Of a stretch of DNA of 64,000 nt, positions 1 to 64,000 are shown piece by piece (positions within the stretch are counted from its first letter, which is position 1; the number at the start of each line of letters is the position of its first letter). Source of the stretch: a virus (Duplodnaviria; Heunggongvirae; Uroviricota; Caudoviricetes); the IMG/VR virus record IMGVR_UViG_2623620416_000002, positions 41,253-105,252 of that record. One strand, given 5' to 3'. The position numbers and the translations under genes are program-made. The notes under the pieces were generated by a model. That model did not search any database. It was not told the DNA's origin and saw nothing but the letters and a program-made list of their open reading frames with translations.

Positions 1-339
1 ATGCATGGTTTAATTCAAGCAATGAATGATTATGACCATGAGAACCCTTCAAAGGCAAGTTTTGCTACTCATGCTGCAAATAAAATCCGTGGATTACAAA
101 TGACGGCAATGAAGAATCAAGATGCGATTCCAACTGAAGTTCGTCAAGCTCAAAAGAAATTTGCATCTAAGGCATCAATGCCTAAACCAGATATTAAACA
201 AGTTATTGGAGCACATCCAAAGGCACCTGAGATTCATGATCGATTGGCGCGCGTTGGTGCAGCTCGTGGCGCAGTAAAGATTCGCAAAGCGTCAGCACCA
301 AAACCTGGTGGAACTAGCGGAACAGGCGGAGGAATTTAA
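1..339 (+). CDS. hypothetical protein, 5'-partial (start lies outside the window); Gly-rich C-terminus
   Basis: ORF runs in from the window edge; its stop overlaps the next start (TAATG); first gene of the + strand structural block. Confidence 0.4.
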   Translation: MHGLIQAMNDYDHENPSKASFATHAANKIRGLQMTAMKNQDAIPTEVRQAQKKFASKASMPKPDIKQVIGAHPKAPEIHDRLARVGAARGAVKIRKASAPKPGGTSGTGGGI

Positions 340-1175
340 TGCCTATTAGTAAGACAACTACACAAGCTGCGTTCCCTTATCTAAACGTTGATCAAGAAGG
401 AACACCAAACAGATACATGAATCTTCCTACTCCTGCTGGTATGAGATCAACTGTATTATTTGGTCTTCCACTTCGTTCATTCTTAACTGGTGAAGAAGTT
501 ACTGATGCAGCTATTCAGCATTATATTGATGAAGCTATTTCAGAAATTGAACATACACTCGATCTATATATTACGCCTGTAACTTTTAGAGAACGTCATG
601 ACTATAGTGCACATCAACAATTTTGGAGTCGCGGTTATATTAAAGTTAATCATGGCCCAATCTTAGATGTGTCTAAGTTTCAATTATCATTTAACAATGG
701 AAATATTGGCCCTGGATCTTTTCCACTAATTGATATTCCACTAGAGTATATTCATACGCAACCGCAAGAACAAACAATGCAAATAGTTCCTGCAACTGGG
801 GTTACTGTTTCTGGGTTTATTGCTTCTATTTACTCTGGTCTAGCTTTCCATGCTATGGGTTCTTCAGGAGTTAGCAACTGGCCTGGAGCAATCCAAGTAG
901 AATATAGAGCAGGATTTGAGACTGGCAAAGTTCCTGCGTTGTTAGTTGGTCTTATTGAAAATATGGCAGCATTTAAGTTGCTATCAATAATGGGTCCAAT
1001 TTTATTTCCGCATAATGGGGTATCGATCAGTATCGATGGTACTTCACAAAGCACTTCAACGCTTGGTCCTGGTTTCTTGCAAAATCGTTTAAAAGATCTA
1101 AACGATATGATCGAGAAACAAATGGATGCAGCAAAAGGGTACTATCAGAAGCGATTCTTGATAGATTACATTTAA
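339..1175 (+). CDS. hypothetical virion/structural protein (278 aa)
   Basis: Long ORF translationally coupled to neighbours in a co-oriented block that ends in tail-fibre-like genes; no recognisable catalytic motif. Confidence 0.5.
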   Translation: MPISKTTTQAAFPYLNVDQEGTPNRYMNLPTPAGMRSTVLFGLPLRSFLTGEEVTDAAIQHYIDEAISEIEHTLDLYITPVTFRERHDYSAHQQFWSRGYIKVNHGPILDVSKFQLSFNNGNIGPGSFPLIDIPLEYIHTQPQEQTMQIVPATGVTVSGFIASIYSGLAFHAMGSSGVSNWPGAIQVEYRAGFETGKVPALLVGLIENMAAFKLLSIMGPILFPHNGVSISIDGTSQSTSTLGPGFLQNRLKDLNDMIEKQMDAAKGYYQKRFLIDYI

Positions 1176-1184
1176 GGGGTAATA

Positions 1185-2408
1185 ATGAAAGACAATAAGA
1201 TGTTAGAAGTTACACCTGATGGCAAACAAGAAATTGTTGAAGGAAAAGAACCTCTGAAAAAAGATCCAAAGAAAAAGACTTTGAAAGAAAAGTGGAATGA
1301 ACTTAAAAAAGGTTTAGATTCTTCTAAAGCTATTATGGATATTGCTGCAGCTCAACAAGCTGAAGAGCAACCAGAAGAACAAATGATGCAAGATCAAGGT
1401 GATGAAGTTGATGCTTCTGAGGGGGATTCAGAAATGGAAACTCCAGAAGACGCAGAAATGACTGAAGAACAACCTGAAGGTGATGATTTTGAAGGGGAAG
1501 ATTACGATCAATCGGATGAAAATTCTCAACCAGAAATGGAAGAAGAAGAGTCCGAAGAATCTGGTGCTAACGACCACTTAGATCCTGAAGCAGGAGATGA
1601 CGATGGCGAAGAAGCCGTGCAAGAGATGCCCGTGGATGAAATGTCAGAATTGTCCGATGAAGACGACGGAGCCGATGCCGGAGCCGACGACGAAGCCGGA
1701 GAAGCCGACGGAGATCCAGACGCTGACGAAAAAATAAAACAAGCTTTAACTGACGAAGGATATTCTGAGCCAGAAATTGCTTATATTCTTCATGGTCATC
1801 ATTCTCCTACATACGATGAAGGTAAAGAAGCTAAAGCTCATGCTACGTATGCTATGTCAGATGTTGATGTTGATTCTGCTAGAAAGCAAAATGAAGCTGA
1901 CTTACAGATGAAATTAAAAGCTCAAGACTTGGAGCATCAGCACGCTATGCGTATGAAGGATTTAGAGTTCCAACATGCACAAATGCAATCTCCCGATCCT
2001 GAGACTGAAAAGAATCATAAAAAGCGAATGCTTGATCTTGAGTATGAAAATGCTAAAGCTCAATCACCTGATGGTTCTGACAAAGAGCATCAAAAACGAA
2101 TGATGGATCTTGAATTTGAGAATGCTCGTGCTAACTCAGCAGACCCTGAGATTCAAAAGCAAATGGCTCAAATGGATCTTGAATTACGCAAACTTGAAGT
2201 TGAGCAGCGTAAGCAAGAGATTAAAATGGAGCTTGAGTATAAGAAAAAAGAGATGGATCTTAAGTTGAAACATTCTGAAGCTATGGCGCAAAAGAAGCTT
2301 AAAGAAAAGCTTGCTGAAAAGCCAGCACCTAAAGCTCCTGCAAAGAAACTTAAGAAATCTAATGAAGAAGAAATTACATTAGAAGAGGAAACTGATGAGC
2401 AAGATTAA
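1185..2408 (+). CDS. highly acidic protein with C-terminal tandem coiled-coil repeats (scaffold/internal-protein-like)
   Basis: SD GGGGTAATAATG; N-terminal half is extremely D/E-rich; C-terminal half holds 5–6 degenerate ~21-aa repeats (KRMxDLE[FY]ENAxAxSxD…) and a K-rich tail. Confidence 0.6.
   Translation: MKDNKMLEVTPDGKQEIVEGKEPLKKDPKKKTLKEKWNELKKGLDSSKAIMDIAAAQQAEEQPEEQMMQDQGDEVDASEGDSEMETPEDAEMTEEQPEGDDFEGEDYDQSDENSQPEMEEEESEESGANDHLDPEAGDDDGEEAVQEMPVDEMSELSDEDDGADAGADDEAGEADGDPDADEKIKQALTDEGYSEPEIAYILHGHHSPTYDEGKEAKAHATYAMSDVDVDSARKQNEADLQMKLKAQDLEHQHAMRMKDLEFQHAQMQSPDPETEKNHKKRMLDLEYENAKAQSPDGSDKEHQKRMMDLEFENARANSADPEIQKQMAQMDLELRKLEVEQRKQEIKMELEYKKKEMDLKLKHSEAMAQKKLKEKLAEKPAPKAPAKKLKKSNEEEITLEEETDEQD
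1909..2290 (+). repeat. in-frame tandem repeats (~63 nt units) inside the acidic protein gene
   Basis: Repeated peptide units MKDLEFQHA…/KRMLDLEYENAKA…/KRMMDLEFENARA…/QMAQMDLELRKLE; a coding repeat, not CRISPR. Confidence 0.5.
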
Positions 2409-3606
2409 GTTTAAACAAATTAATAATAATGAAGTTTCTGTTACATTAGACAGCAATATTCCATTAGATATGGTTGAACAGTTAACAAAAAGTCTTGAAG
2501 CTAAAGGCATGATTGAAGATAAAGCCTCTAGTTCAGTGACTTGTCGTTATTTCTATAAGCCTCAATCTGCAAATAATGTTGCAGATGAGCTTATTAAATC
2601 ACTTCAATCTTTGACTAAAGGTATTGATCCAAGCGATTTATCTAATCCTTATAGCAAAGCATCACAAGCTGCAAATAGAGAAAAGAATAGAATTAATGAT
2701 AGACGAGCGCAAACTGGCTCTCCTCCACTTAATGAATCTCAAATAGCTGCTGCAAAAGTACCTAAAGCACCAGCGGCACCTGCAGCTCCAACAACTCCAA
2801 GTACTCCCGCTTCTGAAAATTCAGGGCCACGTGTTCTTACTGGTGGACCCAATAAATTAGTAAATACTTATAGTAGTCAATCTATGAGTTACAAAAAATC
2901 TGAAGATGGCGATGATTGTGAGTGTTCACAAGAAGATTGTGAAAAATGTATAGCTAAATCTAATTATGGACCTAAAGGTTCGGGACAATATAGTGCTACA
3001 GATAATGCTCGCCGTAAAGCTAATAACACTGGAGATCAAACTGGATTTGGTCAAAATGTTAATACAAAGCAATACACATCGGCTAAGTTTGGAAATTCCA
3101 CTCCACAAACAGATCCTAAATTAAAACGCCCTCAACCTGTTAAGTCTCTTAAAGATGGAACACTAAATCCTAGTGTAGCAGAAGCAATTAAAGCTAAAGC
3201 AAATCTTAAAAAGGGGTGGGGCCAGCACCTACCATTTCCAAGTGCTGAAGAAGAAATTATGAAACTTGCTAAAAGAGCTCCTCAAAGCGGAGAAGATGCT
3301 TCAGCTAATCAATTAGCAGCATTAATGGCAGGTAAGAATTTATTAGGAAATAATGTTCATCCGGCAGTTAAAGCTATGATGGCCCCGCCACCCCCACAAC
3401 CAACCGATGAACAAATGTTTGGTCATTTAGTTGTTTCTGAGGAAATGGCTAAAGCTAAAGAAAATGAATGGTCTAGTCAACTTAATAACTTCTTTGCAGA
3501 AGCAAGTAAACCTATTAGTCAACGATTTTCTTCTGAAGAAGAAGAACTTGCTTATTGGGCTAGCATTAAAGTTGAAGATCGTGATGATGGCAAATCAGGG
3601 TACTAA
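2395..3606 (+). CDS. hypothetical protein, low-complexity (P/A/S/N-rich) with Cys-rich central patch
   Basis: 403-aa ORF overlapping the previous stop; APAAPAAPTTPSTP linker; DCECSQEDCEKC motif. Confidence 0.5.
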   Translation: MSKIKFKQINNNEVSVTLDSNIPLDMVEQLTKSLEAKGMIEDKASSSVTCRYFYKPQSANNVADELIKSLQSLTKGIDPSDLSNPYSKASQAANREKNRINDRRAQTGSPPLNESQIAAAKVPKAPAAPAAPTTPSTPASENSGPRVLTGGPNKLVNTYSSQSMSYKKSEDGDDCECSQEDCEKCIAKSNYGPKGSGQYSATDNARRKANNTGDQTGFGQNVNTKQYTSAKFGNSTPQTDPKLKRPQPVKSLKDGTLNPSVAEAIKAKANLKKGWGQHLPFPSAEEEIMKLAKRAPQSGEDASANQLAALMAGKNLLGNNVHPAVKAMMAPPPPQPTDEQMFGHLVVSEEMAKAKENEWSSQLNNFFAEASKPISQRFSSEEEELAYWASIKVEDRDDGKSGY

Positions 3607-3659
3607 CCTGATATAATAGAGTTGTTATTAAGAGTCTCTGAAGGGTCAGAGATGCTTGG

Positions 3660-4232
3660 TTGGGTAAGGAAATTATGTTAGAGAAACGCTTCATCGCGGT
3701 GCCTCCACAGCTATTTTTAGCTAATGGAACTACTAGTGGTGTATTAAAAGTTGTATATTCTGGCTTCTTCAAAGTGAAGCAACAGATTATTATTAAGTCT
3801 AACACTCAAGGTCCTACCACCGATTTAGAAATCAAAAGAATCACAGACGTTAATACTATTGAAGTTGGCCCAAAAGGCAAGATTGATGCAAGAGCCGATC
3901 TTTCTTTATTTACTGTAGCCGATGGTGCTGCTATATTTGCCAATGAACAGCATCGTCCACTCATTCCTCAAGAAGAAATTGTTAGGGCTGTTTATGAAGA
4001 AGAGCCTGTAGTTGCATATAGAGTTATTGGTGTTGACCAAAGCGGTAATACAGTTAACTGGTCAGAAGATGGCCTAGTTACATCTGAGTTTGATGATGTT
4101 ATTCTTACTCGTGACTTAGATGAGGATATTACTGAGGCACAATTCTTTTTGCGAGGTTCAGAAGTGAGGGACTTAGAACTTTCGTATAATCTAGCTAAAT
4201 CTCTTATTAGAGTAAGAAAGGTTGGTCCTTAA
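3660..4232 (+). CDS. hypothetical structural protein (190 aa)
   Basis: ORF with SD-like AAGGAAAT upstream; stop overlaps next start (TAATG). Confidence 0.5.
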   Translation: MGKEIMLEKRFIAVPPQLFLANGTTSGVLKVVYSGFFKVKQQIIIKSNTQGPTTDLEIKRITDVNTIEVGPKGKIDARADLSLFTVADGAAIFANEQHRPLIPQEEIVRAVYEEEPVVAYRVIGVDQSGNTVNWSEDGLVTSEFDDVILTRDLDEDITEAQFFLRGSEVRDLELSYNLAKSLIRVRKVGP

Positions 4233-4462
4233 TGTCAGTATTTGATAAAACAGTAAAAGACAAAGAGACCATCTTGTTTAATCCCATTACAGGGAAATTA
4301 GACATGGCGTTAAAGTTTAATCCAGATCGTATCGTTACAAATGAACGAAACGCAGCTGGCACATTATTAATGACCTATGATCCTGCTAGTCAGACTCATA
4401 TACTTTCTGATCCTGCTATAGTGGTTGATAATAACGGCAACGTTGTGGTGGTAGGTAATTAA
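4232..4462 (+). CDS. hypothetical small protein (76 aa)
   Basis: Translationally coupled (TAATG at both ends) within the structural block. Confidence 0.4.
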   Translation: MSVFDKTVKDKETILFNPITGKLDMALKFNPDRIVTNERNAAGTLLMTYDPASQTHILSDPAIVVDNNGNVVVVGN

Positions 4463-5424
4463 TGGCTTTACATAAGAATCTAAGAGGCTTAGACCTTCAT
4501 GCACCATCAAATGAGCTTGTTGAGAATAACACAGGTTCTACACTTACTAAACTTAAAGTTGTTCGCTTAAATGGCATGGGTACAGTGTATCCACAAGTTG
4601 AGTTATCGGCCCCAGAATCTTTTTCTAATTTTGGTATTGTAGCGTTCGATATTGCTCCAGGAAAAATTGGATATGTGACTTGTTTTGGTTTTCTATTTGA
4701 AATAGATACTTCTGCATGGACTGTTGGTACAGAGCTTTATTCAGATGCTTCTGGTAATTTAACTACAATCGCTCTTGGTGGTATAGTTGCCACTGTTATT
4801 AGGCAAGACGCTAATTTTGGTGTGTTATATGTTACTTCTAATGCAAATAGTGATGCATTATTGACATCTTGGCGCTTAGATGGTAATAATGGCTTAAATG
4901 ATGCTGTTAATTTTCTTGGTACAGTTGATTTTCATGATTTGCGTATTCGCACTAATAACCTATTTAGAGCAGTAATTGATAAGAATGGTCGCTTTGGATT
5001 AGGTCCAGATATTGTAGCGCCTGCAAATCATTTTCATCAAAAATCTCATACAGGTTTTAGTGGATCTGGACTTCGTCAAGAGACATATTCATTGTCTACA
5101 AATAGTACGGCTAATGAAGTCGCCTTCACAGTTCCTATTGATCAGAACTCAACTGCAAAAATTGAGTTTCACGCTGTAGCTAGGGTTTCAGATGGCTCTG
5201 CTAGAGCAGCTTTTAAGCGAATAGGTCTTTTTTATAGAGAATCAAGTAATGTTCAGATTCAGCGTTCTTGGCAAACAGAATTTACAGAAAAATCAACTCC
5301 AGGTTTCGATGTTAGTTATAGTATGGGTGTTAATGAGGTTACAATGTTTGTAAAGTCATCTACAGTTACTGGAACTTATTGGACTGGGCATGTTAAGATA
5401 GAAGCAGTAAAGACGGATATATAA
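4462..5424 (+). CDS. hypothetical structural protein (320 aa)
   Basis: Long ORF in the structural block; starts ATGGCT like its neighbours. Confidence 0.5.
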   Translation: MALHKNLRGLDLHAPSNELVENNTGSTLTKLKVVRLNGMGTVYPQVELSAPESFSNFGIVAFDIAPGKIGYVTCFGFLFEIDTSAWTVGTELYSDASGNLTTIALGGIVATVIRQDANFGVLYVTSNANSDALLTSWRLDGNNGLNDAVNFLGTVDFHDLRIRTNNLFRAVIDKNGRFGLGPDIVAPANHFHQKSHTGFSGSGLRQETYSLSTNSTANEVAFTVPIDQNSTAKIEFHAVARVSDGSARAAFKRIGLFYRESSNVQIQRSWQTEFTEKSTPGFDVSYSMGVNEVTMFVKSSTVTGTYWTGHVKIEAVKTDI

Positions 5425-5433
5425 GGAGCTATA

Positions 5434-7251
5434 ATGGCTAATATTATTGGTAGATTAACAAATAATGAAGTGGAAATACTTCAAGTAGATGCGGCACCAG
5501 GCGCTGGTGGAGGTACATCTGCACCTATTGGAGCCATTGCAGCCTTTAATTCTGGTTCAGTTGGAACAGCTTATGTTAAAGTGAGTTCATTAGATACTGG
5601 ATGGGATCAAATCAATACATCAGGTGTGTCAGGTGGCGTTTCTTCTGGTGTTGCTGGAAGAATTCCTGTTTACTTTGCTACAGGTAATGTAGTAGATGAC
5701 GTATATGTTCAAAATTCACAAAACGTAATCCTCGCGCATACTACTCATCCTTCGCGATCTGTAGCAATCACTTATACAGTGCCAAATCCTGGCAATGCCA
5801 TTGCTACTGCTGATTTTGTTTTAACTGAAGGTAGCCAAATTATTAATGGTAATAAAACTTTTGGTAATGATATTATTATCAATGGTGCCTTAACTGTTAA
5901 CGGCACATTAACAACTATTAACTCTACAGTAACTGAAATCTCAGATCCTACAATATTACTTAATAATGGTGGTATTGCATCTTCTGGCGGTGGTTCAGGT
6001 ATTGAAATCGAAGAAGCAAGTGTTGTTACTGCCTTCATGACCGTTGCCGCAGCTAGAAATGGTTGGTCTTTTAAAGCTCCAACAAACGCTAACACTGCTA
6101 CACTTTTAACAACTTCTCTTGCAGCAAACAGAGGCTACACGTTACCAGATCTTTCTGGTACCTTTGCTCTTGGTACTGGTATTGCAGGATCTGTTGCTTA
6201 TTGGTCTGGTGCAAATCTTCTTAATGCTAATGCTAACTTTTTCTGGGATAATACAAACGGAAGATTAGGTATTGGAAATAGTGCACCTACAGTTCCACTT
6301 CATGTTACTGGCGCTGCTCGAATCACAAGTTTAGTTGGTCCTGCTCCTGTTCGCTCTGATACAAATGGTAATTTATCAAATGGAACAATATCTTTAACAG
6401 CTGCAACAGATGTTTCTGGTGTTCTTCCTATTGGAAATGGTGGTACAAACTCTGGTGTTGCGCTTAATAATGCGCGCATTATGGTTTCTTCTGGTGGCGC
6501 AATTGTTGAAGCTTCTGCTTTAACTAATGGTCAATTATTAATTGGCTCTACATCAGCTGCACCTGTAGCTGCAAACATAACTCAAGCTGGAACTCTTGGT
6601 GTAGTTATTAGTAATGGTCCAGGTTCAATTACTCTTGATACTGTTCAAGATATTAGAACTTCTGCTTCACCTACATTTGTTACTGCAACTCTATCAGGCA
6701 GAACTACTGGTTCTGTATTGTTCGTTGGTGCAGCCTCTGTTATTCAACAAGATAATGCTAACTTTTTCTGGGATGATACTAATAACCGTTTAGGTATCGG
6801 AAATGCAACTCCTGCGCGTCAACTCGATGTCACTGGATCTTCTATTTTTAGAGCTCCAATTAGATATGCTGATGCTGGTGCATCAAATGCAAATTGGGAA
6901 CTTTTCCAAGCTCAAGTAACAACTACTAATTCTACTACAACAACATTGCAATCAATAACTGTACCGACAGATTCAGTTATGTTGCTTGTGGCAAGAATTG
7001 TGGGTAGACGAACTGGTGGTTCTGCTGGTTCTGCTGGCGACTCAAGCGTTTACATTCGTACTGCTCGATATAAAAATATTGGTGGAACAGTTACAATTAA
7101 TAATTTACAATCTGATTACACTTCAGAGGATCAAAATTCTTGGAATGGAACATTAGATGTAACTGGTACCACAGCAAGGATTCGTGTAACTGGTGCTGCA
7201 AATAATAACATCACTTGGACCACTACGTACGAAATCAAAACATTAAGTTAA
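5434..7251 (+). CDS. tail-fibre-like protein (605 aa) with internal repeats
   Basis: SD AAGGAG 8 nt upstream; G/S/T/N-rich beta-type composition; two copies of the motif ANFFWD(N/D)TNxRLGIGN(S/A)xPxxxLxVTG; N-terminus homologous to the next ORF. Confidence 0.5.
   Translation: MANIIGRLTNNEVEILQVDAAPGAGGGTSAPIGAIAAFNSGSVGTAYVKVSSLDTGWDQINTSGVSGGVSSGVAGRIPVYFATGNVVDDVYVQNSQNVILAHTTHPSRSVAITYTVPNPGNAIATADFVLTEGSQIINGNKTFGNDIIINGALTVNGTLTTINSTVTEISDPTILLNNGGIASSGGGSGIEIEEASVVTAFMTVAAARNGWSFKAPTNANTATLLTTSLAANRGYTLPDLSGTFALGTGIAGSVAYWSGANLLNANANFFWDNTNGRLGIGNSAPTVPLHVTGAARITSLVGPAPVRSDTNGNLSNGTISLTAATDVSGVLPIGNGGTNSGVALNNARIMVSSGGAIVEASALTNGQLLIGSTSAAPVAANITQAGTLGVVISNGPGSITLDTVQDIRTSASPTFVTATLSGRTTGSVLFVGAASVIQQDNANFFWDDTNNRLGIGNATPARQLDVTGSSIFRAPIRYADAGASNANWELFQAQVTTTNSTTTTLQSITVPTDSVMLLVARIVGRRTGGSAGSAGDSSVYIRTARYKNIGGTVTINNLQSDYTSEDQNSWNGTLDVTGTTARIRVTGAANNNITWTTTYEIKTLS
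6232..6317 (+). repeat. internal fibre repeat, copy 1
   Basis: gctaactttttctgggataatacaaacggaagattaggtattggaaat…; ~75% identical to copy 2. Confidence 0.5.
6758..6840 (+). repeat. internal fibre repeat, copy 2
   Basis: gctaactttttctgggatgatactaataaccgtttaggtatcggaaat…. Confidence 0.5.
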
Positions 7252-7262
7252 AGTAGGAATTA

Positions 7263-8360
7263 ATGGCTAAATTAGGCTCAATTACAATTAATGAAATAGA
7301 GATCGTCGAAGTTGACGTGTCTCCTATTATTGATGGGTTTGCTGCCAATGATGGTTCAATTGCTTTTTTAACTGATGGAACTGCGATTTTCTTAAAAACA
7401 GCTGGTGGACCAACTGCTTGGCAATCAGTAAATAAAGCTTTTGTTGGTTTAGGTAACGCCGACAATACTTCTGATGCTAATAAACCTGTATCTACAGCAA
7501 CTCAAACTGCTCTAAATGGTAAGGCTAATTTAGCTGGTGGAAATGTTTTCACTGGAAATCAAGATTTTAGTAATGGTGGTATTTTCTTTGATAGCGGTGG
7601 AGAAACTAGATTTGGCTTAGGTGGCTATACCGATCCAGATCCTGGAACTTTATATAACATAAAATATGGAAGCACTACTTCTCGAAGTATGGCAGTTCGC
7701 GGAATCTCCTATTTCCTCGATCAAATGGGTATTGGTGCACAAACTCCATCGGCTTCTGCAAAATTACAAATAGATTCGACTACACAAGGTTTCTTACAGC
7801 CTAGAATGACATCTGCTCAAAGATTGGCAATAGCTTCTCCAGCTACAGGGCTGCAAGTATATGATACGAATTTATCTGCTAGATGCGTATATGCTGGAAC
7901 GCATTGGTCTTTTGAATATGATATCGCAACAGATGTAATTCAAACAACTACGTCAAGCACTTACGCTAATATTACACAACTCGTAACATCAGATTTAGAA
8001 CCTGGACTTTATGCTGTACGACTTAGAGGTATCATGCAATCAACAGCTACAGCAAACGGAGTTGGTTTAAGATTAGTCGCAAGAACTGCTACAATTTCTG
8101 AAGTAAATATTAATTGGACTTTTTCTCAAGGTGGAGCCGGTACAGATAAAAACTTTGAATATTCACAATTGGCTGTTGGAGATAATGTAACTTCAGCAAG
8201 CGCTCAGACAGCAAACGCTAATTTTCCGGTAGCTGGAGATGGTATTGTGAGAATTAGTGCTCTAGGAACTATAGCTATACAATTTAGATCTGAAAATAAT
8301 GGAACTGGTAGCTCTATTAGACCTAATTCTTCTTTGATTTTTAGAAAAGTGAGCAACTAA
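7263..8360 (+). CDS. tail-fibre-like protein paralogue (365 aa)
   Basis: N-terminus (MAKLGSITINEIEIVEVDVSPIIDG…W) parallels the 5434 ORF (MANIIGRLTNNEVEILQVDAAPGAG…W); G/T/S-rich. Confidence 0.5.
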   Translation: MAKLGSITINEIEIVEVDVSPIIDGFAANDGSIAFLTDGTAIFLKTAGGPTAWQSVNKAFVGLGNADNTSDANKPVSTATQTALNGKANLAGGNVFTGNQDFSNGGIFFDSGGETRFGLGGYTDPDPGTLYNIKYGSTTSRSMAVRGISYFLDQMGIGAQTPSASAKLQIDSTTQGFLQPRMTSAQRLAIASPATGLQVYDTNLSARCVYAGTHWSFEYDIATDVIQTTTSSTYANITQLVTSDLEPGLYAVRLRGIMQSTATANGVGLRLVARTATISEVNINWTFSQGGAGTDKNFEYSQLAVGDNVTSASAQTANANFPVAGDGIVRISALGTIAIQFRSENNGTGSSIRPNSSLIFRKVSN

Positions 8361-8361
8361 T

Positions 8362-8733
8362 ATGATTATTTATAATGGAATAGTTTGCAGAACATTGCAA
8401 GAATTAGAAGATGCAATTATATCTCTACCTGAAGATCAAAAAATACTAATTAGAAATGACTTTAATCAAACAGTTAATTTACAACAAACTAGTATTGCAT
8501 CAGTAACTCCACGACAAATGCGTATCGCTTTAATTATGTCTGGAATATCTTTGTCAACAATAGATGCCATAATTGACACACTACCAGAACCAAATAAATC
8601 TATTACTAGAGTTACATGGGAATATTCTGTTGAGTTTCAAAGAAATAATCCTATTTTAGTTGCCATGGTTCCCGCTTTAGGTTTAACTACACAGCAGATA
8701 GATCAATTATTTGCCCTTGCGATCACTTTATGA
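8362..8733 (+). CDS. hypothetical protein (123 aa)
   Basis: ORF starting 1 nt after the previous stop. Confidence 0.4.
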   Translation: MIIYNGIVCRTLQELEDAIISLPEDQKILIRNDFNQTVNLQQTSIASVTPRQMRIALIMSGISLSTIDAIIDTLPEPNKSITRVTWEYSVEFQRNNPILVAMVPALGLTTQQIDQLFALAITL

Positions 8734-9230
8734 AAGTCAAACTTTCTTATTTATTTTCAAGAAACGAAAAAATTGGTTCTAAAGTTATAGCTTTTGCAAG
8801 CGGTCTTTTAATTAAAGACTTAAAAAAAGTGCCATCTCACATGGCTCTTCTTATAGAAATACCTGAATGGCCAGAGGCTTTTGTATTAGAGTCTGTTTTA
8901 GAAACAGGAGTAAGAATTGTTCCTTACTCAAAGTGGCTTGAAATAAACGAAGAGTGCTACAAAATTCCTTGTAAGCAAGAAAGAAATTTACAAGAAATTA
9001 TTGCATATATGCATGACTATTGGGGAAGAAAATATGATTGGCTAGGAATAGCTTATTTTGCTTGGAGATTCTTTCTTAACTTAGCTTTCAAGAGAGATTT
9101 TCCAAAAGACAATGCTTGGCAATCTGACGATAAGTATTTCTGTAATGAATTAGGTGGCGAGATATCGGGTTACCAAAAATACTCAATGGTAACCCCTGCT
9201 AAGATGTGTTCTGACTTTTTAAAGATGTAG
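8730..9230 (+). CDS. hypothetical protein (166 aa); possible papain-like Cys/His peptidase fold (weak)
   Basis: Conserved-looking His (SHMALLIE) and Cys (YFCNELGG) but no firm family match. Confidence 0.4.
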   Translation: MKVKLSYLFSRNEKIGSKVIAFASGLLIKDLKKVPSHMALLIEIPEWPEAFVLESVLETGVRIVPYSKWLEINEECYKIPCKQERNLQEIIAYMHDYWGRKYDWLGIAYFAWRFFLNLAFKRDFPKDNAWQSDDKYFCNELGGEISGYQKYSMVTPAKMCSDFLKM

Positions 9231-9231
9231 T

Positions 9232-9612
9232 CTAATCTTCGACTATAAGTCCTTCTAACGCTTCAACATCTTGAAAAGTTAGATTAATTTCATTACCTAA
9301 ATCTGAAAGACTAATAGTAGGGATACTTACTTCTAAGTTAGCAAGTTCACCCATTTCTTTAACAAACTCTTGTAAACTGTCTGGTTCAAATTCCACAGAT
9401 TGTTTATCATTTAATAGCAAGTTACCTGCTTCATCTTTTTTACCGAATTTCTTAAGTAAGTTGTTGCGCACTTCTTCATACTTTTGATACTCTTCGCGAA
9501 CAGTCTTAATAACACCTTTTAATTTAAAAGCCACTTTAATTGGAAGAGTGGATGCTGCCAATTTATCTAAGGCTGCATGGAATCTCATATCTGCAATTCT
9601 AGCTAATTTCAT
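9232..9612 (-). CDS. hypothetical protein (126 aa)
   Basis: Good SD (AAGGAGAGGTT) upstream on the − strand; lone − strand gene at the end of the + strand block. Confidence 0.45.
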   Translation of the reverse strand: MKLARIADMRFHAALDKLAASTLPIKVAFKLKGVIKTVREEYQKYEEVRNNLLKKFGKKDEAGNLLLNDKQSVEFEPDSLQEFVKEMGELANLEVSIPTISLSDLGNEINLTFQDVEALEGLIVED

Positions 9613-10036
9613 AACCTCTCCTTATGATAAGATTATACTTATGTGGTTAGAAGCTTTAAAAGATAAGTGGATTGCGTTTATTAACAGGATGAATCGTCTA
9701 GGTATTCCTGTACCTACAGTACGTGACCCTAAGACAGGTAAAGGTTCAATCACAGCGGCCTTAGTTGTATTTTCTGCAGGACTCTTTGGAATTTGTATCT
9801 TATTTATGCTTGCATCTGCTATTGCTAAATGGGCAGGACTGTTTGTCCTTACAGATGCCTCTATTGTTCAAGTTAAAACTGCTGCTGACTATTCATTTCA
9901 ATTTCTATTAGCTGCTCTTGGTGGATACCTTGGTCGCTATATGCAAAAAGGTGACTCTAGTCTTTCTTCTGAGGAATCTCCAACTCAATCAAAGAATCAG
10001 GCGGCCCAGAAGGCTGACGATCCAGATCAGCAATAA
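9548..10036 (+). CDS. small membrane protein with 2–3 TM helices (holin-like candidate); true start probably ATG at 9641
   Basis: TM segments ITAALVVFSAGLFGICILFMLASAIAKWAGLFVL and FQFLLAALGGYLGRY; charged C-terminus; track start overlaps the convergent − strand gene. Confidence 0.4.
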   Translation: MDAANLSKAAWNLISAILANFITSPYDKIILMWLEALKDKWIAFINRMNRLGIPVPTVRDPKTGKGSITAALVVFSAGLFGICILFMLASAIAKWAGLFVLTDASIVQVKTAADYSFQFLLAALGGYLGRYMQKGDSSLSSEESPTQSKNQAAQKADDPDQQ

Positions 10037-10199
10037 GTTGCTGCATCTCATAAATAGCCCCTACAACTTGATGTAATCTTACTTCAATTTCAGCATCTCT
10101 TTTAGAGAGGGCTCTACGTTCATTATCCAAAGATTGGATTTCTTCTGACAATTGAGCTATACGCTTTTCTAATGCTTGTTTCATAAAATGATTATACAA
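9957..10199 (-). CDS. small coiled-coil protein; track start is TTG, the ATG at 10181 is the more likely start
   Basis: Heptad-rich sequence (QLSEEIQSLDNERRALSKRDAEIEVRL); TATAAT sits immediately 5' of the ATG. Confidence 0.4.
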   Translation of the reverse strand: MYNHFMKQALEKRIAQLSEEIQSLDNERRALSKRDAEIEVRLHQVVGAIYEMQQLIADLDRQPSGPPDSLIELEIPQKKD

Positions 10200-10226
10200 A
10201 AAAGCCCGGTCACCTTGCGATGCCGG
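10194..10226 (-). terminator. rho-independent-type hairpin + T-run read on the − strand, directly upstream of the 9957–10199 ORF
   Basis: GCCCGG-13 nt-CCGGGC stem (10202–10207/10221–10226) followed on the − strand by TTTTTTGT. Confidence 0.45.
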
Positions 10227-10440
10227 GCCAAGAACATAACTCCTCGGGAGAGCTGTTTTTATATTGAATCGGATTAAGGCCCATGAAAGGGCATGATTTT
10301 GTAATCAAATTGAATCTAGGCATGTTTCTGGATGCCAGGAAGTATCTATACCGATCATTACCGGTTATAGTACCTTAGTATAACTAACTAAGTACTTAAC
10401 ATGATATTATTAAGTAAGTAACTTTAGGTGGGGACTCGGC

Positions 10441-10854
10441 ATGGCTAAAACTACAGATGAGATGTTGAACAAAATTAGCGAAAAGCTAGATGACGTAGTT
10501 GACTCTATCCATAAAGTAGACAAAGAAGTAGCCTTACAAAAATCAGCATTTGATGATCATCTTAAGCAAGATGAAAAGATGTATGAAGAGTTCAAAAGAA
10601 TGAACGATATTCTTCAGCAAAATACAGAATCCCTTAAAGAGCACATGCATAGAACAGAAATTGCAGAGCAAAGACAGCAAATTTTAGAAGACTTAGTTCG
10701 AAGTATTGATATGCGTCTTTCACCATTTGAGCAAAATAAATTAGAAGAAGAAGCTGTTACAAAATATAGAAATGAAAAATTGATTAAGATTGGTAAGATC
10801 TTGGGAGTTATAGCCACTATAGTAGCTATAGTTGCTGGACTTAAAACTCTATAA
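10441..10854 (+). CDS. coiled-coil protein with C-terminal transmembrane anchor
   Basis: SD GGTGGGGA; long charged helical region then IGKILGVIATIVAIVAGLKTL. Confidence 0.5.
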   Translation: MAKTTDEMLNKISEKLDDVVDSIHKVDKEVALQKSAFDDHLKQDEKMYEEFKRMNDILQQNTESLKEHMHRTEIAEQRQQILEDLVRSIDMRLSPFEQNKLEEEAVTKYRNEKLIKIGKILGVIATIVAIVAGLKTL

Positions 10855-10941
10855 TCAACTTAAATTAATGATAAGATTAAATTTGATGGTTCCAGACATG
10901 GTGTCTTGGTTCCTGTTAAACCCATAAATAAGGAGAATAAC

Positions 10942-11160
10942 ATGGCTCTATCAACAAAAGCAAAAAAGAGACTTGAAGTAGCAATGGCACGACGTGCTGA
11001 AGCTCAAGAAATCATTGCTGCAATCGAAGCTGGCGGAAACGCTCAAGCTGCCGCAGTTGCTGATATCGCAGATCCTGCTACCGCTACTGCTGAAGACGTT
11101 GCTAACAAAGTAAACGCACTTCTTGCATCATTGCGCGCTGCTGGTTTGCTTGCAATGTAA
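10942..11160 (+). CDS. small Ala-rich protein (72 aa); track start 10906 is a TTG, ATG 10942 has a strong SD
   Basis: AAGGAG 7 nt before ATGGCT; followed by a strong intrinsic terminator, as expected for a highly expressed small gene. Confidence 0.5.
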   Translation: MALSTKAKKRLEVAMARRAEAQEIIAAIEAGGNAQAAAVADIADPATATAEDVANKVNALLASLRAAGLLAM

Positions 11161-11186
11161 TTAACAAATAGGTAATTACTCGATTT

Positions 11187-11217
11187 AAAAAGGCTAGGGA
11201 AACCTAGCCTTTTTTTA
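11187..11217. terminator. bidirectional rho-independent terminator between convergent genes
   Basis: AAAA-AGGCTAGG-GAAA-CCTAGCCT-TTTTTTT: perfect 8-bp stem flanked by an A-run and a T-run. Confidence 0.8.
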
Positions 11218-11218
11218 T

Positions 11219-11668
11219 TTACCCCACTGTGTAAGTGATGTGCCAGAAACCGTCTTCTTCTTGCTTTGCTTCGACTTTAACGTCTTGCATTTGGAGGATT
11301 TCATTGAAGTCCTTATATAGGTCTTTTGCAATAACCTTTGTGATTCCACAGTTGAGTAACATTCGCATGCAAAGCTTGCATGGACTAAGAGTACATACCA
11401 AAAAACAATTATTCATTGATATTCCCTCTTTAGCAGAGTTACATATCAAGTTTTGTTCTGCATGAACTATGTATTCATATTTATCTGGTCTTGTGTTTGG
11501 AAGAGCACTATCATTAGCTCCACGAACAAAACCATTATATCCAGTGGCTATGATAGCACCAGAATCATTTTTAACAAGGATAGCTCCAACTTTTGTTTCA
11601 GCGTCATGAGATCGCTTAGCAATAGTAGAAGCAACATCCATATAATTCTGGGTTTTACTAGGTCTCAT
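11219..11668 (-). CDS. cd: dCMP (deoxycytidylate) deaminase
   Basis: Zn-dependent deaminase signature HAEQNLI…SPCKLCMRMLLNCGITKV (HAE + PCxxC). Confidence 0.8.
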   Translation of the reverse strand: MRPSKTQNYMDVASTIAKRSHDAETKVGAILVKNDSGAIIATGYNGFVRGANDSALPNTRPDKYEYIVHAEQNLICNSAKEGISMNNCFLVCTLSPCKLCMRMLLNCGITKVIAKDLYKDFNEILQMQDVKVEAKQEEDGFWHITYTVG

Positions 11669-12465
11669 TTCTTTTCCTGAGCAGGCTCTTGTCCTAGATA
11701 AATGACATCTCTATTGAATTCTACTATTAGTTTATCTCTATTGGGATATTTGCCAGAGTAACTTATTTTATAAGTATATGTTGCATTTACTGGTGCCGCA
11801 ATACCGTTTGATTTTGCAATATCTTTAAATCTTTTCCAATCCCAAGAACTGCCTCTTTCTAAATCAGAGATTAGAACTTTTTTCATTTCAGTTATTGTGT
11901 GATCTTGAACAAATCTACCTGTATAGTCAGATGTAGTCCAAAACGTATCTCCAACTTTAAGTTTTTCAAAGGCATCATTAAACTCTTGAACAGTTTTAGG
12001 TTTAATGCCAATTTTACGATTCATCTTGGAAACGATTTTACGTCCAGCTAATGAAGCCTTATGTATTTTTTTAATATCAAAGTTATCTATTTCACCTAGC
12101 AATATGTGTTCGGCATACTCAGGATCAACTTCAAATTTAGTACAAGATAAATCGAAATCAGTTACACAAAATAACTCTTTACCAAAGGTGCCATTGGCAA
12201 CACGCAACTGTTTGAAGTAGCCGATTCCATGCTCATCTTCATAGATGTAAACATATCTTTGAGCCAGTTTATTATCGGAATTGATATTTTCAACAACCCA
12301 GCTAGTCTTTTTTGTCATATAGTCTGTTCGAAGATGATACTTTAAAACAACATCACCTATTTCAAACTTCATCATATCTTTTTGTTCAATCCATCTGCGC
12401 ACAGGATTAGATTCAAGTGCTGCTTGCACTTGTTTTAGTTCATCGGGTGTAAGATCTACTTTCAT
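11665..12465 (-). CDS. hypothetical protein, paralogue of 14014–14772
   Basis: Shares KF(E/K)(I/V)GD…, FEVDPEYAE/FEFEVDPDYED and KVGD blocks with ORF 14014–14772. Confidence 0.5.
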   Translation of the reverse strand: MKVDLTPDELKQVQAALESNPVRRWIEQKDMMKFEIGDVVLKYHLRTDYMTKKTSWVVENINSDNKLAQRYVYIYEDEHGIGYFKQLRVANGTFGKELFCVTDFDLSCTKFEVDPEYAEHILLGEIDNFDIKKIHKASLAGRKIVSKMNRKIGIKPKTVQEFNDAFEKLKVGDTFWTTSDYTGRFVQDHTITEMKKVLISDLERGSSWDWKRFKDIAKSNGIAAPVNATYTYKISYSGKYPNRDKLIVEFNRDVIYLGQEPAQEKK

Positions 12466-12701
12466 GATTCACGACCTGATTGAGATTGCATAGGCCCACA
12501 GACTCGACAGACAATTCGTTCGCCTTGCTTATTACCATCTTGGTCAACAATTTCTTGCCAAAACCATTGATGTGGTGGACATTGTTTCTTTTCAATTACA
12601 AGCTTTTCACTAACTCCAGTAGATGCTCCACCAACTTCACCAGGCTTAGGCATTACTAATGCAATTATAATTATTAGTGCAATTACAAATAAAAACTCCA
12701 T
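12462..12701 (-). CDS. small membrane protein with Cys pairs (79 aa)
   Basis: N-terminal TM FLFVIALIIIIALVM; CPPHQ…CRVC. Confidence 0.4.
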   Translation of the reverse strand: MEFLFVIALIIIIALVMPKPGEVGGASTGVSEKLVIEKKQCPPHQWFWQEIVDQDGNKQGERIVCRVCGPMQSQSGRES

Positions 12702-12970
12702 TAATCCTCCGGATCTGGCTCAATAGAAGATAAGTCATCTTCTTTAGATTCAAGATCCTCAATAATATCCTTAGGTCCTACAAATACTCTATGTGGATCA
12801 TGAGTGACTTTTTTTAATCGCTTAACTTTAACTTTTTGTTTAATCATCTTACCTGTTACAGGATCTTTGACTTCAACATCCATTTCGATAATTTCCTCAA
12901 TTTGAGGATCTTTGAAGACATGGTTAGTTTTCTTATTCTTTGCGCCTTTAGGTCTAGCCATTATTTCCAC
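12701..12970 (-). CDS. hypothetical basic/acidic small protein (89 aa)
   Basis: ORF coupled to flanking genes. Confidence 0.4.
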   Translation of the reverse strand: MEIMARPKGAKNKKTNHVFKDPQIEEIIEMDVEVKDPVTGKMIKQKVKVKRLKKVTHDPHRVFVGPKDIIEDLESKEDDLSSIEPDPED

Positions 12971-13497
12971 TCCGCTTCTATAACTTGCTGTATAGCTTCT
13001 GCATATCGTTTAATAGGTCCTGGAAATCGCTCCTGATAAGCAAATTTGCACCACTCGCTGTAGTTTCCTGAGACAATAATTTGTGTGTAAACATTGACGG
13101 GAGTAATAACCTGTGAGATAAACTTGTCACAACCATCTGCTTGGTATGCTTTAGGATTAATGAGGAGGGCATCAGTTGTTCTAAGAAGATCATCAGAGAT
13201 AGCTTGACTTGTAACGACGTCAGTTCCTCTGATAGAGGTGGCATCTGGGATATAAGCATCTGGTATGTCGGTTTGTTGGTTGGCATCAATCACCTTTAAA
13301 TTAAACTTAGATAATGCAAGTTGCACAAACAATGGGCATTTAATAACTACAACCATGGAACCAAGATCCTCTAAAGAAGTAGGATATTCGCCACCGAAAA
13401 ACTCGGCACCAATATCGCGCATCTTTTGAGTAGTAACCGAGCTATCAAGAAGGGCAACATAGCCTTTATCTAGCACCGGAATCTTATTAAGAAGCAT
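12961..13497 (-). CDS. hypothetical protein (178 aa)
   Basis: Sits in the dCMP-deaminase/hydroxymethylase neighbourhood; no motif recognised. Confidence 0.45.
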   Translation of the reverse strand: MLLNKIPVLDKGYVALLDSSVTTQKMRDIGAEFFGGEYPTSLEDLGSMVVVIKCPLFVQLALSKFNLKVIDANQQTDIPDAYIPDATSIRGTDVVTSQAISDDLLRTTDALLINPKAYQADGCDKFISQVITPVNVYTQIIVSGNYSEWCKFAYQERFPGPIKRYAEAIQQVIEAEWK

Positions 13498-14036
13498 TAT
13501 AAATCCTCGTCTTCTTCGTCTTTCTTTTTAGAAGCTTCAGCTTCTTTAGCCGCCAAAGCATCTGCATCTAATGGATTATCCTCACCGTCACCAACAACTA
13601 TGCCGGCACGGCAAGTATAGTCTTTAACTTCATCGAATACGCCTGCAAGCATTGATTCAGTAATAATGTCTTGAAAGTTTGCTTCAATGTAATCGATTGT
13701 ATTTTCATCTAAATAAATAGGCTTAGCACTAGGATCTTTTTGCAAGATTACAGCTTTGCAGTGATGTTGATGCTCTTTCCAGATCATGCCTACTTGTTCA
13801 CACATTTCTTCAAATGTATAAGGTCCGCGGATTGTTGAGCAAACGAACTTGACACCGCTTCGCTCGCCCTGATTGACAGCAACAAGATATTGTTTGTCTT
13901 TTAATTCTGAGAGATCCATTGTTTCTAATTCACCAATGAAATCATCTCCAGACTTAACAGGTAAATTCATATTAGGTATTTGTTGCGACATAAGAGTACC
14001 TCCGAATGATATATTATTTCGGATTTTTAAGCTCAT
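13497..14036 (-). CDS. hypothetical protein with acidic C-terminal tail
   Basis: 179 aa ending …KKKDEEDEDL. Confidence 0.45.
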   Translation of the reverse strand: MSLKIRNNISFGGTLMSQQIPNMNLPVKSGDDFIGELETMDLSELKDKQYLVAVNQGERSGVKFVCSTIRGPYTFEEMCEQVGMIWKEHQHHCKAVILQKDPSAKPIYLDENTIDYIEANFQDIITESMLAGVFDEVKDYTCRAGIVVGDGEDNPLDADALAAKEAEASKKKDEEDEDL

Positions 14037-14772
14037 TATAAGAACGAGGTTGTCCGGAATATATAGCTGACCATTTAAAAACTAAATAATCAATATTAAA
14101 GATTTTGCCTTTAGAATCTTGTGCTGTTCCAAATACAACACCTTCTATTAACCTTGTGCCTTTATGAGAGATAGGAATAGGATCTAAAGTTAGTATAGTA
14201 AAATATGATTTAACTGATTTATAAACTACATCTCCAACTTTAAGAGACTTAAGATAGTTTAATAAGGCTGCATTATTTCGCCAATCGATTTTAAGCTTTT
14301 TATTGTGCTCTGTGATTTCTTTAAAAGTTTTACTTTTAATCTTATGTGCTTCAGAGGCATCATAATTTTCTTCATCAGAAAGAATAATTGCATCTTCATA
14401 GTCTGGGTCTACTTCAAACTCAAAATCAGAAGGATTAATCATCCTATGTCCACCGTCAAATCTTAGTGGAGATAGTAAGTTTCCAACTGGGTTACCCTTC
14501 TTATTTAATTCCTTGATATAAGGCACGCCAAACCTACATGTATGAATAACAACATATTTTCTTGGCGCGCCATAAGAATTTGTAACTTGTTTTCGCTTAC
14601 TATAGTGCGTTTGAGGTTGAAAAGCAATTAAAAAATCACCCACTTTAAATTTAGCAGCATCTTTTAAACCACCCATGATAGAGGCAATTATTTCTTCTCT
14701 TTCTCTAATATAAGAGAGCTCATTAGGTTCTAGTGTTTTAGCTTTTTTCGCCATATAACATCTCTTCTTCAA
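14014..14772 (-). CDS. hypothetical protein, paralogue of 11665–12465
   Basis: See the 11665 entry. Confidence 0.5.
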   Translation of the reverse strand: MKKRCYMAKKAKTLEPNELSYIREREEIIASIMGGLKDAAKFKVGDFLIAFQPQTHYSKRKQVTNSYGAPRKYVVIHTCRFGVPYIKELNKKGNPVGNLLSPLRFDGGHRMINPSDFEFEVDPDYEDAIILSDEENYDASEAHKIKSKTFKEITEHNKKLKIDWRNNAALLNYLKSLKVGDVVYKSVKSYFTILTLDPIPISHKGTRLIEGVVFGTAQDSKGKIFNIDYLVFKWSAIYSGQPRSYNELKNPK

Positions 14773-15262
14773 TTGTTGCTTCTACATGGGCTTGCTGTAA
14801 TTCTTCGATAGAGATTCCATTAGGCATAGGGAGATGAGAGTATGGAATGAAACCTGTACTGTCTTGAGTAAATAGAGTATTACCAGATCCACTTAAAAAA
14901 GGAAATGGAGTAGAGGTTTTATTTTCTAACTCATTGATTCGGACGCTTTGTGATGGCTTAGCACTATTCATTAAGTTTACTGTTTCTTGCCATAAAAAAG
15001 AATTTATAACATATTGGCGTAATTGTGAACTTTGTTTTTTAAATATGTTTAATTTAGTGACTTTTAAATCATTTGCATATTGAGACTTTAAGTTTTCAAG
15101 CTCTTGTTTTTCTTCTGCTGTCAATGGATCTTCTAAGCCAAGCATTTTACGTAACTGTTCTAAGTCAGTGGCAGTAACAGTATTAGAAGGATATGTTCGA
15201 CTATGAGAGGTGTACATATCTATAAGATCTTTAAAGAGTTGATCATCTTGTTTTGATTTCAA
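14738..15262 (-). CDS. hypothetical protein (174 aa)
   Basis: ORF in an operon-like array. Confidence 0.45.
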   Translation of the reverse strand: MKSKQDDQLFKDLIDMYTSHSRTYPSNTVTATDLEQLRKMLGLEDPLTAEEKQELENLKSQYANDLKVTKLNIFKKQSSQLRQYVINSFLWQETVNLMNSAKPSQSVRINELENKTSTPFPFLSGSGNTLFTQDSTGFIPYSHLPMPNGISIEELQQAHVEATIEEEMLYGEKS

Positions 15263-15264
15263 AA

Positions 15265-16062
15265 TTACATTTCTCCAAGCATCTTTTTTACCATCTCTTC
15301 ATTACGCTCATAAATATGTAAGGAATGAACAGTGTGGGTGTAATGCCCTTTTTTAAGATTAGGGTAATGTGGTTTTAATTCTTCAATCATTTTGTCCATT
15401 AATCCACAAAACCACGGAAGATCATAAACTAATCCAAGTGTGAGATCATTAGAACGCATTACAACAGACAGGTGAAGCTCATCATTACGGATAAGGAAAT
15501 TACCATGCATTGTGCACGTTTGATCCTTATTGCCCTTCCATTGATGTTCTGGCAATGAAAATCGCAATATTGCTTGTCTTGTATCTTTATCGTCAATTAA
15601 AGATTGTCTTGCCCATTCCCATGGGGTTCTTCTGACTGGTCGAACTTGGGAGATTGTACCTTCGCCTGGCTTGGTAGATGGGTGTGTAACATAAGTCTCA
15701 GTTTCGAAATCAGATCCGTGGGAACGCTTGCTCCAGATAAGGTGACCGTAGGCCGAATTGACTGTGCCGTCAGGATTCGCAAGAGAGAGCCAAAATTTTG
15801 AGGCTCTTCCAAAATCCTCAGCCTTGTTAGTGCAGGAATCGTAAAGTTCGACCTCTTTGGCAGTATAGCTTGCAATTGTTCTGTTGCGTTCGGAATCTTT
15901 AGTAACGATAGCAGCATCAGTAGGTTGCAATACACGAAAAGTGTAGTCGAGTTTTTCTCTACATGGTTGTCCGCGAGGAGACGACTTAACATCTGGGTTG
16001 AAATAGACATCTGCGAGAGTTCCGAGATAGGCTTCTGAGACATTATTGTATACTTTCATCAT
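15265..16062 (-). CDS. thymidylate-synthase-superfamily pyrimidine hydroxymethylase, T4 gp42-like (probably dCMP hydroxymethylase)
   Basis: Blocks matching T4 gene 42: E(V)ELYDS, KFWLSLANPDGTVNSAYGHLIWS (T4 KIWQQVASSKGEINSNYGWAIWS), DQTCTMHGNFLIRND (T4 DFMCTNTVQYLIRDK), VVMRSNDLTLGLVYD (T4 VVNMRSNDVVFGFRND; the Asp that confers cytosine specificity is conserved), SLHIYERN. Confidence 0.65.
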   Translation of the reverse strand: MMKVYNNVSEAYLGTLADVYFNPDVKSSPRGQPCREKLDYTFRVLQPTDAAIVTKDSERNRTIASYTAKEVELYDSCTNKAEDFGRASKFWLSLANPDGTVNSAYGHLIWSKRSHGSDFETETYVTHPSTKPGEGTISQVRPVRRTPWEWARQSLIDDKDTRQAILRFSLPEHQWKGNKDQTCTMHGNFLIRNDELHLSVVMRSNDLTLGLVYDLPWFCGLMDKMIEELKPHYPNLKKGHYTHTVHSLHIYERNEEMVKKMLGEM

Positions 16063-16086
16063 TTCTCCTAATCGGAGGATATTGTA

Positions 16087-16788
16087 CTAATATTCTTTTG
16101 TCATTAGTTCTAGTTCTGCCGAGTAAATATTACTTCTAATTAGTTCTGTAAAGAATAGGCTTTGATAACCATCTATCTCAAAACCTTTTTTAATATATTT
16201 GGTTAAGCGCCTAATTGTACACCCACGTGGAACAGGATTAAAGGCAAGTCTTTTGGCAGTTGAATCTTCAATTGCACCTTTAACTACATATAAAGTCATA
16301 GTTGATATGTCAATTGCCATAGAGCATGCACGAATATCAAATCTAGATATAAGGTGCTCAGGAGATTTATAGTCGACACCATAAATCAAATTAAACTTAA
16401 GTCCCTCTATGTAACCGTAAGAGCACATTATATTATCGAATGATGAAAAAAGGTGATGTTGAGCGTTATTCATAGTTAAGAATAACTGAGCATCTGCCTT
16501 AGATTTAAAGTATACATCAACATCGTCGTATGCATGATTTATATTACCTATATGATGAGCAACATGATGCATGACAAATGATCCAGAAACTAAAGCGCCT
16601 GGAGGAAAATTAAAGTTACATGTGGCATTGATTTGCGTAGTAAGCACTTCTACGTTTGCATCATAGTCTTCCACTAACATGGCAGACCCAAGATGGTTAA
16701 TTTGTTCATCAAATAGATCCTTACCTGATTTAAGTAAGGATCCACTTAATGGAACAAAGAATTTAGGATTGTGCTTCCAAAAGTCCAT
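16087..16788 (-). CDS. hypothetical protein; weak nucleotidyltransferase-fold signature (GS…DDVDV)
   Basis: GSFVMHHVAHHIGNINHAYDDVDVYF; spacing is atypical, so this is only a suggestion. Confidence 0.3.
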   Translation of the reverse strand: MDFWKHNPKFFVPLSGSLLKSGKDLFDEQINHLGSAMLVEDYDANVEVLTTQINATCNFNFPPGALVSGSFVMHHVAHHIGNINHAYDDVDVYFKSKADAQLFLTMNNAQHHLFSSFDNIMCSYGYIEGLKFNLIYGVDYKSPEHLISRFDIRACSMAIDISTMTLYVVKGAIEDSTAKRLAFNPVPRGCTIRRLTKYIKKGFEIDGYQSLFFTELIRSNIYSAELELMTKEY

Positions 16789-17262
16789 TTATTCCCTATC
16801 AGTTTCCCAAAGAGTTTCTTCAATATTTGCATGCCAAACGCCATAACCATAACGCTTTTTAGTTAATCGCTTCATTAATTGGCCAGTACGATTAAACAAA
16901 TGTTGGAATACAAATGTTGATTCTTTAACAGAACGACCTTCTTTAGTTTTATAGTTAGGATTATAGTTATATAATGCAACTACAACTTCAGTGCGTAAAT
17001 GCTGTCTAATATCATTTAGAGATAAACCTGTATTGCCAAGCGCATTGTCGCCCATACCTTTTTTAGTATTGGCTTCATTCCAGTTTTTAGCAACATTATC
17101 TCTAATGTATTTTTCAACCATTGGCTCATACTTAAGAACATCTTCATTGGTAAGAGTTCTATTGTATTTATTAAAGTTTTTCTTTAAAGGGGTTGGCTCT
17201 TCAATGTCAATATCGATTTCTAAATCAAGAAGTTGCTCATCAGTTTCATCGTTTTTCATCAT
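16789..17262 (-). CDS. hypothetical protein (157 aa)
   Basis: ORF. Confidence 0.45.
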   Translation of the reverse strand: MMKNDETDEQLLDLEIDIDIEEPTPLKKNFNKYNRTLTNEDVLKYEPMVEKYIRDNVAKNWNEANTKKGMGDNALGNTGLSLNDIRQHLRTEVVVALYNYNPNYKTKEGRSVKESTFVFQHLFNRTGQLMKRLTKKRYGYGVWHANIEETLWETDRE

Positions 17263-17743
17263 ATTTCTCCATCATTGCTTCCAATAATGCAATTGCATTA
17301 TTGATATGTTCAGTATTAGTCGCCTTCATATCGCTATCAGAAAAAGACCGCATATATTTATACATCATAATCAGAGCATTGTCGAAATGAGTTGTTTCTG
17401 GTAGATCTCTGTAATACCATCTATAAATTTTAGATTGTCTCGGGTTTCGCATTTCTAAGTTTCTCTCTAAGAAAGTGCACATAGACCTGCGAACCTCGCT
17501 CATAGCCCTAACTGCTATATCGTGTTGATTTAAAGAAAATTCACCATCTTTAGAATCGAAACGCTCATTGTAGTGGCCACAAACCAATTCAGATAAGTAA
17601 TTACCTTCTTCTGGTTGCGGTCTATAAATATGTACAGGCTCTGATAGGTTAGCAGATATTGTACTGCCACCGCGCTCAAATGTCAACCGAAAAACAGGAC
17701 GTGAAACTTTAAATGTTTCTACTATATCTATAATTTGTTTCAC
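17246..17743 (-). CDS. hypothetical protein (165 aa)
   Basis: ORF. Confidence 0.45.
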   Translation of the reverse strand: MKQIIDIVETFKVSRPVFRLTFERGGSTISANLSEPVHIYRPQPEEGNYLSELVCGHYNERFDSKDGEFSLNQHDIAVRAMSEVRRSMCTFLERNLEMRNPRQSKIYRWYYRDLPETTHFDNALIMMYKYMRSFSDSDMKATNTEHINNAIALLEAMMEKYDEKR

Positions 17744-18450
17744 TTTACTTCCTCCATTGAATAGATGGGTTGATCTTTATGGGTCATAACTTTAAGTCTA
17801 CAAAAGTTACTTAATGCGGCTAAATTACCATTGCAAACATAATCCTTAATCCAATGGCCAACTTTATTTGCTAGCTCTGTATCTTTAATTTTCCACTCAT
17901 TATTTTTAAATAGAGTAATAAGTCTTTGCTTAATAGTTGCACGTTTTCTACGCTCAGATCGAGTACGTAGACCTGACTCGCACTTTGTGAGTAATTCCAT
18001 GATTTCATTTGCACGACTTAGACCAGCACCACTAAAGTACATAGAGCCAATAGCCTCAATACCTTGACGACCAAGCATTCCTTCAAGGACCTTTTCATCC
18101 ATGGTGTATTGAGTTTTAACAAACTTAATTTGACCTGATATAGTTTTCTTTTCAAAGTCAAGAATAATGTTATCATCCATTTGGAACTCAAAGCATGGCT
18201 TTAAAGCATCTCTTTGCTCCCAGCTAAGATGTTGAATAACACAATACTTATTAACACTCCAATTTAAGCATCGATCAACAGATAGATCCATGCTATAAGA
18301 ATCACCAACGATCTGTTTGTATAGATCAAAATCGATAATAGTTTCATCAGGGATGGATGCTAATACTTCATTTAATTGTGAGTCAATTGGCTCAGTGGCC
18401 TGAGAGATCCAATCTAACTCTTCGAATTTTTTGTCTGCAAATACACTCAT
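17740..18450 (-). CDS. hypothetical protein (236 aa)
   Basis: SD AGGAGA upstream. Confidence 0.5.
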   Translation of the reverse strand: MSVFADKKFEELDWISQATEPIDSQLNEVLASIPDETIIDFDLYKQIVGDSYSMDLSVDRCLNWSVNKYCVIQHLSWEQRDALKPCFEFQMDDNIILDFEKKTISGQIKFVKTQYTMDEKVLEGMLGRQGIEAIGSMYFSGAGLSRANEIMELLTKCESGLRTRSERRKRATIKQRLITLFKNNEWKIKDTELANKVGHWIKDYVCNGNLAALSNFCRLKVMTHKDQPIYSMEEVK

Positions 18451-18488
18451 AAATGTCTCCTACAAAAAAATATTGAATCGGATTGAGA

Positions 18489-18776
18489 CTATTTAGTTGG
18501 GACTGAAAAGCCAGCGGCTTCTGCATCTTTAATAGAAAGATCACCGCGTTTTTCGTCTAGTCGACGAGTTCGAACATAGGAGATATGTTCAAAGTGTACA
18601 AATTTTCCATCGGGAACAACAATTTTATAAACTGTGCCCTCTTCATCTTGGAACATGCCATTGATGCCAATCTCTTTAGAGACTTCTTCAACGCTTGCGC
18701 TTAGCTCCTCGAAGTACTTTTTGATTTGTTCTTTTTGTTTTTCTAGGCTTACGAACTTCTTTTGTGCTAATGTCAT
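18489..18776 (-). CDS. hypothetical protein (95 aa)
   Basis: ORF; overlaps the next ORF in a different frame. Confidence 0.4.
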   Translation of the reverse strand: MTLAQKKFVSLEKQKEQIKKYFEELSASVEEVSKEIGINGMFQDEEGTVYKIVVPDGKFVHFEHISYVRTRRLDEKRGDLSIKDAEAAGFSVPTK

Positions 18777-19194
18777 AATCTAACTCCTCCAAATCTTTAT
18801 ATTGTTGGTCATCTACTTTGAGCCCTTCAAGATCAACACCAGAAAGCATTTTCTCTAATGCGGTATCTAGATATAATTGATCTGGCATTTGCTCACGGAT
18901 TTGTTGGATCAGATTTTTAAATATTAAGTGTGCCCTAGTTGCACTACGAATAAGAACAGTACATTCTTTAATTTCATCGCCACGGTTACCGCTACTAGAG
19001 CCAAAGCCACTATTAGCAGAAGAAGATTGAGAAGCCTCAGGAGTGTAAATTACTGTGATTTGATAATAGCGATCTAATCGCGTATAAGTTCTTCCATTTT
19101 TACCATGGTAGTCCAAATGCTGAAGCTGTTCATCCATGATGACATGGTGAATTTTTTGCGCTAAAATATATTGATTTTGAGTAACTATTACCAT
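18688..19194 (-). CDS. hypothetical protein (168 aa)
   Basis: ORF. Confidence 0.4.
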   Translation of the reverse strand: MVIVTQNQYILAQKIHHVIMDEQLQHLDYHGKNGRTYTRLDRYYQITVIYTPEASQSSSANSGFGSSSGNRGDEIKECTVLIRSATRAHLIFKNLIQQIREQMPDQLYLDTALEKMLSGVDLEGLKVDDQQYKDLEELDYDISTKEVRKPRKTKRTNQKVLRGAKRKR

Positions 19195-19203
19195 GTAAAC
19201 TCC

Positions 19204-26558: not shown

Positions 26559-28049
26559 TTATTTAATATGGGCCTGAATACGAGCTCTAATATCAGAGAA
26601 ATTTTCATCAATAAGAAGTGTTCCATTGCGGAAAACCTCACGAAGCATATCGCCTTTAATAACATCATCAAGGCTTAATCCATCACGAACCATATAGCTA
26701 TCACCATCTTTAAGAACCGCAACGCGACCCTTTTGAGACTTCTTAGTTCCATCATCAGTCTTAGGATTCTTAAATATTTGCTTCTCAATACCATCGATAA
26801 CACATAGCGTTGATTTAAGAGCGTATCCAAAAGTATCACGAGTGTTGTATTGATAAGTATAAGATCCAATACCAAATACTACATTAGTTGAAGCAAAGCC
26901 TTTAGCTTCCAATCGACTCATGATCTCTTCAGCTCGTTTAAGAGTGATAGCATCGCCATAGATCAATCCAATATGAGAGTCCAATACTTTGTATCCAGTT
27001 GCACTCTCTGTTCCTCCAAAGATCTCATAGAGACATTCGATTGCACCCTTATATTCTGGTGTTCCAACTGGAGCAGAAGGATCACCGCATACGATTAGTA
27101 CAGGATCACCAGAGTCAGGGCGAATAACAACCTTATCGCCAACTGGTCCACCTTTTCTAGCTATGATCTCTTTCTTCAATGAAGGAATAACACGTGTTAT
27201 AACATCCCAGAAATCATAACCATCAGAAACAATTGATACGATTCCTGAAGGATGAACCTCTGAAAGCATTCGCTTAAGATACTTGGCATCATCGCCGTAT
27301 GCGCACTGAATTGAGTGCTCAGTAGCTGGAACAGAAGTTCCAACAAGTTCTTTCTCAACGTTTGCATTATAGTAGTATTCAGCTGCAGAGATAGCAGGGA
27401 TGGTATCAGTTCCAGCAAAGCCAGCAACTAAGTGACCCATACCGCTCAAGATAGCTGAACGAAGGCTAGACATGCCACGCATAGAGAAGTCATGACCTTG
27501 AAAGATCGTAAATGCAACTGCTTCAGGGTGAGTAGCTAATGCAAATTCATCCATCATGCGCTTATACTCAATAGCAAGAGTTGCAGATGTAGATGGTTGC
27601 CACAACTCACACGAAGCCAAAGACTCAATGAAGTTTGTTAACCAGAAGAAGCGTGGATCTGTGTTTTGAATGGTAAGGGTAGGAACGCGAGTTGGAACAA
27701 TAGTTCCTTCAGGAAGAGCTTTGATTGATAAAGGTAAGTAGCCAAGATCATGAAGATCTTCTAAGTGTTTTGTCTCAGGATTTGGATCACCTAATGTAGC
27801 TTTGATCAATCGCTTATATTCAGCGATGACATCAGCTTTAGGGCGATTAAAGAAGTGCTCTTGGAATACATCCAAAAGATATTCTTTGATAAATGCTTGT
27901 GTGCCGAAGGCAACCACATTATCAACACCTTTTATTCTGCTTGTTCTTGGGGTCCACGTAGAGTAGACAACTTCGGTTCCCTCTGGATACATTGCGCGAT
28001 GGGCAATTTTATAGAAATCACAAAGGGTGGGTACGATCACTTGTTTCAT
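26559..28049 (-). CDS. nadV: nicotinamide phosphoribosyltransferase (NAMPT/NadV) homologue; alternatively a Namat-type NAD+ reconstitution enzyme
   Basis: 496 aa; N-terminus VPTLCDFYKIAHRAMYP (NAMPT LNTDSYKVTHY block) and NAPRTase-family length and composition. Confidence 0.75.
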   Translation of the reverse strand: MKQVIVPTLCDFYKIAHRAMYPEGTEVVYSTWTPRTSRIKGVDNVVAFGTQAFIKEYLLDVFQEHFFNRPKADVIAEYKRLIKATLGDPNPETKHLEDLHDLGYLPLSIKALPEGTIVPTRVPTLTIQNTDPRFFWLTNFIESLASCELWQPSTSATLAIEYKRMMDEFALATHPEAVAFTIFQGHDFSMRGMSSLRSAILSGMGHLVAGFAGTDTIPAISAAEYYYNANVEKELVGTSVPATEHSIQCAYGDDAKYLKRMLSEVHPSGIVSIVSDGYDFWDVITRVIPSLKKEIIARKGGPVGDKVVIRPDSGDPVLIVCGDPSAPVGTPEYKGAIECLYEIFGGTESATGYKVLDSHIGLIYGDAITLKRAEEIMSRLEAKGFASTNVVFGIGSYTYQYNTRDTFGYALKSTLCVIDGIEKQIFKNPKTDDGTKKSQKGRVAVLKDGDSYMVRDGLSLDDVIKGDMLREVFRNGTLLIDENFSDIRARIQAHIK

Positions 28050-28116
28050 AGCATAATCTCCTATGCATGTTTATGTTGCGCCCTAATATCCAAAGAGGGC
28101 GTTGTTTATATTATAC

Positions 28117-28398
28117 TTAATCTTTTCGTAAGTTCTTGGCTTCTGTTGTAATATAGTTAACAGTAACGTTAGGGCAAGTTACATCATACAGAGTTACTGT
28201 ATCGTTATTATAGTCCATATCTAAATACTGAGTCGCAACTCCACTACAGCCCTTATAAAAGCCAGTTTTTACATGATAAATTTGTCCAATACTAATGCCT
28301 AGTGATTCAGCAGAATCTGAATTGCGACCAGGGATGCGATCAGAGTTACCTGTACAACTGATAAGAAAGCCTACAAATACAATAGCTATTAATCTCAC
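28117..28398 (-). CDS. small lipoprotein
   Basis: Signal peptide plus lipobox FLISC-TGNS. Confidence 0.45.
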   Translation of the reverse strand: MRLIAIVFVGFLISCTGNSDRIPGRNSDSAESLGISIGQIYHVKTGFYKGCSGVATQYLDMDYNNDTVTLYDVTCPNVTVNYITTEAKNLRKD

Positions 28399-28610
28399 TT
28401 TGCCTCCTTATAAGTGCAAACATTTTTAACCATAATTTGCCAGCATGCTTGTTTATTACTTAAAGCTTCTTTAGAACATTCATTAACAAGCTTTTCTAAA
28501 CTTTGAAGTTGCTCTTGATTGCAATAATAATTACTGCTATTTTCACGGCCGCAACCAACTAATACTAAACTTAAAAGTATGAAATATTTCATTTTGCCTC
28601 CGGATCGCAC
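28395..28610 (-). CDS. small lipoprotein, Cys-rich
   Basis: Lipobox LVGC-GRENSS. Confidence 0.4.
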   Translation of the reverse strand: MRSGGKMKYFILLSLVLVGCGRENSSNYYCNQEQLQSLEKLVNECSKEALSNKQACWQIMVKNVCTYKEAK

Positions 28611-29092
28611 ACAATCCAGTTAATTCTTTTAAAGTCTTTGAGAACTGTTTTAAGGATCAATTCGGAATCTTGCCATGGGACATTGAATAAGCCTGAGTTG
28701 AATTTATTAGAATAAACATTGATTGTTTCATGTTCATCTTTTGGATGGGCCATATAGATTTTCTTACATAGCTCCATTAAAGCCATTGTGGTATGTATTT
28801 TAATTAACTCAGGTGAATCTTTTAATTCACCATAATTGTGCGAAGTAACAATCCATCCAACCCAGTGAGCCTCAGATGTATGGAATGTGGATAAAGAAGC
28901 TCTACCGCAAGCAGAACCTCTAGATTTATTAGCATTAATGCAAAAGCTATTGTAGTCAATAAAGCTAAACGGATACTTTTCCTTAAACGGTTTAGCAATA
29001 CCAGAACCCCAAACACCCTGAGAATTACAGGCATGAATTATTACTGATTCAGCTGGAGCATCAAATAAAGATATGTTTTGATAACTTATCAC
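28589..29092 (-). CDS. macro-domain protein (ADP-ribose binding/processing)
   Basis: VIIHACNSQGVWGSGIAKPF matches the macro-domain core (IVNAANxxLxGGGGV). Confidence 0.55.
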   Translation of the reverse strand: MISYQNISLFDAPAESVIIHACNSQGVWGSGIAKPFKEKYPFSFIDYNSFCINANKSRGSACGRASLSTFHTSEAHWVGWIVTSHNYGELKDSPELIKIHTTMALMELCKKIYMAHPKDEHETINVYSNKFNSGLFNVPWQDSELILKTVLKDFKRINWIVCDPEAK

Positions 29093-29307
29093 TTAAGCTC
29101 CTTTAATATTTGTTTTAATACTTTTACTTTAGCTAAGTTTTCAATATCGTCTTCTAATTCGTCTTTACCTCTGTCATAGTTCATAAAACATTCATCTATG
29201 TAGAATTGAATAGCTTCTTTTAGAAGTTTTGTTTTATTTATTTTTGTTTGACATTGAATAGATTTGCCATTAAACTTTTTAATTGTTACTTTTACTTTTA
29301 CTACCAT
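29089..29307 (-). CDS. hypothetical small protein (72 aa)
   Basis: ORF coupled between the macro and Prs-like genes. Confidence 0.35.
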   Translation of the reverse strand: MVVKVKVTIKKFNGKSIQCQTKINKTKLLKEAIQFYIDECFMNYDRGKDELEDDIENLAKVKVLKQILKELK

Positions 29308-30107
29308 ATTTTAAAACCCTCAGGATTACGTAGTAGACTATTAGTTGTGTATACATTTTTGATGCCAGCATCATGAAGAACTTGTCTGCCTTTGCTAAAT
29401 AATCCATGGCTCACTACTAAGTTTATCTCTTTAGTCTTAAACTCTCTTAAATATTCTGCAACCTTAATGAAGGTCATTCCGCCATCGCAAATGTCATCTA
29501 CGATTAATAGATTTTCGTCACGTAAATTTAAACCTTGTGGATTTATCATTTTAATGCCAGTGATAACACCTGTTAATTGATCTCTAACTTTTTCAAAATA
29601 AATGTAAGGCATATAGCTTAGGTTTTTATATCGCTCAGCAGCACCTTTATCTGGAAAGCAAACTATGCTTGCTTTAGATACATCTAAAATATGCTCATGA
29701 AATTCAGTTACTTTAGGAAGCCCAGTGAATGCATCTTCGTATACCATAGAGGTTTTAGAGTGGGCATCAAATGTTTCAATGCGAGTGATATTTGCATTGT
29801 GCATAATCTCTTTAAATACATGTAAGGCAAATGATAACTTATTATCAAGAGCTTTATCTTGGCGGCCATAAGGTAAGTAAGGAACTCTTAGCGTGCATGT
29901 GTCTGCATTAAGAACTCTTTGAACTAGCATAGCGAGCTGAACTACATGCATCACTTCAGCTTCAGATTCAAACAGCCACAAGATTACAGGGTCATCGCCG
30001 TATGTATCATATACAACGTCTTCTAACTTCCAAACTTGAGAAGTACCATCGGGGAAAATTGTAGTCTCAAATTTAACTTCATTTCCATTAACTAAAAGTT
30101 TTACCAT
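29301..30107 (-). CDS. ribose-phosphate pyrophosphokinase (PRPP synthetase) family protein, short form (268 aa); possibly an ADP-ribose pyrophosphokinase (Adps)-type enzyme
   Basis: Prs motifs YLPYGRQDK (Prs YxRQDRK) and LLIVDDICDGGMT (PRPP-binding loop). Confidence 0.65.
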   Translation of the reverse strand: MVKLLVNGNEVKFETTIFPDGTSQVWKLEDVVYDTYGDDPVILWLFESEAEVMHVVQLAMLVQRVLNADTCTLRVPYLPYGRQDKALDNKLSFALHVFKEIMHNANITRIETFDAHSKTSMVYEDAFTGLPKVTEFHEHILDVSKASIVCFPDKGAAERYKNLSYMPYIYFEKVRDQLTGVITGIKMINPQGLNLRDENLLIVDDICDGGMTFIKVAEYLREFKTKEINLVVSHGLFSKGRQVLHDAGIKNVYTTNSLLRNPEGFKIW

Positions 30108-30298
30108 ATACCACTTCCATAAAGTAAGTAAAGAAAAAATAATATAGAGAAAGGACCTAGTGCGATAGAGAAGATAAAGCCACGCAGATAGCCCCAGAAA
30201 CTAGACTTATCAAACTTTGGTAGCTGATCTAATATGTAGCGAATTCTTAATAAAAGATACCAACCGATTAAGCCTAATACAACCCAAATGATTACCAT
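30101..30298 (-). CDS. small membrane protein (65 aa)
   Basis: Two hydrophobic helices. Confidence 0.3.
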   Translation of the reverse strand: MVIIWVVLGLIGWYLLLRIRYILDQLPKFDKSSFWGYLRGFIFSIALGPFSILFFLYLLYGSGIW

Positions 30299-30825
30299 GC
30301 TTGCGACCTTTCAGAGGGGTCGTTATTACCGTATCCCATTAGGAAATCTAAGTGACGCCACATAGCATCATGTGTTCCTGATTTATATAGCTTTTCTCTA
30401 AAGCCATCATATTCTTTAGCATACATTTTAATCTTGCCACCATCTCTTAAATCAATGCTGGCTTCTGTGTTTGCAATTCTATCTGCAAGCTTTAAAGTAA
30501 TAGCGTCATCAGACGCTTGAATTTTAGGGTAAGTTTTTTCATGTCGCTCTTTGCGATTTTTGCCTGGCTCATTTGTAACCCTTTGAACTAGATCAAGGGT
30601 GCGACGACCAAATGTAGCTTCAATGGCTAGTGGAGTTAATTCAGTATCTTCAAGAGAGTCATGCAACCAGCCAGCACATAACATATCTTTATCTGTAATT
30701 CCAAAACGAATAAGCACTGCAACTACATCTCCAAGATGTTTAATATAAGGAAATGTTCCATATTTTTGTTCTTTATGGGCCATTGAAGCTATAGCTTCAG
30801 CGGCTTGCAGTGCTTGCATATCCAT
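30292..30825 (-). CDS. HD-domain phosphohydrolase, RelA/SpoT-hydrolase (small alarmone hydrolase, Mesh1-like) type
   Basis: AHKEQKYGTFPYIKHLGDVVAVL…AGWLHDSLEDT…FGRRTLDLVQRVTN parallels the RSH hydrolase domain. Confidence 0.6.
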   Translation of the reverse strand: MDMQALQAAEAIASMAHKEQKYGTFPYIKHLGDVVAVLIRFGITDKDMLCAGWLHDSLEDTELTPLAIEATFGRRTLDLVQRVTNEPGKNRKERHEKTYPKIQASDDAITLKLADRIANTEASIDLRDGGKIKMYAKEYDGFREKLYKSGTHDAMWRHLDFLMGYGNNDPSERSQAW

Positions 30826-30941
30826 ATTATTTGTCGTCTTTTTTAGTGTTTTCTTTGATTAGCTTTACGCCAATACCAAGGATCAAAGAAGCAACTGCAA
30901 TGATTAAAAGACCAATGCCTAAGCTTACTAATACGCCCATA

Positions 30942-31325
30942 TTATTCCTCCGTTACAAGTTTTTGTTCAGTTACAATTTTATATTTCACATCTACCATAC
31001 ATCGATAGATATACCCATCTTTACAATCAGAAAAAGTCATGCCGCAAGCAATGTCATCGTCATTGCGATCGTAACATACTGTGTTACCGCTTTTAGTGCT
31101 TATATGATAAGCAAAAACTTCTTCATATTGAGGGCCTGATGGTTCTTGGGGTTCAGAGACATTAGAAGAGCTACTTCCAGAATCTCTATAAACAGAAAGT
31201 TGATTTTGACAAGTTTCAAGTTGTTCAGTGGTAAACCTAAGATCATGTTTAGCTGTACGCAACTCAGATGAGTTATCATTACAACCAGCAAGCAATAAAG
31301 TTAAAGCAAGAATTGTATATTTCAT
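30942..31325 (-). CDS. lipoprotein (127 aa) with Cys-rich C-terminal domain
   Basis: Lipobox LLAGC-NDNSS. Confidence 0.45.
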   Translation of the reverse strand: MKYTILALTLLLAGCNDNSSELRTAKHDLRFTTEQLETCQNQLSVYRDSGSSSSNVSEPQEPSGPQYEEVFAYHISTKSGNTVCYDRNDDDIACGMTFSDCKDGYIYRCMVDVKYKIVTEQKLVTEE

Positions 31326-31391
31326 GTGCTCTCCTAACTAGAAAAGGGACCTAGCTTTCGCTAGATCCCTATTGGAACCGATAAGATTATC

Positions 31392-32588
31392 TTATTTTTC
31401 TTTATTCATGCGCTCATTGATTCGCATGAAAGACTCAAGACCTACAGCGTCAAAAGGATTTGTTGATCCGCCTTTAGAATCACCACCAATGATTAACATG
31501 CCAGGAAATTGTACTTTAGCTAATTCAGCAGCAACACCAATTTTTGTTTCTTTATCAATTGTTGCGCGTTCAAGAGGTGTAAGACCAGCAGACACTTTCA
31601 ATCGATTGATCTCAGCAAGTGCTTTACCTTTTACGATATCTGCAGCAGCTTCCTCTTTAGCTTTTTGAGCGTTCAATTTAGCAACTTCAAATTCTTTTTG
31701 AGCGATAGTTACTTCTTTGATTTTCTCAACATCTTGATTAGCTTTTTCAGTAGCAATTCGCGCATTACCTTGTTCACGAGCAGTAATTGCATCCTGTTTA
31801 GCTCGCTCAGCGTTAGCTTGGGCAACAACTTTTTGTTGTTCAGCTTCTTTCTTTTTAGAGATTAAGGCATCAATAGTTTGATCAAAGTCGATATCTTTAA
31901 TAACAAACTGAATGATTTCAATACCATATTGTTTTAATGGAGAGTCTTTTCTAACAATAGGAAGACCTTTATCATTTCTGCTAATATTTACTTCTGCAAC
32001 AATAAACTCATTACCGTCTGCATCTTTTTCTTTAACACGTTTAGATACGGTTTCAAAGATACCTTCGACAATTTGGCTTTCAGCAAAGTCAGTAAATTCA
32101 GACCTACGAGTAGAGTAGGAATCTTCAGCGCGCATTAGAGGTGCAGTTTGCATAAGAGCCTCTGTAACCACTTGTCGCATTAAGTCGTGTTTAATGGCTT
32201 CAAAGTTCTTAAAATCTCGGTGTAAAGCTAATCGTTTTTCAGGATCTTGAGGTAATCGAAACTTCACCATTCCTGAGATTTCTGCCGTACCACCATCGTT
32301 AAACCTTACCTTAATTGCTTCCGCATTACTTTGATCTCCTCGGCTATCGCCTTCAGTCTTGCTGAAGTAATAAACGTCTGAGATTTGATAAGTCGTGATG
32401 TTTGCAAACATCTGCATGTATGTTCCAGGATCCGCTATAACAGTCATGCTACCTGTTACTGACGCTTGTTTGATCTGATAATAGCCAGCATTATTTGTCT
32501 CCAAAATCTGCTTGCCCACTGTAGCTAGTGTGATTACCAAGATCAGGGCGACTACTGCACCACCGATCAACTTAATACGATTGTCCAT
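31392..32588 (-). CDS. SPFH/band-7 (HflK/C, YqiK-like) membrane protein
   Basis: N-terminal TM, band-7 core, long C-terminal E/A/K/Q-rich coiled coil. Confidence 0.65.
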   Translation of the reverse strand: MDNRIKLIGGAVVALILVITLATVGKQILETNNAGYYQIKQASVTGSMTVIADPGTYMQMFANITTYQISDVYYFSKTEGDSRGDQSNAEAIKVRFNDGGTAEISGMVKFRLPQDPEKRLALHRDFKNFEAIKHDLMRQVVTEALMQTAPLMRAEDSYSTRRSEFTDFAESQIVEGIFETVSKRVKEKDADGNEFIVAEVNISRNDKGLPIVRKDSPLKQYGIEIIQFVIKDIDFDQTIDALISKKKEAEQQKVVAQANAERAKQDAITAREQGNARIATEKANQDVEKIKEVTIAQKEFEVAKLNAQKAKEEAAADIVKGKALAEINRLKVSAGLTPLERATIDKETKIGVAAELAKVQFPGMLIIGGDSKGGSTNPFDAVGLESFMRINERMNKEK

Positions 32589-32647
32589 TAAAACTCCTTT
32601 GTTTTGTTATAGAACTGTTTGTTTTATTTCAAATCAGATACTTTGTA

Positions 32648-32845
32648 CTATTTGCATTTAGCAATGCTGTAATTGCCAAATTGGTCGGCTGTGTACTTTA
32701 CAGTGGCACCAGATGTAAATTGTAAGTATACAACTCCATCGATACATATTTCAGATGCATTGCCAGTAAGTCTAGCCATAAATCTATCGACGCCACCGCA
32801 ACCAGATAAAGCTGTAACAGCTAATACTAAAACTAAAAACTTCAT
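32648..32845 (-). CDS. small lipoprotein (65 aa)
   Basis: Lipobox ALSGC-GG. Confidence 0.4.
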   Translation of the reverse strand: MKFLVLVLAVTALSGCGGVDRFMARLTGNASEICIDGVVYLQFTSGATVKYTADQFGNYSIAKCK

Positions 32846-32963
32846 ATTTTCTCCTTTGTTATTTCAAAATGTTTAATAAGTGCAGATAAAAACTCAGTAA
32901 GCTCTGGAGCTCGCCAAGCGTGCTCTACGTAAGTGTGAGCATTATGCGAATAATGATAATGGT

Positions 32964-33254
32964 TTAATTTAAGATTTGCTTTTCAAAGACAAAGTCCATA
33001 TAAGCTCTATCTATTGTGTCATTGTGGTGATCCTCAGGTGGATCAAAGAACTTACGTAATTCATGCTTATATTGTCTACAAATACAACCATTTCCTCTAT
33101 TATGAATAGTTATTTCTTGTAAACCTCTATAAGCCATCATTTTCTCAAAATCAAACTCCCAGTTATTTATCATAATCATGTGTTTTATTTGTTTCAGAAA
33201 TGGAGTCCCACCGCAGTAATTCTCTGCGTTTCCTGGGTTTGCAATCCAGTACAT
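32964..33254 (-). CDS. hypothetical protein (track start inside tRNA-Ser trimmed to MYWIANPG)
   Basis: ORF. Confidence 0.35.
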   Translation of the reverse strand: MYWIANPGNAENYCGGTPFLKQIKHMIMINNWEFDFEKMMAYRGLQEITIHNRGNGCICRQYKHELRKFFDPPEDHHNDTIDRAYMDFVFEKQILN

Positions 33255-33277
33255 TAATTTTATGTTAGAGGGACAAG

Positions 33278-33365
33278 TGGAGGAAAGCAACGGACTCGAA
33301 CCGTAGACCCCGAAGAGTCCGAAGTGTTTAGCAAACACCCTCCGCTCCTAGCGGATTTACTTTCC
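33278..33365 (-). tRNA. tRNA-Ser (GCT), type II (88 nt)
   Basis: Acceptor GGAAAGT/GCTTTCC; anticodon arm GGTGT-TTGCTAA-ACACT; long variable arm; T-loop TTCGAGT. Confidence 0.55.
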
Positions 33366-33366
33366 A

Positions 33367-33436
33367 TGGTAGTTCCATGAGGAGTCGAACCTCGTTAGCC
33401 AGATTAGAAGTCCGGCGACCGTCCATCGGTGGAACT
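33367..33436 (-). tRNA. tRNA-Arg (TCT)
   Basis: Perfect acceptor AGTTCCA/TGGAACT; anticodon arm CCGGA-CTTCTAA-TCTGG; T-arm CGAGG-TTCGACT-CCTC. Confidence 0.5.
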
Positions 33437-33440
33437 GAAG

Positions 33441-33517
33441 TGGTGCTCGACCTCGGATTCGAACCGAGACTTGACCGATTTTAAGCCGGTTGCCTCTGCC
33501 AGTTGGGCTAGTCGAGC
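33441..33517 (-). tRNA. tRNA, class-I length, anticodon TAA (Leu-type anticodon), A73
   Basis: Perfect acceptor GCTCGAC/GTCGAGC; anticodon arm ACCGG-CTTAAAA-TCGGT; T-arm CTCGG-TTCGAAT-CCGAG. Confidence 0.5.
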
Positions 33518-33519
33518 AT

Positions 33520-33608
33520 TGGTGTATGTTGAAGGAGTTGAACCATTCGTCGCCCGCTCGTTTGTTTAATGACCTCTGTTTTACAGACAGATAACGAGAA
33601 CAACATAC
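33520..33608 (-). tRNA. tRNA-Tyr (GTA), type II, with degenerate T-stem
   Basis: Perfect acceptor GTATGTT/AACATAC; anticodon arm TCTGT-CTGTAAA-ACAGA; long variable region. Confidence 0.45.
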
Positions 33609-33610
33609 GT

Positions 33611-33703
33611 TGGAGGAAGGCTAGAGAATCGAACTCTCGACGTGGTCTTAGCACGTCGCGCTAGTTTTCAAGACTAGTTGCACACCATTGCGCCGAACCT
33701 TCC
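33611..33703 (-). tRNA. tRNA-Ser (TGA), type II (93 nt)
   Basis: Acceptor GGAAGGT/GCCTTCC; anticodon arm CTAGT-CTTGAAA-ACTAG; T-loop TTCGATT. Confidence 0.55.
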
Positions 33704-33728
33704 AATTTGTTTTTGATTTAATAAAGGA

Positions 33729-33742
33729 GCTAAGAGTGGGTC
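33729..33742. repeat. left arm of a perfect 14-bp inverted repeat (GCTAAGAGTGGGTC)
   Basis: Exact reverse complement of 34127–34140. Confidence 0.7.
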
Positions 33743-34126
33743 TATAAGCGGCGTTCTGTTCTTGCACTATCATTCGTCTTGTTTGTAAGTTGCCTTACAA
33801 ATCTTTGCCCATAACCCGATGACTAGGCGAGTAGCCTCATTGTCATCCTATTTACAGTTGCTGCGCGTACGCTGTCGCCCGTTTCACCCGTTATCACTAA
33901 CTATCCAGCAGCGTTTCCGGATTATCAGTCCGGTGCTTTCCTACTCTTAGCCGCTTCTGGCGCCGCAATTTGAAGTTGCCCTCAAATTACCCCATGCTGC
34001 GTTTATAACGATTCGTCTCTGTTGCCGTCGCTCACCTCGCGGTGGAAGGGAATTACCCTCTACGCTTACTCTATGCAGCCCCGACTTTCCTCACTCACCG
34101 TATTGCACGGATATGCGCGATAGTCC

Positions 34127-34140
34127 GACCCACTCTTAGC
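34127..34140. repeat. right arm of the 14-bp inverted repeat (GACCCACTCTTAGC)
   Basis: See the left arm. Confidence 0.7.
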
Positions 34141-34185
34141 GAAATTATTATACTTTCAGATCTCCTTCATTAATTTGTTTAAAGT

Positions 34186-34261
34186 TGGTGCAACCTCTCA
34201 GAATCGAACTTACTTTACCTGTGCTTCAAACAGGAGTCATGACCACATCTACGAAAGTTGC
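34186..34261 (-). tRNA. tRNA-Phe (GAA), weak T-stem
   Basis: Acceptor GCAACTT/AGGTTGC; anticodon arm CCTGT-TTGAAGC-ACAGG; T-loop TTCGATT; ACCA. Confidence 0.45.
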
Positions 34262-34593
34262 ATATCTAATTTTTCGTGTTCTTCAGCGTGACAATTAGCA
34301 CAAAGTAAAACACATTTATCTAATTCTTCTTTAAGTTTATGCCATGCCCTGGTTTCACCCTTACCACCTATGCCAAACTCTTTTTGAGCAGGATCTAGAT
34401 GATGAAATTGTAAAGCATTCATCGACTTATCGTAACCACAACGGCTACACTTACTTCCTTTATATTCAACTGCTTTTAACTTTAATCGTTTTCTAGCTAG
34501 CTGAGTGTTATTATTGTTTCTACATCTGATAGAGCAAAATTTCTCTTGCGCTCCAGTTAACTCATTACTACAATGTTTATATGTACATTTCAT
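34249..34593 (-). CDS. HNH endonuclease (third paralogue)
   Basis: CSRCGYDKSMNALQFHHLDP…CVLLCANCHAEEH. Confidence 0.6.
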   Translation of the reverse strand: MKCTYKHCSNELTGAQEKFCSIRCRNNNNTQLARKRLKLKAVEYKGSKCSRCGYDKSMNALQFHHLDPAQKEFGIGGKGETRAWHKLKEELDKCVLLCANCHAEEHEKLDMQLS

Positions 34594-34613
34594 GTTATTT
34601 TTATACGAAAGTA

Positions 34614-34690
34614 TGGCTGTGAGAGTTGGGATCGAACCAACCTAGTCTTGATTAACAGTCAAGCGCAGTCACCCTGATTGCTATCTCACA
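34614..34690 (-). tRNA. tRNA-Asn (GTT)
   Basis: Acceptor TGTGAGA/TCTCACA; anticodon arm CTTGA-CTGTTAA-TCAAG; T-arm GTTGG-TTCGATC-CCAAC; GCCA. Confidence 0.5.
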
Positions 34691-35053
34691 ACAGTGTTAT
34701 AAATAAATTAAAATGTTTTAGATTTAAACGTCTCGTGGACTTACTTATTTACTTGCAATTAAAGCAACTAAAATAAGAAAAAGCATTGTATCGCGAGCGC
34801 GATAAATAGGATCTCAAACTAAATTGTGAGAATAATGCTTTCATGGATATTAGTATACCATACTTTTCTAATAAAAATAGTTATTTTTCAAATTTATCTA
34901 TAAAAAGATTGTTTGACGATACTAAAGGATTGATATTGAGCGATCTTTCCTTACAAAGTCTATATTGCCAAGGCTTTATAACCTTTAATTTATATAGAAG
35001 TCTAGCTAAGGCTCGAAATGATTGGACCTTATGGCGATTAACTGTTCCGCCTC

Positions 35054-35524
35054 TCATGCCCAATCCGGCTTTTTAGCATTTGTCCATTTTGGTGGGCGCT
35101 TATCAACGGCCCACTTATCTCGCATAGTAACCTTATATGCCTCATGAATATCTGCGATATGTTTATTAGGCGTGCAATTAGGCCATGGCGTTAAATCACC
35201 TGGTGGCATAAGTTTTGGACCACCGCATAAAGCATTAAAGATTTCATAAGACTTATGACCTTTACCAGTGCGACGTTGACGCTCTTCACAAAGATCACTC
35301 ATATATAATAGAAGCCATTTGTAATTGGCTTCAGTTTGTCTAGTCCATACTGAACAAGGATGATTGAGATGTGCTATTTTATAGATGTCGTCACCTATGT
35401 AACCTTGAACTCGCATTGCTGTAGACAATAGTTGTGCAGTCTCAAGAATCATCTTATTAAGACGCAGATCATCAAGCATTTGTGCACATTTCCATGTATC
35501 TGGATCAGTTACGAATATGTTCAT
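35054..35524 (-). CDS. pyrimidine-dimer DNA glycosylase (T4 DenV/endonuclease V)-like
   Basis: N-terminal LDDLRLNKMILE resembles the DenV LxDQHLxAEYREL; GKGHKSYEIFNAL resembles DenV GAGHVTFFYDKL. Confidence 0.45.
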   Translation of the reverse strand: MNIFVTDPDTWKCAQMLDDLRLNKMILETAQLLSTAMRVQGYIGDDIYKIAHLNHPCSVWTRQTEANYKWLLLYMSDLCEERQRRTGKGHKSYEIFNALCGGPKLMPPGDLTPWPNCTPNKHIADIHEAYKVTMRDKWAVDKRPPKWTNAKKPDWA

Positions 35525-35803
35525 TTATTCCTTAAAGAAGGCATTTGACTTATCAGTATGATCTGTTATATCTAACACAGAATTAACAGTTGGATCAAAT
35601 GTTTTAATATGATTATTTACTATACTGTTCATAGTTGCTTTTGCGCCAGCGCAACCTTTACATCCACCGGACATTTTGGTGCGCACAGCTCTTAATTGAT
35701 CAACCTCAATTATATCAACAACATCAACTCTACCACGATGCTGGCCAAGCAGTGTATTAACTGTTTCATCTAAGTGTTTTTGAATTTCATTTATTGTTTT
35801 CAT
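35525..35803 (-). CDS. NifU/Nfu-like Fe–S cluster scaffold domain protein
   Basis: VDVVDIIEVD…SGGCKGCAGAKATM (Nfu CxxC motif). Confidence 0.6.
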   Translation of the reverse strand: MKTINEIQKHLDETVNTLLGQHRGRVDVVDIIEVDQLRAVRTKMSGGCKGCAGAKATMNSIVNNHIKTFDPTVNSVLDITDHTDKSNAFFKE

Positions 35804-36005
35804 ATTTTGGTTCTTCCATTATGAACATCATGAGTAAATAAAATGCACCAAATCCACCAAAAACAAATATAATGCGAATCCAAATAGGATCATCGAAACC
35901 TAAATACTCTGAGATGCCAGAGCACACACCATCAATGATTTTATCTTTGCCTTTACGCATTCTTTTCGTATTCCTGCTTTGCACGGAATAACATATAACC
36001 GCCAA
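35787..36005 (-). CDS. small membrane protein (72 aa)
   Basis: C-terminal TM IRIIFVFGGFGAFYLLMMFIM. Confidence 0.35.
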   Translation of the reverse strand: MAVICYSVQSRNTKRMRKGKDKIIDGVCSGISEYLGFDDPIWIRIIFVFGGFGAFYLLMMFIMEEPKYENNK

Positions 36006-36118
36006 TAAGTAAGTTAATTAACTTAATCGGGCCAAATGGTCCAATAAACAATAAACCTAAATTTAATAGGCCAAGAACAACATATACAGAAATAATTGCG
36101 ATTTGTGATTTACTCATA

Positions 36119-36325
36119 TTAATCCTTTTTGTTACTTAAGCTAGAACTTTTAAAAGCACCAGCGAGAAATGATAAACCTAAAGCCTGCATCCAGGTGATA
36201 TCTGGAAGACCAAACACTGGCACCATAAATAAGTACCAACCAAGCTTAATAAATAAGAGCGATATAAGTACTACTATAGCAAGTATACCTAATACGCCCA
36301 AAGCTAATGCTAATAACTTTTCCAT
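36119..36325 (-). CDS. small membrane protein (68 aa, 2 TM)
   Basis: LALALGVLGILAIVVLISLLFI…LGLSFLAGAF. Confidence 0.35.
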   Translation of the reverse strand: MEKLLALALGVLGILAIVVLISLLFIKLGWYLFMVPVFGLPDITWMQALGLSFLAGAFKSSSLSNKKD

Positions 36326-36750
36326 TACTTTTCTCCTTTTTCTAAATCAGTCTCTTCTACAATGCCCCATCTTTTATCTTTAAGAGGATTCATTGGGTCG
36401 AGATATATTGGTGATTTCATAAAAGCTTCAGAAGGAAGATCATCTACATACCAATTAGGCTTATCCATACAAATATCCACAAGATGATCTATACCTAATG
36501 TTTTGCATACGCTTTCAGCCCAAGCGTGACCACCTTGTGACCAAACAACAACAGTGTGTCCACGAGCTTTAAACTGCCTTAATAGTTGGATGTGTCGATT
36601 ATGAGGCATTACAAGTTCAGTGCAGTTGGCATCTGGGTTAGTAATTTGTACTAGACCAACTGCATCTGGATTAATACTTTGCCAATCCCAAATTACTAAC
36701 GTATCATCTACGTCAAACATTACAATACGGCTTGATCTAATTACTTGCAT
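36325..36750 (-). CDS. HAD-superfamily hydrolase/phosphatase-like
   Basis: Motif I VMFDVDDTLV (DxDxT). Confidence 0.5.
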   Translation of the reverse strand: MQVIRSSRIVMFDVDDTLVIWDWQSINPDAVGLVQITNPDANCTELVMPHNRHIQLLRQFKARGHTVVVWSQGGHAWAESVCKTLGIDHLVDICMDKPNWYVDDLPSEAFMKSPIYLDPMNPLKDKRWGIVEETDLEKGEK

Positions 36751-36751
36751 A

Positions 36752-37093
36752 TTACAACTTCTTTTTCATTTCTTGAATTTGACGAAGAATTTTTTGAATA
36801 TCTTCAGTGGGCATTTTTTTAATCTCTTGAGCTTGAATATTGCTTTTAACTTTAGTTTTTGAAGCAGATTTATTTTTCATGTGTTGAGCAAATTGCGATA
36901 AAAGATCTTCATCAAGATCTTGTGTAGACTTAGGGGTAGAACGTGGTCTTTTAATAGTGCCCATAGGTCTTGGTGGACTTGACTTTAAGTATTCTTCACG
37001 TTTAAGTTTTTCAGCTTTGTATTTATCATATACAAAAGTGCCTGCAACACCAACGATAAATAGTATTATGCCAAGAATAAGTAATTCAATCAT
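36752..37093 (-). CDS. membrane-anchored Lys-rich protein
   Basis: N-terminal TM IELLILGIILFIVGVAGTFV. Confidence 0.4.
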   Translation of the reverse strand: MIELLILGIILFIVGVAGTFVYDKYKAEKLKREEYLKSSPPRPMGTIKRPRSTPKSTQDLDEDLLSQFAQHMKNKSASKTKVKSNIQAQEIKKMPTEDIQKILRQIQEMKKKL

Positions 37094-37128
37094 AGAACCC
37101 TCTTCGTTATAGGGATTCTACAATCAGA

Positions 37129-37431
37129 TTATTCGACGTCGAATAGTTCTATGTATTGTTCAAGTCCATCGGGTCCGATAGACTTTAAGAGTTCTGTAAC
37201 TTCCTCATTGTTAGCATATTTAGCCTTCATGAGGGTGTACAACGTAGCAGTGTCAATCTCAGACTTCTTAAGCTTCTTTTTCCAAGCTCTAAGTTTCTTT
37301 TCATCAACATGGTGACGACCGCGATTAAGTTTCTCAGGAACAGCTCGTGTATTGCTTGCTGCATATCCTTTAGAGTTATCTTTACGATCTGGAGATAGTT
37401 TTTGACCAGTTTTCTTTTCAGCAGATTGCAT
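37129..37431 (-). CDS. hypothetical basic protein (100 aa)
   Basis: ORF. Confidence 0.4.
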   Translation of the reverse strand: MQSAEKKTGQKLSPDRKDNSKGYAASNTRAVPEKLNRGRHHVDEKKLRAWKKKLKKSEIDTATLYTLMKAKYANNEEVTELLKSIGPDGLEQYIELFDVE

Positions 37432-37662
37432 CTGCTTAACAATAGACTTACGAGATCCTAGGCCAGAAGACTTCTTAGAAGCTGTACCATTCTTACCTTT
37501 TTGACGGCGTAAAGCATCATCTGCTTTAGTCTGAGCACGTTGCCAGTGACCTGGCTTCTTCTTATTGGATGCTAATTTCTTAAGGCAACCAGAGCAGCGT
37601 CCACTTGGATTAGACTTTTCTTTTCTAAGACTTCAGTAACTTCTTTAAGATCACTCATGTTT

Positions 37663-38136
37663 CTATTTTACCAGATCTTTTAGATACTCAGTGGCCGCTA
37701 TTGTTAGCTTAGGGTCATCCTTTAATAGTCCAATTGCTGTATTGCAATCGCTACATAGTAATCCACGAATTTTACCTGTAGTATGACAATGATCTACAGC
37801 TAAGGCCTTAGTTAACTCAGATTGATGTGTTTTACATATTTTGCAGCAATTTGATTGGTTTAACAGCATTTTATCGTAAATAGAGGTATCGATCCCATAA
37901 TTTCTTTTTAGTGTTGAATTTCTATTACTCGATTTATGTTTCTCTGGGTTTCGCTCTTTCCAAGATCTTGCTATAGCATTAAACTTATCTGGATTATTCT
38001 TTCTCCATTCTAAATTCCTAGCCTGAGCGCAAGCTTTACAGTGAGAACTATAGCCATCTTTACGACGACTATCCTTTTTAAAATCTTTTAATTCTTGAGA
38101 AACTAAACATGAAGTGCATGTTTTATGGCCAAGCAT
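37663..38136 (-). CDS. HNH endonuclease (endonuclease VII-type)
   Basis: CKICK…AVDHCHTTGKIRGLLCSDCNTAIG. Confidence 0.65.
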   Translation of the reverse strand: MLGHKTCTSCLVSQELKDFKKDSRRKDGYSSHCKACAQARNLEWRKNNPDKFNAIARSWKERNPEKHKSSNRNSTLKRNYGIDTSIYDKMLLNQSNCCKICKTHQSELTKALAVDHCHTTGKIRGLLCSDCNTAIGLLKDDPKLTIAATEYLKDLVK

Positions 38137-38830
38137 AAATAACCTCTCTGGTTCTTACCTCAATAGCACATAATGGTGCCTTTGGTGAGCATCCGGCTCC
38201 AGCGTCAGCATAGATATAATGGTCATAGAAGCGCGGATGTAATTGGCCCTTGCGAATGGCATGAATGTGCCCACAAACTCCTATAACGCCATTCCCGTGA
38301 TCTCTGGCCATGCCAAATTCATCACCCACTCCATCCCAGATTCCCCAACAATACTCATCATCAGTAATAGGTAAACCTTGATTCAATGTGTTCCTACGGT
38401 TTTCTCGTGGCACGGGGGCATGACTAAAGAAGAAGCCAGGCTCTTCGTGTTTAAAAGGTAGGTGAGATAACCATTGTAAGTGGTCATGTGTCATACTATG
38501 GAAACCAGCTAGTTGATAACTAAGTAAAGTTGCCTGCCCACCATTATTATCATGCATCCAGATGTCATCTTGACTTTTGCGGGCATAATACATGATATTG
38601 ATCCACTCATGGTTACCTGCTAAGCAAATTACATTATTTGGATATGTTTCTTGAAGGTTTTTAAGGAAGCAAATAACTCCGTAAGAGTCAGGGCCTCTAT
38701 CTACATAGTCACCTGTGAAGATGACTTTGTCAGTAGATAGGTCTAATTTATGATTAGTTATAAGATCATCCCAAAGTTTTTTTAGTAGATCTAATCGTCC
38801 ATGTATATCAGCAATGCAGTAAAGTTTCAT
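38123..38830 (-). CDS. PPP-family Ser/Thr protein phosphatase (metallophosphoesterase)
   Basis: GDxHG (ADIHG), GDxxDRG (GDYVDRG), GNHE. Confidence 0.75.
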   Translation of the reverse strand: MKLYCIADIHGRLDLLKKLWDDLITNHKLDLSTDKVIFTGDYVDRGPDSYGVICFLKNLQETYPNNVICLAGNHEWINIMYYARKSQDDIWMHDNNGGQATLLSYQLAGFHSMTHDHLQWLSHLPFKHEEPGFFFSHAPVPRENRRNTLNQGLPITDDEYCWGIWDGVGDEFGMARDHGNGVIGVCGHIHAIRKGQLHPRFYDHYIYADAGAGCSPKAPLCAIEVRTREVIYAWP

Positions 38831-38857
38831 TTACTGATTATACTGATATTAACAATT

Positions 38858-39367
38858 TTAGTCGTGGTCGTATTCTTCTGTTTCAACACCATCAGCTGTC
38901 ACAGTGACTTGTATATGGTCGCCAAACATAGATTTCATGGTGTCTTCCATTTCGCGTATCTTATTGAAAACAGCTTGAATACTTTTCACTGCTTTTTTAC
39001 ATTCTTCGACTTGTTTATAATTTAATACGTCTGATCTTTTTTCAAAGAACTTGTCATTGATTTGCCACTCATCATACCAGCCCTCATCGTGGCCATTTTC
39101 ATTATTATCGTCTTCGCCAACAGGTGCACCTAAGTTGAACTTAAATTCTGGATCTTGAACACTAAAAACACACTCTTCTCCATCATTAAAATGAGGAGTG
39201 TATTGATTCCATCTCACTCCCGCAATAAGCGGATTACCAACCATAAGATCCTTAAGTAGATTCATTATGTCTTTAGTGGCAGATTTTTCTGCTTTTTTAA
39301 GTTCATTTCTAATGTCGTCAATTTTAGCAAGACGTTCTTTTAAATCTTTATCTACTGTTTTTGCCAT
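38858..39367 (-). CDS. hypothetical acidic protein (169 aa)
   Basis: ORF. Confidence 0.45.
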   Translation of the reverse strand: MAKTVDKDLKERLAKIDDIRNELKKAEKSATKDIMNLLKDLMVGNPLIAGVRWNQYTPHFNDGEECVFSVQDPEFKFNLGAPVGEDDNNENGHDEGWYDEWQINDKFFEKRSDVLNYKQVEECKKAVKSIQAVFNKIREMEDTMKSMFGDHIQVTVTADGVETEEYDHD

Positions 39368-39375
39368 ATAAACCT

Positions 39376-39723
39376 CTAATCAAAGTTAATTTTAAGTTTA
39401 GTTTTCTTAGTGCCGCCTAGCCAAGGATAGAAAGGCATTTCGATTAAATAGTCTTGGATAGTTGGGATGCGACCCATATCATCAATTACATGCTGTTCAG
39501 CAATATCTCTAACAGAGACATGCTTTCCATCAGAATTAATGATGCCTTCACCAAATACCTGCTCGCATAAAAATATACCAAATGAAGAATGTAAGATGGC
39601 TCGGTGACGCATATCAGGAAAGTGAGCCTTGGTTTGATCAAACCAATCATGAATTTTTTGATAGTCTTCTTCTTTGCCGCCCCACTTTTTAACTGAAACG
39701 GTACCGTGCAAAAATGGCTTCAT
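39376..39723 (-). CDS. hypothetical protein (115 aa)
   Basis: ORF. Confidence 0.45.
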   Translation of the reverse strand: MKPFLHGTVSVKKWGGKEEDYQKIHDWFDQTKAHFPDMRHRAILHSSFGIFLCEQVFGEGIINSDGKHVSVRDIAEQHVIDDMGRIPTIQDYLIEMPFYPWLGGTKKTKLKINFD

Positions 39724-39737
39724 AAATCCTCCCAGAT

Positions 39738-39974
39738 CTAGATGGGTTCAAATAGATTCAGACTGTAAGTTTTCCACTCTTCATTGTCATCGTAAATAAG
39801 AAATTTAATGTTATTAGAAACACTGTGGTTTCCACCACCACTTAACTTATTAAGTACTTGAGCGTCATAAGTCTTGCCCAAAGTTAATCCTTCAATTGGC
39901 TCTTCGCCATGCGCACCAATTCCAAGAAATCCTTCGCTTGCGTCAGTATGAGCTTTAATACATTTAATTTTCAT
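39738..39974 (-). CDS. hypothetical protein (78 aa)
   Basis: ORF. Confidence 0.4.
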   Translation of the reverse strand: MKIKCIKAHTDASEGFLGIGAHGEEPIEGLTLGKTYDAQVLNKLSGGGNHSVSNNIKFLIYDDNEEWKTYSLNLFEPI

Positions 39975-40275
39975 CTTTAATTCCCATTAAGGCTAATTCA
40001 GCTACTTTTTCTTGAATTACTTCATCATGTGCTACTAATGCTTTTAATAGCAAATCTTGTATGTCGGTAATGCGCTTATAGATTGCTGGCACATTGCCAT
40101 GCTGGTGACTAGAAAAAGAACTACCACTGCTCAATCCACCATAAGATTGTTGATATGTGTCATGCTTAGGTAATGCTAAGTATGCAAGCATCAAAGAGTG
40201 CATCCTAGCCATTTCATTATCTAAGATAGCGTAAATGTTAATTGCTGCTTGATTCGACTTTTGTTCTTTGCTCAT
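39964..40275 (-). CDS. hypothetical protein (103 aa)
   Basis: ORF. Confidence 0.4.
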   Translation of the reverse strand: MSKEQKSNQAAINIYAILDNEMARMHSLMLAYLALPKHDTYQQSYGGLSSGSSFSSHQHGNVPAIYKRITDIQDLLLKALVAHDEVIQEKVAELALMGIKDEN

Positions 40276-40714
40276 TTTGAGCTCTCCTTACATCACGTAA
40301 GCATTTAGGGGTTTTTAGTGTTGGTCTTTCAAATGATGGCATATTTTGTTCATCTGTTAAACCAAGACCAGATTCAACTACTGCATTCATTAGCTCTGCA
40401 ACGTCAAAATTGTCAGCATCTTTAGGAAACGTAACACTAATATCTACGCCAGGATTTCCTTCTCTGTGAGCATAGCGACCAGGGCCAGAACCTATGATTC
40501 TAATTCTGTATGAGATTGGAGTTTCTTTATAAAAGAGAACTATATCTTTATCAAGAAATTGAGCTTTTGATGTTTTAGCTAGATCTTCTAGAACGAAGCT
40601 AGCAATACCGTAGAAATATCCAAGAATTTCTTGAGTTGAATCTTTAGTGCTTTCTTGAATTAAGTAACCAAGACTTCTATCAAGATTGAACCTTCTGCAC
40701 TTTATTTGTTTCAT
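40238..40714 (-). CDS. hypothetical protein (158 aa)
   Basis: ORF. Confidence 0.45.
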   Translation of the reverse strand: MKQIKCRRFNLDRSLGYLIQESTKDSTQEILGYFYGIASFVLEDLAKTSKAQFLDKDIVLFYKETPISYRIRIIGSGPGRYAHREGNPGVDISVTFPKDADNFDVAELMNAVVESGLGLTDEQNMPSFERPTLKTPKCLRDVRRAQNEQRTKVESSSN

Positions 40715-41060
40715 CTTTCACTCCCATGAAAAGTTCTTCGCTCAAAACATTTAACGCATACCAATCCTCTAATATCTTAAAGGATTCGTTGTGTTTATAT
40801 TCAATCAGGGGAAGTTCAACAATTAGATCTGGTAGTTTATTTTCGTCGTCCCAAAGATAGACGCGTGAAGCCATAAGCATTATTTGAATAGGTTCACCGT
40901 ACTTATCGGTACCTTTTCTTTGCCATTCTTCTTCAACGTGTTCCAATAGATAAGGACCAAGATAGCAAACTTTACGAGTTAACTCATCTTGGTCGCCTAC
41001 TGATTCCCATTTGTAGTGCATTCGATCTCCGCTGTACCAAGCTCTTCGCTTAGTCTGCAA
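40680..41060 (-). CDS. hypothetical protein (126 aa)
   Basis: ORF. Confidence 0.4.
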   Translation of the reverse strand: MQTKRRAWYSGDRMHYKWESVGDQDELTRKVCYLGPYLLEHVEEEWQRKGTDKYGEPIQIMLMASRVYLWDDENKLPDLIVELPLIEYKHNESFKILEDWYALNVLSEELFMGVKDETNKVQKVQS

Positions 41061-41263
41061 AGCTCGTCCTGGAGCTGAGTTATTTGTTCTTGAGTAACAT
41101 CATCGTCACCATCGCCATTTTTTAATGTGGCATGAAGTCTTTGAAGTTGATTGTCCATTACTTTAAGTGCTTCAATATGAACATCAAATATAGTTTTTTC
41201 AACTAATGGTGTAGTGGTCGTACTAGAATAAGAACTGCCATAGCCTTGACTATCTTTACCCAT
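40997..41263 (-). CDS. hypothetical protein (88 aa)
   Basis: ORF. Confidence 0.4.
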   Translation of the reverse strand: MGKDSQGYGSSYSSTTTTPLVEKTIFDVHIEALKVMDNQLQRLHATLKNGDGDDDVTQEQITQLQDELCRLSEELGTAEIECTTNGNQ

Positions 41264-41504
41264 CTAATACCTCCACTGTAACAGTTGATCCAAGATCTTT
41301 ATCATAAAAAGATTCAGCTTCACCTTTATCTCTTAATTTATCTAAAACTTGTTCAGCATGAGCGTATGAATGCGCTTTAACTTCAAAGTAATAAGCCACT
41401 TTTTCAATCACTGTTACAACATATTTTTTAAGTTTCTTTTTCTTTTTGCTCATATTATCTTCTTTTACTTGTTGATCCATCTGGACATTTAACAGTATCG
41501 CCAA
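41256..41504 (-). CDS. hypothetical protein (82 aa)
   Basis: ORF. Confidence 0.4.
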   Translation of the reverse strand: MAILLNVQMDQQVKEDNMSKKKKKLKKYVVTVIEKVAYYFEVKAHSYAHAEQVLDKLRDKGEAESFYDKDLGSTVTVEVLDG

Positions 41505-42843
41505 GACGTTTTAAAGGGTGATCTTCAGTTCCGCCTTTAGAAATAATCCAAAGAACTTGTGGGAATTGTTGACCAGGACGCATCCAAGATTCAACAGGAA
41601 CGTCGCCATAGCAACCATCTGTAATGATAATTGATAAATCACCTTTACGCTTAAAGATATCTTCAAGAGTTTTAGTTAAATCAGTACCACCAGATTGAAT
41701 CATTGATTTGTCAATCTTAGTACCCATTTTGTATTGCTGACGACCATAGTGCTCAGTATGGAAGAATGCTAGATTACATTTACGAGCGCCAACTTTTAAG
41801 AACTGATCTACGATCTCAAGGAATTCATTTAACTCCTCAGTAGAGATAGAACCAGAAGTATCAAGATGTAACTCGAGCTTAGGTAAGTCACCAACCTTAG
41901 TGCCTGGCGCTTTGAAACCTAAACGTTTATTTTTACGAGTCCAAGTGCCTTTACGGTTGTGACCATTAGCATGTTTTTTCATTGCCAATAGAATTAAAGC
42001 TTTGTAATTTAATTCATTACGTCGCGTCTTGATTTCCTCAAGAAGATCTTTAACATGACCAGGAAGATCGTCGTATGAAAGACGAGCTTTAACCATTGCA
42101 CGCTTAACTAATTCTTCAGTAGCATCAAGCATTTCTTTTTCTTCGCCAGCTCCATCCCACATGTGCTCATCAATAGTTTGTGGTAGATCGCCGGTTTCAG
42201 TGCCGCCGCCAGAATTGCCATCGCCTTTATCATCTTTATCTGGATCGTCAAATCGCTTAATTAAGCGATCATAATACGCTTCCATAGTTTGATTAAGAGG
42301 CCATTGTGTTTTTGTGCCAGTTTTAGGATCTTGGTCGAAATAATCTTTGACATCAATACATCGACCAGGGCACAACTCATTAGGGCAAGGAGTTGGTTGA
42401 CCTATTGGAGGACACTGATTACATCCTTTTGGAATATCAGGAATATATTGGTTGATTGCCATATCAGCAGCAATATTCATAAGCATTCGCTTACGAGCGC
42501 TAATTTTCATAAACGGAACGCGAAGAGGATGTTTATGGGTGATATGTGAAAGTTCGTGAATAAGAACAGCTTTACGCTCTTTAGCGCTAAGTTTCTTACA
42601 GAAGAAGTATGGATTAACTAACATATCCCATCGTTTAGCATCTGTATTAAACAGAATACCTGCTGTTGGAAGTTGATGAGAATAAGAGATTGTTAGACAT
42701 TGAAGGACTGAGCCTAGAAATGGATTTGTTTTAGAAGTCTCATAAATTGATGTTGCCAAACATTGAGACATTTCCTCAACTGGAACCATCTCTTTTTCCA
42801 TTTGCTTCTTAATCTCTTTTGGATCGCGAATTCTTGATGACAT
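41455..42843 (-). CDS. VWA-domain protein with N-terminal HExxH putative metallopeptidase domain (DUF2201_N–VWA architecture)
   Basis: HELSHITHKH (HExxH) near the N-terminus; C-terminal MIDAS-like LHLDTSGSIS (DxSxS). Confidence 0.6.
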   Translation of the reverse strand: MSSRIRDPKEIKKQMEKEMVPVEEMSQCLATSIYETSKTNPFLGSVLQCLTISYSHQLPTAGILFNTDAKRWDMLVNPYFFCKKLSAKERKAVLIHELSHITHKHPLRVPFMKISARKRMLMNIAADMAINQYIPDIPKGCNQCPPIGQPTPCPNELCPGRCIDVKDYFDQDPKTGTKTQWPLNQTMEAYYDRLIKRFDDPDKDDKGDGNSGGGTETGDLPQTIDEHMWDGAGEEKEMLDATEELVKRAMVKARLSYDDLPGHVKDLLEEIKTRRNELNYKALILLAMKKHANGHNRKGTWTRKNKRLGFKAPGTKVGDLPKLELHLDTSGSISTEELNEFLEIVDQFLKVGARKCNLAFFHTEHYGRQQYKMGTKIDKSMIQSGGTDLTKTLEDIFKRKGDLSIIITDGCYGDVPVESWMRPGQQFPQVLWIISKGGTEDHPLKRLGDTVKCPDGSTSKRR

Positions 42844-42949
42844 ATAGTAACTCCCTCGTTACACTTCTATTGTATCAGTACGAGCCCCCATGTTAAAAAG
42901 GAAACGAGCTGAGTGTAGGGAGGAGTCCACTCAGCTCGTTATAATCGAA

Positions 42950-44089
42950 TTACTTGGTCGGCTTATCGACGCCCGTAGCTCGACTAATTTGAATATTAGC
43001 TTTAAGAACGTTAATTAGAGTCGGGTGGCGCTTAGTAAAGTCTTTGAAGAAGTTAGTGATTTGACCTTTAGACTGCTTATAACCACATTGCTTAATTAAG
43101 TTAACTGCATGGTCAGAAGGAATGATATGGGCAACTTCTGCCATAATGTCTTCACTAATTTGATCAGCTTTACAATCTTTTGCAAGACCACCATATTGTT
43201 TTTCAATAGATTCAACAGTGGCTGCAATCATATCGCCTTGATATGTTGAAGGATCTGATTGTGCTTTAAGTCGCTTTAATGCTGCTGCTTTATCTTTCAA
43301 TAGATCGTTAGCAGTAACAGGAGCAGAATCGTAACAGAATTTATGATATTCGTTACCGATGTCTTTACCCAAGATAGAGCTAACAGTTAGCCGGTGAAGT
43401 TGACGAGAAGTATTTAAACCCGCCATTTCAGCTGCATTTACTTTTGACCAAGTACGTGGAGAGATATATTTGCCATCTTTACCAATTGACTTAGTATCCT
43501 TATAAGTCCAGATACCAGAGCTAACAAACATACGAACAGACTCATGCCATTGAGCGGCTTCAATATAGTCAACGAATGCCATGTGATCAAATTCAACTTC
43601 AAATTCAACGAAACGATCTTTTAGAGCAGCATCCATTGTATTAACATCATACTCAGATGAATCTGGGTTAATACAAGCCGCAAACATCCAACCTGGAGGA
43701 AGTTCGTATTGGTGGATTTTCATATCTGTCAATGCTTGCATTAAACAGTTCATAACGCCAGTGGTACCACGATTTGGTTCTTCAAATAAGATTAAGCCTT
43801 CGCCTTCTGTTGGCCAGAAATCAGGCAATAAATGCTTTGTACGAGCAACACCGTTTTTATCTACTGACTCAGATGGAAAACCGATTAAATCTGGTGCTTC
43901 CATATAAGCAATACGTAGATCGAGGAATCCAAAGTTTGGATTACGCTCACGCTGCTTTTTCACCCATGCTTGCGTAATCTCAGATTTACCGAGACCAGCT
44001 TCGCCGGTGAACATAGGGTTGATAACACGACCTTGCTGTCTTGCTTTATAAGACAGGTCCAACACTGGAAAAATATTACTTGGTTTCAT
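42950..44089 (-). CDS. MoxR/RavA-like AAA+ ATPase (CobS-like in phage annotation)
   Basis: Walker A GEAGLGKSE; LILFEEPNRGTTGVMNCLMQALTD parallels the MoxR LLDEINRAxPxxQSALLEAM block. Confidence 0.7.
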   Translation of the reverse strand: MKPSNIFPVLDLSYKARQQGRVINPMFTGEAGLGKSEITQAWVKKQRERNPNFGFLDLRIAYMEAPDLIGFPSESVDKNGVARTKHLLPDFWPTEGEGLILFEEPNRGTTGVMNCLMQALTDMKIHQYELPPGWMFAACINPDSSEYDVNTMDAALKDRFVEFEVEFDHMAFVDYIEAAQWHESVRMFVSSGIWTYKDTKSIGKDGKYISPRTWSKVNAAEMAGLNTSRQLHRLTVSSILGKDIGNEYHKFCYDSAPVTANDLLKDKAAALKRLKAQSDPSTYQGDMIAATVESIEKQYGGLAKDCKADQISEDIMAEVAHIIPSDHAVNLIKQCGYKQSKGQITNFFKDFTKRHPTLINVLKANIQISRATGVDKPTK

Positions 44090-44137
44090 CTATTCTCCTC
44101 CTAAAGAGATTTTGTTAATCAATTTTAATTTCAGATC

Positions 44138-44482
44138 TTAGTGAAAGTCTCGTGAAACAGGTTCTGGCATTTTACATGCTTCAACAAGTTTTTGAGCAAA
44201 CACCGAACTGAGTTTGTATCGCGATTGCAATACAGTAAATGAAGGTTCATCGCTTTCTTGTGCTGCCTGCAAAGCTAGTTTCTCAAAGGTTTGAGCACAT
44301 ATAGACATCAAATTAGCAAATACTCTCATGTCTTCGTGAGACATAACAATACTAATCATTCCTTCTGGCATTGGCGGGGCAACTTTGCGAACATCTTCTT
44401 TACTAATCTTCGTCTCCATCTTCTGAGTCGTCTTCACTGTTGATTTCTTCAAATTCTTCTTCGTAACCTTCGCCATCCACAT
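44138..44482 (-). CDS. hypothetical protein (114 aa)
   Basis: ORF. Confidence 0.4.
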   Translation of the reverse strand: MWMAKVTKKNLKKSTVKTTQKMETKISKEDVRKVAPPMPEGMISIVMSHEDMRVFANLMSICAQTFEKLALQAAQESDEPSFTVLQSRYKLSSVFAQKLVEACKMPEPVSRDFH

Positions 44483-44789
44483 CCTCCTTCAGTTTAGCAA
44501 TAAACTTAGCTCTCAATGCGGGTGGAAGTGCATTAAGGTCAATCTTGAGAGATGGTTTAGCTTTTTTAGGTTTTGTTCCCTTACGGGCTTCACCATAAAA
44601 TAAATCAGCATCTTCTAAAGATAAGAAGATTGCAGGTTCACCGCCACCTGTTGTAGTTCTAATGACTCCAATTTGGGGTTCGCGTTCTTTCTCAGGAACA
44701 CGATTGATAGAACCACCACGCGCAAGATATTCTTCTATGGTTTCTACCTTAGAGAATTTACGAACTTCAGAGTGATTTTTCTTTGCCAT
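44403..44789 (-). CDS. hypothetical protein with acidic C-terminal tail (128 aa)
   Basis: ORF. Confidence 0.4.
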   Translation of the reverse strand: MAKKNHSEVRKFSKVETIEEYLARGGSINRVPEKEREPQIGVIRTTTGGGEPAIFLSLEDADLFYGEARKGTKPKKAKPSLKIDLNALPPALRAKFIAKLKEDVDGEGYEEEFEEINSEDDSEDGDED

Positions 44790-44820
44790 TAATATTCCTC
44801 CAAATTGTTATGGTTTCAGA

Positions 44821-45186
44821 TTATAAAAGTCGAGTTTTTTCTACAAGAGGGCTTATAAGTATAGACTCTATAGTATGAAAGCCATTTTCGCTGTAAGGAC
44901 AATATTGTTGAAACAACTCATGAACTTTTTCTGAGATATCAGGGTATATTTCGGTTACTGACTTTTCTCCTAAGTCTTTTCTAACATATTCACCGACATG
45001 GTAATTATAGTTATGATTCCAATCAATGCCATAATCACGAGATTTACCTTTATACGGTTTAAAATTTTTAATCGCTTCAATTAAAGGGAGAATTTTATTA
45101 AAGTCTTTATCATAAATCTCTGAGACTTTGGTAATATAGTCGGCATCATTAGTGTCAACTGTAATTGTAATTTCTTGTTTCGCCAT
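44821..45186 (-). CDS. hypothetical protein (121 aa)
   Basis: ORF. Confidence 0.45.
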   Translation of the reverse strand: MAKQEITITVDTNDADYITKVSEIYDKDFNKILPLIEAIKNFKPYKGKSRDYGIDWNHNYNYHVGEYVRKDLGEKSVTEIYPDISEKVHELFQQYCPYSENGFHTIESILISPLVEKTRLL

Positions 45187-45221
45187 AGATCCTCCAGATA
45201 GAAAGATCTAGTTTCAGAAAT

Positions 45222-45701
45222 CTATTTAAAGAGTTCTTCTTCGTGAATCGAAGGGAAAATGCCGTGTAATCGACGCATGTAGTCGATATATTCTTTTTCA
45301 TTTCGGCGTTTTATTAAATTAGTTCTTAAAGATTTAAACTCTCTATAAGTTCTATGAAAAAATAAGGGAAGATAATCATGGAATTGTATAGTTGCTTGAG
45401 CTTCTGGCATAATAGCGTGATTCAAGTTATTGACTTCACGATGATAAATATGACAATGTATTTGTTTAGCTATTTTATTGTAAGTTATGATGATTGTTTT
45501 AGTTGCATTAAATGGATCAGGTATTAACTCGTTATCAGATACTTTAACTTTGAATTGCCAAATAATTGTAGGTCCTGGGAAAGCCGCGTTACCAGTCCCT
45601 GACCCTATTGAGGGGTCTTCAAGGCGAAAGTTCTCAGGGTGAGTTTTAAGTGACTCACTGAGTTGCCTTAAGGTTAAGTATACGAGTTCCTCTTTCGTCA
45701 T
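45222..45701 (-). CDS. hypothetical protein (159 aa)
   Basis: ORF. Confidence 0.45.
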   Translation of the reverse strand: MTKEELVYLTLRQLSESLKTHPENFRLEDPSIGSGTGNAAFPGPTIIWQFKVKVSDNELIPDPFNATKTIIITYNKIAKQIHCHIYHREVNNLNHAIMPEAQATIQFHDYLPLFFHRTYREFKSLRTNLIKRRNEKEYIDYMRRLHGIFPSIHEEELFK

Positions 45702-45761
45702 GCAATCCCTTTAAAGGTATAATATAGCTACCTAGCTTATTCTATCAGGGAGAAGGTTTAA

Positions 45762-46551
45762 ATGGCCGCCACAACTGAGTTAACTGACAATTTAGCATAC
45801 GGAGTCGATCTTAAGAATCGACGTATTTATTTTGGATTAAACTTAGATTCGGCTGATGTTAATGAAAGCACAGATTTTACAATGTCATCCGTTGAATATG
45901 CTGTGCGAGCATTACATCGAATGGCTAGTGATGCACCAGGAAAACCAATAGAAATTCACATGTGCTCATACGGTGGTGATCCTTATGCTATGCTTCGCCT
46001 ATATGACGAAATCCATGCATGTCCTTGTCAAATTAAGTTCTTTGGCTCAGGTGCAATTATGTCATCTGCTACATGGATTATGGCAGGCTCAGATGAGCGA
46101 TATTTGCACCCTAATGCAACCGTTATGGTGCATGATGGAAGTGATTCAAATCCAGGCAGCAGAGATGAAGCGTTTACAAGATAAGCTATATGAAATCTAT
46201 GCTGACAATAGCAGAATGCCTATTGAATTTTGGGCCGATGTATGTCAGCGTGATTTGTATCTTACGGCCAGCGAAGCAGTGTCATTAGGACTAGCTGATA
46301 AAGTGATTGAACCTAAGAAGCGTGGTAACTTACGTAAAGCTCGATATGCTGCTTTAAAGAAAGAACCAGATACTAAAGAAATGAATAAACTATTAAAAGA
46401 TGTTTATGCACGTATTAATAAAGTTAAAGTACCTAAAATAGAACTTAATGAAATTAAAAAAGAAGCTGCAGACTCTAATCTTATTATTGATGAAACAAAA
46501 ACGCCGGAAGTAAATCCGGCGCCAACAGATATTGCTGTTAAGAAAGATTGA
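45762..46551 (+). pseudogene. ClpP-like (S14) serine peptidase gene interrupted by a +1 frameshift near 46143–46160; pseudogene, programmed frameshift or assembly error
   Basis: Frame 0 (45762–46184) carries the Ser (GSGAIMSSATW) and His (VMVHDG) regions; frame +1 (to 46551) carries the ClpP C-terminal helix and Asp region (AAEMKRLQDKLYEIYA…CQRDLYLTASEAVSLGLADKVIE). Confidence 0.5.
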
Positions 46552-46727
46552 GCGGTCAGACGCTACTCTGACTCATGGAGTTTCAGTCACTTCTATACGT
46601 CCCGTTCGCTTGCGCTAGGGTATCGGTACTCCAACAGATGACCATTCTTGTGTGTCTCCAATAGGCTGTCAAATCATTTAACGCGACCAGCGAGCACCTA
46701 TAGCTTTCCACACCGCACTCAAATATA
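46552..46727. other. ORF-free GC-enriched hairpin-rich spacer
   Basis: GTCAGA-CGCTAC-TCTGAC hairpin directly after the ClpP-like stop; GGAGT…ACTCC long-range pairing. Confidence 0.3.
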
Positions 46728-46973
46728 TTAAGAATTTTTAACTATTTTAATTAAACTCTTTTTAGCATTTGCAGCTCCACCATTATTGAACAATGAATTC
46801 AATTGAGTGCGAGTTACAAACTGTGTAAGAGCTGCAACTTTAGCAGAACGAATTCCAGCGCGTGGACTGAATGCGTTTGCGAACGTAGATAGATTAGTAA
46901 AATTACTAACGCTAAGTTTACGAAGCTCATTCAAAAGAACTGGACGCGTATACTTCTTAGTAGAGAAAGCCAT
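46728..46973 (-). CDS. hypothetical small basic protein (81 aa)
   Basis: ORF flanked on both sides by ORF-free structured DNA. Confidence 0.4.
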   Translation of the reverse strand: MAFSTKKYTRPVLLNELRKLSVSNFTNLSTFANAFSPRAGIRSAKVAALTQFVTRTQLNSLFNNGGAANAKKSLIKIVKNS

Positions 46974-47294
46974 TTAATACTCCTGTTATTTGTTTAGGGA
47001 CATTGAAAATATATTATACGATTGAACAATTTTTGGGTGAAGGAATATGCCGATACTAGGCGTGGTTCTATCTTGACCTAAATAGAGCGCACTTCTCGGC
47101 ACCAGTCAACCCATATCATATTTAACGGACCTCAGCTACTTCACCACCATTTGGACTGCTTTAGTAATGTTGCAATCTGATTACCGACGCATCTGTCATT
47201 ATGCAGTACTCAGCTACGACACGTAGCTTGCTAAATACCGATCTCATTTCCATGTGTCCCAGGGAAGAATGAGCACCTCTGATCCTAGGAGAAT
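46974..47294. other. ORF-free 320-bp GC-enriched segment with hairpins
   Basis: AGCTACG-ACA-CGTAGCT perfect 7-bp hairpin; no ORF ≥60 aa. Confidence 0.3.
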
Positions 47295-47441
47295 TTATGC
47301 TAAAAGGATTTTCTCCAATTTAGCTTGTAATCTTTTAAATTTATACTTTGCTTGTTTTATTGCGTACTTTTGGTCTTTATAGGTACCAATAAGTTTATCA
47401 TCAGGGTCTCTTACTTCATAAGAGAGATATTCTTCTAGCAT
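47295..47441 (-). CDS. hypothetical small protein (track ORF 47295–47558 trimmed to the internal ATG because its 5' part overlaps a tRNA)
   Basis: ORF. Confidence 0.3.
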   Translation of the reverse strand: MLEEYLSYEVRDPDDKLIGTYKDQKYAIKQAKYKFKRLQAKLEKILLA

Positions 47442-47521
47442 CCACGATGTGGCGCTTTGACCTCCACGAGGAAGGTTTTCGACTTGCACAATTTTGAAAT
47501 AGTCGTTCCACTTATTCAAGA

Positions 47522-47615
47522 TGGTACTCCCGCTGGGATTCGAACCCAGATCCAACACTAATCAGGTGCTTAAAGTCGTTATAAGCGACTGGCTCAGAAC
47601 CTCTGAACGGGAGCA
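47522..47615 (-). tRNA. tRNA, type II length (93 nt); anticodon loop reads CTTATAA (UAU) as folded
   Basis: Acceptor GCTCCCG/CGGGAGT; anticodon arm AGTCG-CTTATAA-CGACT; 24-nt variable arm; T-arm CTGGG-TTCGAAT-CCCAG; ACCA. Confidence 0.5.
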
Positions 47616-47639
47616 TTATAAATGTCCCGTATTATATAG

Positions 47640-47843
47640 TCAATCACGTTTCTTTATCCTTATTTCGTAAATATCTTCGTAGAACTTATTGTATTCTAAT
47701 ATACCAAGTTTATTCATAAGTCGGAGCAGGCAATCTAATTTATAGACACTTTCATCGTAAGTTGCACTATAAGAGGCTGTATCTATTAGATAATAATAAC
47801 AGCCATCTTCTTCCCGCCATGGAGTTTTTACCTCAGGGTTCAT
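47640..47843 (-). CDS. hypothetical small protein (67 aa)
   Basis: ORF. Confidence 0.35.
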   Translation of the reverse strand: MNPEVKTPWREEDGCYYYLIDTASYSATYDESVYKLDCLLRLMNKLGILEYNKFYEDIYEIRIKKRD

Positions 47844-48844
47844 TAGTCGTCGCCGAAACCCATTCCCATACGCTTAGATCTTTCTTCAAAGTCTCTCTTA
47901 AATAATGCTGTATGATCTATCATTTCTTTAATGACTTGAGAATGAGACTTGTCATCAAGTTCAGCGCGAACAGCAATCTCTTCTAAGTGTGCCACTGAAA
48001 ACTCTTCAGAACCCTTAGTGTTAAGAGAGTCTTGCTCTTCTTGAGTGAGCTCTCTTTTACAGATAAACTTCATAAGATCAATCTTCTCAGAATGAGAAGG
48101 TGCTTTTAGCTTTAACATTAAGTCAAAGCGACCTGGACGATCAGCTAAGGATGCTAATAGATTTTCAGGATGATTTGTTGTTGCAATAATAAACGTTGGC
48201 AAGAAGAACACAACACCAACACCATCTAATAGATTCAATAGACCAGAGTCTACTGCTGAATTAGAACGATGGCTTTCACGTTCACCACCACCAATATCTT
48301 CGATGATTAGAACCATACGAGTACAAGTCTCATGATAGCGTGAATTAGTAGACAACAATTTAACGATATCGTCTGCTTCAATTTCTGAAGTAGGCCATAC
48401 AACAATTACTGTGCCGGCATCTTCAGCCATTAAATCAGAACATACTTTTTCAATAGCAGATGTCTTACCCATACCAGGAGCAGAGTAAAGAAGTACTCCA
48501 CGCTTTTTAGGACGATTTAGCTTTTCATACACATGAAGACGACCGAAGAACTTATTAGCCTCACCCATGATTTTTGCTGTATTAGTACTTGTTTCAAGTA
48601 GAGCTCGCTTTTTAAACTCAAGCTTTACTAATTGGAGACCTTGCATTGTCTTGGTGAAGACAAATGAACCAGGTTTGATTTCATATTCACGAGCATCTTC
48701 TGGCTTCTCAAACTTGTATTGATAAATATGCTCGCCATCTTGAAAGCATAAATCAGACTCTGGGAGTTCTTGCTCAAGCCCAGCACTCATGTCTTTAAAT
48801 GATGTTTTCTTTTTAAGAAAAAACTTACCTTCATCAGATGACAT
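47843..48844 (-). CDS. AAA-family ATPase
   Basis: Walker A LLYSAPGMGKTS; Walker B VLIIEDIGGGE. Confidence 0.6.
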   Translation of the reverse strand: MSSDEGKFFLKKKTSFKDMSAGLEQELPESDLCFQDGEHIYQYKFEKPEDAREYEIKPGSFVFTKTMQGLQLVKLEFKKRALLETSTNTAKIMGEANKFFGRLHVYEKLNRPKKRGVLLYSAPGMGKTSAIEKVCSDLMAEDAGTVIVVWPTSEIEADDIVKLLSTNSRYHETCTRMVLIIEDIGGGERESHRSNSAVDSGLLNLLDGVGVVFFLPTFIIATTNHPENLLASLADRPGRFDLMLKLKAPSHSEKIDLMKFICKRELTQEEQDSLNTKGSEEFSVAHLEEIAVRAELDDKSHSQVIKEMIDHTALFKRDFEERSKRMGMGFGDD

Positions 48845-48845
48845 A

Positions 48846-49127
48846 TTATCTCCCTCGGCCTTTACATCTCCAGGCCATAAAATTGATCATGCTTTCCATT
48901 CTATTTGCAATCCAAGCTGACTTGTGAACATCGACTCTATCTTCTAGAGATTTCATAACTTGAGGCGTTCTTGCAATATCTACAAGCCAAATTGCTTTTG
49001 ATACAGATCTTGCAGTATGAATTTTGTTATACTCTAATCCTTTTGCAGGGTCTCCAAAGCGAGAGGTGCGTCTTCCAGATTTAGCATCTTCTCTTAATTT
49101 TTGAAAGAAATGTTTTAAGCTGCTCAT
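48846..49127 (-). CDS. hypothetical protein (93 aa)
   Basis: ORF. Confidence 0.4.
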   Translation of the reverse strand: MSSLKHFFQKLREDAKSGRRTSRFGDPAKGLEYNKIHTARSVSKAIWLVDIARTPQVMKSLEDRVDVHKSAWIANRMESMINFMAWRCKGRGR

Positions 49128-49366
49128 TATCCCTCACTTTTACCAATATAAGAATTGTCAATGATATATCCATGACTGCTTGCACGGTACTCTTTTTTAT
49201 TTACACCAGCTCTATATCCCTTATTTCTACTTGTAGCAACATACATAGACTTTAAGTGAAAGTGATCTGAATGGCTAGAAACCACATAATCTGTTTGAAT
49301 AAAATGAGGCTTACCAGGAAGACTAGAATCGTAGCGATCTAATAATTGATGTCTATATAGTGCCAT
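49127..49366 (-). CDS. hypothetical protein (79 aa)
   Basis: ORF. Confidence 0.4.
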   Translation of the reverse strand: MALYRHQLLDRYDSSLPGKPHFIQTDYVVSSHSDHFHLKSMYVATSRNKGYRAGVNKKEYRASSHGYIIDNSYIGKSEG

Positions 49367-50186
49367 TCTTAATACTATCCTTTGTTGCCGCTCTAATCTC
49401 GGCTTTTTCTTTAATTTCTTTAATATCTAAACCCATTTCTTTCATGGTGTTTCTATAAGTGGTCTTTTTAAGAGTCACTGTTCTTTCACCTTTATACTCG
49501 CCATAAGTTACTGTAACTGAGTCAGGTCTATAATCGTTCTCAATATCATAAGATGTTGAATTGTCCCAAAGACTTTCAAGAGGATAATAGGCTCCTTTAA
49601 TAGCAAGCTTAATTTCGCACTTACGAATCTCATTTTCAATAAATTCTTCAAATGCATCTGGTGCATTAAAATAACAAGTTAAAGAACCATACTTTTCTTT
49701 CAATTGACCTAAACTAATACGCTTATTAAACATACGATTTCTAATAGGATTAACGTATTTAATAATTAGAGCACGAAAGCCATAGCCAAATGAGTGAGTA
49801 AATCCGCCAAAAATATCTATAATTCTTTTAAAGATAGATTTTGTTGGTCTAAGTCCAGTCACTCGATCACGAGGCTTAGAATAGTCAGATGGCTTTTCAA
49901 AAATGTTCTTTTTGAATGCAGAGAAGAAACCATTCCAAGGACCTTTAATAAACCAATCAACTGGTGTACCTTGAATATAATAGCCGCGCATAGTACTTTC
50001 ATTATATTTAAAGCCTAACTCTTTATCAAGAGTTTCCATTAACTCTAATACTTCTGGTGCCCAAGAAACTGGACAATCAGGACTGCATTGAGATTTATCA
50101 AAGTATTTTTTCTCTAGTTTTTTAAGAGCCGCTTGATTTTCTTCTATGTTCCATTTAGGGGCATAGGTGATATCATTGTTATACAT
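49353..50186 (-). CDS. hypothetical protein (277 aa)
   Basis: ORF. Confidence 0.45.
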   Translation of the reverse strand: MYNNDITYAPKWNIEENQAALKKLEKKYFDKSQCSPDCPVSWAPEVLELMETLDKELGFKYNESTMRGYYIQGTPVDWFIKGPWNGFFSAFKKNIFEKPSDYSKPRDRVTGLRPTKSIFKRIIDIFGGFTHSFGYGFRALIIKYVNPIRNRMFNKRISLGQLKEKYGSLTCYFNAPDAFEEFIENEIRKCEIKLAIKGAYYPLESLWDNSTSYDIENDYRPDSVTVTYGEYKGERTVTLKKTTYRNTMKEMGLDIKEIKEKAEIRAATKDSIKNGTI

Positions 50187-50416
50187 TAGTCAACCTCTCG
50201 TTCATATTCTGCAAACCAAATTAAAAGAAAGCCTATAACAGATAGTCCAGTTGCTAATCCAATAGATAATCCAGTAGCACTAGCTGCACCTAAAGTTTGA
50301 TACAGTAAAGAACCAGCGCCGGCACCCATCATCACACCAATCAATCTACCTAATGCTCCCCAAAAACTACGTCTGAGTGCTTTTTTGTCAGGATGTTTCA
50401 TCATTCCTTTATACAC
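50186..50416 (-). CDS. small membrane protein (Gly/Ala-rich TM helices)
   Basis: LIGVMMGAGAGSLLYQTLGAASATGLSIGLATGLSVIGFLLIWF. Confidence 0.4.
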   Translation of the reverse strand: MYKGMMKHPDKKALRRSFWGALGRLIGVMMGAGAGSLLYQTLGAASATGLSIGLATGLSVIGFLLIWFAEYEREVD

Positions 50417-51426
50417 GCGTTGATTTTATGTTTGTTTAAACGATCTACAGCTTCTCTTATAACCTCAGGTGGATGAGCAATGTTCATCCGCATATATCCT
50501 GGTTGTCCAAATAGTTCTCCAGGAAGAATATAGACTTTTGCAGCTTTAGCATCCAATGCTGGACCTGCTTTAAACCAACCAAACATAGAATTAGATTTGC
50601 AAGGCACCATTTCTAGAACATCAGGATCCAATCTCTCGAGTTCTTTCCTTGCAAGGGCTATCGATGCACGTGCCTCTTTAACAAACTCTTTATAGTATGA
50701 CGGGTTCTCTTTAAAGATTAATTCTATATTGCGCGCAATATCTTGTGATGCAGCAGAGACGCCAGCAGTGGTCATCTCAATGTAATTAACCATGTCTGCG
50801 TAATACTTTTCATTATGAGCAACAGCATAGCCTATTCGTAGTCCACTTAAGCCATACATCTTGCTCATAGAAAAAACTTGTATATCACCAAGCGGTATAG
50901 TTAATTGATCATCAGGAAGATAGATGTCAGTGTAGTAGGCAGCATCATGTATCATCGGTCCACGGTAACGCCATTCAATAAGATCCAAGTTCGAGCAATT
51001 ACGGCCATCTGGATTGTTTGGGCTGGTGATGAGAAAGCTATCGCTACTTCCTTGATCACTCCAAACGAGACCAACAGACTCAGCAAGGCTAGGATTGGCG
51101 GGATAGTATGGCTTGTCGTAAAAGATTGTTGATGCTCCGTGCCGTTTAAATGAATACATAGCAGATGCGAGGGCTTGCTTAGCTCCATTGCACACAACAA
51201 TTTTAGCATCATACTTCTCCTCTAATATCTTTACTAAATCAGGCTTACCTGCTGCAGGTTGATATTCCCATTTAGGAAGATCATGTATTGTTGGCATTTT
51301 AAATGGATCGCCAAATCTATTTAATTGACGAAACAAAGCGCTCATTACAACTTTAGGTTCACCAAAGCTTAAATCAATCCAATCAGGTCCTAATAACAAT
51401 TTTTGTAGTTTTGCATCATTACTCAC
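50401..51426 (-). CDS. PLP-dependent aminotransferase class I/II (short, 341 aa)
   Basis: SMSKMYGLSGLRIGYAVA (SxxK…GxRxG PLP-lysine region); PNNPDG. Confidence 0.6.
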   Translation of the reverse strand: MSNDAKLQKLLLGPDWIDLSFGEPKVVMSALFRQLNRFGDPFKMPTIHDLPKWEYQPAAGKPDLVKILEEKYDAKIVVCNGAKQALASAMYSFKRHGASTIFYDKPYYPANPSLAESVGLVWSDQGSSDSFLITSPNNPDGRNCSNLDLIEWRYRGPMIHDAAYYTDIYLPDDQLTIPLGDIQVFSMSKMYGLSGLRIGYAVAHNEKYYADMVNYIEMTTAGVSAASQDIARNIELIFKENPSYYKEFVKEARASIALARKELERLDPDVLEMVPCKSNSMFGWFKAGPALDAKAAKVYILPGELFGQPGYMRMNIAHPPEVIREAVDRLNKHKINACIKE

Positions 51427-51628
51427 AATGAGTTTTTACCCATCTTTCGCAAAAGACTTTGATATCACGAGTACTAATGTAAATCTTATCTTTTTCTTTT
51501 CGCATTGGGCGAGAGATGTGATTACATATACCAAAGCGAGTTAACAAAATAATTAGCGCAGTTGTTGCACTTTCTTTTTTAAGAAACTCTACTAAAAGTG
51601 GATCGCGCATTTTGATCCTTAAGAAAAG

Positions 51629-51706
51629 TGGTTGCGGGGGCGAGACTTGCACTCGCATCTATCTAGGTTATGAGCCTAGTCTGGCACTACTTCCAGTCAC
51701 CCCGCG
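51629..51706 (-). tRNA. tRNA-Met (CAT) with C1×A72 mismatch (initiator-like)
   Basis: Anticodon arm CTAGG-CTCATAA-CCTAG; D-stem CTGG/CCAG; T-arm GCGAG-TGCAAGT-CTCGC; ACCA. Confidence 0.5.
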
Positions 51707-51714
51707 AATTTATA

Positions 51715-52140
51715 TTATACTAATGTTTTAGCAAATTCTTTAAGCTCTTCTGTTAAGAGCTCAGGATTTACACCCTTGGGAGCAAGAAGGACTTTAGTCC
51801 TAATAGTGCGAGGCTTAACAGCGCTTGTGTTTTGCTCTTCAATATCGCCAGTTGAAGCTGTTGGAGCTGCTTTATACACATGACCACCATTAAGCTCTTT
51901 AGCCTTTTTAAGATGATTCATAACCATGCTGCGACCATAAGTTCGCACTTCTGCGGCATTGGTAACATCTTTGCTGTATTCAATATTGCCAGCTAGAATA
52001 CCAGAAACAACAGCAGACTTTACTGCTTCTAATTGTGCATTAGACAGCAATAAAATCGCATTATCTGTTCCTTTAACGAAATTAGGGAGTTGTGCAATTA
52101 CTTCTGCAACTACTGCTTCTTTTTGACCGATCTTGCTCAT
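51715..52140 (-). CDS. hypothetical protein (141 aa)
   Basis: ORF. Confidence 0.45.
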   Translation of the reverse strand: MSKIGQKEAVVAEVIAQLPNFVKGTDNAILLLSNAQLEAVKSAVVSGILAGNIEYSKDVTNAAEVRTYGRSMVMNHLKKAKELNGGHVYKAAPTASTGDIEEQNTSAVKPRTIRTKVLLAPKGVNPELLTEELKEFAKTLV

Positions 52141-52149
52141 CCGAGCCTC

Positions 52150-52347
52150 CTATAAATATTTTGACTTAATGTATTTAGTTACTTTTTCAAAACCAATAGC
52201 TTCAATTAAAGCTTCCCATTCTTTGCGATTCTCACCAGAGAGGTTATCTCCTACTACTTCTTCAACACCATCTAATTCATCACCTAATTCTTGCGCATGT
52301 GCTTGAATATCTTGACGAATTGCTTTACTAAGATTGTCTGAAAACAT
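52150..52347 (-). CDS. hypothetical small protein (65 aa)
   Basis: ORF. Confidence 0.35.
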   Translation of the reverse strand: MFSDNLSKAIRQDIQAHAQELGDELDGVEEVVGDNLSGENRKEWEALIEAIGFEKVTKYIKSKYL

Positions 52348-52644
52348 TTAGCCTCCATGGAATACAAAGTTTTTACTATTCATTTCGGTAATGATTGTTA
52401 TATCTATATTTTCAACCGGTAAAACACTCCACTCATATTGGAGTAATTGTAGTTTACCTCTAATTTGAAGATCTCTTAAAATCGTCTCAACTTCCTTAGG
52501 ATGATCTGCGGACAGTTTAATCGACTTTAATTGATTATCATCTACAAGACCTTCTATTTTCAGGAATTGAAGTATATCATCTAGTTGACCGGTCATATTT
52601 TGAAGTCGCTCTAAACAAAGAATTTGATTTGCCTTTTTACTCAC
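52348..52644 (-). CDS. hypothetical protein (98 aa)
   Basis: ORF. Confidence 0.4.
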   Translation of the reverse strand: MSKKANQILCLERLQNMTGQLDDILQFLKIEGLVDDNQLKSIKLSADHPKEVETILRDLQIRGKLQLLQYEWSVLPVENIDITIITEMNSKNFVFHGG

Positions 52645-53276
52645 AACATCTCCAAAAGCTTTTTATACACAAGTATGGTGACCTGTGTATCGTATTTAGC
52701 TTCATGAGCTTTACCATCAAGTAGATCGTACACTTTGTAATACTGAGCCAATGATGTTAAAGAAAGAGACATATCAGCTGGAAGCTTTCCAATAATTTGG
52801 AGACTCATTGCTAAGCCAGTAATATCAATTTGTCTATAAGACACAAACTTTTCCATATTTAGCTTAGATAGTAAATGCTTTTGCAAGCCACCTACATCAA
52901 ACTGAACATTCTTTCCTAAAGGAATAAGTTTAATCTTGCCGTCTTGAGAGTTCTTTTTTAAGAACTGAAATAGCTTTTGCCCTGCTTCTGAATAAGAGAT
53001 AGCAATCTTATCATGTTCAACTAGGTTGATTAAGTTAACGGCTAGTCCACCTGCTTCAACACTATAAACACCATTGTTAGGTTTTACATAGAGTTCTAAA
53101 GAATCAACTACATTAAACTTTTCATCAATAACTTCAAGATAAGTAGATAGAAGACATACGTCTTCATGTAATCCACCAGTTTCATTATCCATAGCAAGAT
53201 ATAGTCTACTCATTATCATCTCCAAGTAATACTTTTTCAACAGCCAATTGCTCTTCCAATTGCTCAATGCGTTCAA
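52641..53276 (-). CDS. DEDDh 3'–5' exonuclease (DnaQ/RNase T-like)
   Basis: Exo I YLAMDNETGGLH; Exo III HEAKYDTQV. Confidence 0.6.
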   Translation of the reverse strand: MNALSNWKSNWLLKKYYLEMIMSRLYLAMDNETGGLHEDVCLLSTYLEVIDEKFNVVDSLELYVKPNNGVYSVEAGGLAVNLINLVEHDKIAISYSEAGQKLFQFLKKNSQDGKIKLIPLGKNVQFDVGGLQKHLLSKLNMEKFVSYRQIDITGLAMSLQIIGKLPADMSLSLTSLAQYYKVYDLLDGKAHEAKYDTQVTILVYKKLLEML

Positions 53277-53511
53277 TAAGTTTAGGAAGATAGTTCATTG
53301 CTGCCGCAGCATATCTGGCATCATCTGCCGCAGATCCACAGTATTTTTTATGTTCATCAGCAACTTCAGTAACATTAAACCAACGATTAAATGGTCCTCT
53401 GACTTGTCCACCGTGCTCAGCATACCAAGCAACTACTTGAGTTGATTTCTTTTCAAGTTCTTTTAGTTTTTGAAGATCTTCATAAGTGATTTTAGTTACC
53501 ATTTGACTCAT
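53206..53511 (-). CDS. hypothetical protein (101 aa)
   Basis: ORF. Confidence 0.4.
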   Translation of the reverse strand: MSQMVTKITYEDLQKLKELEKKSTQVVAWYAEHGGQVRGPFNRWFNVTEVADEHKKYCGSAADDARYAAAAMNYLPKLIERIEQLEEQLAVEKVLLGDDNE

Positions 53512-53762
53512 ATATCTTCTCCAGCTGCTTCTTCTGCAAGAGCTTGAATTTCTTCATTAAGCTTTTTATTTTCTTCTACTAATTTAGCTAAGTTTCTTAG
53601 TAGAAAGCGTTCAACTTTTCTACCTCTATTATCAGAGCATCTGCATCCACCATTTGTTGCCATGCCAGTGGGTTTAACATATTGACATGAGTTGTCGCCA
53701 CAACCTAAACCATGAATAACTGGATCTTCTAGCCATGTAAAGCCTTGAATAGGTGATCTCAT
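53508..53762 (-). CDS. Cys-rich small protein (84 aa)
   Basis: GLGCGDNSCQ…GGCRCSD. Confidence 0.4.
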   Translation of the reverse strand: MRSPIQGFTWLEDPVIHGLGCGDNSCQYVKPTGMATNGGCRCSDNRGRKVERFLLRNLAKLVEENKKLNEEIQALAEEAAGEDI

Positions 53763-54688
53763 GACATATCTCTTTCATCTCTAAAGCCTTGGAATGAAGG
53801 AATTCGTGGCAAATCTTTTGTGCCAACAAATTGGTATTGGTATTTAATAATTTTACCTAAGTACTTATCTCGGTTGTCCCAGATCTCTTGCAGATCCTCT
53901 TTCTTCAAACCTTTATAAGTACCTATCCCAAATTCTCTACCATCTTTGACATCACGAACAAGTAAAGTGCCAAGTGTTCCGGCGGGAACGAGGCCAGCTT
54001 TAGCGCTACTGCGTTTAGTATGTCCAAGCTCATCTGTTTCAGCTTCGTTTTCATTGCGTAATTTCTCCTCAAATCCTAAAATTATTGCTTCACTATCTAC
54101 AAACCTTTTAATTTTAATTAAATCTTGAGACTTAAATGTAGCACGACCACATTTATATCCTCCACCTAAGGCACGAGTCATAATACCCTCATGACCATCA
54201 GCAATTGCTTGCTCTTCAAAAGCCAATAGTTCTGCTTCATTGTTAATGATAGTCGGAAGAATTAGTTGGCAAAAATCTGTTAATTGACCATCTTGCCATA
54301 AAGCTTTTAAATCTAAAATACGCTTAATGTATTGCTTATTCAGATCATCTTTAACATAGTCAAAGATTTCAAATTTAAAATTAGGCTCACCGTCTTCACG
54401 CATAACATCACCTTGTACTTCATTGAATGTACGACAAGATCCGTCAGCATTATATGTAACAAGCTCACCATCCAATGTCAGAGATGGATCGATTATTGCC
54501 ATTTGAGCTTGAATATACTTATTAGGAATTGGTTTGAATGATCTTGAGAGAGTTTTACCGTCAACACGGAGACATCGAATACCATCTAACTTAATAGATG
54601 CGCCCAATGGATAAGTAAGATCTTTGAATTCCATCGGCTCGCCTTTACTATTTTCCATAGAAGCGGCAAGCATAGGCTTTTTAATCAT
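53759..54688 (-). CDS. ATP-dependent DNA ligase (minimal, 309 aa)
   Basis: Adenylation motif I SIKLDGIRC (KxDG). Confidence 0.7.
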   Translation of the reverse strand: MIKKPMLAASMENSKGEPMEFKDLTYPLGASIKLDGIRCLRVDGKTLSRSFKPIPNKYIQAQMAIIDPSLTLDGELVTYNADGSCRTFNEVQGDVMREDGEPNFKFEIFDYVKDDLNKQYIKRILDLKALWQDGQLTDFCQLILPTIINNEAELLAFEEQAIADGHEGIMTRALGGGYKCGRATFKSQDLIKIKRFVDSEAIILGFEEKLRNENEAETDELGHTKRSSAKAGLVPAGTLGTLLVRDVKDGREFGIGTYKGLKKEDLQEIWDNRDKYLGKIIKYQYQFVGTKDLPRIPSFQGFRDERDMS

Positions 54689-54733
54689 ATAAATCTCCCT
54701 GGTTTTCCAGAGAGATTATACGATCAGATAAAA

Positions 54734-55609
54734 TTAATAGTTTTTAAGGAATTTAATGACGTCTTTATGGGAGACATCTATGCCCCAACCGGCAGAATCC
54801 ATAGCGAATACAACGCCAACAACGTTACCCCAGAAATTAACAACTGGAGATCCACTGTTGCCACCTTGTACTAACATATTTGTTCTATATGCGTCTTCAA
54901 CAACTACTGCGCACATTTTGTATTTAATAACAAAGAAACCAAAATTTTGAACTTGCTCTACTTGTCGGTGCTTTTTTAAAGAACATTCTTTTGCAGAAAT
55001 TCCACCGAATTCTGGTGGAGCTAATTGCTCTTTGCCATCAGGTCCTATAGCAGAAATTGGACCCATAATGATAGTTGTATCTTCTTTAGTAATTATCTCT
55101 CCTCTAGAGAGAGTGATTGGCATTAAGGCAGGATGACCGACAGCAGCAACAATTTGCCCAATCATTGGCTCTGAACCCATAGACAATCCTTCAACACCTG
55201 GAATACCTTCTATAAGGCATAAGTCAGTAAAGTCTGACTTAGATAGTATTCTTCGTTGCATGCTTAATCCAGACTCATTTTCAATTAAAACATTTTCACC
55301 ATCACTGGATACAGAACATACGTGATCATTAGTAAGGATATAAGAGTTGCCACTTGGTGCTTTAATAGCAAATCCAGTTCCTCCACCACGATTTCTTATA
55401 TCTTTAATTGTATAGACTTTTGAGCCTACTGAGTGGCGAAGCCAATGACCATGAAATTCAGGTCCACGAACAGCTAAATAAAGCGATGCACCAATTACTG
55501 TTAAAATCAAGAAAGTATCAATAGCATAACTAAGTATTTTTTTACTTAGTGCAATAGACTTGTTAAACAAGCTCATAACTTTTTCATTGATTTTGATTTT
55601 GAATTTCAA
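54734..55609 (-). CDS. trypsin-like (S1/HtrA-type) serine protease with N-terminal membrane anchor
   Basis: TNDHV (His), GNSGSPVV (Ser); N-terminal TM. Confidence 0.65.
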   Translation of the reverse strand: MKFKIKINEKVMSLFNKSIALSKKILSYAIDTFLILTVIGASLYLAVRGPEFHGHWLRHSVGSKVYTIKDIRNRGGGTGFAIKAPSGNSYILTNDHVCSVSSDGENVLIENESGLSMQRRILSKSDFTDLCLIEGIPGVEGLSMGSEPMIGQIVAAVGHPALMPITLSRGEIITKEDTTIIMGPISAIGPDGKEQLAPPEFGGISAKECSLKKHRQVEQVQNFGFFVIKYKMCAVVVEDAYRTNMLVQGGNSGSPVVNFWGNVVGVVFAMDSAGWGIDVSHKDVIKFLKNY

Positions 55610-55657
55610 AACTTCTCCAAGTTTATTCTTATATTTTACCTTGGCTCCAAGTTGGAA

Positions 55658-56509
55658 CTACCTATTAAGTAGCATTTCTCTCACTAATTTGCCACTTTTT
55701 ACGGCAGTTGCTTGTGATGTGCCTGTCATAAATCCAAAAGTTTGATTAGGAAGACGAGAGAAGATGTTTGTGCCAATTTCATAAGTGTTGATAGATACAC
55801 CATAGTTAGAAGTTGCTGCAATATTTCTCTTAACAGTTTCTGTAGTGATTATGGCTCCATGTAGTCCTACAGATTTAGTAACTGTTTTTTCAACTTTGTT
55901 GTCGACTAAGTTTGCAACTATGAAAATACGAGAGTCATACATAGCAGGATAGTATTTATGCTTGTCAATATCAGACCTTTCATTGCCCGCTGCTGCAACT
56001 ACCTTAATTCCTTTATTTAGAGCTTCCATAACGACATCATGCTCTTCTTGAGAGAATTCTGTACCGCCACCAGAATAATTAATAATATCTACTTTAGAAT
56101 CAATCGCCCAACGAAAAGCCTTAATAGTGGACTTTAAATTATCATTATATTCAGCAGTTGGATCAATGTATTTTAAAATGATTTGACAATAATCAACTGC
56201 AACTTCATCTATTTTAGATGGAACTTTGCCGGATTTTGTTAGAAATATGAAGTTTTTTGCGTATTGATCTATGATGCCACTAATATGAGTGCCATGTCCA
56301 TGTCTATCTTTTAGACCTGTGCCAGTAAAGTCACGATGACCTTTATCGCACATAAAATTCTTTTTCATTAGTGCTTCATCAATGCCGGTATCGATAACAG
56401 CAACTACAATTTGTTTGTTTTTAACTACTTTTTTATCAGAGCTGTTAGCAGTACAGCTAATTACAATTAGTAAATTAAGTATCGCTAAACTTTTTATCAT
56501 TTTCCACAC
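55658..56509 (-). CDS. subtilisin-like (S8) serine protease, secreted/lipoprotein
   Basis: VAVIDTGID (Asp), HGTHISG (His), GTSQATA (Ser); signal peptide with LIVISC lipobox. Confidence 0.7.
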   Translation of the reverse strand: MWKMIKSLAILNLLIVISCTANSSDKKVVKNKQIVVAVIDTGIDEALMKKNFMCDKGHRDFTGTGLKDRHGHGTHISGIIDQYAKNFIFLTKSGKVPSKIDEVAVDYCQIILKYIDPTAEYNDNLKSTIKAFRWAIDSKVDIINYSGGGTEFSQEEHDVVMEALNKGIKVVAAAGNERSDIDKHKYYPAMYDSRIFIVANLVDNKVEKTVTKSVGLHGAIITTETVKRNIAATSNYGVSINTYEIGTNIFSRLPNQTFGFMTGTSQATAVKSGKLVREMLLNR

Positions 56510-56702
56510 CCTTTACAATAGATATCAATCTACTGTAAATCTCGTTTCGGACAGAGCAGGTTGTGGTTGATAAAGCAAATTCGGCATATTTTTTAATATA
56601 TGCCTCATCATAGCCGAAAGCTTTTAAGTCTTCGAAGAGTTTATACGCTTCGTTAGAGGTTTGATTTTTGGTTCTAATTCTGTCGTCTTCTGAGAATCCC
56701 AT
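56475..56702 (-). CDS. hypothetical small protein (75 aa)
   Basis: ORF. Confidence 0.35.
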   Translation of the reverse strand: MGFSEDDRIRTKNQTSNEAYKLFEDLKAFGYDEAYIKKYAEFALSTTTCSVRNEIYSRLISIVKGVENDKKFSDT

Positions 56703-57046
56703 AGCTCTCGCTCCTGTCGTTTTCTCTTTTGCTCTTCAATATACTCATAATGTTCTCTAACAAGTCTTTCGCATTCTTCTCTAGGCATTGGAGGATATTG
56801 CACTCTTTCCATAGTTTCCGCCTGCTTAGGTGGAGCTTTAGATGCTGCTAATAAAGCAGCAGTTTGCTCTCTTGTATATGTTGAGTAACCGTTATATTTC
56901 TCTGGATCCGCCGCTTGCTTATTTTTTTTAAAATCAACATAAGGATCGTACGTTGGTTCTTCAAACTTCTCTGGATGCGATTCGCGAAGCTCAATCTCTT
57001 CTTCTTGAGAAGGAGTTAATTGACGCTCATTAATAATAGCGGTCAT
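56624..57046 (-). CDS. hypothetical protein (140 aa)
   Basis: ORF. Confidence 0.4.
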   Translation of the reverse strand: MTAIINERQLTPSQEEEIELRESHPEKFEEPTYDPYVDFKKNKQAADPEKYNGYSTYTREQTAALLAASKAPPKQAETMERVQYPPMPREECERLVREHYEYIEEQKRKRQERELWDSQKTTELEPKIKPLTKRINSSKT

Positions 57047-57290
57047 CGCTCTTTCAATATCTTTAAACGTAGTCCCTAGAATTTTATGACAGATAGCTTG
57101 CTTTAACTCAGTACTATTTAATATCTCGTGTGCCCTAGATACTTTTTCTTCTCTTTCAAGTTCATCAAAGCCACATAATTCCTGGATTCGACGCTTAAGT
57201 TTTTTGCTCAGATTAAACTCCCGGTTGACTTAATTATATCACCTAGACCACTAAGGGTATAAGCTTAATTGACGCCTATTAACGGTATAT

Positions 57291-57611
57291 TTATTCTTTT
57301 ACTGAGACTTCAGCTTCAAAATCCTTATCAAATTCCATATCAAAAGTGGCACTTTCACACTCTTCTGTAATACGCTTAAACATTTCATCTTTAAAGGCCT
57401 CATGATCTGTTGTCGATATTGCTTTACATACTTCAAGTTTTACTAACTCTTGATTCTCAATAGAAGGATTAGAAGAGAAGGCAGCTAATGCCACATCTAA
57501 ACTATTTGGAATAGGAATATTGAAGTGCTTCCAAAAATCAATTGCAGCCATACAGTCTTCAGGGCTAATAACAACTTCTTTTTTCTTTTCTTGTCCAGTT
57601 TTATCCGACAT
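57291..57611 (-). CDS. hypothetical acidic protein (106 aa)
   Basis: ORF. Confidence 0.4.
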   Translation of the reverse strand: MSDKTGQEKKKEVVISPEDCMAAIDFWKHFNIPIPNSLDVALAAFSSNPSIENQELVKLEVCKAISTTDHEAFKDEMFKRITEECESATFDMEFDKDFEAEVSVKE

Positions 57612-57625
57612 GAGGTCTCCTCTGA

Positions 57626-58315
57626 TTAACGTTTCTTAGTTTCAGATTTTTTAGTTTTATTGGTAGATTTCTTTTTAGATTTTACATTCTTAATGAGAGA
57701 CTGCCTATTTCTACGAGAAAATGGAGCTCGCACATGTTGTTTACCTACTTCAAATTGCATCCGACCAGTTATCTTAGGTAATCCAATAGCATCTACAATG
57801 CCAAATTCTAAAGCTTGTTCACCCACTAAATAACGCTCTCTACCATCTTGCTCTTTAATAACAGAGCGCAATTCAGCGTAGTTTGCAAAGCCACAATTAC
57901 GAGCCAATAATCCCATAAAATGCTCATTTAATCTGACAGTTTCCTTTACATCATCTTTCATATCCTGGACGTTCCCAACGGTCCCAGATGATACTTCATG
58001 GATCATGACACGCGAATGCCTGCCCAAGAAACGGACGTCCCCGTGTGACAATAGCATCGCACCGCAACTCATTGCTTTGCCCATGCAGCAAGTAACTACT
58101 GGATTAGGAATTTCGTCTAAGGTTTCAATCATTTTGGCTAATGCGTCTACATACCCACCATAAGAATCGATATAGACTATAATAGGTCGAGTTGGATCGC
58201 CAGATGCAGCTTCCATGACTTGGAGGCGGAATTTTTGGGCATGTTCTTCATCAAACTTAGTTACCCAGATTTCTTTTTCTTTTTTAAGGATGTGCATAAT
58301 GTCTTCTTCCATCAT
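57626..58315 (-). CDS. ClpP-like (S14) serine peptidase with basic C-terminal tail
   Basis: IVYIDSYGGYVDA, GKAMSCGAMLL (Ser), VMIHEVSSG (His); K-rich C-terminus. Confidence 0.7.
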   Translation of the reverse strand: MMEEDIMHILKKEKEIWVTKFDEEHAQKFRLQVMEAASGDPTRPIIVYIDSYGGYVDALAKMIETLDEIPNPVVTCCMGKAMSCGAMLLSHGDVRFLGRHSRVMIHEVSSGTVGNVQDMKDDVKETVRLNEHFMGLLARNCGFANYAELRSVIKEQDGRERYLVGEQALEFGIVDAIGLPKITGRMQFEVGKQHVRAPFSRRNRQSLIKNVKSKKKSTNKTKKSETKKR

Positions 58316-58401
58316 TTATTACCGCCTTTTTCATAATTCTACTTTCTTGATATTGATTGCAACTAAGTTAGTGTGGTAAAATATCTAAATAAAGAGGTTT
58401 T

Positions 58402-59199
58402 ATGGACATTTTAGAACAATTGATCAAATCACTTGAAGACACTAAAACTGAGTTAGAAAAAGCTGCCTCTAAAGCCCCTTCATCATCACCAGTTGTTGGT
58501 ATTCCTGCCGCACAAGTTAAAGATACAAAGATTAAAAATTTACAAAGTCAAATTGATAGTGGTACATATAAACCAGATTCTAAAAAAATTGCAGACAAGA
58601 TGTTAAAAGAAGAAATGTTATCTTGTGGTGAAAATGGCCAATGGGATATTAAAAAGTGGAATATGGAAAAAAGATGTTGGGAAGGATACGAGCCAACACC
58701 TGGTAAAAAAGCATATTCAGATGATTCATGCAGACCTATTAAAAAAGAAGAAGCAGAAGTTGCTCCCAAAGGTTCTAATAATAAGAAAACATTTGAAGAG
58801 TCTTTTGCAAAATCAGAAGAATTAGCAGACAATGAGTTTGAAATAACTGAATGGGATAATGGTGACATTGATATTGCTGCTGGCCAAGCTGTCCCAGAAG
58901 ATGACTTTAATTTTCTTTGTAAATCAGTTTGCGAAAAAGCTGATTGCGAAGAAATGGATAAGAAAGAATGGTCACCAAAAGCAGAACATAAGTCTGAAAA
59001 AGGTGGATTAACTGCAGCTGGTAGAGAGTCATATAATAATGCTACTGGCGGTAATCTTAAAGCGCCTCAACCTAAAGGCGGACCAAGAAAGAAATCTTTC
59101 TGCGCAAGAAATGCAGGTCAAATTAAAATGCACAATATTGATTGCAAAGCTGATCCAGACAAACGAGCCTGTAAAGCTCGTCGTCGTTGGAAATGTTAA
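58402..59199 (+). CDS. Lys-rich protein with Cys-rich C-terminal region (265 aa)
   Basis: Only + strand gene in this region; FLCKSVCEKADCEE…CKADPDKRACKARRRWKC. Confidence 0.45.
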   Translation: MDILEQLIKSLEDTKTELEKAASKAPSSSPVVGIPAAQVKDTKIKNLQSQIDSGTYKPDSKKIADKMLKEEMLSCGENGQWDIKKWNMEKRCWEGYEPTPGKKAYSDDSCRPIKKEEAEVAPKGSNNKKTFEESFAKSEELADNEFEITEWDNGDIDIAAGQAVPEDDFNFLCKSVCEKADCEEMDKKEWSPKAEHKSEKGGLTAAGRESYNNATGGNLKAPQPKGGPRKKSFCARNAGQIKMHNIDCKADPDKRACKARRRWKC

Positions 59200-59879
59200 G
59201 TCCAATTAAGAGCTGCAGCAACGCCTGGTAATTCTTTCTTAAAAATATCTTTGCAAGCAATAGCAATATCCATGTGTTCTTGTTGAGTTCCATTTGATGC
59301 ACGCAGTTCAATATAATGAATCCAACTTCTGATTGAACCACTCATATATAAAGTTGTTCCACAGCCCAATGGAAGAATAAAACGAGCACATTCTTTTGCT
59401 ATTCCGTTGTCAAGCGCCCAAGTATAATGTTCAAATGCTTGCTTCCAATTTTCGCTCTGGCGCTTATGCCACTCTTGCTTTACTTCATCTGTTAGATCGT
59501 CTATTGAGTTCTGACGATTCTTTGCATCCTGACGTCGCGCAGCATATAGCACAACTCCGCCTTCATCTACAGCTGCGTATCGCTGCGAAAACTCTTGAAA
59601 AGTAAATGATCTATGTCTAAGGATTTGAGGAGAAATGCCTCTGGATGTCTTAATTTGGATGGTCATGTGGGCCATCTCAAATGGTGACCAATGTTGATTC
59701 TTAATGAGATAAGAAATTAATTTTGCAGAATTGTTAAAATTAAGTTGATTGTTTGGATTAGATACCCTAGCACAATAAGATATTACCTCTTCAGCACCTG
59801 GCGTTACCGATAATAGCTCTACTAAATTTTGACTTTTAGAAATTTCTTCAAGTTGCGAAATTGCATCATTTGTTTGCAC
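59196..59879 (-). CDS. thyX: flavin-dependent thymidylate synthase ThyX
   Basis: ThyX signature RHRSFTFQEFSQRY. Confidence 0.8.
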   Translation of the reverse strand: MQTNDAISQLEEISKSQNLVELLSVTPGAEEVISYCARVSNPNNQLNFNNSAKLISYLIKNQHWSPFEMAHMTIQIKTSRGISPQILRHRSFTFQEFSQRYAAVDEGGVVLYAARRQDAKNRQNSIDDLTDEVKQEWHKRQSENWKQAFEHYTWALDNGIAKECARFILPLGCGTTLYMSGSIRSWIHYIELRASNGTQQEHMDIAIACKDIFKKELPGVAAALNWT

Positions 59880-60029
59880 GTTTCTACCTCTCCTTATGTT
59901 AAAATTGATTCTACCGATGACAATGACAACTTACATTGAAATTTTAAGAAACAAAGCTGTTGCAGAAACATCGGTAAAATCTATAACAGAAACGTCACAA
60001 TACACATACTAATTAGGGAGGCATCGCTG

Positions 60030-61019
60030 ATGGGTTTGATGAAACCTAGGTTAGTTTATTTTCCGTTTGAATATCCTCAAGCATACGAGTTTTGGTTGCA
60101 GCAACAACAAGTTCATTGGTTGCACACTGAAATTTCTATGGCACGGGACATCACGGATTGGAACACAAACCTAACAGAACAAGAAAAACAAGTAATCGGT
60201 GGAGTTCTCAAAAGCTTTACACAATTAGAAATTGTTGTAGGCAACGATTATTGGCTAGGAAAAGTACACAATTGGTTTAAAAAGCCAGAAATCCAAATGA
60301 TGGCTGCAGCGTTTGCTAATATGGAGACTATCCATACAAAGTCATACGCATATTTGAATGAGTCACTGGGCTTAGATGACTTTGCTGCATTCCTTGAAGA
60401 TCCAGCAGGAAAAGCAAAGATAGATCATTTAATAGAGACAGACGGTAAGAGTATTCGCGACAAAGCTAGATCATTAGCTGTATTTAGTGGGTTTGCTGAA
60501 GGTGTTCAGTTATTTTCTTCATTTGCAATCTTATTAAACTATTCAAGACACAATAAAATGAAAGGCGTGGGAGAGATTATTACGTTCTCTATTAGAGATG
60601 AATCTTTACATTCCACTGCAGGTTGTTGGTTGTTTCGTCAATTGATTGCTGAATATCCAGAAATTTGGGATGATGAGCTTAAAAAAGAAATCTTTCAAGC
60701 AGCTAGAGATGCAGTTAAATTAGAAGTAAAGTTTATCGATTCTGTCTTCAAAGATGGTCAACCTATATTAGGCTTAGATCCTGAAGATTTAAAACAATTT
60801 ATTAAGTATCGCGCTAATACTAAATTACAAGACTTAGGTCTTAAGTCAAATTGGACAAATCTAGATAAAGATGCGGTTGCACGTTTAGATTGGTTTGATT
60901 ATATGACTGTAGGTGAAGCTCACCAAGATTTCTTTGCTGGTCGAGTTTCAGACTATTCTAAAGGAGTAGTTGACTGGAGTGATGAATCGGTATTTCGCGA
61001 TGAGGTTAAGAATGATTAA
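60030..61019 (+). CDS. nrdB: ribonucleotide reductase class I small (beta) subunit
   Basis: Ferritin-like diiron fold blocks (FANMETIHTKSYAYL etc.), about 330 aa; directly upstream of and overlapping nrdA. Confidence 0.75.
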   Translation: MGLMKPRLVYFPFEYPQAYEFWLQQQQVHWLHTEISMARDITDWNTNLTEQEKQVIGGVLKSFTQLEIVVGNDYWLGKVHNWFKKPEIQMMAAAFANMETIHTKSYAYLNESLGLDDFAAFLEDPAGKAKIDHLIETDGKSIRDKARSLAVFSGFAEGVQLFSSFAILLNYSRHNKMKGVGEIITFSIRDESLHSTAGCWLFRQLIAEYPEIWDDELKKEIFQAARDAVKLEVKFIDSVFKDGQPILGLDPEDLKQFIKYRANTKLQDLGLKSNWTNLDKDAVARLDWFDYMTVGEAHQDFFAGRVSDYSKGVVDWSDESVFRDEVKND

Positions 61020-62721
61020 AGGCATTGACTATCCAGAATGGCTTACAGAAGCTGGATTAAAGACTCTTAAAAATGGTTACATGTTAGCGGGCGAAAACGT
61101 ATTTGGTATGTATCGCCGCATTGCTCATGCTGCAGCTTCAAGAGTAAATAGATTAGATTTAGAAGATAAGTTTTATGAAGCTATGGCTAAGAACTGGCTT
61201 TGTCCTGCTACACCTGTTGCAGCTAATATGGGCACAGATAGAGGTCTTCCAATCTCTTGCTTTGGACTTGCAGTTCCTGACTCTGTTGATGGCATATATA
61301 AATCAGTACATGAAATGGCAATGCTTTCCAAACATGGCGGTGGAGTTGGTATTGGTATGTCTAGAGTTCGTGGACGTGGAGCTAAGATTAAAAATGGAAT
61401 CAACGGAGCATCTGAGGGCGTAGTACCTTGGGCTAAAGTATTTGATTCAGCTACAATTGCAACATCACAAGGAAATGTAAGGCGCGGCGCAAGCTCTGTC
61501 AACTTACATGTTGACCATATTGATGTTGAAGAGTTTCTTAGAATTCGTAGACAAACAGGAGATGTAAATCGCCAATGTCTTAATTTAAACCAGTGCATTA
61601 TCATATCTGATAGCTTCATGCATAAGGTTGAAGCCAAAGATCCTGCAGCTAGAAAGCTATGGATTGAAATCCTTAAGACTAGACTTGAAACTGGTGAACC
61701 ATATCTTTTATTTGAAGATACAGTTAATAAAGCTAATCCCCAAGCATATATCAATAATAATCTTAAAGTAGAGATGACTAATATATGCTCTGAAATCACC
61801 TTACACACAGATGATGACCATAGCTTTGTTTGTTGTTTGTCTTCATTGAATGCTGCTCGCTGGGATGAATGGAAAGACACAGATCTCGCAGAGATAGCTG
61901 TATATTTCCTTGATGGAGTTATAGAAGAGTTTATCAGCAAAGCCAAAGACATTCCTGGATTTGAGCGCTCTATTAGATTTGCTAGAAAATCTAGAGCTAT
62001 TGGCATTGGTGTATTAGGTTGGCATACTCTTTTACAATCCAAGATGATCCCCTTTGATTCATTTCAAGCAATGATGTTAAACGCTTCTATATTCCGCTCT
62101 ATTAAAGAAAAAGCTGAAGCTGCTAGCAAAGCCATGGCTATTAGTCATGGCGAGCCTGAGTGGTGTGTAGGAACTGGTATGCGTCATACTCATCTTATGG
62201 CTATTGCCCCTACTAGATCTAACTCTATTATCAGTGGCGAAGTTAGTTACGGTATTGAGCCTATTCCAGCTAATGCCTATGCAGATAAGACTTCTAAAGG
62301 AGTATTCTTGGTTAAGAACCCTACATTGGAAGCATTACTTAAATCTAAAGACCTAGATGATCCTGTAATCTGGAAATCTATTGTTGTTAATGGTGGATCA
62401 GTTCAACACTTAGCAGAACTAACTGAAGACGAAAAGAAAGTGTTTTTAACAGCTCGAGAGATAAATCAAATGGCTTTGATTCGCCAAGCTAGTCAACGTC
62501 AGAAGTTTATAGATCAGGCTCAATCGCTAAATCTATTTTTTCCAGTTAATTGCGATCCTAATTGGTTTCATCAGGTTCACATGGAAGCATGGAAGAGTGG
62601 AGTTAAAACACTTTATTATTGCAGATCATCGAGCGTATTAAAAGCTGACTCTTCATCTAGACAAGCAGTTGAAAAACCAAAGACACAGTCCAAAGATGAG
62701 TGTGCGGCTTGTGAAGGTTAA
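61012..62721 (+). CDS. nrdA: ribonucleotide reductase class I large (alpha) subunit, compact form without ATP cone
   Basis: ATGATTAA start overlapping the nrdB stop; C-terminal redox CxxC (DECAACEG); RNR catalytic-core length. Confidence 0.8.
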   Translation: MIKGIDYPEWLTEAGLKTLKNGYMLAGENVFGMYRRIAHAAASRVNRLDLEDKFYEAMAKNWLCPATPVAANMGTDRGLPISCFGLAVPDSVDGIYKSVHEMAMLSKHGGGVGIGMSRVRGRGAKIKNGINGASEGVVPWAKVFDSATIATSQGNVRRGASSVNLHVDHIDVEEFLRIRRQTGDVNRQCLNLNQCIIISDSFMHKVEAKDPAARKLWIEILKTRLETGEPYLLFEDTVNKANPQAYINNNLKVEMTNICSEITLHTDDDHSFVCCLSSLNAARWDEWKDTDLAEIAVYFLDGVIEEFISKAKDIPGFERSIRFARKSRAIGIGVLGWHTLLQSKMIPFDSFQAMMLNASIFRSIKEKAEAASKAMAISHGEPEWCVGTGMRHTHLMAIAPTRSNSIISGEVSYGIEPIPANAYADKTSKGVFLVKNPTLEALLKSKDLDDPVIWKSIVVNGGSVQHLAELTEDEKKVFLTAREINQMALIRQASQRQKFIDQAQSLNLFFPVNCDPNWFHQVHMEAWKSGVKTLYYCRSSSVLKADSSSRQAVEKPKTQSKDECAACEG

Positions 62722-63038
62722 GTGCGTTTACCTTTAGCGTTTGATGCGCCAACTGTAACCACACATCGACCTTCACCTTTAGTGTTGTAACTTACTTTGA
62801 GATTATTACCTAAATTAGAACCTTTGTTTTGCAGCTTTGTTGCTTTTGTAATATAAGCTGTAAGACCAGGATCTGAGTTGATTTGAATACTGCAACCAGT
62901 TTTATGGTCATAAATCATATTGCCTGTTAATTTGACTGTAGATTCTTCAGCACAATCATTACATTCGGTTACTTTACCTGGCTTGTTTTTACGAGTAGAA
63001 TCACAATACTCTGCATCACACTTAAAGCATGTACGCAT
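62718..63038 (-). CDS. Cys-rich small protein (106 aa)
   Basis: CFKCDAEYCDS…CNDC. Confidence 0.4.
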   Translation of the reverse strand: MRTCFKCDAEYCDSTRKNKPGKVTECNDCAEESTVKLTGNMIYDHKTGCSIQINSDPGLTAYITKATKLQNKGSNLGNNLKVSYNTKGEGRCVVTVGASNAKGKRT

Positions 63039-63057
63039 AAAACCTCCAAAGTAAAAA

Positions 63058-63130
63058 ACGAGATGGTGGGATTTGAACCCACGACCTCGCGGCGGTTAGC
63101 CGCGCGCTCTGACCACTAAGCTACATCTCT
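63058..63130 (-). tRNA. atypical tRNA-like gene: no encoded CCA, A1×G72 mismatch, GC-only anticodon stem, loop CTAACCG (anticodon AAC as folded)
   Basis: T-arm GTGGG-TTCAAAT-CCCAC; D-arm GCTT…GAGC; anticodon stem CGCGG/CCGCG; 3' trailer TTTTTT. Confidence 0.45.
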
Positions 63131-63523
63131 AGCAATTTAACTTACAGAGTATTACAGCTGATATCACTCTTTGTCGTACCATTACGTATTTGTTTATAGT
63201 ATCGGGATGGAGTGGCCCGGCGTAGCAGTGTCAGTTGGCGCTGTACTTGTAAACACGCTTGCAGTGCTGTGCAGTATCAGGAAGGCTAGTTCGGCAAGCA
63301 GCAGATTTAATACCTAATTTTTGAAGGAAGAATAAGAATTGACGTAAAGTTTTAATATCTTTAATTAAACTATGTCTTATCGGATGGAATGACTGCATAT
63401 TTTTCCGCAAATATCCTTAATGCTCGCATGTGATTGCCTTCAAATTGCGCTTTAATTCCTAGTTTACGAAGTAAACGAAAAAGCTTTTGAGTAGAAGACA
63501 TCTGATTAAGAAGTTTATCTAAA

Positions 63524-63829
63524 CTAATTTGAGTCGATAATGAGCTCATCTATATCCATTCCTAAAAGGATGTAATCTATAGATCTATCTTCATGCCACT
63601 TTTTAAATTCTTGTTGAATAGAACCTTGAATATAAGAGTGACTGCCATCTTTACTTTTCATATAAAGATTTACTTCGCCATTCTTTTCTTTTACAGCGGT
63701 AATTTTGCCAAATGAAGTTTCAGATGAAGATGTAGCACGAACCCACTCAGGTGCCCACCAATATGGAACTCCACGTTTACTTTTATGATCTGGATCTCGC
63801 AGAGGTCTTTCTACTTTTTTCTTGCTCAT
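63524..63829 (-). CDS. hypothetical protein (101 aa)
   Basis: ORF. Confidence 0.4.
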   Translation of the reverse strand: MSKKKVERPLRDPDHKSKRGVPYWWAPEWVRATSSSETSFGKITAVKEKNGEVNLYMKSKDGSHSYIQGSIQQEFKKWHEDRSIDYILLGMDIDELIIDSN

Positions 63830-63965
63830 GTTTCCTCACTCGTTCTCGATAGCATCTATATTGCCACTCTTCGTGATCATGCCAATCTGTTTGAATAACA
63901 CATGCATCTTTGTCGATAACACTTAATCGTTTCAGAAAGGATTCAAGTGTTTTAATGATGCGCAT
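63783..63965 (-). CDS. hypothetical small basic protein (60 aa)
   Basis: ORF. Confidence 0.3.
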   Translation of the reverse strand: MRIIKTLESFLKRLSVIDKDACVIQTDWHDHEEWQYRCYRERVRKHEQEKSRKTSARSRS

Positions 63966-64000
63966 ACCTTCTGTAATGTCGTAACGTTCTTCAAGGTATT

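What the first reader, a model, noticed from the sequence alone, without database searches (positions are those of the whole stretch)
26559..30825. NAD+/ADP-ribose module: NAMPT homologue, macro domain, short PRPP-synthetase-like enzyme and an HD alarmone-hydrolase-like protein on one strand; candidate NAD+ reconstitution (anti-defence) pathway
Seen: a 496-aa NAMPT-family ORF, a macro-domain ORF, a 268-aa Prs-family ORF that keeps the RQDK and DDxxDGG motifs, and an HD-domain RSH-hydrolase-like ORF, all co-oriented within 4.3 kb with small lipoproteins between them. Established: phages either salvage NAD+ via NadV (NAMPT) plus an NMNAT (KVP40-type), or rebuild NAD+ from ADP-ribose and nicotinamide using a Prs-like ADP-ribose pyrophosphokinase (Adps) plus a NAMPT-like transferase (Namat), which counters NAD+-depleting defences such as Thoeris, DSR and SIR2-type systems. 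Inference: no NMNAT is visible here, the Prs-like protein is shorter than canonical Prs, and a macro domain (an ADP-ribose handler) lies between the two genes. That favours an ADPR-based reconstitution route, possibly with an extra ADP-ribose-processing step that the published two-gene system does not have.
Basis: partly seen in the sequence, partly recalled or inferred. Interest (0 to 1): 0.75.

Follow-up and report, generated by a model that had tools for sequence, protein, structure and literature searches.

The report
Phage NAD+ rebuilding operon with phosphatase
An uncultured large phage carries a gene cluster predicted to rebuild the cofactor NAD+ from the fragments left when bacterial defences destroy it; it is a new example of a phage counter-defence pathway first published in 2024–2026, not a new kind of system.

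Summary
Window 26559–30825 (minus strand) holds a tightly overlapping operon: an HD/small-alarmone-hydrolase-like gene, a Prs-like gene, a macro-domain gene and a NAMPT-family gene. Small lipoprotein or membrane ORFs lie between them. The NAMPT homologue is a Namat. It is 59.5% identical to the crystallised SpβL1 Namat, carries the exact Namat-only motif GSYTYQYNTRD, and matches 23 of 24 NAD+-contact residues. The Prs-like protein behaves like validated Adps. It has the remodelled PP loop DDICDGGMTF and the catalytic Lys, lacks the Prs C-terminal helices, and scores below every Prs cutoff. The macro protein's nearest solved structure is yeast Poa1p, an ADP-ribose-1''-phosphate phosphatase, and its family is homologous to the published phage Adpp family (hhalign 97.7%). 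The gene order Adps–macro–Namat matches NARP1-AP, published in January 2026, which counters RES-type NAD+ phosphorylases. No NMNAT was found in the 80.7 kb of the 146.6 kb contig that I could read. Two things are not described. The HD gene is conserved immediately upstream of adps throughout this phage lineage, and its role is unproven. A sister lineage has a Nampt-type transferase in place of Namat. No biochemistry was possible.

The parts
26559..28049 (-). Namat (nicotinamide ADP-ribose transferase), 496 aa. It is the last gene of the unit.
   Evidence: phmmer gives 639 bits to PDB 9W5X/9W5W (SpβL1 Namat), against 196-222 bits to human and Xanthomonas Nampt. BLASTP gives 59.5% identity to SpβL1 Namat, 40% to Gary Namat and 34% to KVP40 Nampt. 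The SCH motif GSYTYQYNTRD fits GS-X-Φ-X-Φ-X-Φ-TRD. 23 of 24 SpβL1 NAD+-contact residues are identical, and F392Y matches ICP1 Namat.
28117..28398 (-). 93-aa predicted lipoprotein (lipobox LISC). It is a window-specific insertion between the macro and Namat genes.
   Evidence: Lipobox and 4-nt overlap with the upstream gene. No family hit. Absent from relatives L017, L018 and L008.
28395..28592 (-). 65-aa predicted lipoprotein (lipobox LVGC).
   Evidence: Lipobox and ATGA overlap with the macro stop codon. The gene call on the source contig is 65 aa. There is a weak EexN-family lipoprotein hit, 5.9e-4, below cutoff. Not conserved in relatives.
28589..29092 (-). Poa1p-like macro-domain protein, 167 aa. 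It is the predicted ADP-ribose-1''-phosphate phosphatase (Adpp-like).
   Evidence: PF01661 1.2e-7. Hits phrog_335 'phosphatase' over the same profile region as the validated Gary Adpp. Best PDB sequence hit is Poa1p 6LFT at 4.8e-9. AF2 model has pLDDT 94.7. The six best Foldseek hits are all Poa1p, E about 1e-13, TM 0.76-0.78. hhalign against the Adpp family gives 97.7%, E 2.5e-12. Poa1p H23 and F152 equal window H20 and F136, both invariant in the family.
29089..29307 (-). 72-aa basic ORF of unknown function between adps and the macro gene.
   Evidence: It overlaps both neighbours, by 7 and 4 nt. No family hit. No homologue in relatives; L018 has an unrelated 81-aa ORF at the same position.
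29301..30107 (-). Adps-like protein (ADP-ribose pyrophosphokinase of the Prs family), 268 aa.
   Evidence: Scores phrog_619 203 bits and TIGR01251 102.5 bits, below the 113 cutoff. The validated Gary and SpβL1 Adps score the same way (278/99.9 and 248/106). PP loop is DDICDGGMTF, against ICP1 DDICDGAASF and Prs DD[IM]I[SD]TGGT. ICP1 F18, R87, H121, D161 and K185 are conserved. There is no C-terminal α11-α12. Leave-one-out HMM scores are 83-102 bits against 36-72 for Prs. It is sister to validated Adps in an NJ tree.
30101..30298 (-). Possible 65-aa two-helix membrane ORF between HD and adps. It may not be a real gene.
   Evidence: 7-nt overlaps at both ends and a hydrophobic profile. It is not called on the source contig and is absent in relatives, where HD abuts or overlaps adps.
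30292..30825 (-). Stand-alone HD-domain small-alarmone-hydrolase (SAH/MESH1)-like protein, 177 aa. It is conserved immediately upstream of adps in this lineage.
   Evidence: PF13328 HD_4 39.8 bits, above the 27.2 cutoff; phrog_990 5e-42. PDB sequence hits are RelH 7QOC at 2.7e-13 and MESH1 at 5e-9. AF2 model has pLDDT 93.6, and the top Foldseek hits are RelH, the human MESH1-NADPH complex (TM 0.77) and P. aeruginosa SAH. H30, H55-D56, E59-D60, D115 and N119 are invariant in 31 homologues. Synteny is shown.
30942..31325 (-). 127-aa predicted lipoprotein (lipobox LAGC). It may be the first gene of the transcription unit.
   Evidence: Lipobox. A 37%-identical homologue occupies the same position in L018. 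It lies just downstream of the terminator-like hairpin.
31345..31370 (-). Terminator-like hairpin (11-bp stem, 6 G-C pairs, T-rich tail) after the SPFH gene. It is the likely upstream boundary of the unit.

Best explanation
This is a NARP1-AP-type NAD+ reconstitution operon of an uncultured large phage. The source contig is 146.6 kb, has about 37% GC and carries 18 tRNA genes in this window.

Inferred mechanism, taken from the characterised homologues:
1. Host defences cleave NAD+. SIR2, TIR and SEFIR enzymes give ADPR plus nicotinamide. RES-type phosphorylases such as aRES give ADPR-1''-phosphate plus nicotinamide.
2. The Poa1p-like macro protein removes the 1''-phosphate to give ADPR.
3. The Adps-like enzyme transfers the β,γ-pyrophosphate of ATP to the 1''-OH of ADPR, making ADPR-PP.
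4. [quoted passage not shown]

What is shown here: the gene content, gene order and operon structure; residue-level agreement of Namat and Adps with published structural determinants; and the Poa1p-type fold of the macro protein.

What is inferred: all enzymatic activities and the anti-defence phenotype.

The HD/SAH-like gene at the head of the operon is most likely a separate counter-defence or metabolic enzyme. It may hydrolyse alarmones or tRNA 3'-pyrophosphates, as the phage SAHs that neutralise toxSAS toxins do. It would then be co-located and co-transcribed with NARP1-AP rather than an obligate pathway step. The interspersed lipoprotein ORFs are lineage-specific insertions unrelated to NAD+.
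For: Namat:
- 639 bits to the SpβL1 Namat structures against about 200 to Nampts.
- Exact SCH motif and conserved SCL Arg.
- 23 of 24 contact residues identical.

Adps:
- Its profile scores match those of validated Adps, and all are below the Prs cutoffs.
- Adps-type PP loop, the K185 equivalent, and loss of the C-terminal helices.
- Leave-one-out HMM test and NJ tree.
- Namat lies 5 ORFs downstream. The published criterion is within 10 genes, which 97% of Adps-clade genes meet.

Macro:
- Poa1p is the top hit by sequence and by structure.
- Homologous to the published Adpp family.
- It sits between adps and namat, as in Vibrio phage Gary.
- JGI names many homologues ADP-ribose 1''-phosphate phosphatase.

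Operon: 4-7 nt overlaps, and a terminator-like hairpin upstream only.

The block is conserved in L017, L018 and L006-8.

No NMNAT in the window or flanks.

Published function of NARP1 and NARP1-AP.
Against: - No enzyme assay or phenotype is available.
- The Prs-like protein keeps the Prs-type RQDK, where validated Adps have RADR or RMDR. It has Leu at the ICP1 F92 position. It scores slightly higher on a small Prs HMM (83 bits) than validated Adps do (59-70).
- It is only about 28-31% identical to any validated Adps.
- The macro protein has no significant direct BLASTP similarity to Gary Adpp, and Poa1p S30 is not conserved.
- A close relative (L005) carries the macro gene without adjacent NARP genes.
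- A sister lineage (L006-8) pairs the same Prs-like, macro and HD genes with a transferase that has a Nampt-type clamp region. The Prs-like enzyme's substrate could therefore be less settled than the motif suggests.
- 45% of the contig was not readable.
Confidence: 0.75

Rival explanations
1. Canonical salvage (NARP2-like). The Prs-like enzyme makes PRPP from ribose-5-phosphate. The NAMPT homologue makes NMN. An NMNAT, either from the host or encoded in the unread part of the phage genome, completes NAD+.
For: The RQDK motif is retained, and the score on a Prs HMM is slightly higher than for validated Adps. Relatives L006-8 pair an orthologous Prs-like gene (56% identity) with a transferase whose clamp region is Nampt-like, GVGGLLLQSHSRDD. 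Namat retains some PRPP activity in vitro. 45% of the contig is unread.
Against: The window transferase has the full Namat clamp and is 59.5% identical to a crystallised Namat, against 34% to KVP40 Nampt. The Prs-like protein lacks the Thr of the Prs TGGT 5-phosphate loop and has the Adps PP loop. It falls below every Prs family cutoff, as validated Adps do. No NMNAT was found in 80.7 kb.
Confidence: 0.08
2. The macro protein is not part of NAD+ reconstitution. It would reverse ADP-ribosylation of DNA, RNA or protein (against DarT-like or other ADP-ribosyltransferase defences), or clear Appr-1''-p arising from Tpt1-type RNA repair. On this view it merely sits in an anti-defence gene cluster.
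For: TARG1 and DarG macrodomains are the next-best structural neighbours, at 6e-10 and 2e-9. There is a weak N-terminal hit to the DarG model. Relative L005 has the macro gene without neighbouring NARP genes. Myxococcus phage Mx1 has a 31%-identical macro gene that is not next to an Adps or Namat gene.
Against: Poa1p, a dedicated ADPR-1''-P phosphatase, is the closest match by both sequence and fold. The gene lies between adps and namat with overlapping reading frames, as in the validated Gary operon. The macro and Adps-like families share at least 35 contig lengths of 7 kb or more, that is 24 + 11. No Tpt1 homologue is in the window.
Confidence: 0.12
3. The HD/SAH-like protein is a fourth enzyme of the pathway that feeds ADPR or NAD+ pools. 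Three activities are conceivable:
- MESH1-like removal of the 2'-phosphate from NADP(H).
- Removal of the 2'-phosphate from 2'-phospho-ADPR.
- Opening ADPR-1'',2''-cyclic phosphate, the decay product of ADPR-PP, to a monoester that the macro phosphatase can clear.
For: HD lies immediately upstream of adps, or overlaps it, in the window, L017 and L006-8. In L018 only a NADAR (NAD/ADP-ribose-associated) gene lies between them. 24 contigs are shared by all three families. The best TM-score is to the human MESH1-NADPH complex. Bacterial SAH and Mesh1 hydrolyse NADPH to NADH. There are precedents for NARP1 accessory enzymes that convert ADPR derivatives to ADPR, namely Adpp and RyDEP.
Against: Homologues occur in 207 cultured phages. 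The nearest of these (a Nodularia phage), as well as L011 and L014, have no NARP genes nearby. The validated NARP1 operons of Gary and ICP1 have no HD gene. Phage SAHs already have a demonstrated independent role against toxSAS toxins. Synteny within one phage lineage can simply be inherited.
Confidence: 0.15

Closest known systems
NARP1-AP (Adps-Adpp-Namat) of Vibrio phage Gary (Osterman et al., bioRxiv 10.64898/2026.01.28.702374)
   Same: It has the same three enzyme families in the same order, Adps then macro phosphatase then Namat, on one strand. The macro protein is Poa1p-like. Namat carries the same clamp motif, GSFTYQYVTRD in Gary and GSYTYQYNTRD here.
   Different: The proteins are distant: Adps 31% and Namat 40% identical, and the macro proteins are related only at profile level. 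The window's macro protein resembles yeast Poa1p more than Gary-type Adpp does, with HACNSQGVWGSGIA and NSGLFNVPW. The window operon also has an HD/SAH-like gene upstream and three small ORFs inserted (a 72-aa ORF and two lipoproteins). The host and phage type are different and uncultured.
NARP1 of Bacillus phage SpβL1, E. coli phage Bas63 and Vibrio phage ICP1 (Osterman et al. 2024; PMC12774641; PMC13586617)
   Same: Namat is 59.5% identical to SpβL1 Namat, and all catalytic and adenine-clamp residues are conserved. The Adps PP loop DDICDG is identical to ICP1 over six residues, and the catalytic Lys is conserved.
   Different: Those are two-gene operons with no macro or HD gene. The window's Adps keeps RQDK and lacks the F92 aromatic residue.
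NARP2 of Vibrio phage KVP40 (NadV/Nampt + NatV/Nmnat)
   Same: A NAMPT-family enzyme in a phage used to restore NAD+.
   Different: No Nmnat was found. The window enzyme has the Namat clamp region, not the Nampt one (KVP40 has GMGGGLLQQLDRD), and is only 34% identical.
Yeast Poa1p (PDB 6LFQ-6LFU), ADP-ribose-1''-phosphate phosphatase
   Same: It is the closest solved structure (TM 0.76-0.78, E about 1e-13) and the closest PDB sequence. The residues probed in the deposited mutants, H23 and F152, are conserved.
   Different: Identity is 21-24%. Poa1p S30 is Val here. The cellular role of Poa1p is in tRNA-splicing by-product clearance.
Stand-alone small alarmone hydrolases: phage PVP-SE1 and SSU5 SAHs, C. 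glutamicum RelH, P. aeruginosa SAH, and metazoan MESH1
   Same: It has the same single-domain HD_4 fold and the metal and catalytic motifs H, HD, ED and D..N. Phage SAHs are known to neutralise toxSAS toxins.
   Different: Identity to solved SAHs is only 22-28%. The substrate is unknown. Its conserved position at the head of a NARP1-AP operon is not described in the papers I could read.

Membership tests
Namat (NARP1 second enzyme) | NAMPT/NAPRTase fold with conserved catalytic core. In SpβL1 numbering: D13', Y15', F189, R192, D215, R306, D308 and the catalytic His in ATEHS. | tested here: met
   All are identical in the alignment with SpβL1 Namat. PF04095 and PF18127 are above their cutoffs.
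Namat (NARP1 second enzyme) | Selectivity-clamp helix motif GS-X-Φ1-X-Φ2-X-Φ3-TRD, with aromatic X, which is absent from Nampt (PMC12774641). | tested here: met
   The window has GSYTYQYNTRD. KVP40 Nampt has GGGLLQQLDRD and the L008 relative has GGLLLQSHSRD at the same columns.
Namat (NARP1 second enzyme) | Selectivity-clamp loop that supplies a stacking Arg, Lys or Tyr (SpβL1 R40). | tested here: met
   The PRTSR loop is identical to SpβL1, and the Arg aligns with R40.
Namat (NARP1 second enzyme) | Closer to validated Namats than to PRPP-using Nampts. | tested here: met
   639 bits to 9W5X against 196-222 to Nampts. Identity is 59.5%, 47% and 40% to the SpβL1, ICP1 and Gary Namats, against 34% to KVP40 Nampt.
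Namat (NARP1 second enzyme) | Prefers ADPR-PP over PRPP and forms NAD+ directly. | not testable with these tools
   This needs an enzyme assay.
Adps (NARP1 first enzyme) | Remodelled PP loop (ICP1 C215-S220, DDICDGAASF) in place of the Prs 5-phosphate loop DD[IM]I[SD]TGGT (PMC13586617). | tested here: met
   The window has DDICDGGMTF, with Cys at 215, Gly rather than Thr at 217, and Phe at 221. E. coli, Sulfolobus and Methanocaldococcus Prs have Ile, Thr and Ile/Met/Leu at those positions.
Adps (NARP1 first enzyme) | Catalytic β-hairpin Lys (ICP1 K185) and conserved acceptor residues R87, H121, D161, D212, D213 and D216. | tested here: met
   All are conserved in the alignment. These residues are shared with Prs, so they show an active enzyme but not its specificity.
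Adps (NARP1 first enzyme) | Adenine contacts F18 (from the neighbouring protomer) and F92. | tested here: inconclusive
   F18 is conserved, but it is also present in Prs. Position 92 is Leu in the window, and it is a gap in the validated SpβL1 Adps, so this position is not diagnostic.
Adps (NARP1 first enzyme) | Loss of the Prs C-terminal α11-α12 regulatory/filament module; short protein. | tested here: met
   268 aa, ending where ICP1, Gary and SpβL1 Adps end. E. coli Prs extends about 40 residues further. Archaeal class III Prs are also short, so this alone is not decisive.
Adps (NARP1 first enzyme) | Falls in the phage Adps clade, separate from cellular Prs. | tested here: met
   Profile behaviour is the same as validated Adps: phrog_619 at about 200-280 bits, and TIGR01251 at about 100-107 bits, below the 113 cutoff. 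Leave-one-out HMM scores are 83-102 bits against 36-72 for Prs. It is sister to validated Adps in a 10-sequence NJ tree. The tree is small, so support is modest.
Adps (NARP1 first enzyme) | A Namat homologue within ten genes. | tested here: met
   Namat lies five ORFs downstream in the same operon.
Adps (NARP1 first enzyme) | Pyrophosphorylates ADPR and not ribose-5-phosphate. | not testable with these tools
   This needs an enzyme assay.
Adpp / NARP1-AP | Macro-domain protein whose closest characterised homologue is Poa1p. | tested here: met
   PF01661 is above its cutoff. Poa1p is the top hit by phmmer (4.8e-9) and by Foldseek (8e-14, TM 0.76-0.78).
Adpp / NARP1-AP | Encoded within the NARP1 operon. 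| tested here: met
   It lies between adps and namat, with reading frames overlapping its neighbours. The same position is seen in L017, L018 and L006-8.
Adpp / NARP1-AP | Homology to the published Adpp set (Table S1 of the preprint). | tested here: met
   hhalign gives 97.7%, E 2.5e-12, over 141 columns. It hits the same phrog_335 region as Gary Adpp, at 38.6 against 170.6 bits. Direct BLASTP to Gary Adpp is not significant, so this is a distant branch.
Adpp / NARP1-AP | Dephosphorylates ADPR-1''-phosphate and rescues NARP1 from aRES. | not testable with these tools
   This needs an enzyme assay and plaque assays.
NARP2 (Nampt + Nmnat) | An Nmnat gene in the same phage genome. | tested here: not met
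   There is no (H/T)xGH NMNAT motif in six frames of the window. There are no tblastn hits with the KVP40 or Mx1 NMNAT in the window or flanks. No cytidylyltransferase Pfam is listed in the flanks. Only 80.7 of 146.6 kb could be read.
NARP3 (PnuC-like + NadR-like) | A NadR-like bifunctional NMNAT/NR kinase next to a PnuC transporter. | tested here: not met
   No NMNAT-type motif is present in the window. PnuC was not searched for specifically.
Small alarmone hydrolase (RSH hydrolase domain) | HD_4 domain with the metal and catalytic motifs H, HD, ED and D..N. | tested here: met
   PF13328 scores 39.8, above the 27.2 cutoff. H30, H55, D56, E59, D60, D115 and N119 are invariant in 31 homologues. 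The top fold matches are all SAH/MESH1.
Small alarmone hydrolase (RSH hydrolase domain) | Hydrolyses (p)ppGpp, (p)ppApp or tRNA 3'-pyrophosphate. | not testable with these tools
   This needs an enzyme assay.

The most novel reading that the evidence does not exclude
In this phage lineage NARP1-AP may have gained a fourth, HD/SAH-type enzyme that widens the set of NAD+ breakdown or side products that can be recycled. It could strip the 2'-phosphate from NADP(H) or from 2'-phospho-ADPR, as MESH1 does with NADPH. Alternatively, it could open ADPR-1'',2''-cyclic phosphate so that the macro phosphatase can return it to ADPR. Related observations fit an 'NAD island' into which ADPR-processing modules are swapped: a NADAR gene inserted at the same spot in L018, and a Nampt-type transferase swapped in beside the same Adps-like gene in L006-8.
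Probability: 0.15. Interest if true: 0.7.

Novelty: new member of a known kind. Interest (0 to 1): 0.4.

Why it matters
It extends NARP1-AP, so far validated only for Vibrio phage Gary, to an abundant uncultured lineage of phages of about 150-180 kb. It also extends it to a macro-phosphatase branch that simple sequence search with the validated Adpp does not find. That matters for annotating anti-defence content in viromes.

The published residue rules (the Namat clamp motif and the Adps PP loop) classified these proteins cleanly here. This is a useful independent test of those rules on distant sequences.

The conserved HD/SAH gene and the relatives with a Nampt-type transferase next to an Adps-type enzyme are concrete, cheap targets for experiments on how NAD+ reconstitution pathways diversify.

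Tried and rejected
- **Megablast of the region against 50,697 phage records** found only a conserved stretch of about 50 nt in Bacillus phage nadV genes. There is no close cultured relative.
- **Direct BLASTP of the macro protein against Gary Adpp** was not significant. tblastn against phages did not recover any published Adpp phage. The link needed profile and structure comparison.
- **The Poa1p structure paper** is not in the library. I could only use the residue names in the PDB entry titles.
- **PDB 9KE8/9KEO**, the second-best hit to the transferase at 503 bits, could not be identified from the literature.
- **NARP3** was considered and dropped. It is a PnuC + NadR system.
- **NMNAT, Tpt1 and NADAR homologues** were sought in the window and flanks, and none was found.
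- **The promoter scan** was uninformative, with 16 sites against 23 expected from shuffles.
- **An HD gene near the validated NARP1 operons** of Gary and ICP1 was looked for, and none was found.
- **The precomputed 'Gad2' label** on a neighbouring gene was not reproduced by my Pfam scan.
- **The remaining 45% of the source contig** could not be read, because look-ups are limited to 10 kb around window genes.

Full report
**Observation.**
- The 496-aa ORF (26559-28049) matches the NAPRTase/NAMPT families: PF04095 6.8e-40, NAMPT_N 1.6e-6, phrog_448 1.4e-191.
- The 167-aa ORF (28589-29092) matches Macro: PF01661 1.2e-7.
- The 268-aa ORF (29301-30107) matches the phosphoribosyltransferase/Prs families: phrog_619 7.8e-60.
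- The 177-aa ORF (30292-30825) matches HD_4 (PF13328 4.9e-10) and the N-terminal hydrolase part of the RelA/SpoT model.

Small ORFs between these genes carry lipoprotein signal sequences: LVGC, LISC, and LAGC upstream. Every consecutive pair of genes from HD to the 93-aa lipoprotein overlaps by 4-7 nt. A strong terminator-like hairpin lies just upstream, after an SPFH/Band-7 gene, and none lies inside the cluster. This is therefore one compact operon.

The window belongs to a 146,573-bp metagenomic contig (Logan SRR29904084; also NCBI WGS LNFM01). It has about 37% G+C and carries 18 tRNA genes, ribonucleotide reductase, DNA ligase and tail-fibre-like genes, so it is a large phage. It has no close cultured relative at the DNA level.

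**What is published.** Four papers define the relevant systems.
- NARP1 is Adps plus Namat. Adps is a Prs-like enzyme that pyrophosphorylates ADP-ribose. Namat is a NAMPT-like enzyme that joins ADPR-PP to nicotinamide. NARP2 is Nampt plus Nmnat, as in KVP40 (bioRxiv 10.1101/2024.02.11.579819).
- A January 2026 preprint (10.64898/2026.01.28.702374) shows that RES-domain defence proteins (aRES) cleave NAD+ to nicotinamide and ADPR-1''-phosphate, which NARP1 cannot use. It also shows that about 15% of NARP1 operons carry a Poa1p-like macro-domain phosphatase, Adpp, that converts ADPR-1''-P to ADPR. The three-gene operon Adps-Adpp-Namat of Vibrio phage Gary, named NARP1-AP, overcomes aRES.
- PMC12774641 gives the structural rule that separates Namat from Nampt.
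- PMC13586617 gives the rule that separates Adps from Prs.

**The transferase is a Namat.**
- Against all PDB sequences, the window protein scores 639 bits on 9W5X/9W5W, which are the SpβL1 Namat structures. It scores only 196-222 bits on human, rodent and Xanthomonas Nampts.
- It is 59.5% identical to SpβL1 Namat, 47% to ICP1 Namat, 40% to Gary Namat and 34% to KVP40 Nampt.
- The Namat-specific clamp helix motif GS-X-Φ-X-Φ-X-Φ-TRD is present as GSYTYQYNTRD.
- The clamp loop PRTSR, with the stacking Arg, is identical to SpβL1.
- 23 of the 24 residues that contact NAD+ in the crystal structure are identical. The exception is F392Y, which is also found in ICP1 Namat.
- KVP40 Nampt differs at positions 190, 362 and 391-398.

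**The Prs-like protein behaves as an Adps.** I calibrated the profile libraries with the validated enzymes:

| Protein | phrog_619 (bits) | TIGR01251 (bits; cutoff 113) |
|---|---|---|
| Gary Adps (validated) | 278 | 99.9 |
| SpβL1 Adps (validated) | 248 | 106 |
| Window protein | 203 | 102.5 |

All three are far below every Prs equivalog cutoff.

I aligned the window protein with the structurally characterised ICP1 Adps, the Gary and SpβL1 Adps, E. coli Prs and two archaeal Prs.
- The window protein has the Adps PP loop: DDICDGGMTF, against ICP1 DDICDGAASF. All three Prs have DD[IM]I[SD]TGGT followed by Ile, Met or Leu.
- It has the catalytic β-hairpin Lys and the conserved acceptor residues.
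- It ends where Adps proteins end, without the Prs C-terminal helices.
- In leave-one-out HMM tests it scores 83-102 bits. That is as high as the held-out validated SpβL1 Adps (84 bits) and above Prs proteins (36-72 bits). It is sister to the validated Adps in a small NJ tree.

There are reservations. It keeps the Prs-type RQDK, where validated Adps have RADR or RMDR. It has Leu at the ICP1 F92 position, which is also not conserved in SpβL1. It is only about 28-31% identical to any validated Adps.

**The macro protein is Poa1p-like.**
- Its best PDB sequence hits are the yeast Poa1p entries, at 4.8e-9.
- An alignment-based AlphaFold2 model is confident, with mean pLDDT 94.7. Its six best Foldseek matches are all Poa1p (E about 1e-13, TM 0.76-0.78), ahead of TARG1 and DarG.
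- Two of the three residues mutated in the deposited Poa1p structures, H23 and F152, correspond to H20 and F136, which are invariant in 33 family members. The third, S30, is not conserved.
- Direct BLASTP to Gary Adpp is insignificant. A profile-profile comparison of this family with eleven published Adpp sequences gives 97.7% probability, E 2.5e-12, over 141 columns. Both proteins hit the same region of phrog_335.
- JGI's pipeline names many homologues 'ADP-ribose 1''-phosphate phosphatase'.

So this is a distant branch of the same family, in the same operon position as in Gary.

**Conservation.** Homologues of the Prs-like, macro and HD proteins are numerous in metagenomes, often on contigs of about 125-180 kb. 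Twenty-four contig lengths of at least 7 kb are shared by the top-120 lists of all three families. This is a proxy for co-occurrence, not proof of it. I read four arrangements directly:
- L017 has SPFH-HD-Adps-macro-Namat. Its Namat is 85% identical and has the same motif.
- L018 has the same, with a NADAR-domain gene (PF08719, 8.5e-45) between HD and adps.
- L006-8, three IMG/VR contigs, have the same except that the transferase is only 40% identical and has a Nampt-type clamp region, GVGGLLLQSHSRDD.
- L005 has the macro gene alone.

The window's small ORFs (the 72-aa ORF, the 65-aa and 93-aa lipoproteins, and the possible 65-aa membrane ORF) are not conserved in these relatives.

**NMNAT.** None was found by any of these tests:
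- a motif scan of all six frames of the window;
- tblastn with the KVP40 and Mx1 NMNATs against the window and the two 10-kb extensions;
- the Pfam labels of genes in those extensions.

This covers record positions 34348-115028 of 146,573. The rest could not be read.

**The HD protein.** It is a stand-alone small-alarmone-hydrolase-type enzyme.
- HD_4 scores above its cutoff.
- The motifs H30, H55-D56, E59-D60, D115 and N119 are invariant in 31 homologues.
- The model is confident (pLDDT 93.6). Its best structural matches are C. glutamicum RelH, the human MESH1-NADPH complex (highest TM, 0.77), P. aeruginosa SAH and Drosophila Mesh1.

Published work shows two relevant things. Phage SAHs from PVP-SE1 and SSU5 neutralise all tested toxSAS toxins (PMC7229694). 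A bacterial SAH and Mesh1 also hydrolyse NADPH to NADH (PMC9765508).

The gene is always directly upstream of adps in this lineage. Against a pathway role, homologues occur in 207 cultured phages without that context. The nearest of these is a Nodularia phage, and L011 and L014 also lack it. The validated NARP1 operons of Gary and ICP1 have no such gene.

I therefore treat it as a co-transcribed but probably independent counter-defence or metabolic enzyme. I give a direct role in NAD+ reconstitution about 15%.

**Verdict.** The cluster is best read as a NARP1-AP operon: macro phosphatase, then Adps, then Namat. The activities are inferred from residue-level agreement with structurally and biochemically characterised homologues, not shown. 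It is a new, divergent member of a known system in an uncultured phage lineage.

The main rival, canonical PRPP-based salvage, is weakened by the Namat clamp, the Adps PP loop and the absence of an NMNAT. It is not eliminated, because a sister lineage combines the same Prs-like gene with a Nampt-type transferase and because part of the genome is unread.

Two features go beyond the papers I read: the conserved HD/SAH gene, and the swapping of modules (NADAR, Nampt-type transferase, lipoproteins) at this locus.

Noticed in passing
L008:7725-9152 (also L006, L007; IMG/VR UViG_3300030518_000005 and two others): A sister phage lineage keeps orthologous SPFH, HD, Adps-like (56% identity, same DDICDGGMTF loop) and macro genes. 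Its downstream NAMPT-family gene, however, is only 40% identical and has a Nampt-type clamp region (GVGGLLLQSHSRDD) instead of the Namat motif. An Adps-type enzyme paired with a transferase lacking the clamp is not what the published rules predict.
   Followed up: partly
L018:3788-4276: In another relative, a NADAR-domain gene (PF08719, 8.5e-45) is inserted between the HD gene and adps. NADAR is a domain associated with NAD and ADP-ribose metabolism. The window has no NADAR homologue.
   Followed up: partly
L005:7001-7516 (IMG/VR UViG_3300036768_000388): The closest IMG/VR relative of the macro protein (82% identity) sits without any Adps, Namat or HD gene in the 14.5 kb read. So the macro gene is not always linked to NARP1 in this group.
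   Followed up: partly
L012:2441-7504 and 13013-14098: A distant relative has an SPFH gene, then a 395-aa NAPRTase-like gene (NF006415, 98 bits, below cutoff), then an HD homologue (43% identity). Further on is a 361-aa ORF that by eye resembles an isochorismatase/nicotinamidase (no family hit). This hints that NAD-salvage genes of different kinds occupy the SPFH-HD interval in related phages.
   Followed up: partly
L011:4344-4913: In a 318-kb viral contig, an HD homologue (46% identity) lies about 2 kb from an ORF that by eye looks like an RNA 2'-phosphotransferase (Tpt1/KptA). That enzyme's by-product leads to ADPR-1''-phosphate. This was not verified with a family search.
   Followed up: no
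window 32648-32845, 30942-31325, 28395-28592, 28117-28398 (all minus strand): Four small ORFs with lipoprotein signal peptides (LSGC, LAGC, LVGC, LISC) lie within 5 kb, two of them inside the NAD operon. One has a weak EexN-family (entry-exclusion lipoprotein) hit. They may be superinfection-exclusion or receptor-masking genes.
   Followed up: partly
window 31392-32588 (minus strand): A 398-aa SPFH/Band-7 membrane protein (PF01145, 1.4e-14) is conserved immediately upstream of the HD gene in all relatives read, including the distant L012. A terminator-like hairpin separates it from the NAD operon.
   Followed up: partly
window 16087-16788 (minus strand): The precomputed annotation of the source contig labels this 233-aa gene PF26128 (Gad2, a Gabija anti-defence protein). 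My own Pfam scan found no family at E <= 0.001, so the label is unverified.
   Followed up: partly
window 20740-25980 and 33278-34690: There are eighteen tRNA genes in two clusters flanking the NAD operon. Four of them are on the opposite (+) strand at 25231-25980. A 149-aa Cys-rich ORF on the minus strand (25442-25891) partly overlaps tRNA-Lys.
   Followed up: no
PDB 9KE8/9KEO: A PDB entry named only 'Nicotinamide phosphoribosyltransferase' is the second-best match to the window Namat (503 bits, far above true Nampts). It is therefore probably another Namat, but I could not find its source in the literature held.
   Followed up: partly
window 38123-38830, 15265-16062, 59196-59879, 60030-62721, 53759-54688: Other auxiliary genes in the window are a calcineurin-like phosphoesterase, a thymidylate-synthase-like gene and a ThyX gene, both ribonucleotide reductase subunits, and an ATP-dependent DNA ligase. 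The flanks hold ClpP-like and subtilisin/trypsin-like proteases. All this is typical of a large lytic phage.
   Followed up: no

Follow-up and report, generated by a model that had tools for sequence, protein, structure and literature searches.

We analyzed a 64,000-nt stretch of DNA (the window), which we treated as part of an uncultured large phage represented by a 146.6-kb contig. Between two minus-strand open reading frames (ORFs; 32964-33338 and 34249-34593) lies a region that a first-pass annotation had described as free of ORFs, and no ORF of 60 or more amino acids overlaps positions 33339-34248. The five tRNA genes reported in this region were confirmed: tRNA-Ser(GCT), tRNA-Leu(TAA), and tRNA-Ser(TGA) lie downstream of the element described here, and tRNA-Phe and tRNA-Asn lie upstream, all on the minus strand. 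Positions 33704-34185 make up the entire spacer between tRNA-Ser and tRNA-Phe, within which the element proper occupies 33729-34140. The features of the spacer and the genes that bound it are:

34186-34261, minus strand: tRNA-Phe(GAA), CCA encoded, immediately upstream
34141-34185, minus strand: upstream spacer with TATAAT (34147-34152), preceded by the block AAGGAGAUCUGAAAG, which is conserved in relatives; candidate promoter
33729-34140, minus strand: RNase P RNA gene with bacterial class A architecture, 412 nt, full-length match to RF00010
33611-33703, minus strand: tRNA-Ser(UGA), CCA encoded, 25 nt downstream

The element is bounded by two 14-bp arms, GCTAAGAGTGGGTC (33729-33742) and GACCCACTCTTAGC (34127-34140), which are exact reverse complements, as had been reported. 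When we searched the 64-kb window for the 14-mer with up to two mismatches, the two arms were the only matches, compared to 0.20 expected. At 83% complementarity, the repeat reaches 24 nt (33719-33742 / 34127-34150). The GC enrichment noted previously also holds, as the GC content is 0.507 in the element and 0.373 in the window. The minimum free energy of the element is -139.4 kcal/mol (z = -4.6), a value that none of 100 shuffled sequences reached, and the minimum-energy structure is closed by the 14-bp inverted repeat.

The first-pass annotation had offered two interpretations of these properties: a structured non-coding RNA whose ends pair within a tRNA operon, or a miniature inverted-repeat mobile element (MITE). 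The former stood and the latter did not. RNase P was among the candidates it had listed for an Rfam scan, and when we scanned the whole window with Rfam cmscan, RF00010 matched with 159.5 bits (gathering score 100, E 1.5e-49) over model positions 1-367 of 367. This minus-strand match covers 34136 to 33729, and four additional P1 base pairs extend the element to 34140. As judged by Rfam homology and the full-length architecture, 33729-34140 encodes a complete RNase P RNA of bacterial class A, closed by helix P1; this helix, and not a pair of transposon ends, is what the 14-bp inverted repeat represents. RNase P is a ribozyme that trims tRNA precursors, and its RNA subunit is catalytic. The dense hairpins described earlier correspond to P3, P8, P9, two hairpins in the P12 extension, P16/P17, and P18. 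Neither at the gathering threshold nor at E ≤0.1 did the covariance models for tmRNA, 6S RNA, and group I introns match the region, and ARAGORN detected no tmRNA in the window.

We located the following parts of the RNA, where L106 is the closest relative of the window and A5 is the alignment of relatives described below:

34127-34140, minus strand: P1 5′ strand, GCUAAGAGUGGGUC, the right-hand arm of the first-pass annotation; four compensatory double changes compared to L106
34077-34092, minus strand: CR-I, GAGGAAAGUCGGGGCU, which holds the P4 5′ strand AAG(U)CGGGG (34079-34087, bulged U)
34067-34071, minus strand: 5′ strand of the P6 pseudoknot, GAGUA; covaries with the L17 loop across relatives
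34012-34023, minus strand: CR-II / J11-12, AACAGAGACGAA, nearly invariant in A5
33888-34011, minus strand: P12, 124 nt, branched, consisting of a basal stem, hairpin A (33965-33990, GCAA loop), the conserved GCUAAGAGUAGG (33940-33951), and hairpin B (33917-33933)
33872-33889, minus strand: CR-III fused directly to the P11 3′ strand, GGGUGAAACGGGCGACAG; site of P13/P14 loss and signature of the lineage
33829-33833, minus strand: 3′ strand of the P6 pseudoknot, UACUC, in the loop of P17
33807-33818, minus strand: L15 region with GGU, CGGGUUAUGGGC; CGGGU is at least 90% conserved in A5
33781-33803, minus strand: P18 hairpin with a GCAA (GNRA) loop; 8 of 8 pairs of helix 18 covary
33742-33760, minus strand: CR-V, AACAGAACGCCGCUUAUAG, which holds the P4 3′ strand CGCCGCUU (33746-33753)
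33729-33742, minus strand: P1 3′ strand, GACCCACUCUUAGC, the left-hand arm of the first-pass annotation; complementary to the P1 5′ strand

CR-I to CR-V occur in the canonical order (GAGGAAAGUC..., AACAGAGACGAA, GGGUGAAA, AAGACGAAUGAU, and ACAGAACGCCGCUUA), and their columns are invariant or nearly so in A5. CR-II / J11-12 is part of the tRNA T-loop recognition core in the specificity domain. The GGU of L15 pairs with the 3′-CCA of tRNA in bacterial RNase P. Both P9 and P18 are capped by GNRA loops. The P6 pseudoknot, which forms between J5/7 and the P17 loop, is a hallmark of type A RNAs and is lacking in type B; in the window RNA, P6 consists of five Watson-Crick pairs (GAGUA/UACUC).

In P4, seven of the eight pairs are formed and the bulged U is present. 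The remaining pair, which is equivalent to E. coli 73-354, is a G·G mismatch in the window RNA and in L106 and is perfect in all the other phage RNAs examined (22 of 24). For this comparison, P4 strands were identified by motif regular expressions, except that those of L114, L094, and L159 were taken from alignment A3. Since the mismatch is common to two diverged sequences, it is not a sequencing error. The activity of the window copy may be lower as a result of this mismatch, which is positioned near the distal end of P4.

The RNA lacks P13 and P14, by which most type A RNAs stabilize their specificity domain. The corresponding 43 model positions align to 0 nt of the window RNA, as they do in L041, a more distant relative. 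Loss of P13/P14, like that of P16 and P17, has been described as "not unusual" in bacteria (PMC8172020), so it marks the RNA as a variant without excluding it from class A.

P12 carries an extension that is common to the window, L106, L164, L114, L102, and L094; approximately 105 nt of the window P12 are missing from L041. The module begins with a hairpin that has a GNRA-like loop; the conserved motif GCnARGAGUAGG and another hairpin follow, and both hairpins covary. In the window only, the P12 region scores 27.1 bits against the tRNA model, as a possible tRNA-like fold that lacks a T-arm and has the anticodon loop CUGAUAA. This match was not reproduced in L164. The P12 motif is a near duplicate of the 5′ strand of P1, and an alternative pairing of GGCUAAGAGUAGG with the 3′ strand of P1, at the 3′ end of the RNA, is conceivable.

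Related genes were found in other phage contigs. Three contigs whose neighboring protein is 67% identical to that of the window (L041, L042, and L048) contain an RF00010 match of 149.5 bits and 301 nt at a syntenic position, between tRNA-Asn and tRNA-Ser(UGA). Other relatives have no RNase P RNA gene within 10 kb. As a probe for the lineage, we used the junction left by loss of P13/P14, GGGTGAAACGGGCGACAG, as an 18-mer motif. The probe matched 10 IMG/VR contigs and gave 27 hits in bacterial genome assemblies and 77 in metagenomes. About half of the matches in genomes and metagenomes were due to chance and were removed with an nhmmer profile, which upheld an RNase P-like RNA in 58 of these 104 loci; a tRNA lies within 600 nt in 51 of the 58. 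The junction motif is conserved in loci that range from 36 to 72% GC. Some members of the lineage are in Mesorhizobium and Inquilinus assemblies, for which PHROG scans of the flanks gave no prophage assignment; in M. wenxiniae WYCCWR 10195, M. temperatum SDW018, and I. limosus SA128, the copies are located in tRNA clusters. After L106, the closest relatives are L164, L114, L102, L094, and L159. The order tRNA-Asn-(Phe)-RNase P RNA-tRNA-Ser(UGA)-tRNA-Leu(UAA) is common to L041/L042/L048, L106, and L114 and is partly kept in L164, L102, and L159.

A generic type A CR-I pattern matched 39 IMG/VR contigs, and in 15 of these (28-463 kb) the match lies inside a dense tRNA array. Thirteen of the 15 pass the RF00010 gathering score (108 to 277 bits) and 12 are full length; several of the 13 retain P13/P14. 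The exact CR-I 22-mer is absent from IMG/VR. Several phage copies fall below the Rfam cutoff of 100, with 83-94 bits (for example, 93.9 for L055, 90.5 for L057, and 86.0 for L032). The viral status of the related IMG/VR and metagenome loci is defined by the classification of the source, the genes seen, and the tRNA-array context. tmRNA and GOLLD RNA are also found alongside the phage RNase P RNAs of L023, L039, L051, and L032.

GenBank phage searches yielded no cultured phage with an RNase P RNA gene. Among 50,697 records, blastn with the locus picked up nothing except tRNA-Ser, which it matched in T5-like and Vibrio phages. When 11 phage RNase P RNAs were concatenated as a query, eight records matched, all resembling bacterial DNA or unannotated fecal contigs. 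The only named cultured phage among them was Microcystis phage MaAM05, in which the match lies among fabI, engB, mtgA, and glyS, making it a probable chimera or contaminant.

To assess whether the structure is maintained in related phages, as the first-pass annotation had suggested examining, we used A5, a MAFFT alignment of 42 lineage members. The scored structure was not derived from these sequences: it is the Rfam consensus, projected through the cmscan alignment of the window, with P4 and P6 added as pseudoknots. Standard pairs fill 81.8% of pair cells, compared to 36-42% when the 3′ partners were slid by 1-3 columns. The covariation score is 0.438, compared to 0.08-0.12 in the slid controls. 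Compensatory changes on both sides occur in 87 of 102 pairs, compared to 50-65 in those controls. On four of five measures, none of 500 shuffles reached the observed value; on the fifth, 10 of 500 did. The helices were also recovered independently by RNAalifold.

Both pseudoknots contribute. P4, which is not part of the Rfam model, is paired in 99.4% of cases across the lineage, with five of its eight pairs covarying. P6 covaries among nine relatives as GAGUA/UACUC, GAGCA/UGCUC, GAGAA/UUCUC, and UGGCAC/GUGCCA. In relatives, P1 is a 9-19-bp helix whose sequence is almost entirely different and whose pairing is kept. Between the window and L106, 11 double and two single changes keep pairing and few break it; four of the 11 double changes fall in the 14-bp repeat. 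Together, the analyses establish homology, full-length architecture, catalytic and substrate-binding motifs, synteny, and structural covariation that includes two pseudoknots.

The genes around the locus are typical of a phage. PHROG matches in the window include a tail-fiber protein, NAMPT, PRPP synthetase, ribonucleotide reductase, thymidylate synthase, DNA ligase, and an HNH endonuclease. The HNH gene sits inside the tRNA cluster, and the ORFs of the window are dense and short. An exact-protein search placed the window on the 146,573-bp Logan contig SRR29904084_245752. The Pfam labels of neighboring genes (Endonuclease_7, Pyr_excise, HNH, Macro, and NAMPT) are phage-typical, and ten relatives of a neighboring SPFH protein are encoded on IMG/VR viral contigs of 23-176 kb. 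Neither the Rfam nor the PHROG results for the window contain a signal for rRNA or ribosomal proteins. Using tblastn with window proteins, we found no close cultured relative: a 605-amino-acid protein had no match, and the SPFH protein and the ligase reached ~31% and ~42% identity, respectively.

We considered other explanations for the element. A perfect 14-bp terminal inverted repeat without an ORF is what a MITE would look like. However, the termini are single-copy, with no further match in the 64 kb at two mismatches, and the interior is a complete RNase P RNA. There is also no target-site duplication: the flanks (...AATAAAGGA / GAAATTATT..., also given as ...TAATAAAGGA / GAAATTATTA...) are partly complementary to each other and contain no direct repeat. 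Moreover, the arms keep their pairing and not their sequence, as the homologous termini are nearly all different between relatives, and arms that covary behave as an RNA helix rather than as transposase-binding ends. The probability that the element is a MITE is therefore negligible. The covariation, both across the 42 members and on the window-L106 branch, which rules out a MITE, also makes a decaying pseudogene unlikely. One could imagine that a fragment of a host rnpB was picked up beside the phage tRNAs and has been drifting without function, since the element is GC-rich relative to the genome, has one P4 mismatch, and scores 159 bits, below typical bacterial or other phage copies (200-277). 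Yet the tRNAs of the same genome are equally GC-rich, the junction motif is conserved over a wide range of GC content, and the RNA is full length and syntenic across phages in which a neighboring protein is only 67% identical. As substitutions in stems are overwhelmingly compensatory, including those on the window-L106 branch, a nonfunctional passenger is largely refuted and we consider it very unlikely.

It is similarly hard to sustain, and in our estimate highly improbable, that the locus is the ordinary rnpB of a small-genome bacterium, organelle, or megaplasmid misread as phage. RNase P RNA genes are universal among cells, the AT-rich genomes of plastids contain rnpB as well as tRNAs, some members of the lineage occur in Mesorhizobium and Inquilinus assemblies, and the match in the GenBank "phage" MaAM05 lies among bacterial housekeeping genes. 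Against this, the window has tail-fiber and other PHROG matches, dense short ORFs, an HNH gene in its tRNA cluster, and no rRNA or ribosomal-protein signal, while the neighbors have phage-typical Pfam labels and the relatives are IMG/VR viral contigs of 60-176 kb. A different possibility is that the RNA is genuine and viral, but acts through the protein: a weakly active or inactive RNA could capture host RnpA, either starving host RNase P or forming a holoenzyme with a minimal specificity domain that favors phage precursors. Loss of P13/P14, the novel conserved P12 module, and the G·G mismatch in P4 of the window and L106 are compatible with such a sponge or specificity switch, as is the need for a host protein if, as in the 64-kb window, no phage rnpA is found. 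However, the mismatch is close to the distal end of P4, and in 22 of the 24 phage RNAs examined P4 is perfect and covaries, and GGU and CR-I to CR-V are kept, as expected for catalysis and not for protein binding alone. We consider this explanation unlikely.

We favor the interpretation that the gene encodes a catalytic RNase P RNA subunit of the phage, a type A RNA with a reduced specificity domain that would join host RnpA and mature the CCA-encoding tRNAs of the phage; on the sequence evidence, this is probably its role. The RNA gene would be transcribed on the same strand as the surrounding tRNA cluster. The TATAAT, found by eye and by alignment, ends 7 nt before the 5′ end of the RNA, and together with the conserved upstream block it suggests that the gene has its own or an internal promoter. 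A simple sigma-70 scan called no promoter upstream of the gene and found no -35 match. The transcript is predicted to fold into the standard RNase P core and to bind the RnpA protein of the host. We infer the use of host RnpA because no RnpA is recognizable in the 64-kb window, either by tblastn with RnpA sequences or by a regular expression for the RNR motif. In addition, none of the genes called in the 21 kb around the locus has a PF00825 label.

The RNA retains the core for catalysis and for binding of the acceptor end and T-loop of tRNA (P4, CR-I, CR-II, CR-III, CR-IV, CR-V, and GGU). Its transcription, assembly with host RnpA, catalytic activity, and selective benefit are inferred. The predicted enzyme would cleave the 5′ leaders of the phage's own pre-tRNAs. 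CCA is encoded in 17 of the window's 18 tRNA genes, as would suit an enzyme that relies on GGU-CCA pairing, and adjacent tRNAs are in places ~2 nt apart, such as tRNA-Asp and tRNA-His. Because CCA is encoded and the spacing is so short, a 5′ cut would nearly finish the 3′ end of the preceding tRNA, which would make RNase P the key maturation enzyme for the array. A ribozyme of its own could let the phage process tRNAs rapidly during infection or without relying on the RNA subunit of the host. The gain may lie in capacity, in this independence, or in a changed specificity. Phage tRNAs have been proposed to replace host tRNAs cleaved by defense systems (PMC10264068), in which case rapid maturation of phage tRNAs would be valuable.

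A more far-reaching proposal, which we regard as speculative and rather unlikely, is that phage RNase P RNAs are a virus-adapted ribozyme lineage and not host copies that add capacity. Lacking P13/P14 and taking over host RnpA, they would make up a holoenzyme specific to the phage and adapted to tRNA arrays that are densely packed and encode CCA. In the subgroup that contains the window, the P12 module would act in cis. It could serve the specificity domain as a built-in tRNA mimic or docking element, or it could be a switch, competing with P1 for the RNA 3′ end.

Few RNAs are considered universal genes of cells, and RNase P RNA is one of them; textbooks describe phage tRNA precursors, classically those of T4, as being matured by the host enzyme. 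The earlier remark that the element would be unusual content for a phage tRNA region is borne out. We regard the RNA as a well-known kind of ribozyme that has found a new carrier in phage tRNA arrays and in which the specificity domain is reduced and remodeled. In the full-text literature that we searched, a scope that leaves most subscription journals outside, we came across no RNase P RNA described as encoded by a phage or virus, and the rnpB-annotation papers we examined mention neither phages nor plasmids. Similarly, RNase P goes unmentioned in the main survey of huge phages, which annotated tRNAs and tmRNAs alone (PMC7162821). Since such surveys ran only tRNA and tmRNA finders (PMC7162821) and several copies score below the Rfam cutoff, our findings expose a blind spot in annotation. 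If confirmed, they would add a catalytic core for tRNA maturation to the translation functions of large phages, which include tRNAs, tmRNA, aminoacyl-tRNA synthetases, and ribosomal proteins. They would also provide naturally minimized type A ribozymes (277-340 nt, lacking P13/P14) for structure-function studies. Whether host RNase P is limiting, degraded, or targeted during infection becomes a testable question.

The closest known counterpart of the phage RNA is bacterial class A RNase P RNA, such as E. coli M1 RNA, encoded by rnpB, with which it has in common the fold, the order of CR-I to CR-V, P1-P12, P15-P18, the P4 and P6 pseudoknots, the bulged U of P4, the GGU of L15, and the GNRA loops of P9 and P18. 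Unlike bacterial class A RNAs, each encoded by a single chromosomal housekeeping gene, the phage copy is inside a tRNA array, lacks P13/P14, has a P12 that is enlarged to 124 nt by a conserved branched module, contains a G·G in P4, and has no cognate rnpA in sight nearby.

Other structured RNAs are carried in the tRNA regions of phages, as exemplified by the stable RNA species 1 and 2 of T4. The phage RNase P RNA has a niche, the phage tRNA cluster, in common with tmRNA, GOLLD RNA, and the HDV-like theta ribozymes (PMC10879173). The logic is also common to all, in that the phage brings its own RNA-level functions in translation or tRNA maturation. Theta ribozymes are proposed to process tRNA 3′ trailers (PMC10879173). 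RNase P RNA belongs to a different family and would act in trans as a 5′-leader endonuclease, in contrast to self-cleaving 3′ processing by theta ribozymes or ribosome rescue by tmRNA.

The reduced RNase P RNAs of CPR bacteria (PMC8172020) resemble the phage RNA in being derived from class A and lacking P13/P14, and some are near or below Rfam thresholds, such that lowered cutoffs were needed. However, the CPR RNAs are sole essential cellular copies, whereas the phage RNA is an accessory viral copy that keeps P12, P18, and the GGU motif. Plastid and cyanelle RNase P RNAs are likewise products of a class A-type rnpB located among tRNA genes in a small AT-rich genome, with a protein partner that is not encoded there but supplied from another genome. 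Some plastid copies are reported to be functionally defective (PMC4264200). The plastid copies descend vertically from the cyanobacterial endosymbiont, whereas the phage copies form a lineage of their own, on contigs of very different GC content.

Within its P12 extension, the RNase P RNA contains a stretch (33904-33960, minus strand) that scores 27.1 bits against the Rfam tRNA model, under the cutoff of 29, and whose match has the shape of a tRNA-like fold without a T-arm. The alignment to the model contains these elements:

within 33904-33960, minus strand: acceptor-like stem CCAGAAG/CUGCUGG
within 33904-33960, minus strand: D-arm-like element with AAGAGUAGG
within 33904-33960, minus strand: anticodon arm CCGGA-CUGAUAA-UCCGG

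ARAGORN made no tRNA call in this stretch, and its counterpart in L164, a close relative that shares the P12 extension, did not match the tRNA model. The extension also carries a conserved GGCUAAGAGUAGG (33940-33956), which is a near-copy of the 5′ strand of P1, the closing helix. Across 17 nt, positions 33940-33956 show 82% complementarity with the 3′ end of the RNA (33724-33740), so it is possible that GGCUAAGAGUAGG pairs with this end in competition with P1.

Immediately preceding the 5′ end of the RNase P RNA, we found a AAGGAGAU(C)UGAAA block followed by an A/T-rich −10-like hexamer, which is TATAAT in the window. The upstream block is conserved between the window (34141-34185, minus strand) and the equivalent regions of three close relatives (L106, L114, and L164). 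Together, the block and the hexamer may function as a phage promoter or as a signal for processing.

Possibly, ARAGORN, from which the list of 18 window tRNA genes was taken, overlooked additional tRNA genes at 33370-33436 (minus strand), 33518-33610, and 21580-21650 (minus strand). The first of these matches the tRNA model at 26.4 bits, while the last is identified as a tRNA by Rfam (47 bits) and is absent from the ARAGORN list. The 93-nt gap at 33518-33610 yielded no tRNA call despite containing a T-arm-like GGAGTTGAACC. Among the 18 listed genes, tRNA-Val(AAC) (63058-63130, minus strand), which is distant from both tRNA clusters, is the only one that lacks an encoded 3′-CCA.

Other structured RNAs accompany RNase P RNA at some IMG/VR loci. 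One 385-kb contig (3300009709_000001, locus L032) contains two structured RNAs:

L032 2784-3119 and 5070-5488: GOLLD RNA and RNase P RNA

The GOLLD RNA (212 bits) lies ~2 kb from the RNase P RNA, which is divergent and scores 86 bits, under the cutoff; both are within a 20-tRNA array. At three other loci (L023, L039, and L051), tmRNA occurs together with RNase P RNA. In contig 3300045051_000179 (L055), a 45-tRNA array adjoins the RNase P RNA, and one tRNA of this array (1816-1889), labeled Pyl by ARAGORN, has the anticodon CUA of an amber suppressor, which hints at stop-codon recoding in that phage.

RNase P-like RNAs lacking P13 and P14 are also present in assemblies of cultured bacteria, namely Mesorhizobium spp. 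and Inquilinus limosus (L062, L064-L066, L068, L069, L073, L075, L083, and L086). These copies, which are presumably additional to the chromosomal rnpB, usually adjoin clusters of 3-11 tRNAs, and the phage signals in their flanks are weak and limited to helicase, RNR, and esterase. The GenBank record of Microcystis phage MaAM05 (MW495066.1 111323-119478; L060) contains an unannotated RNase P RNA-like stretch whose neighbors are fabI, engB, mtgA, and glyS. The surroundings look like cyanobacterial chromosome, and chimerism or contamination of the record is possible.

Other genes lie within and downstream of the window's tRNA cluster:

34249-34593, minus strand: ORF of 114 aa with abundant Cys/His motifs, whose product carries a faint HNH Pfam label
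26559-30107, minus strand: grouped genes for NAMPT, a Macro-domain protein, and a PRPP-synthetase-like protein, downstream of the cluster

The 114-aa ORF, which has tRNA-Asn on one side and tRNA-Phe on the other and shares 13 nt with the tRNA-Phe gene, resembles the homing-endonuclease genes of T4 and T5 tRNA regions. The downstream group constitutes an NAD+ salvage/ADP-ribose module, and modules of the same kind are carried by some phages.
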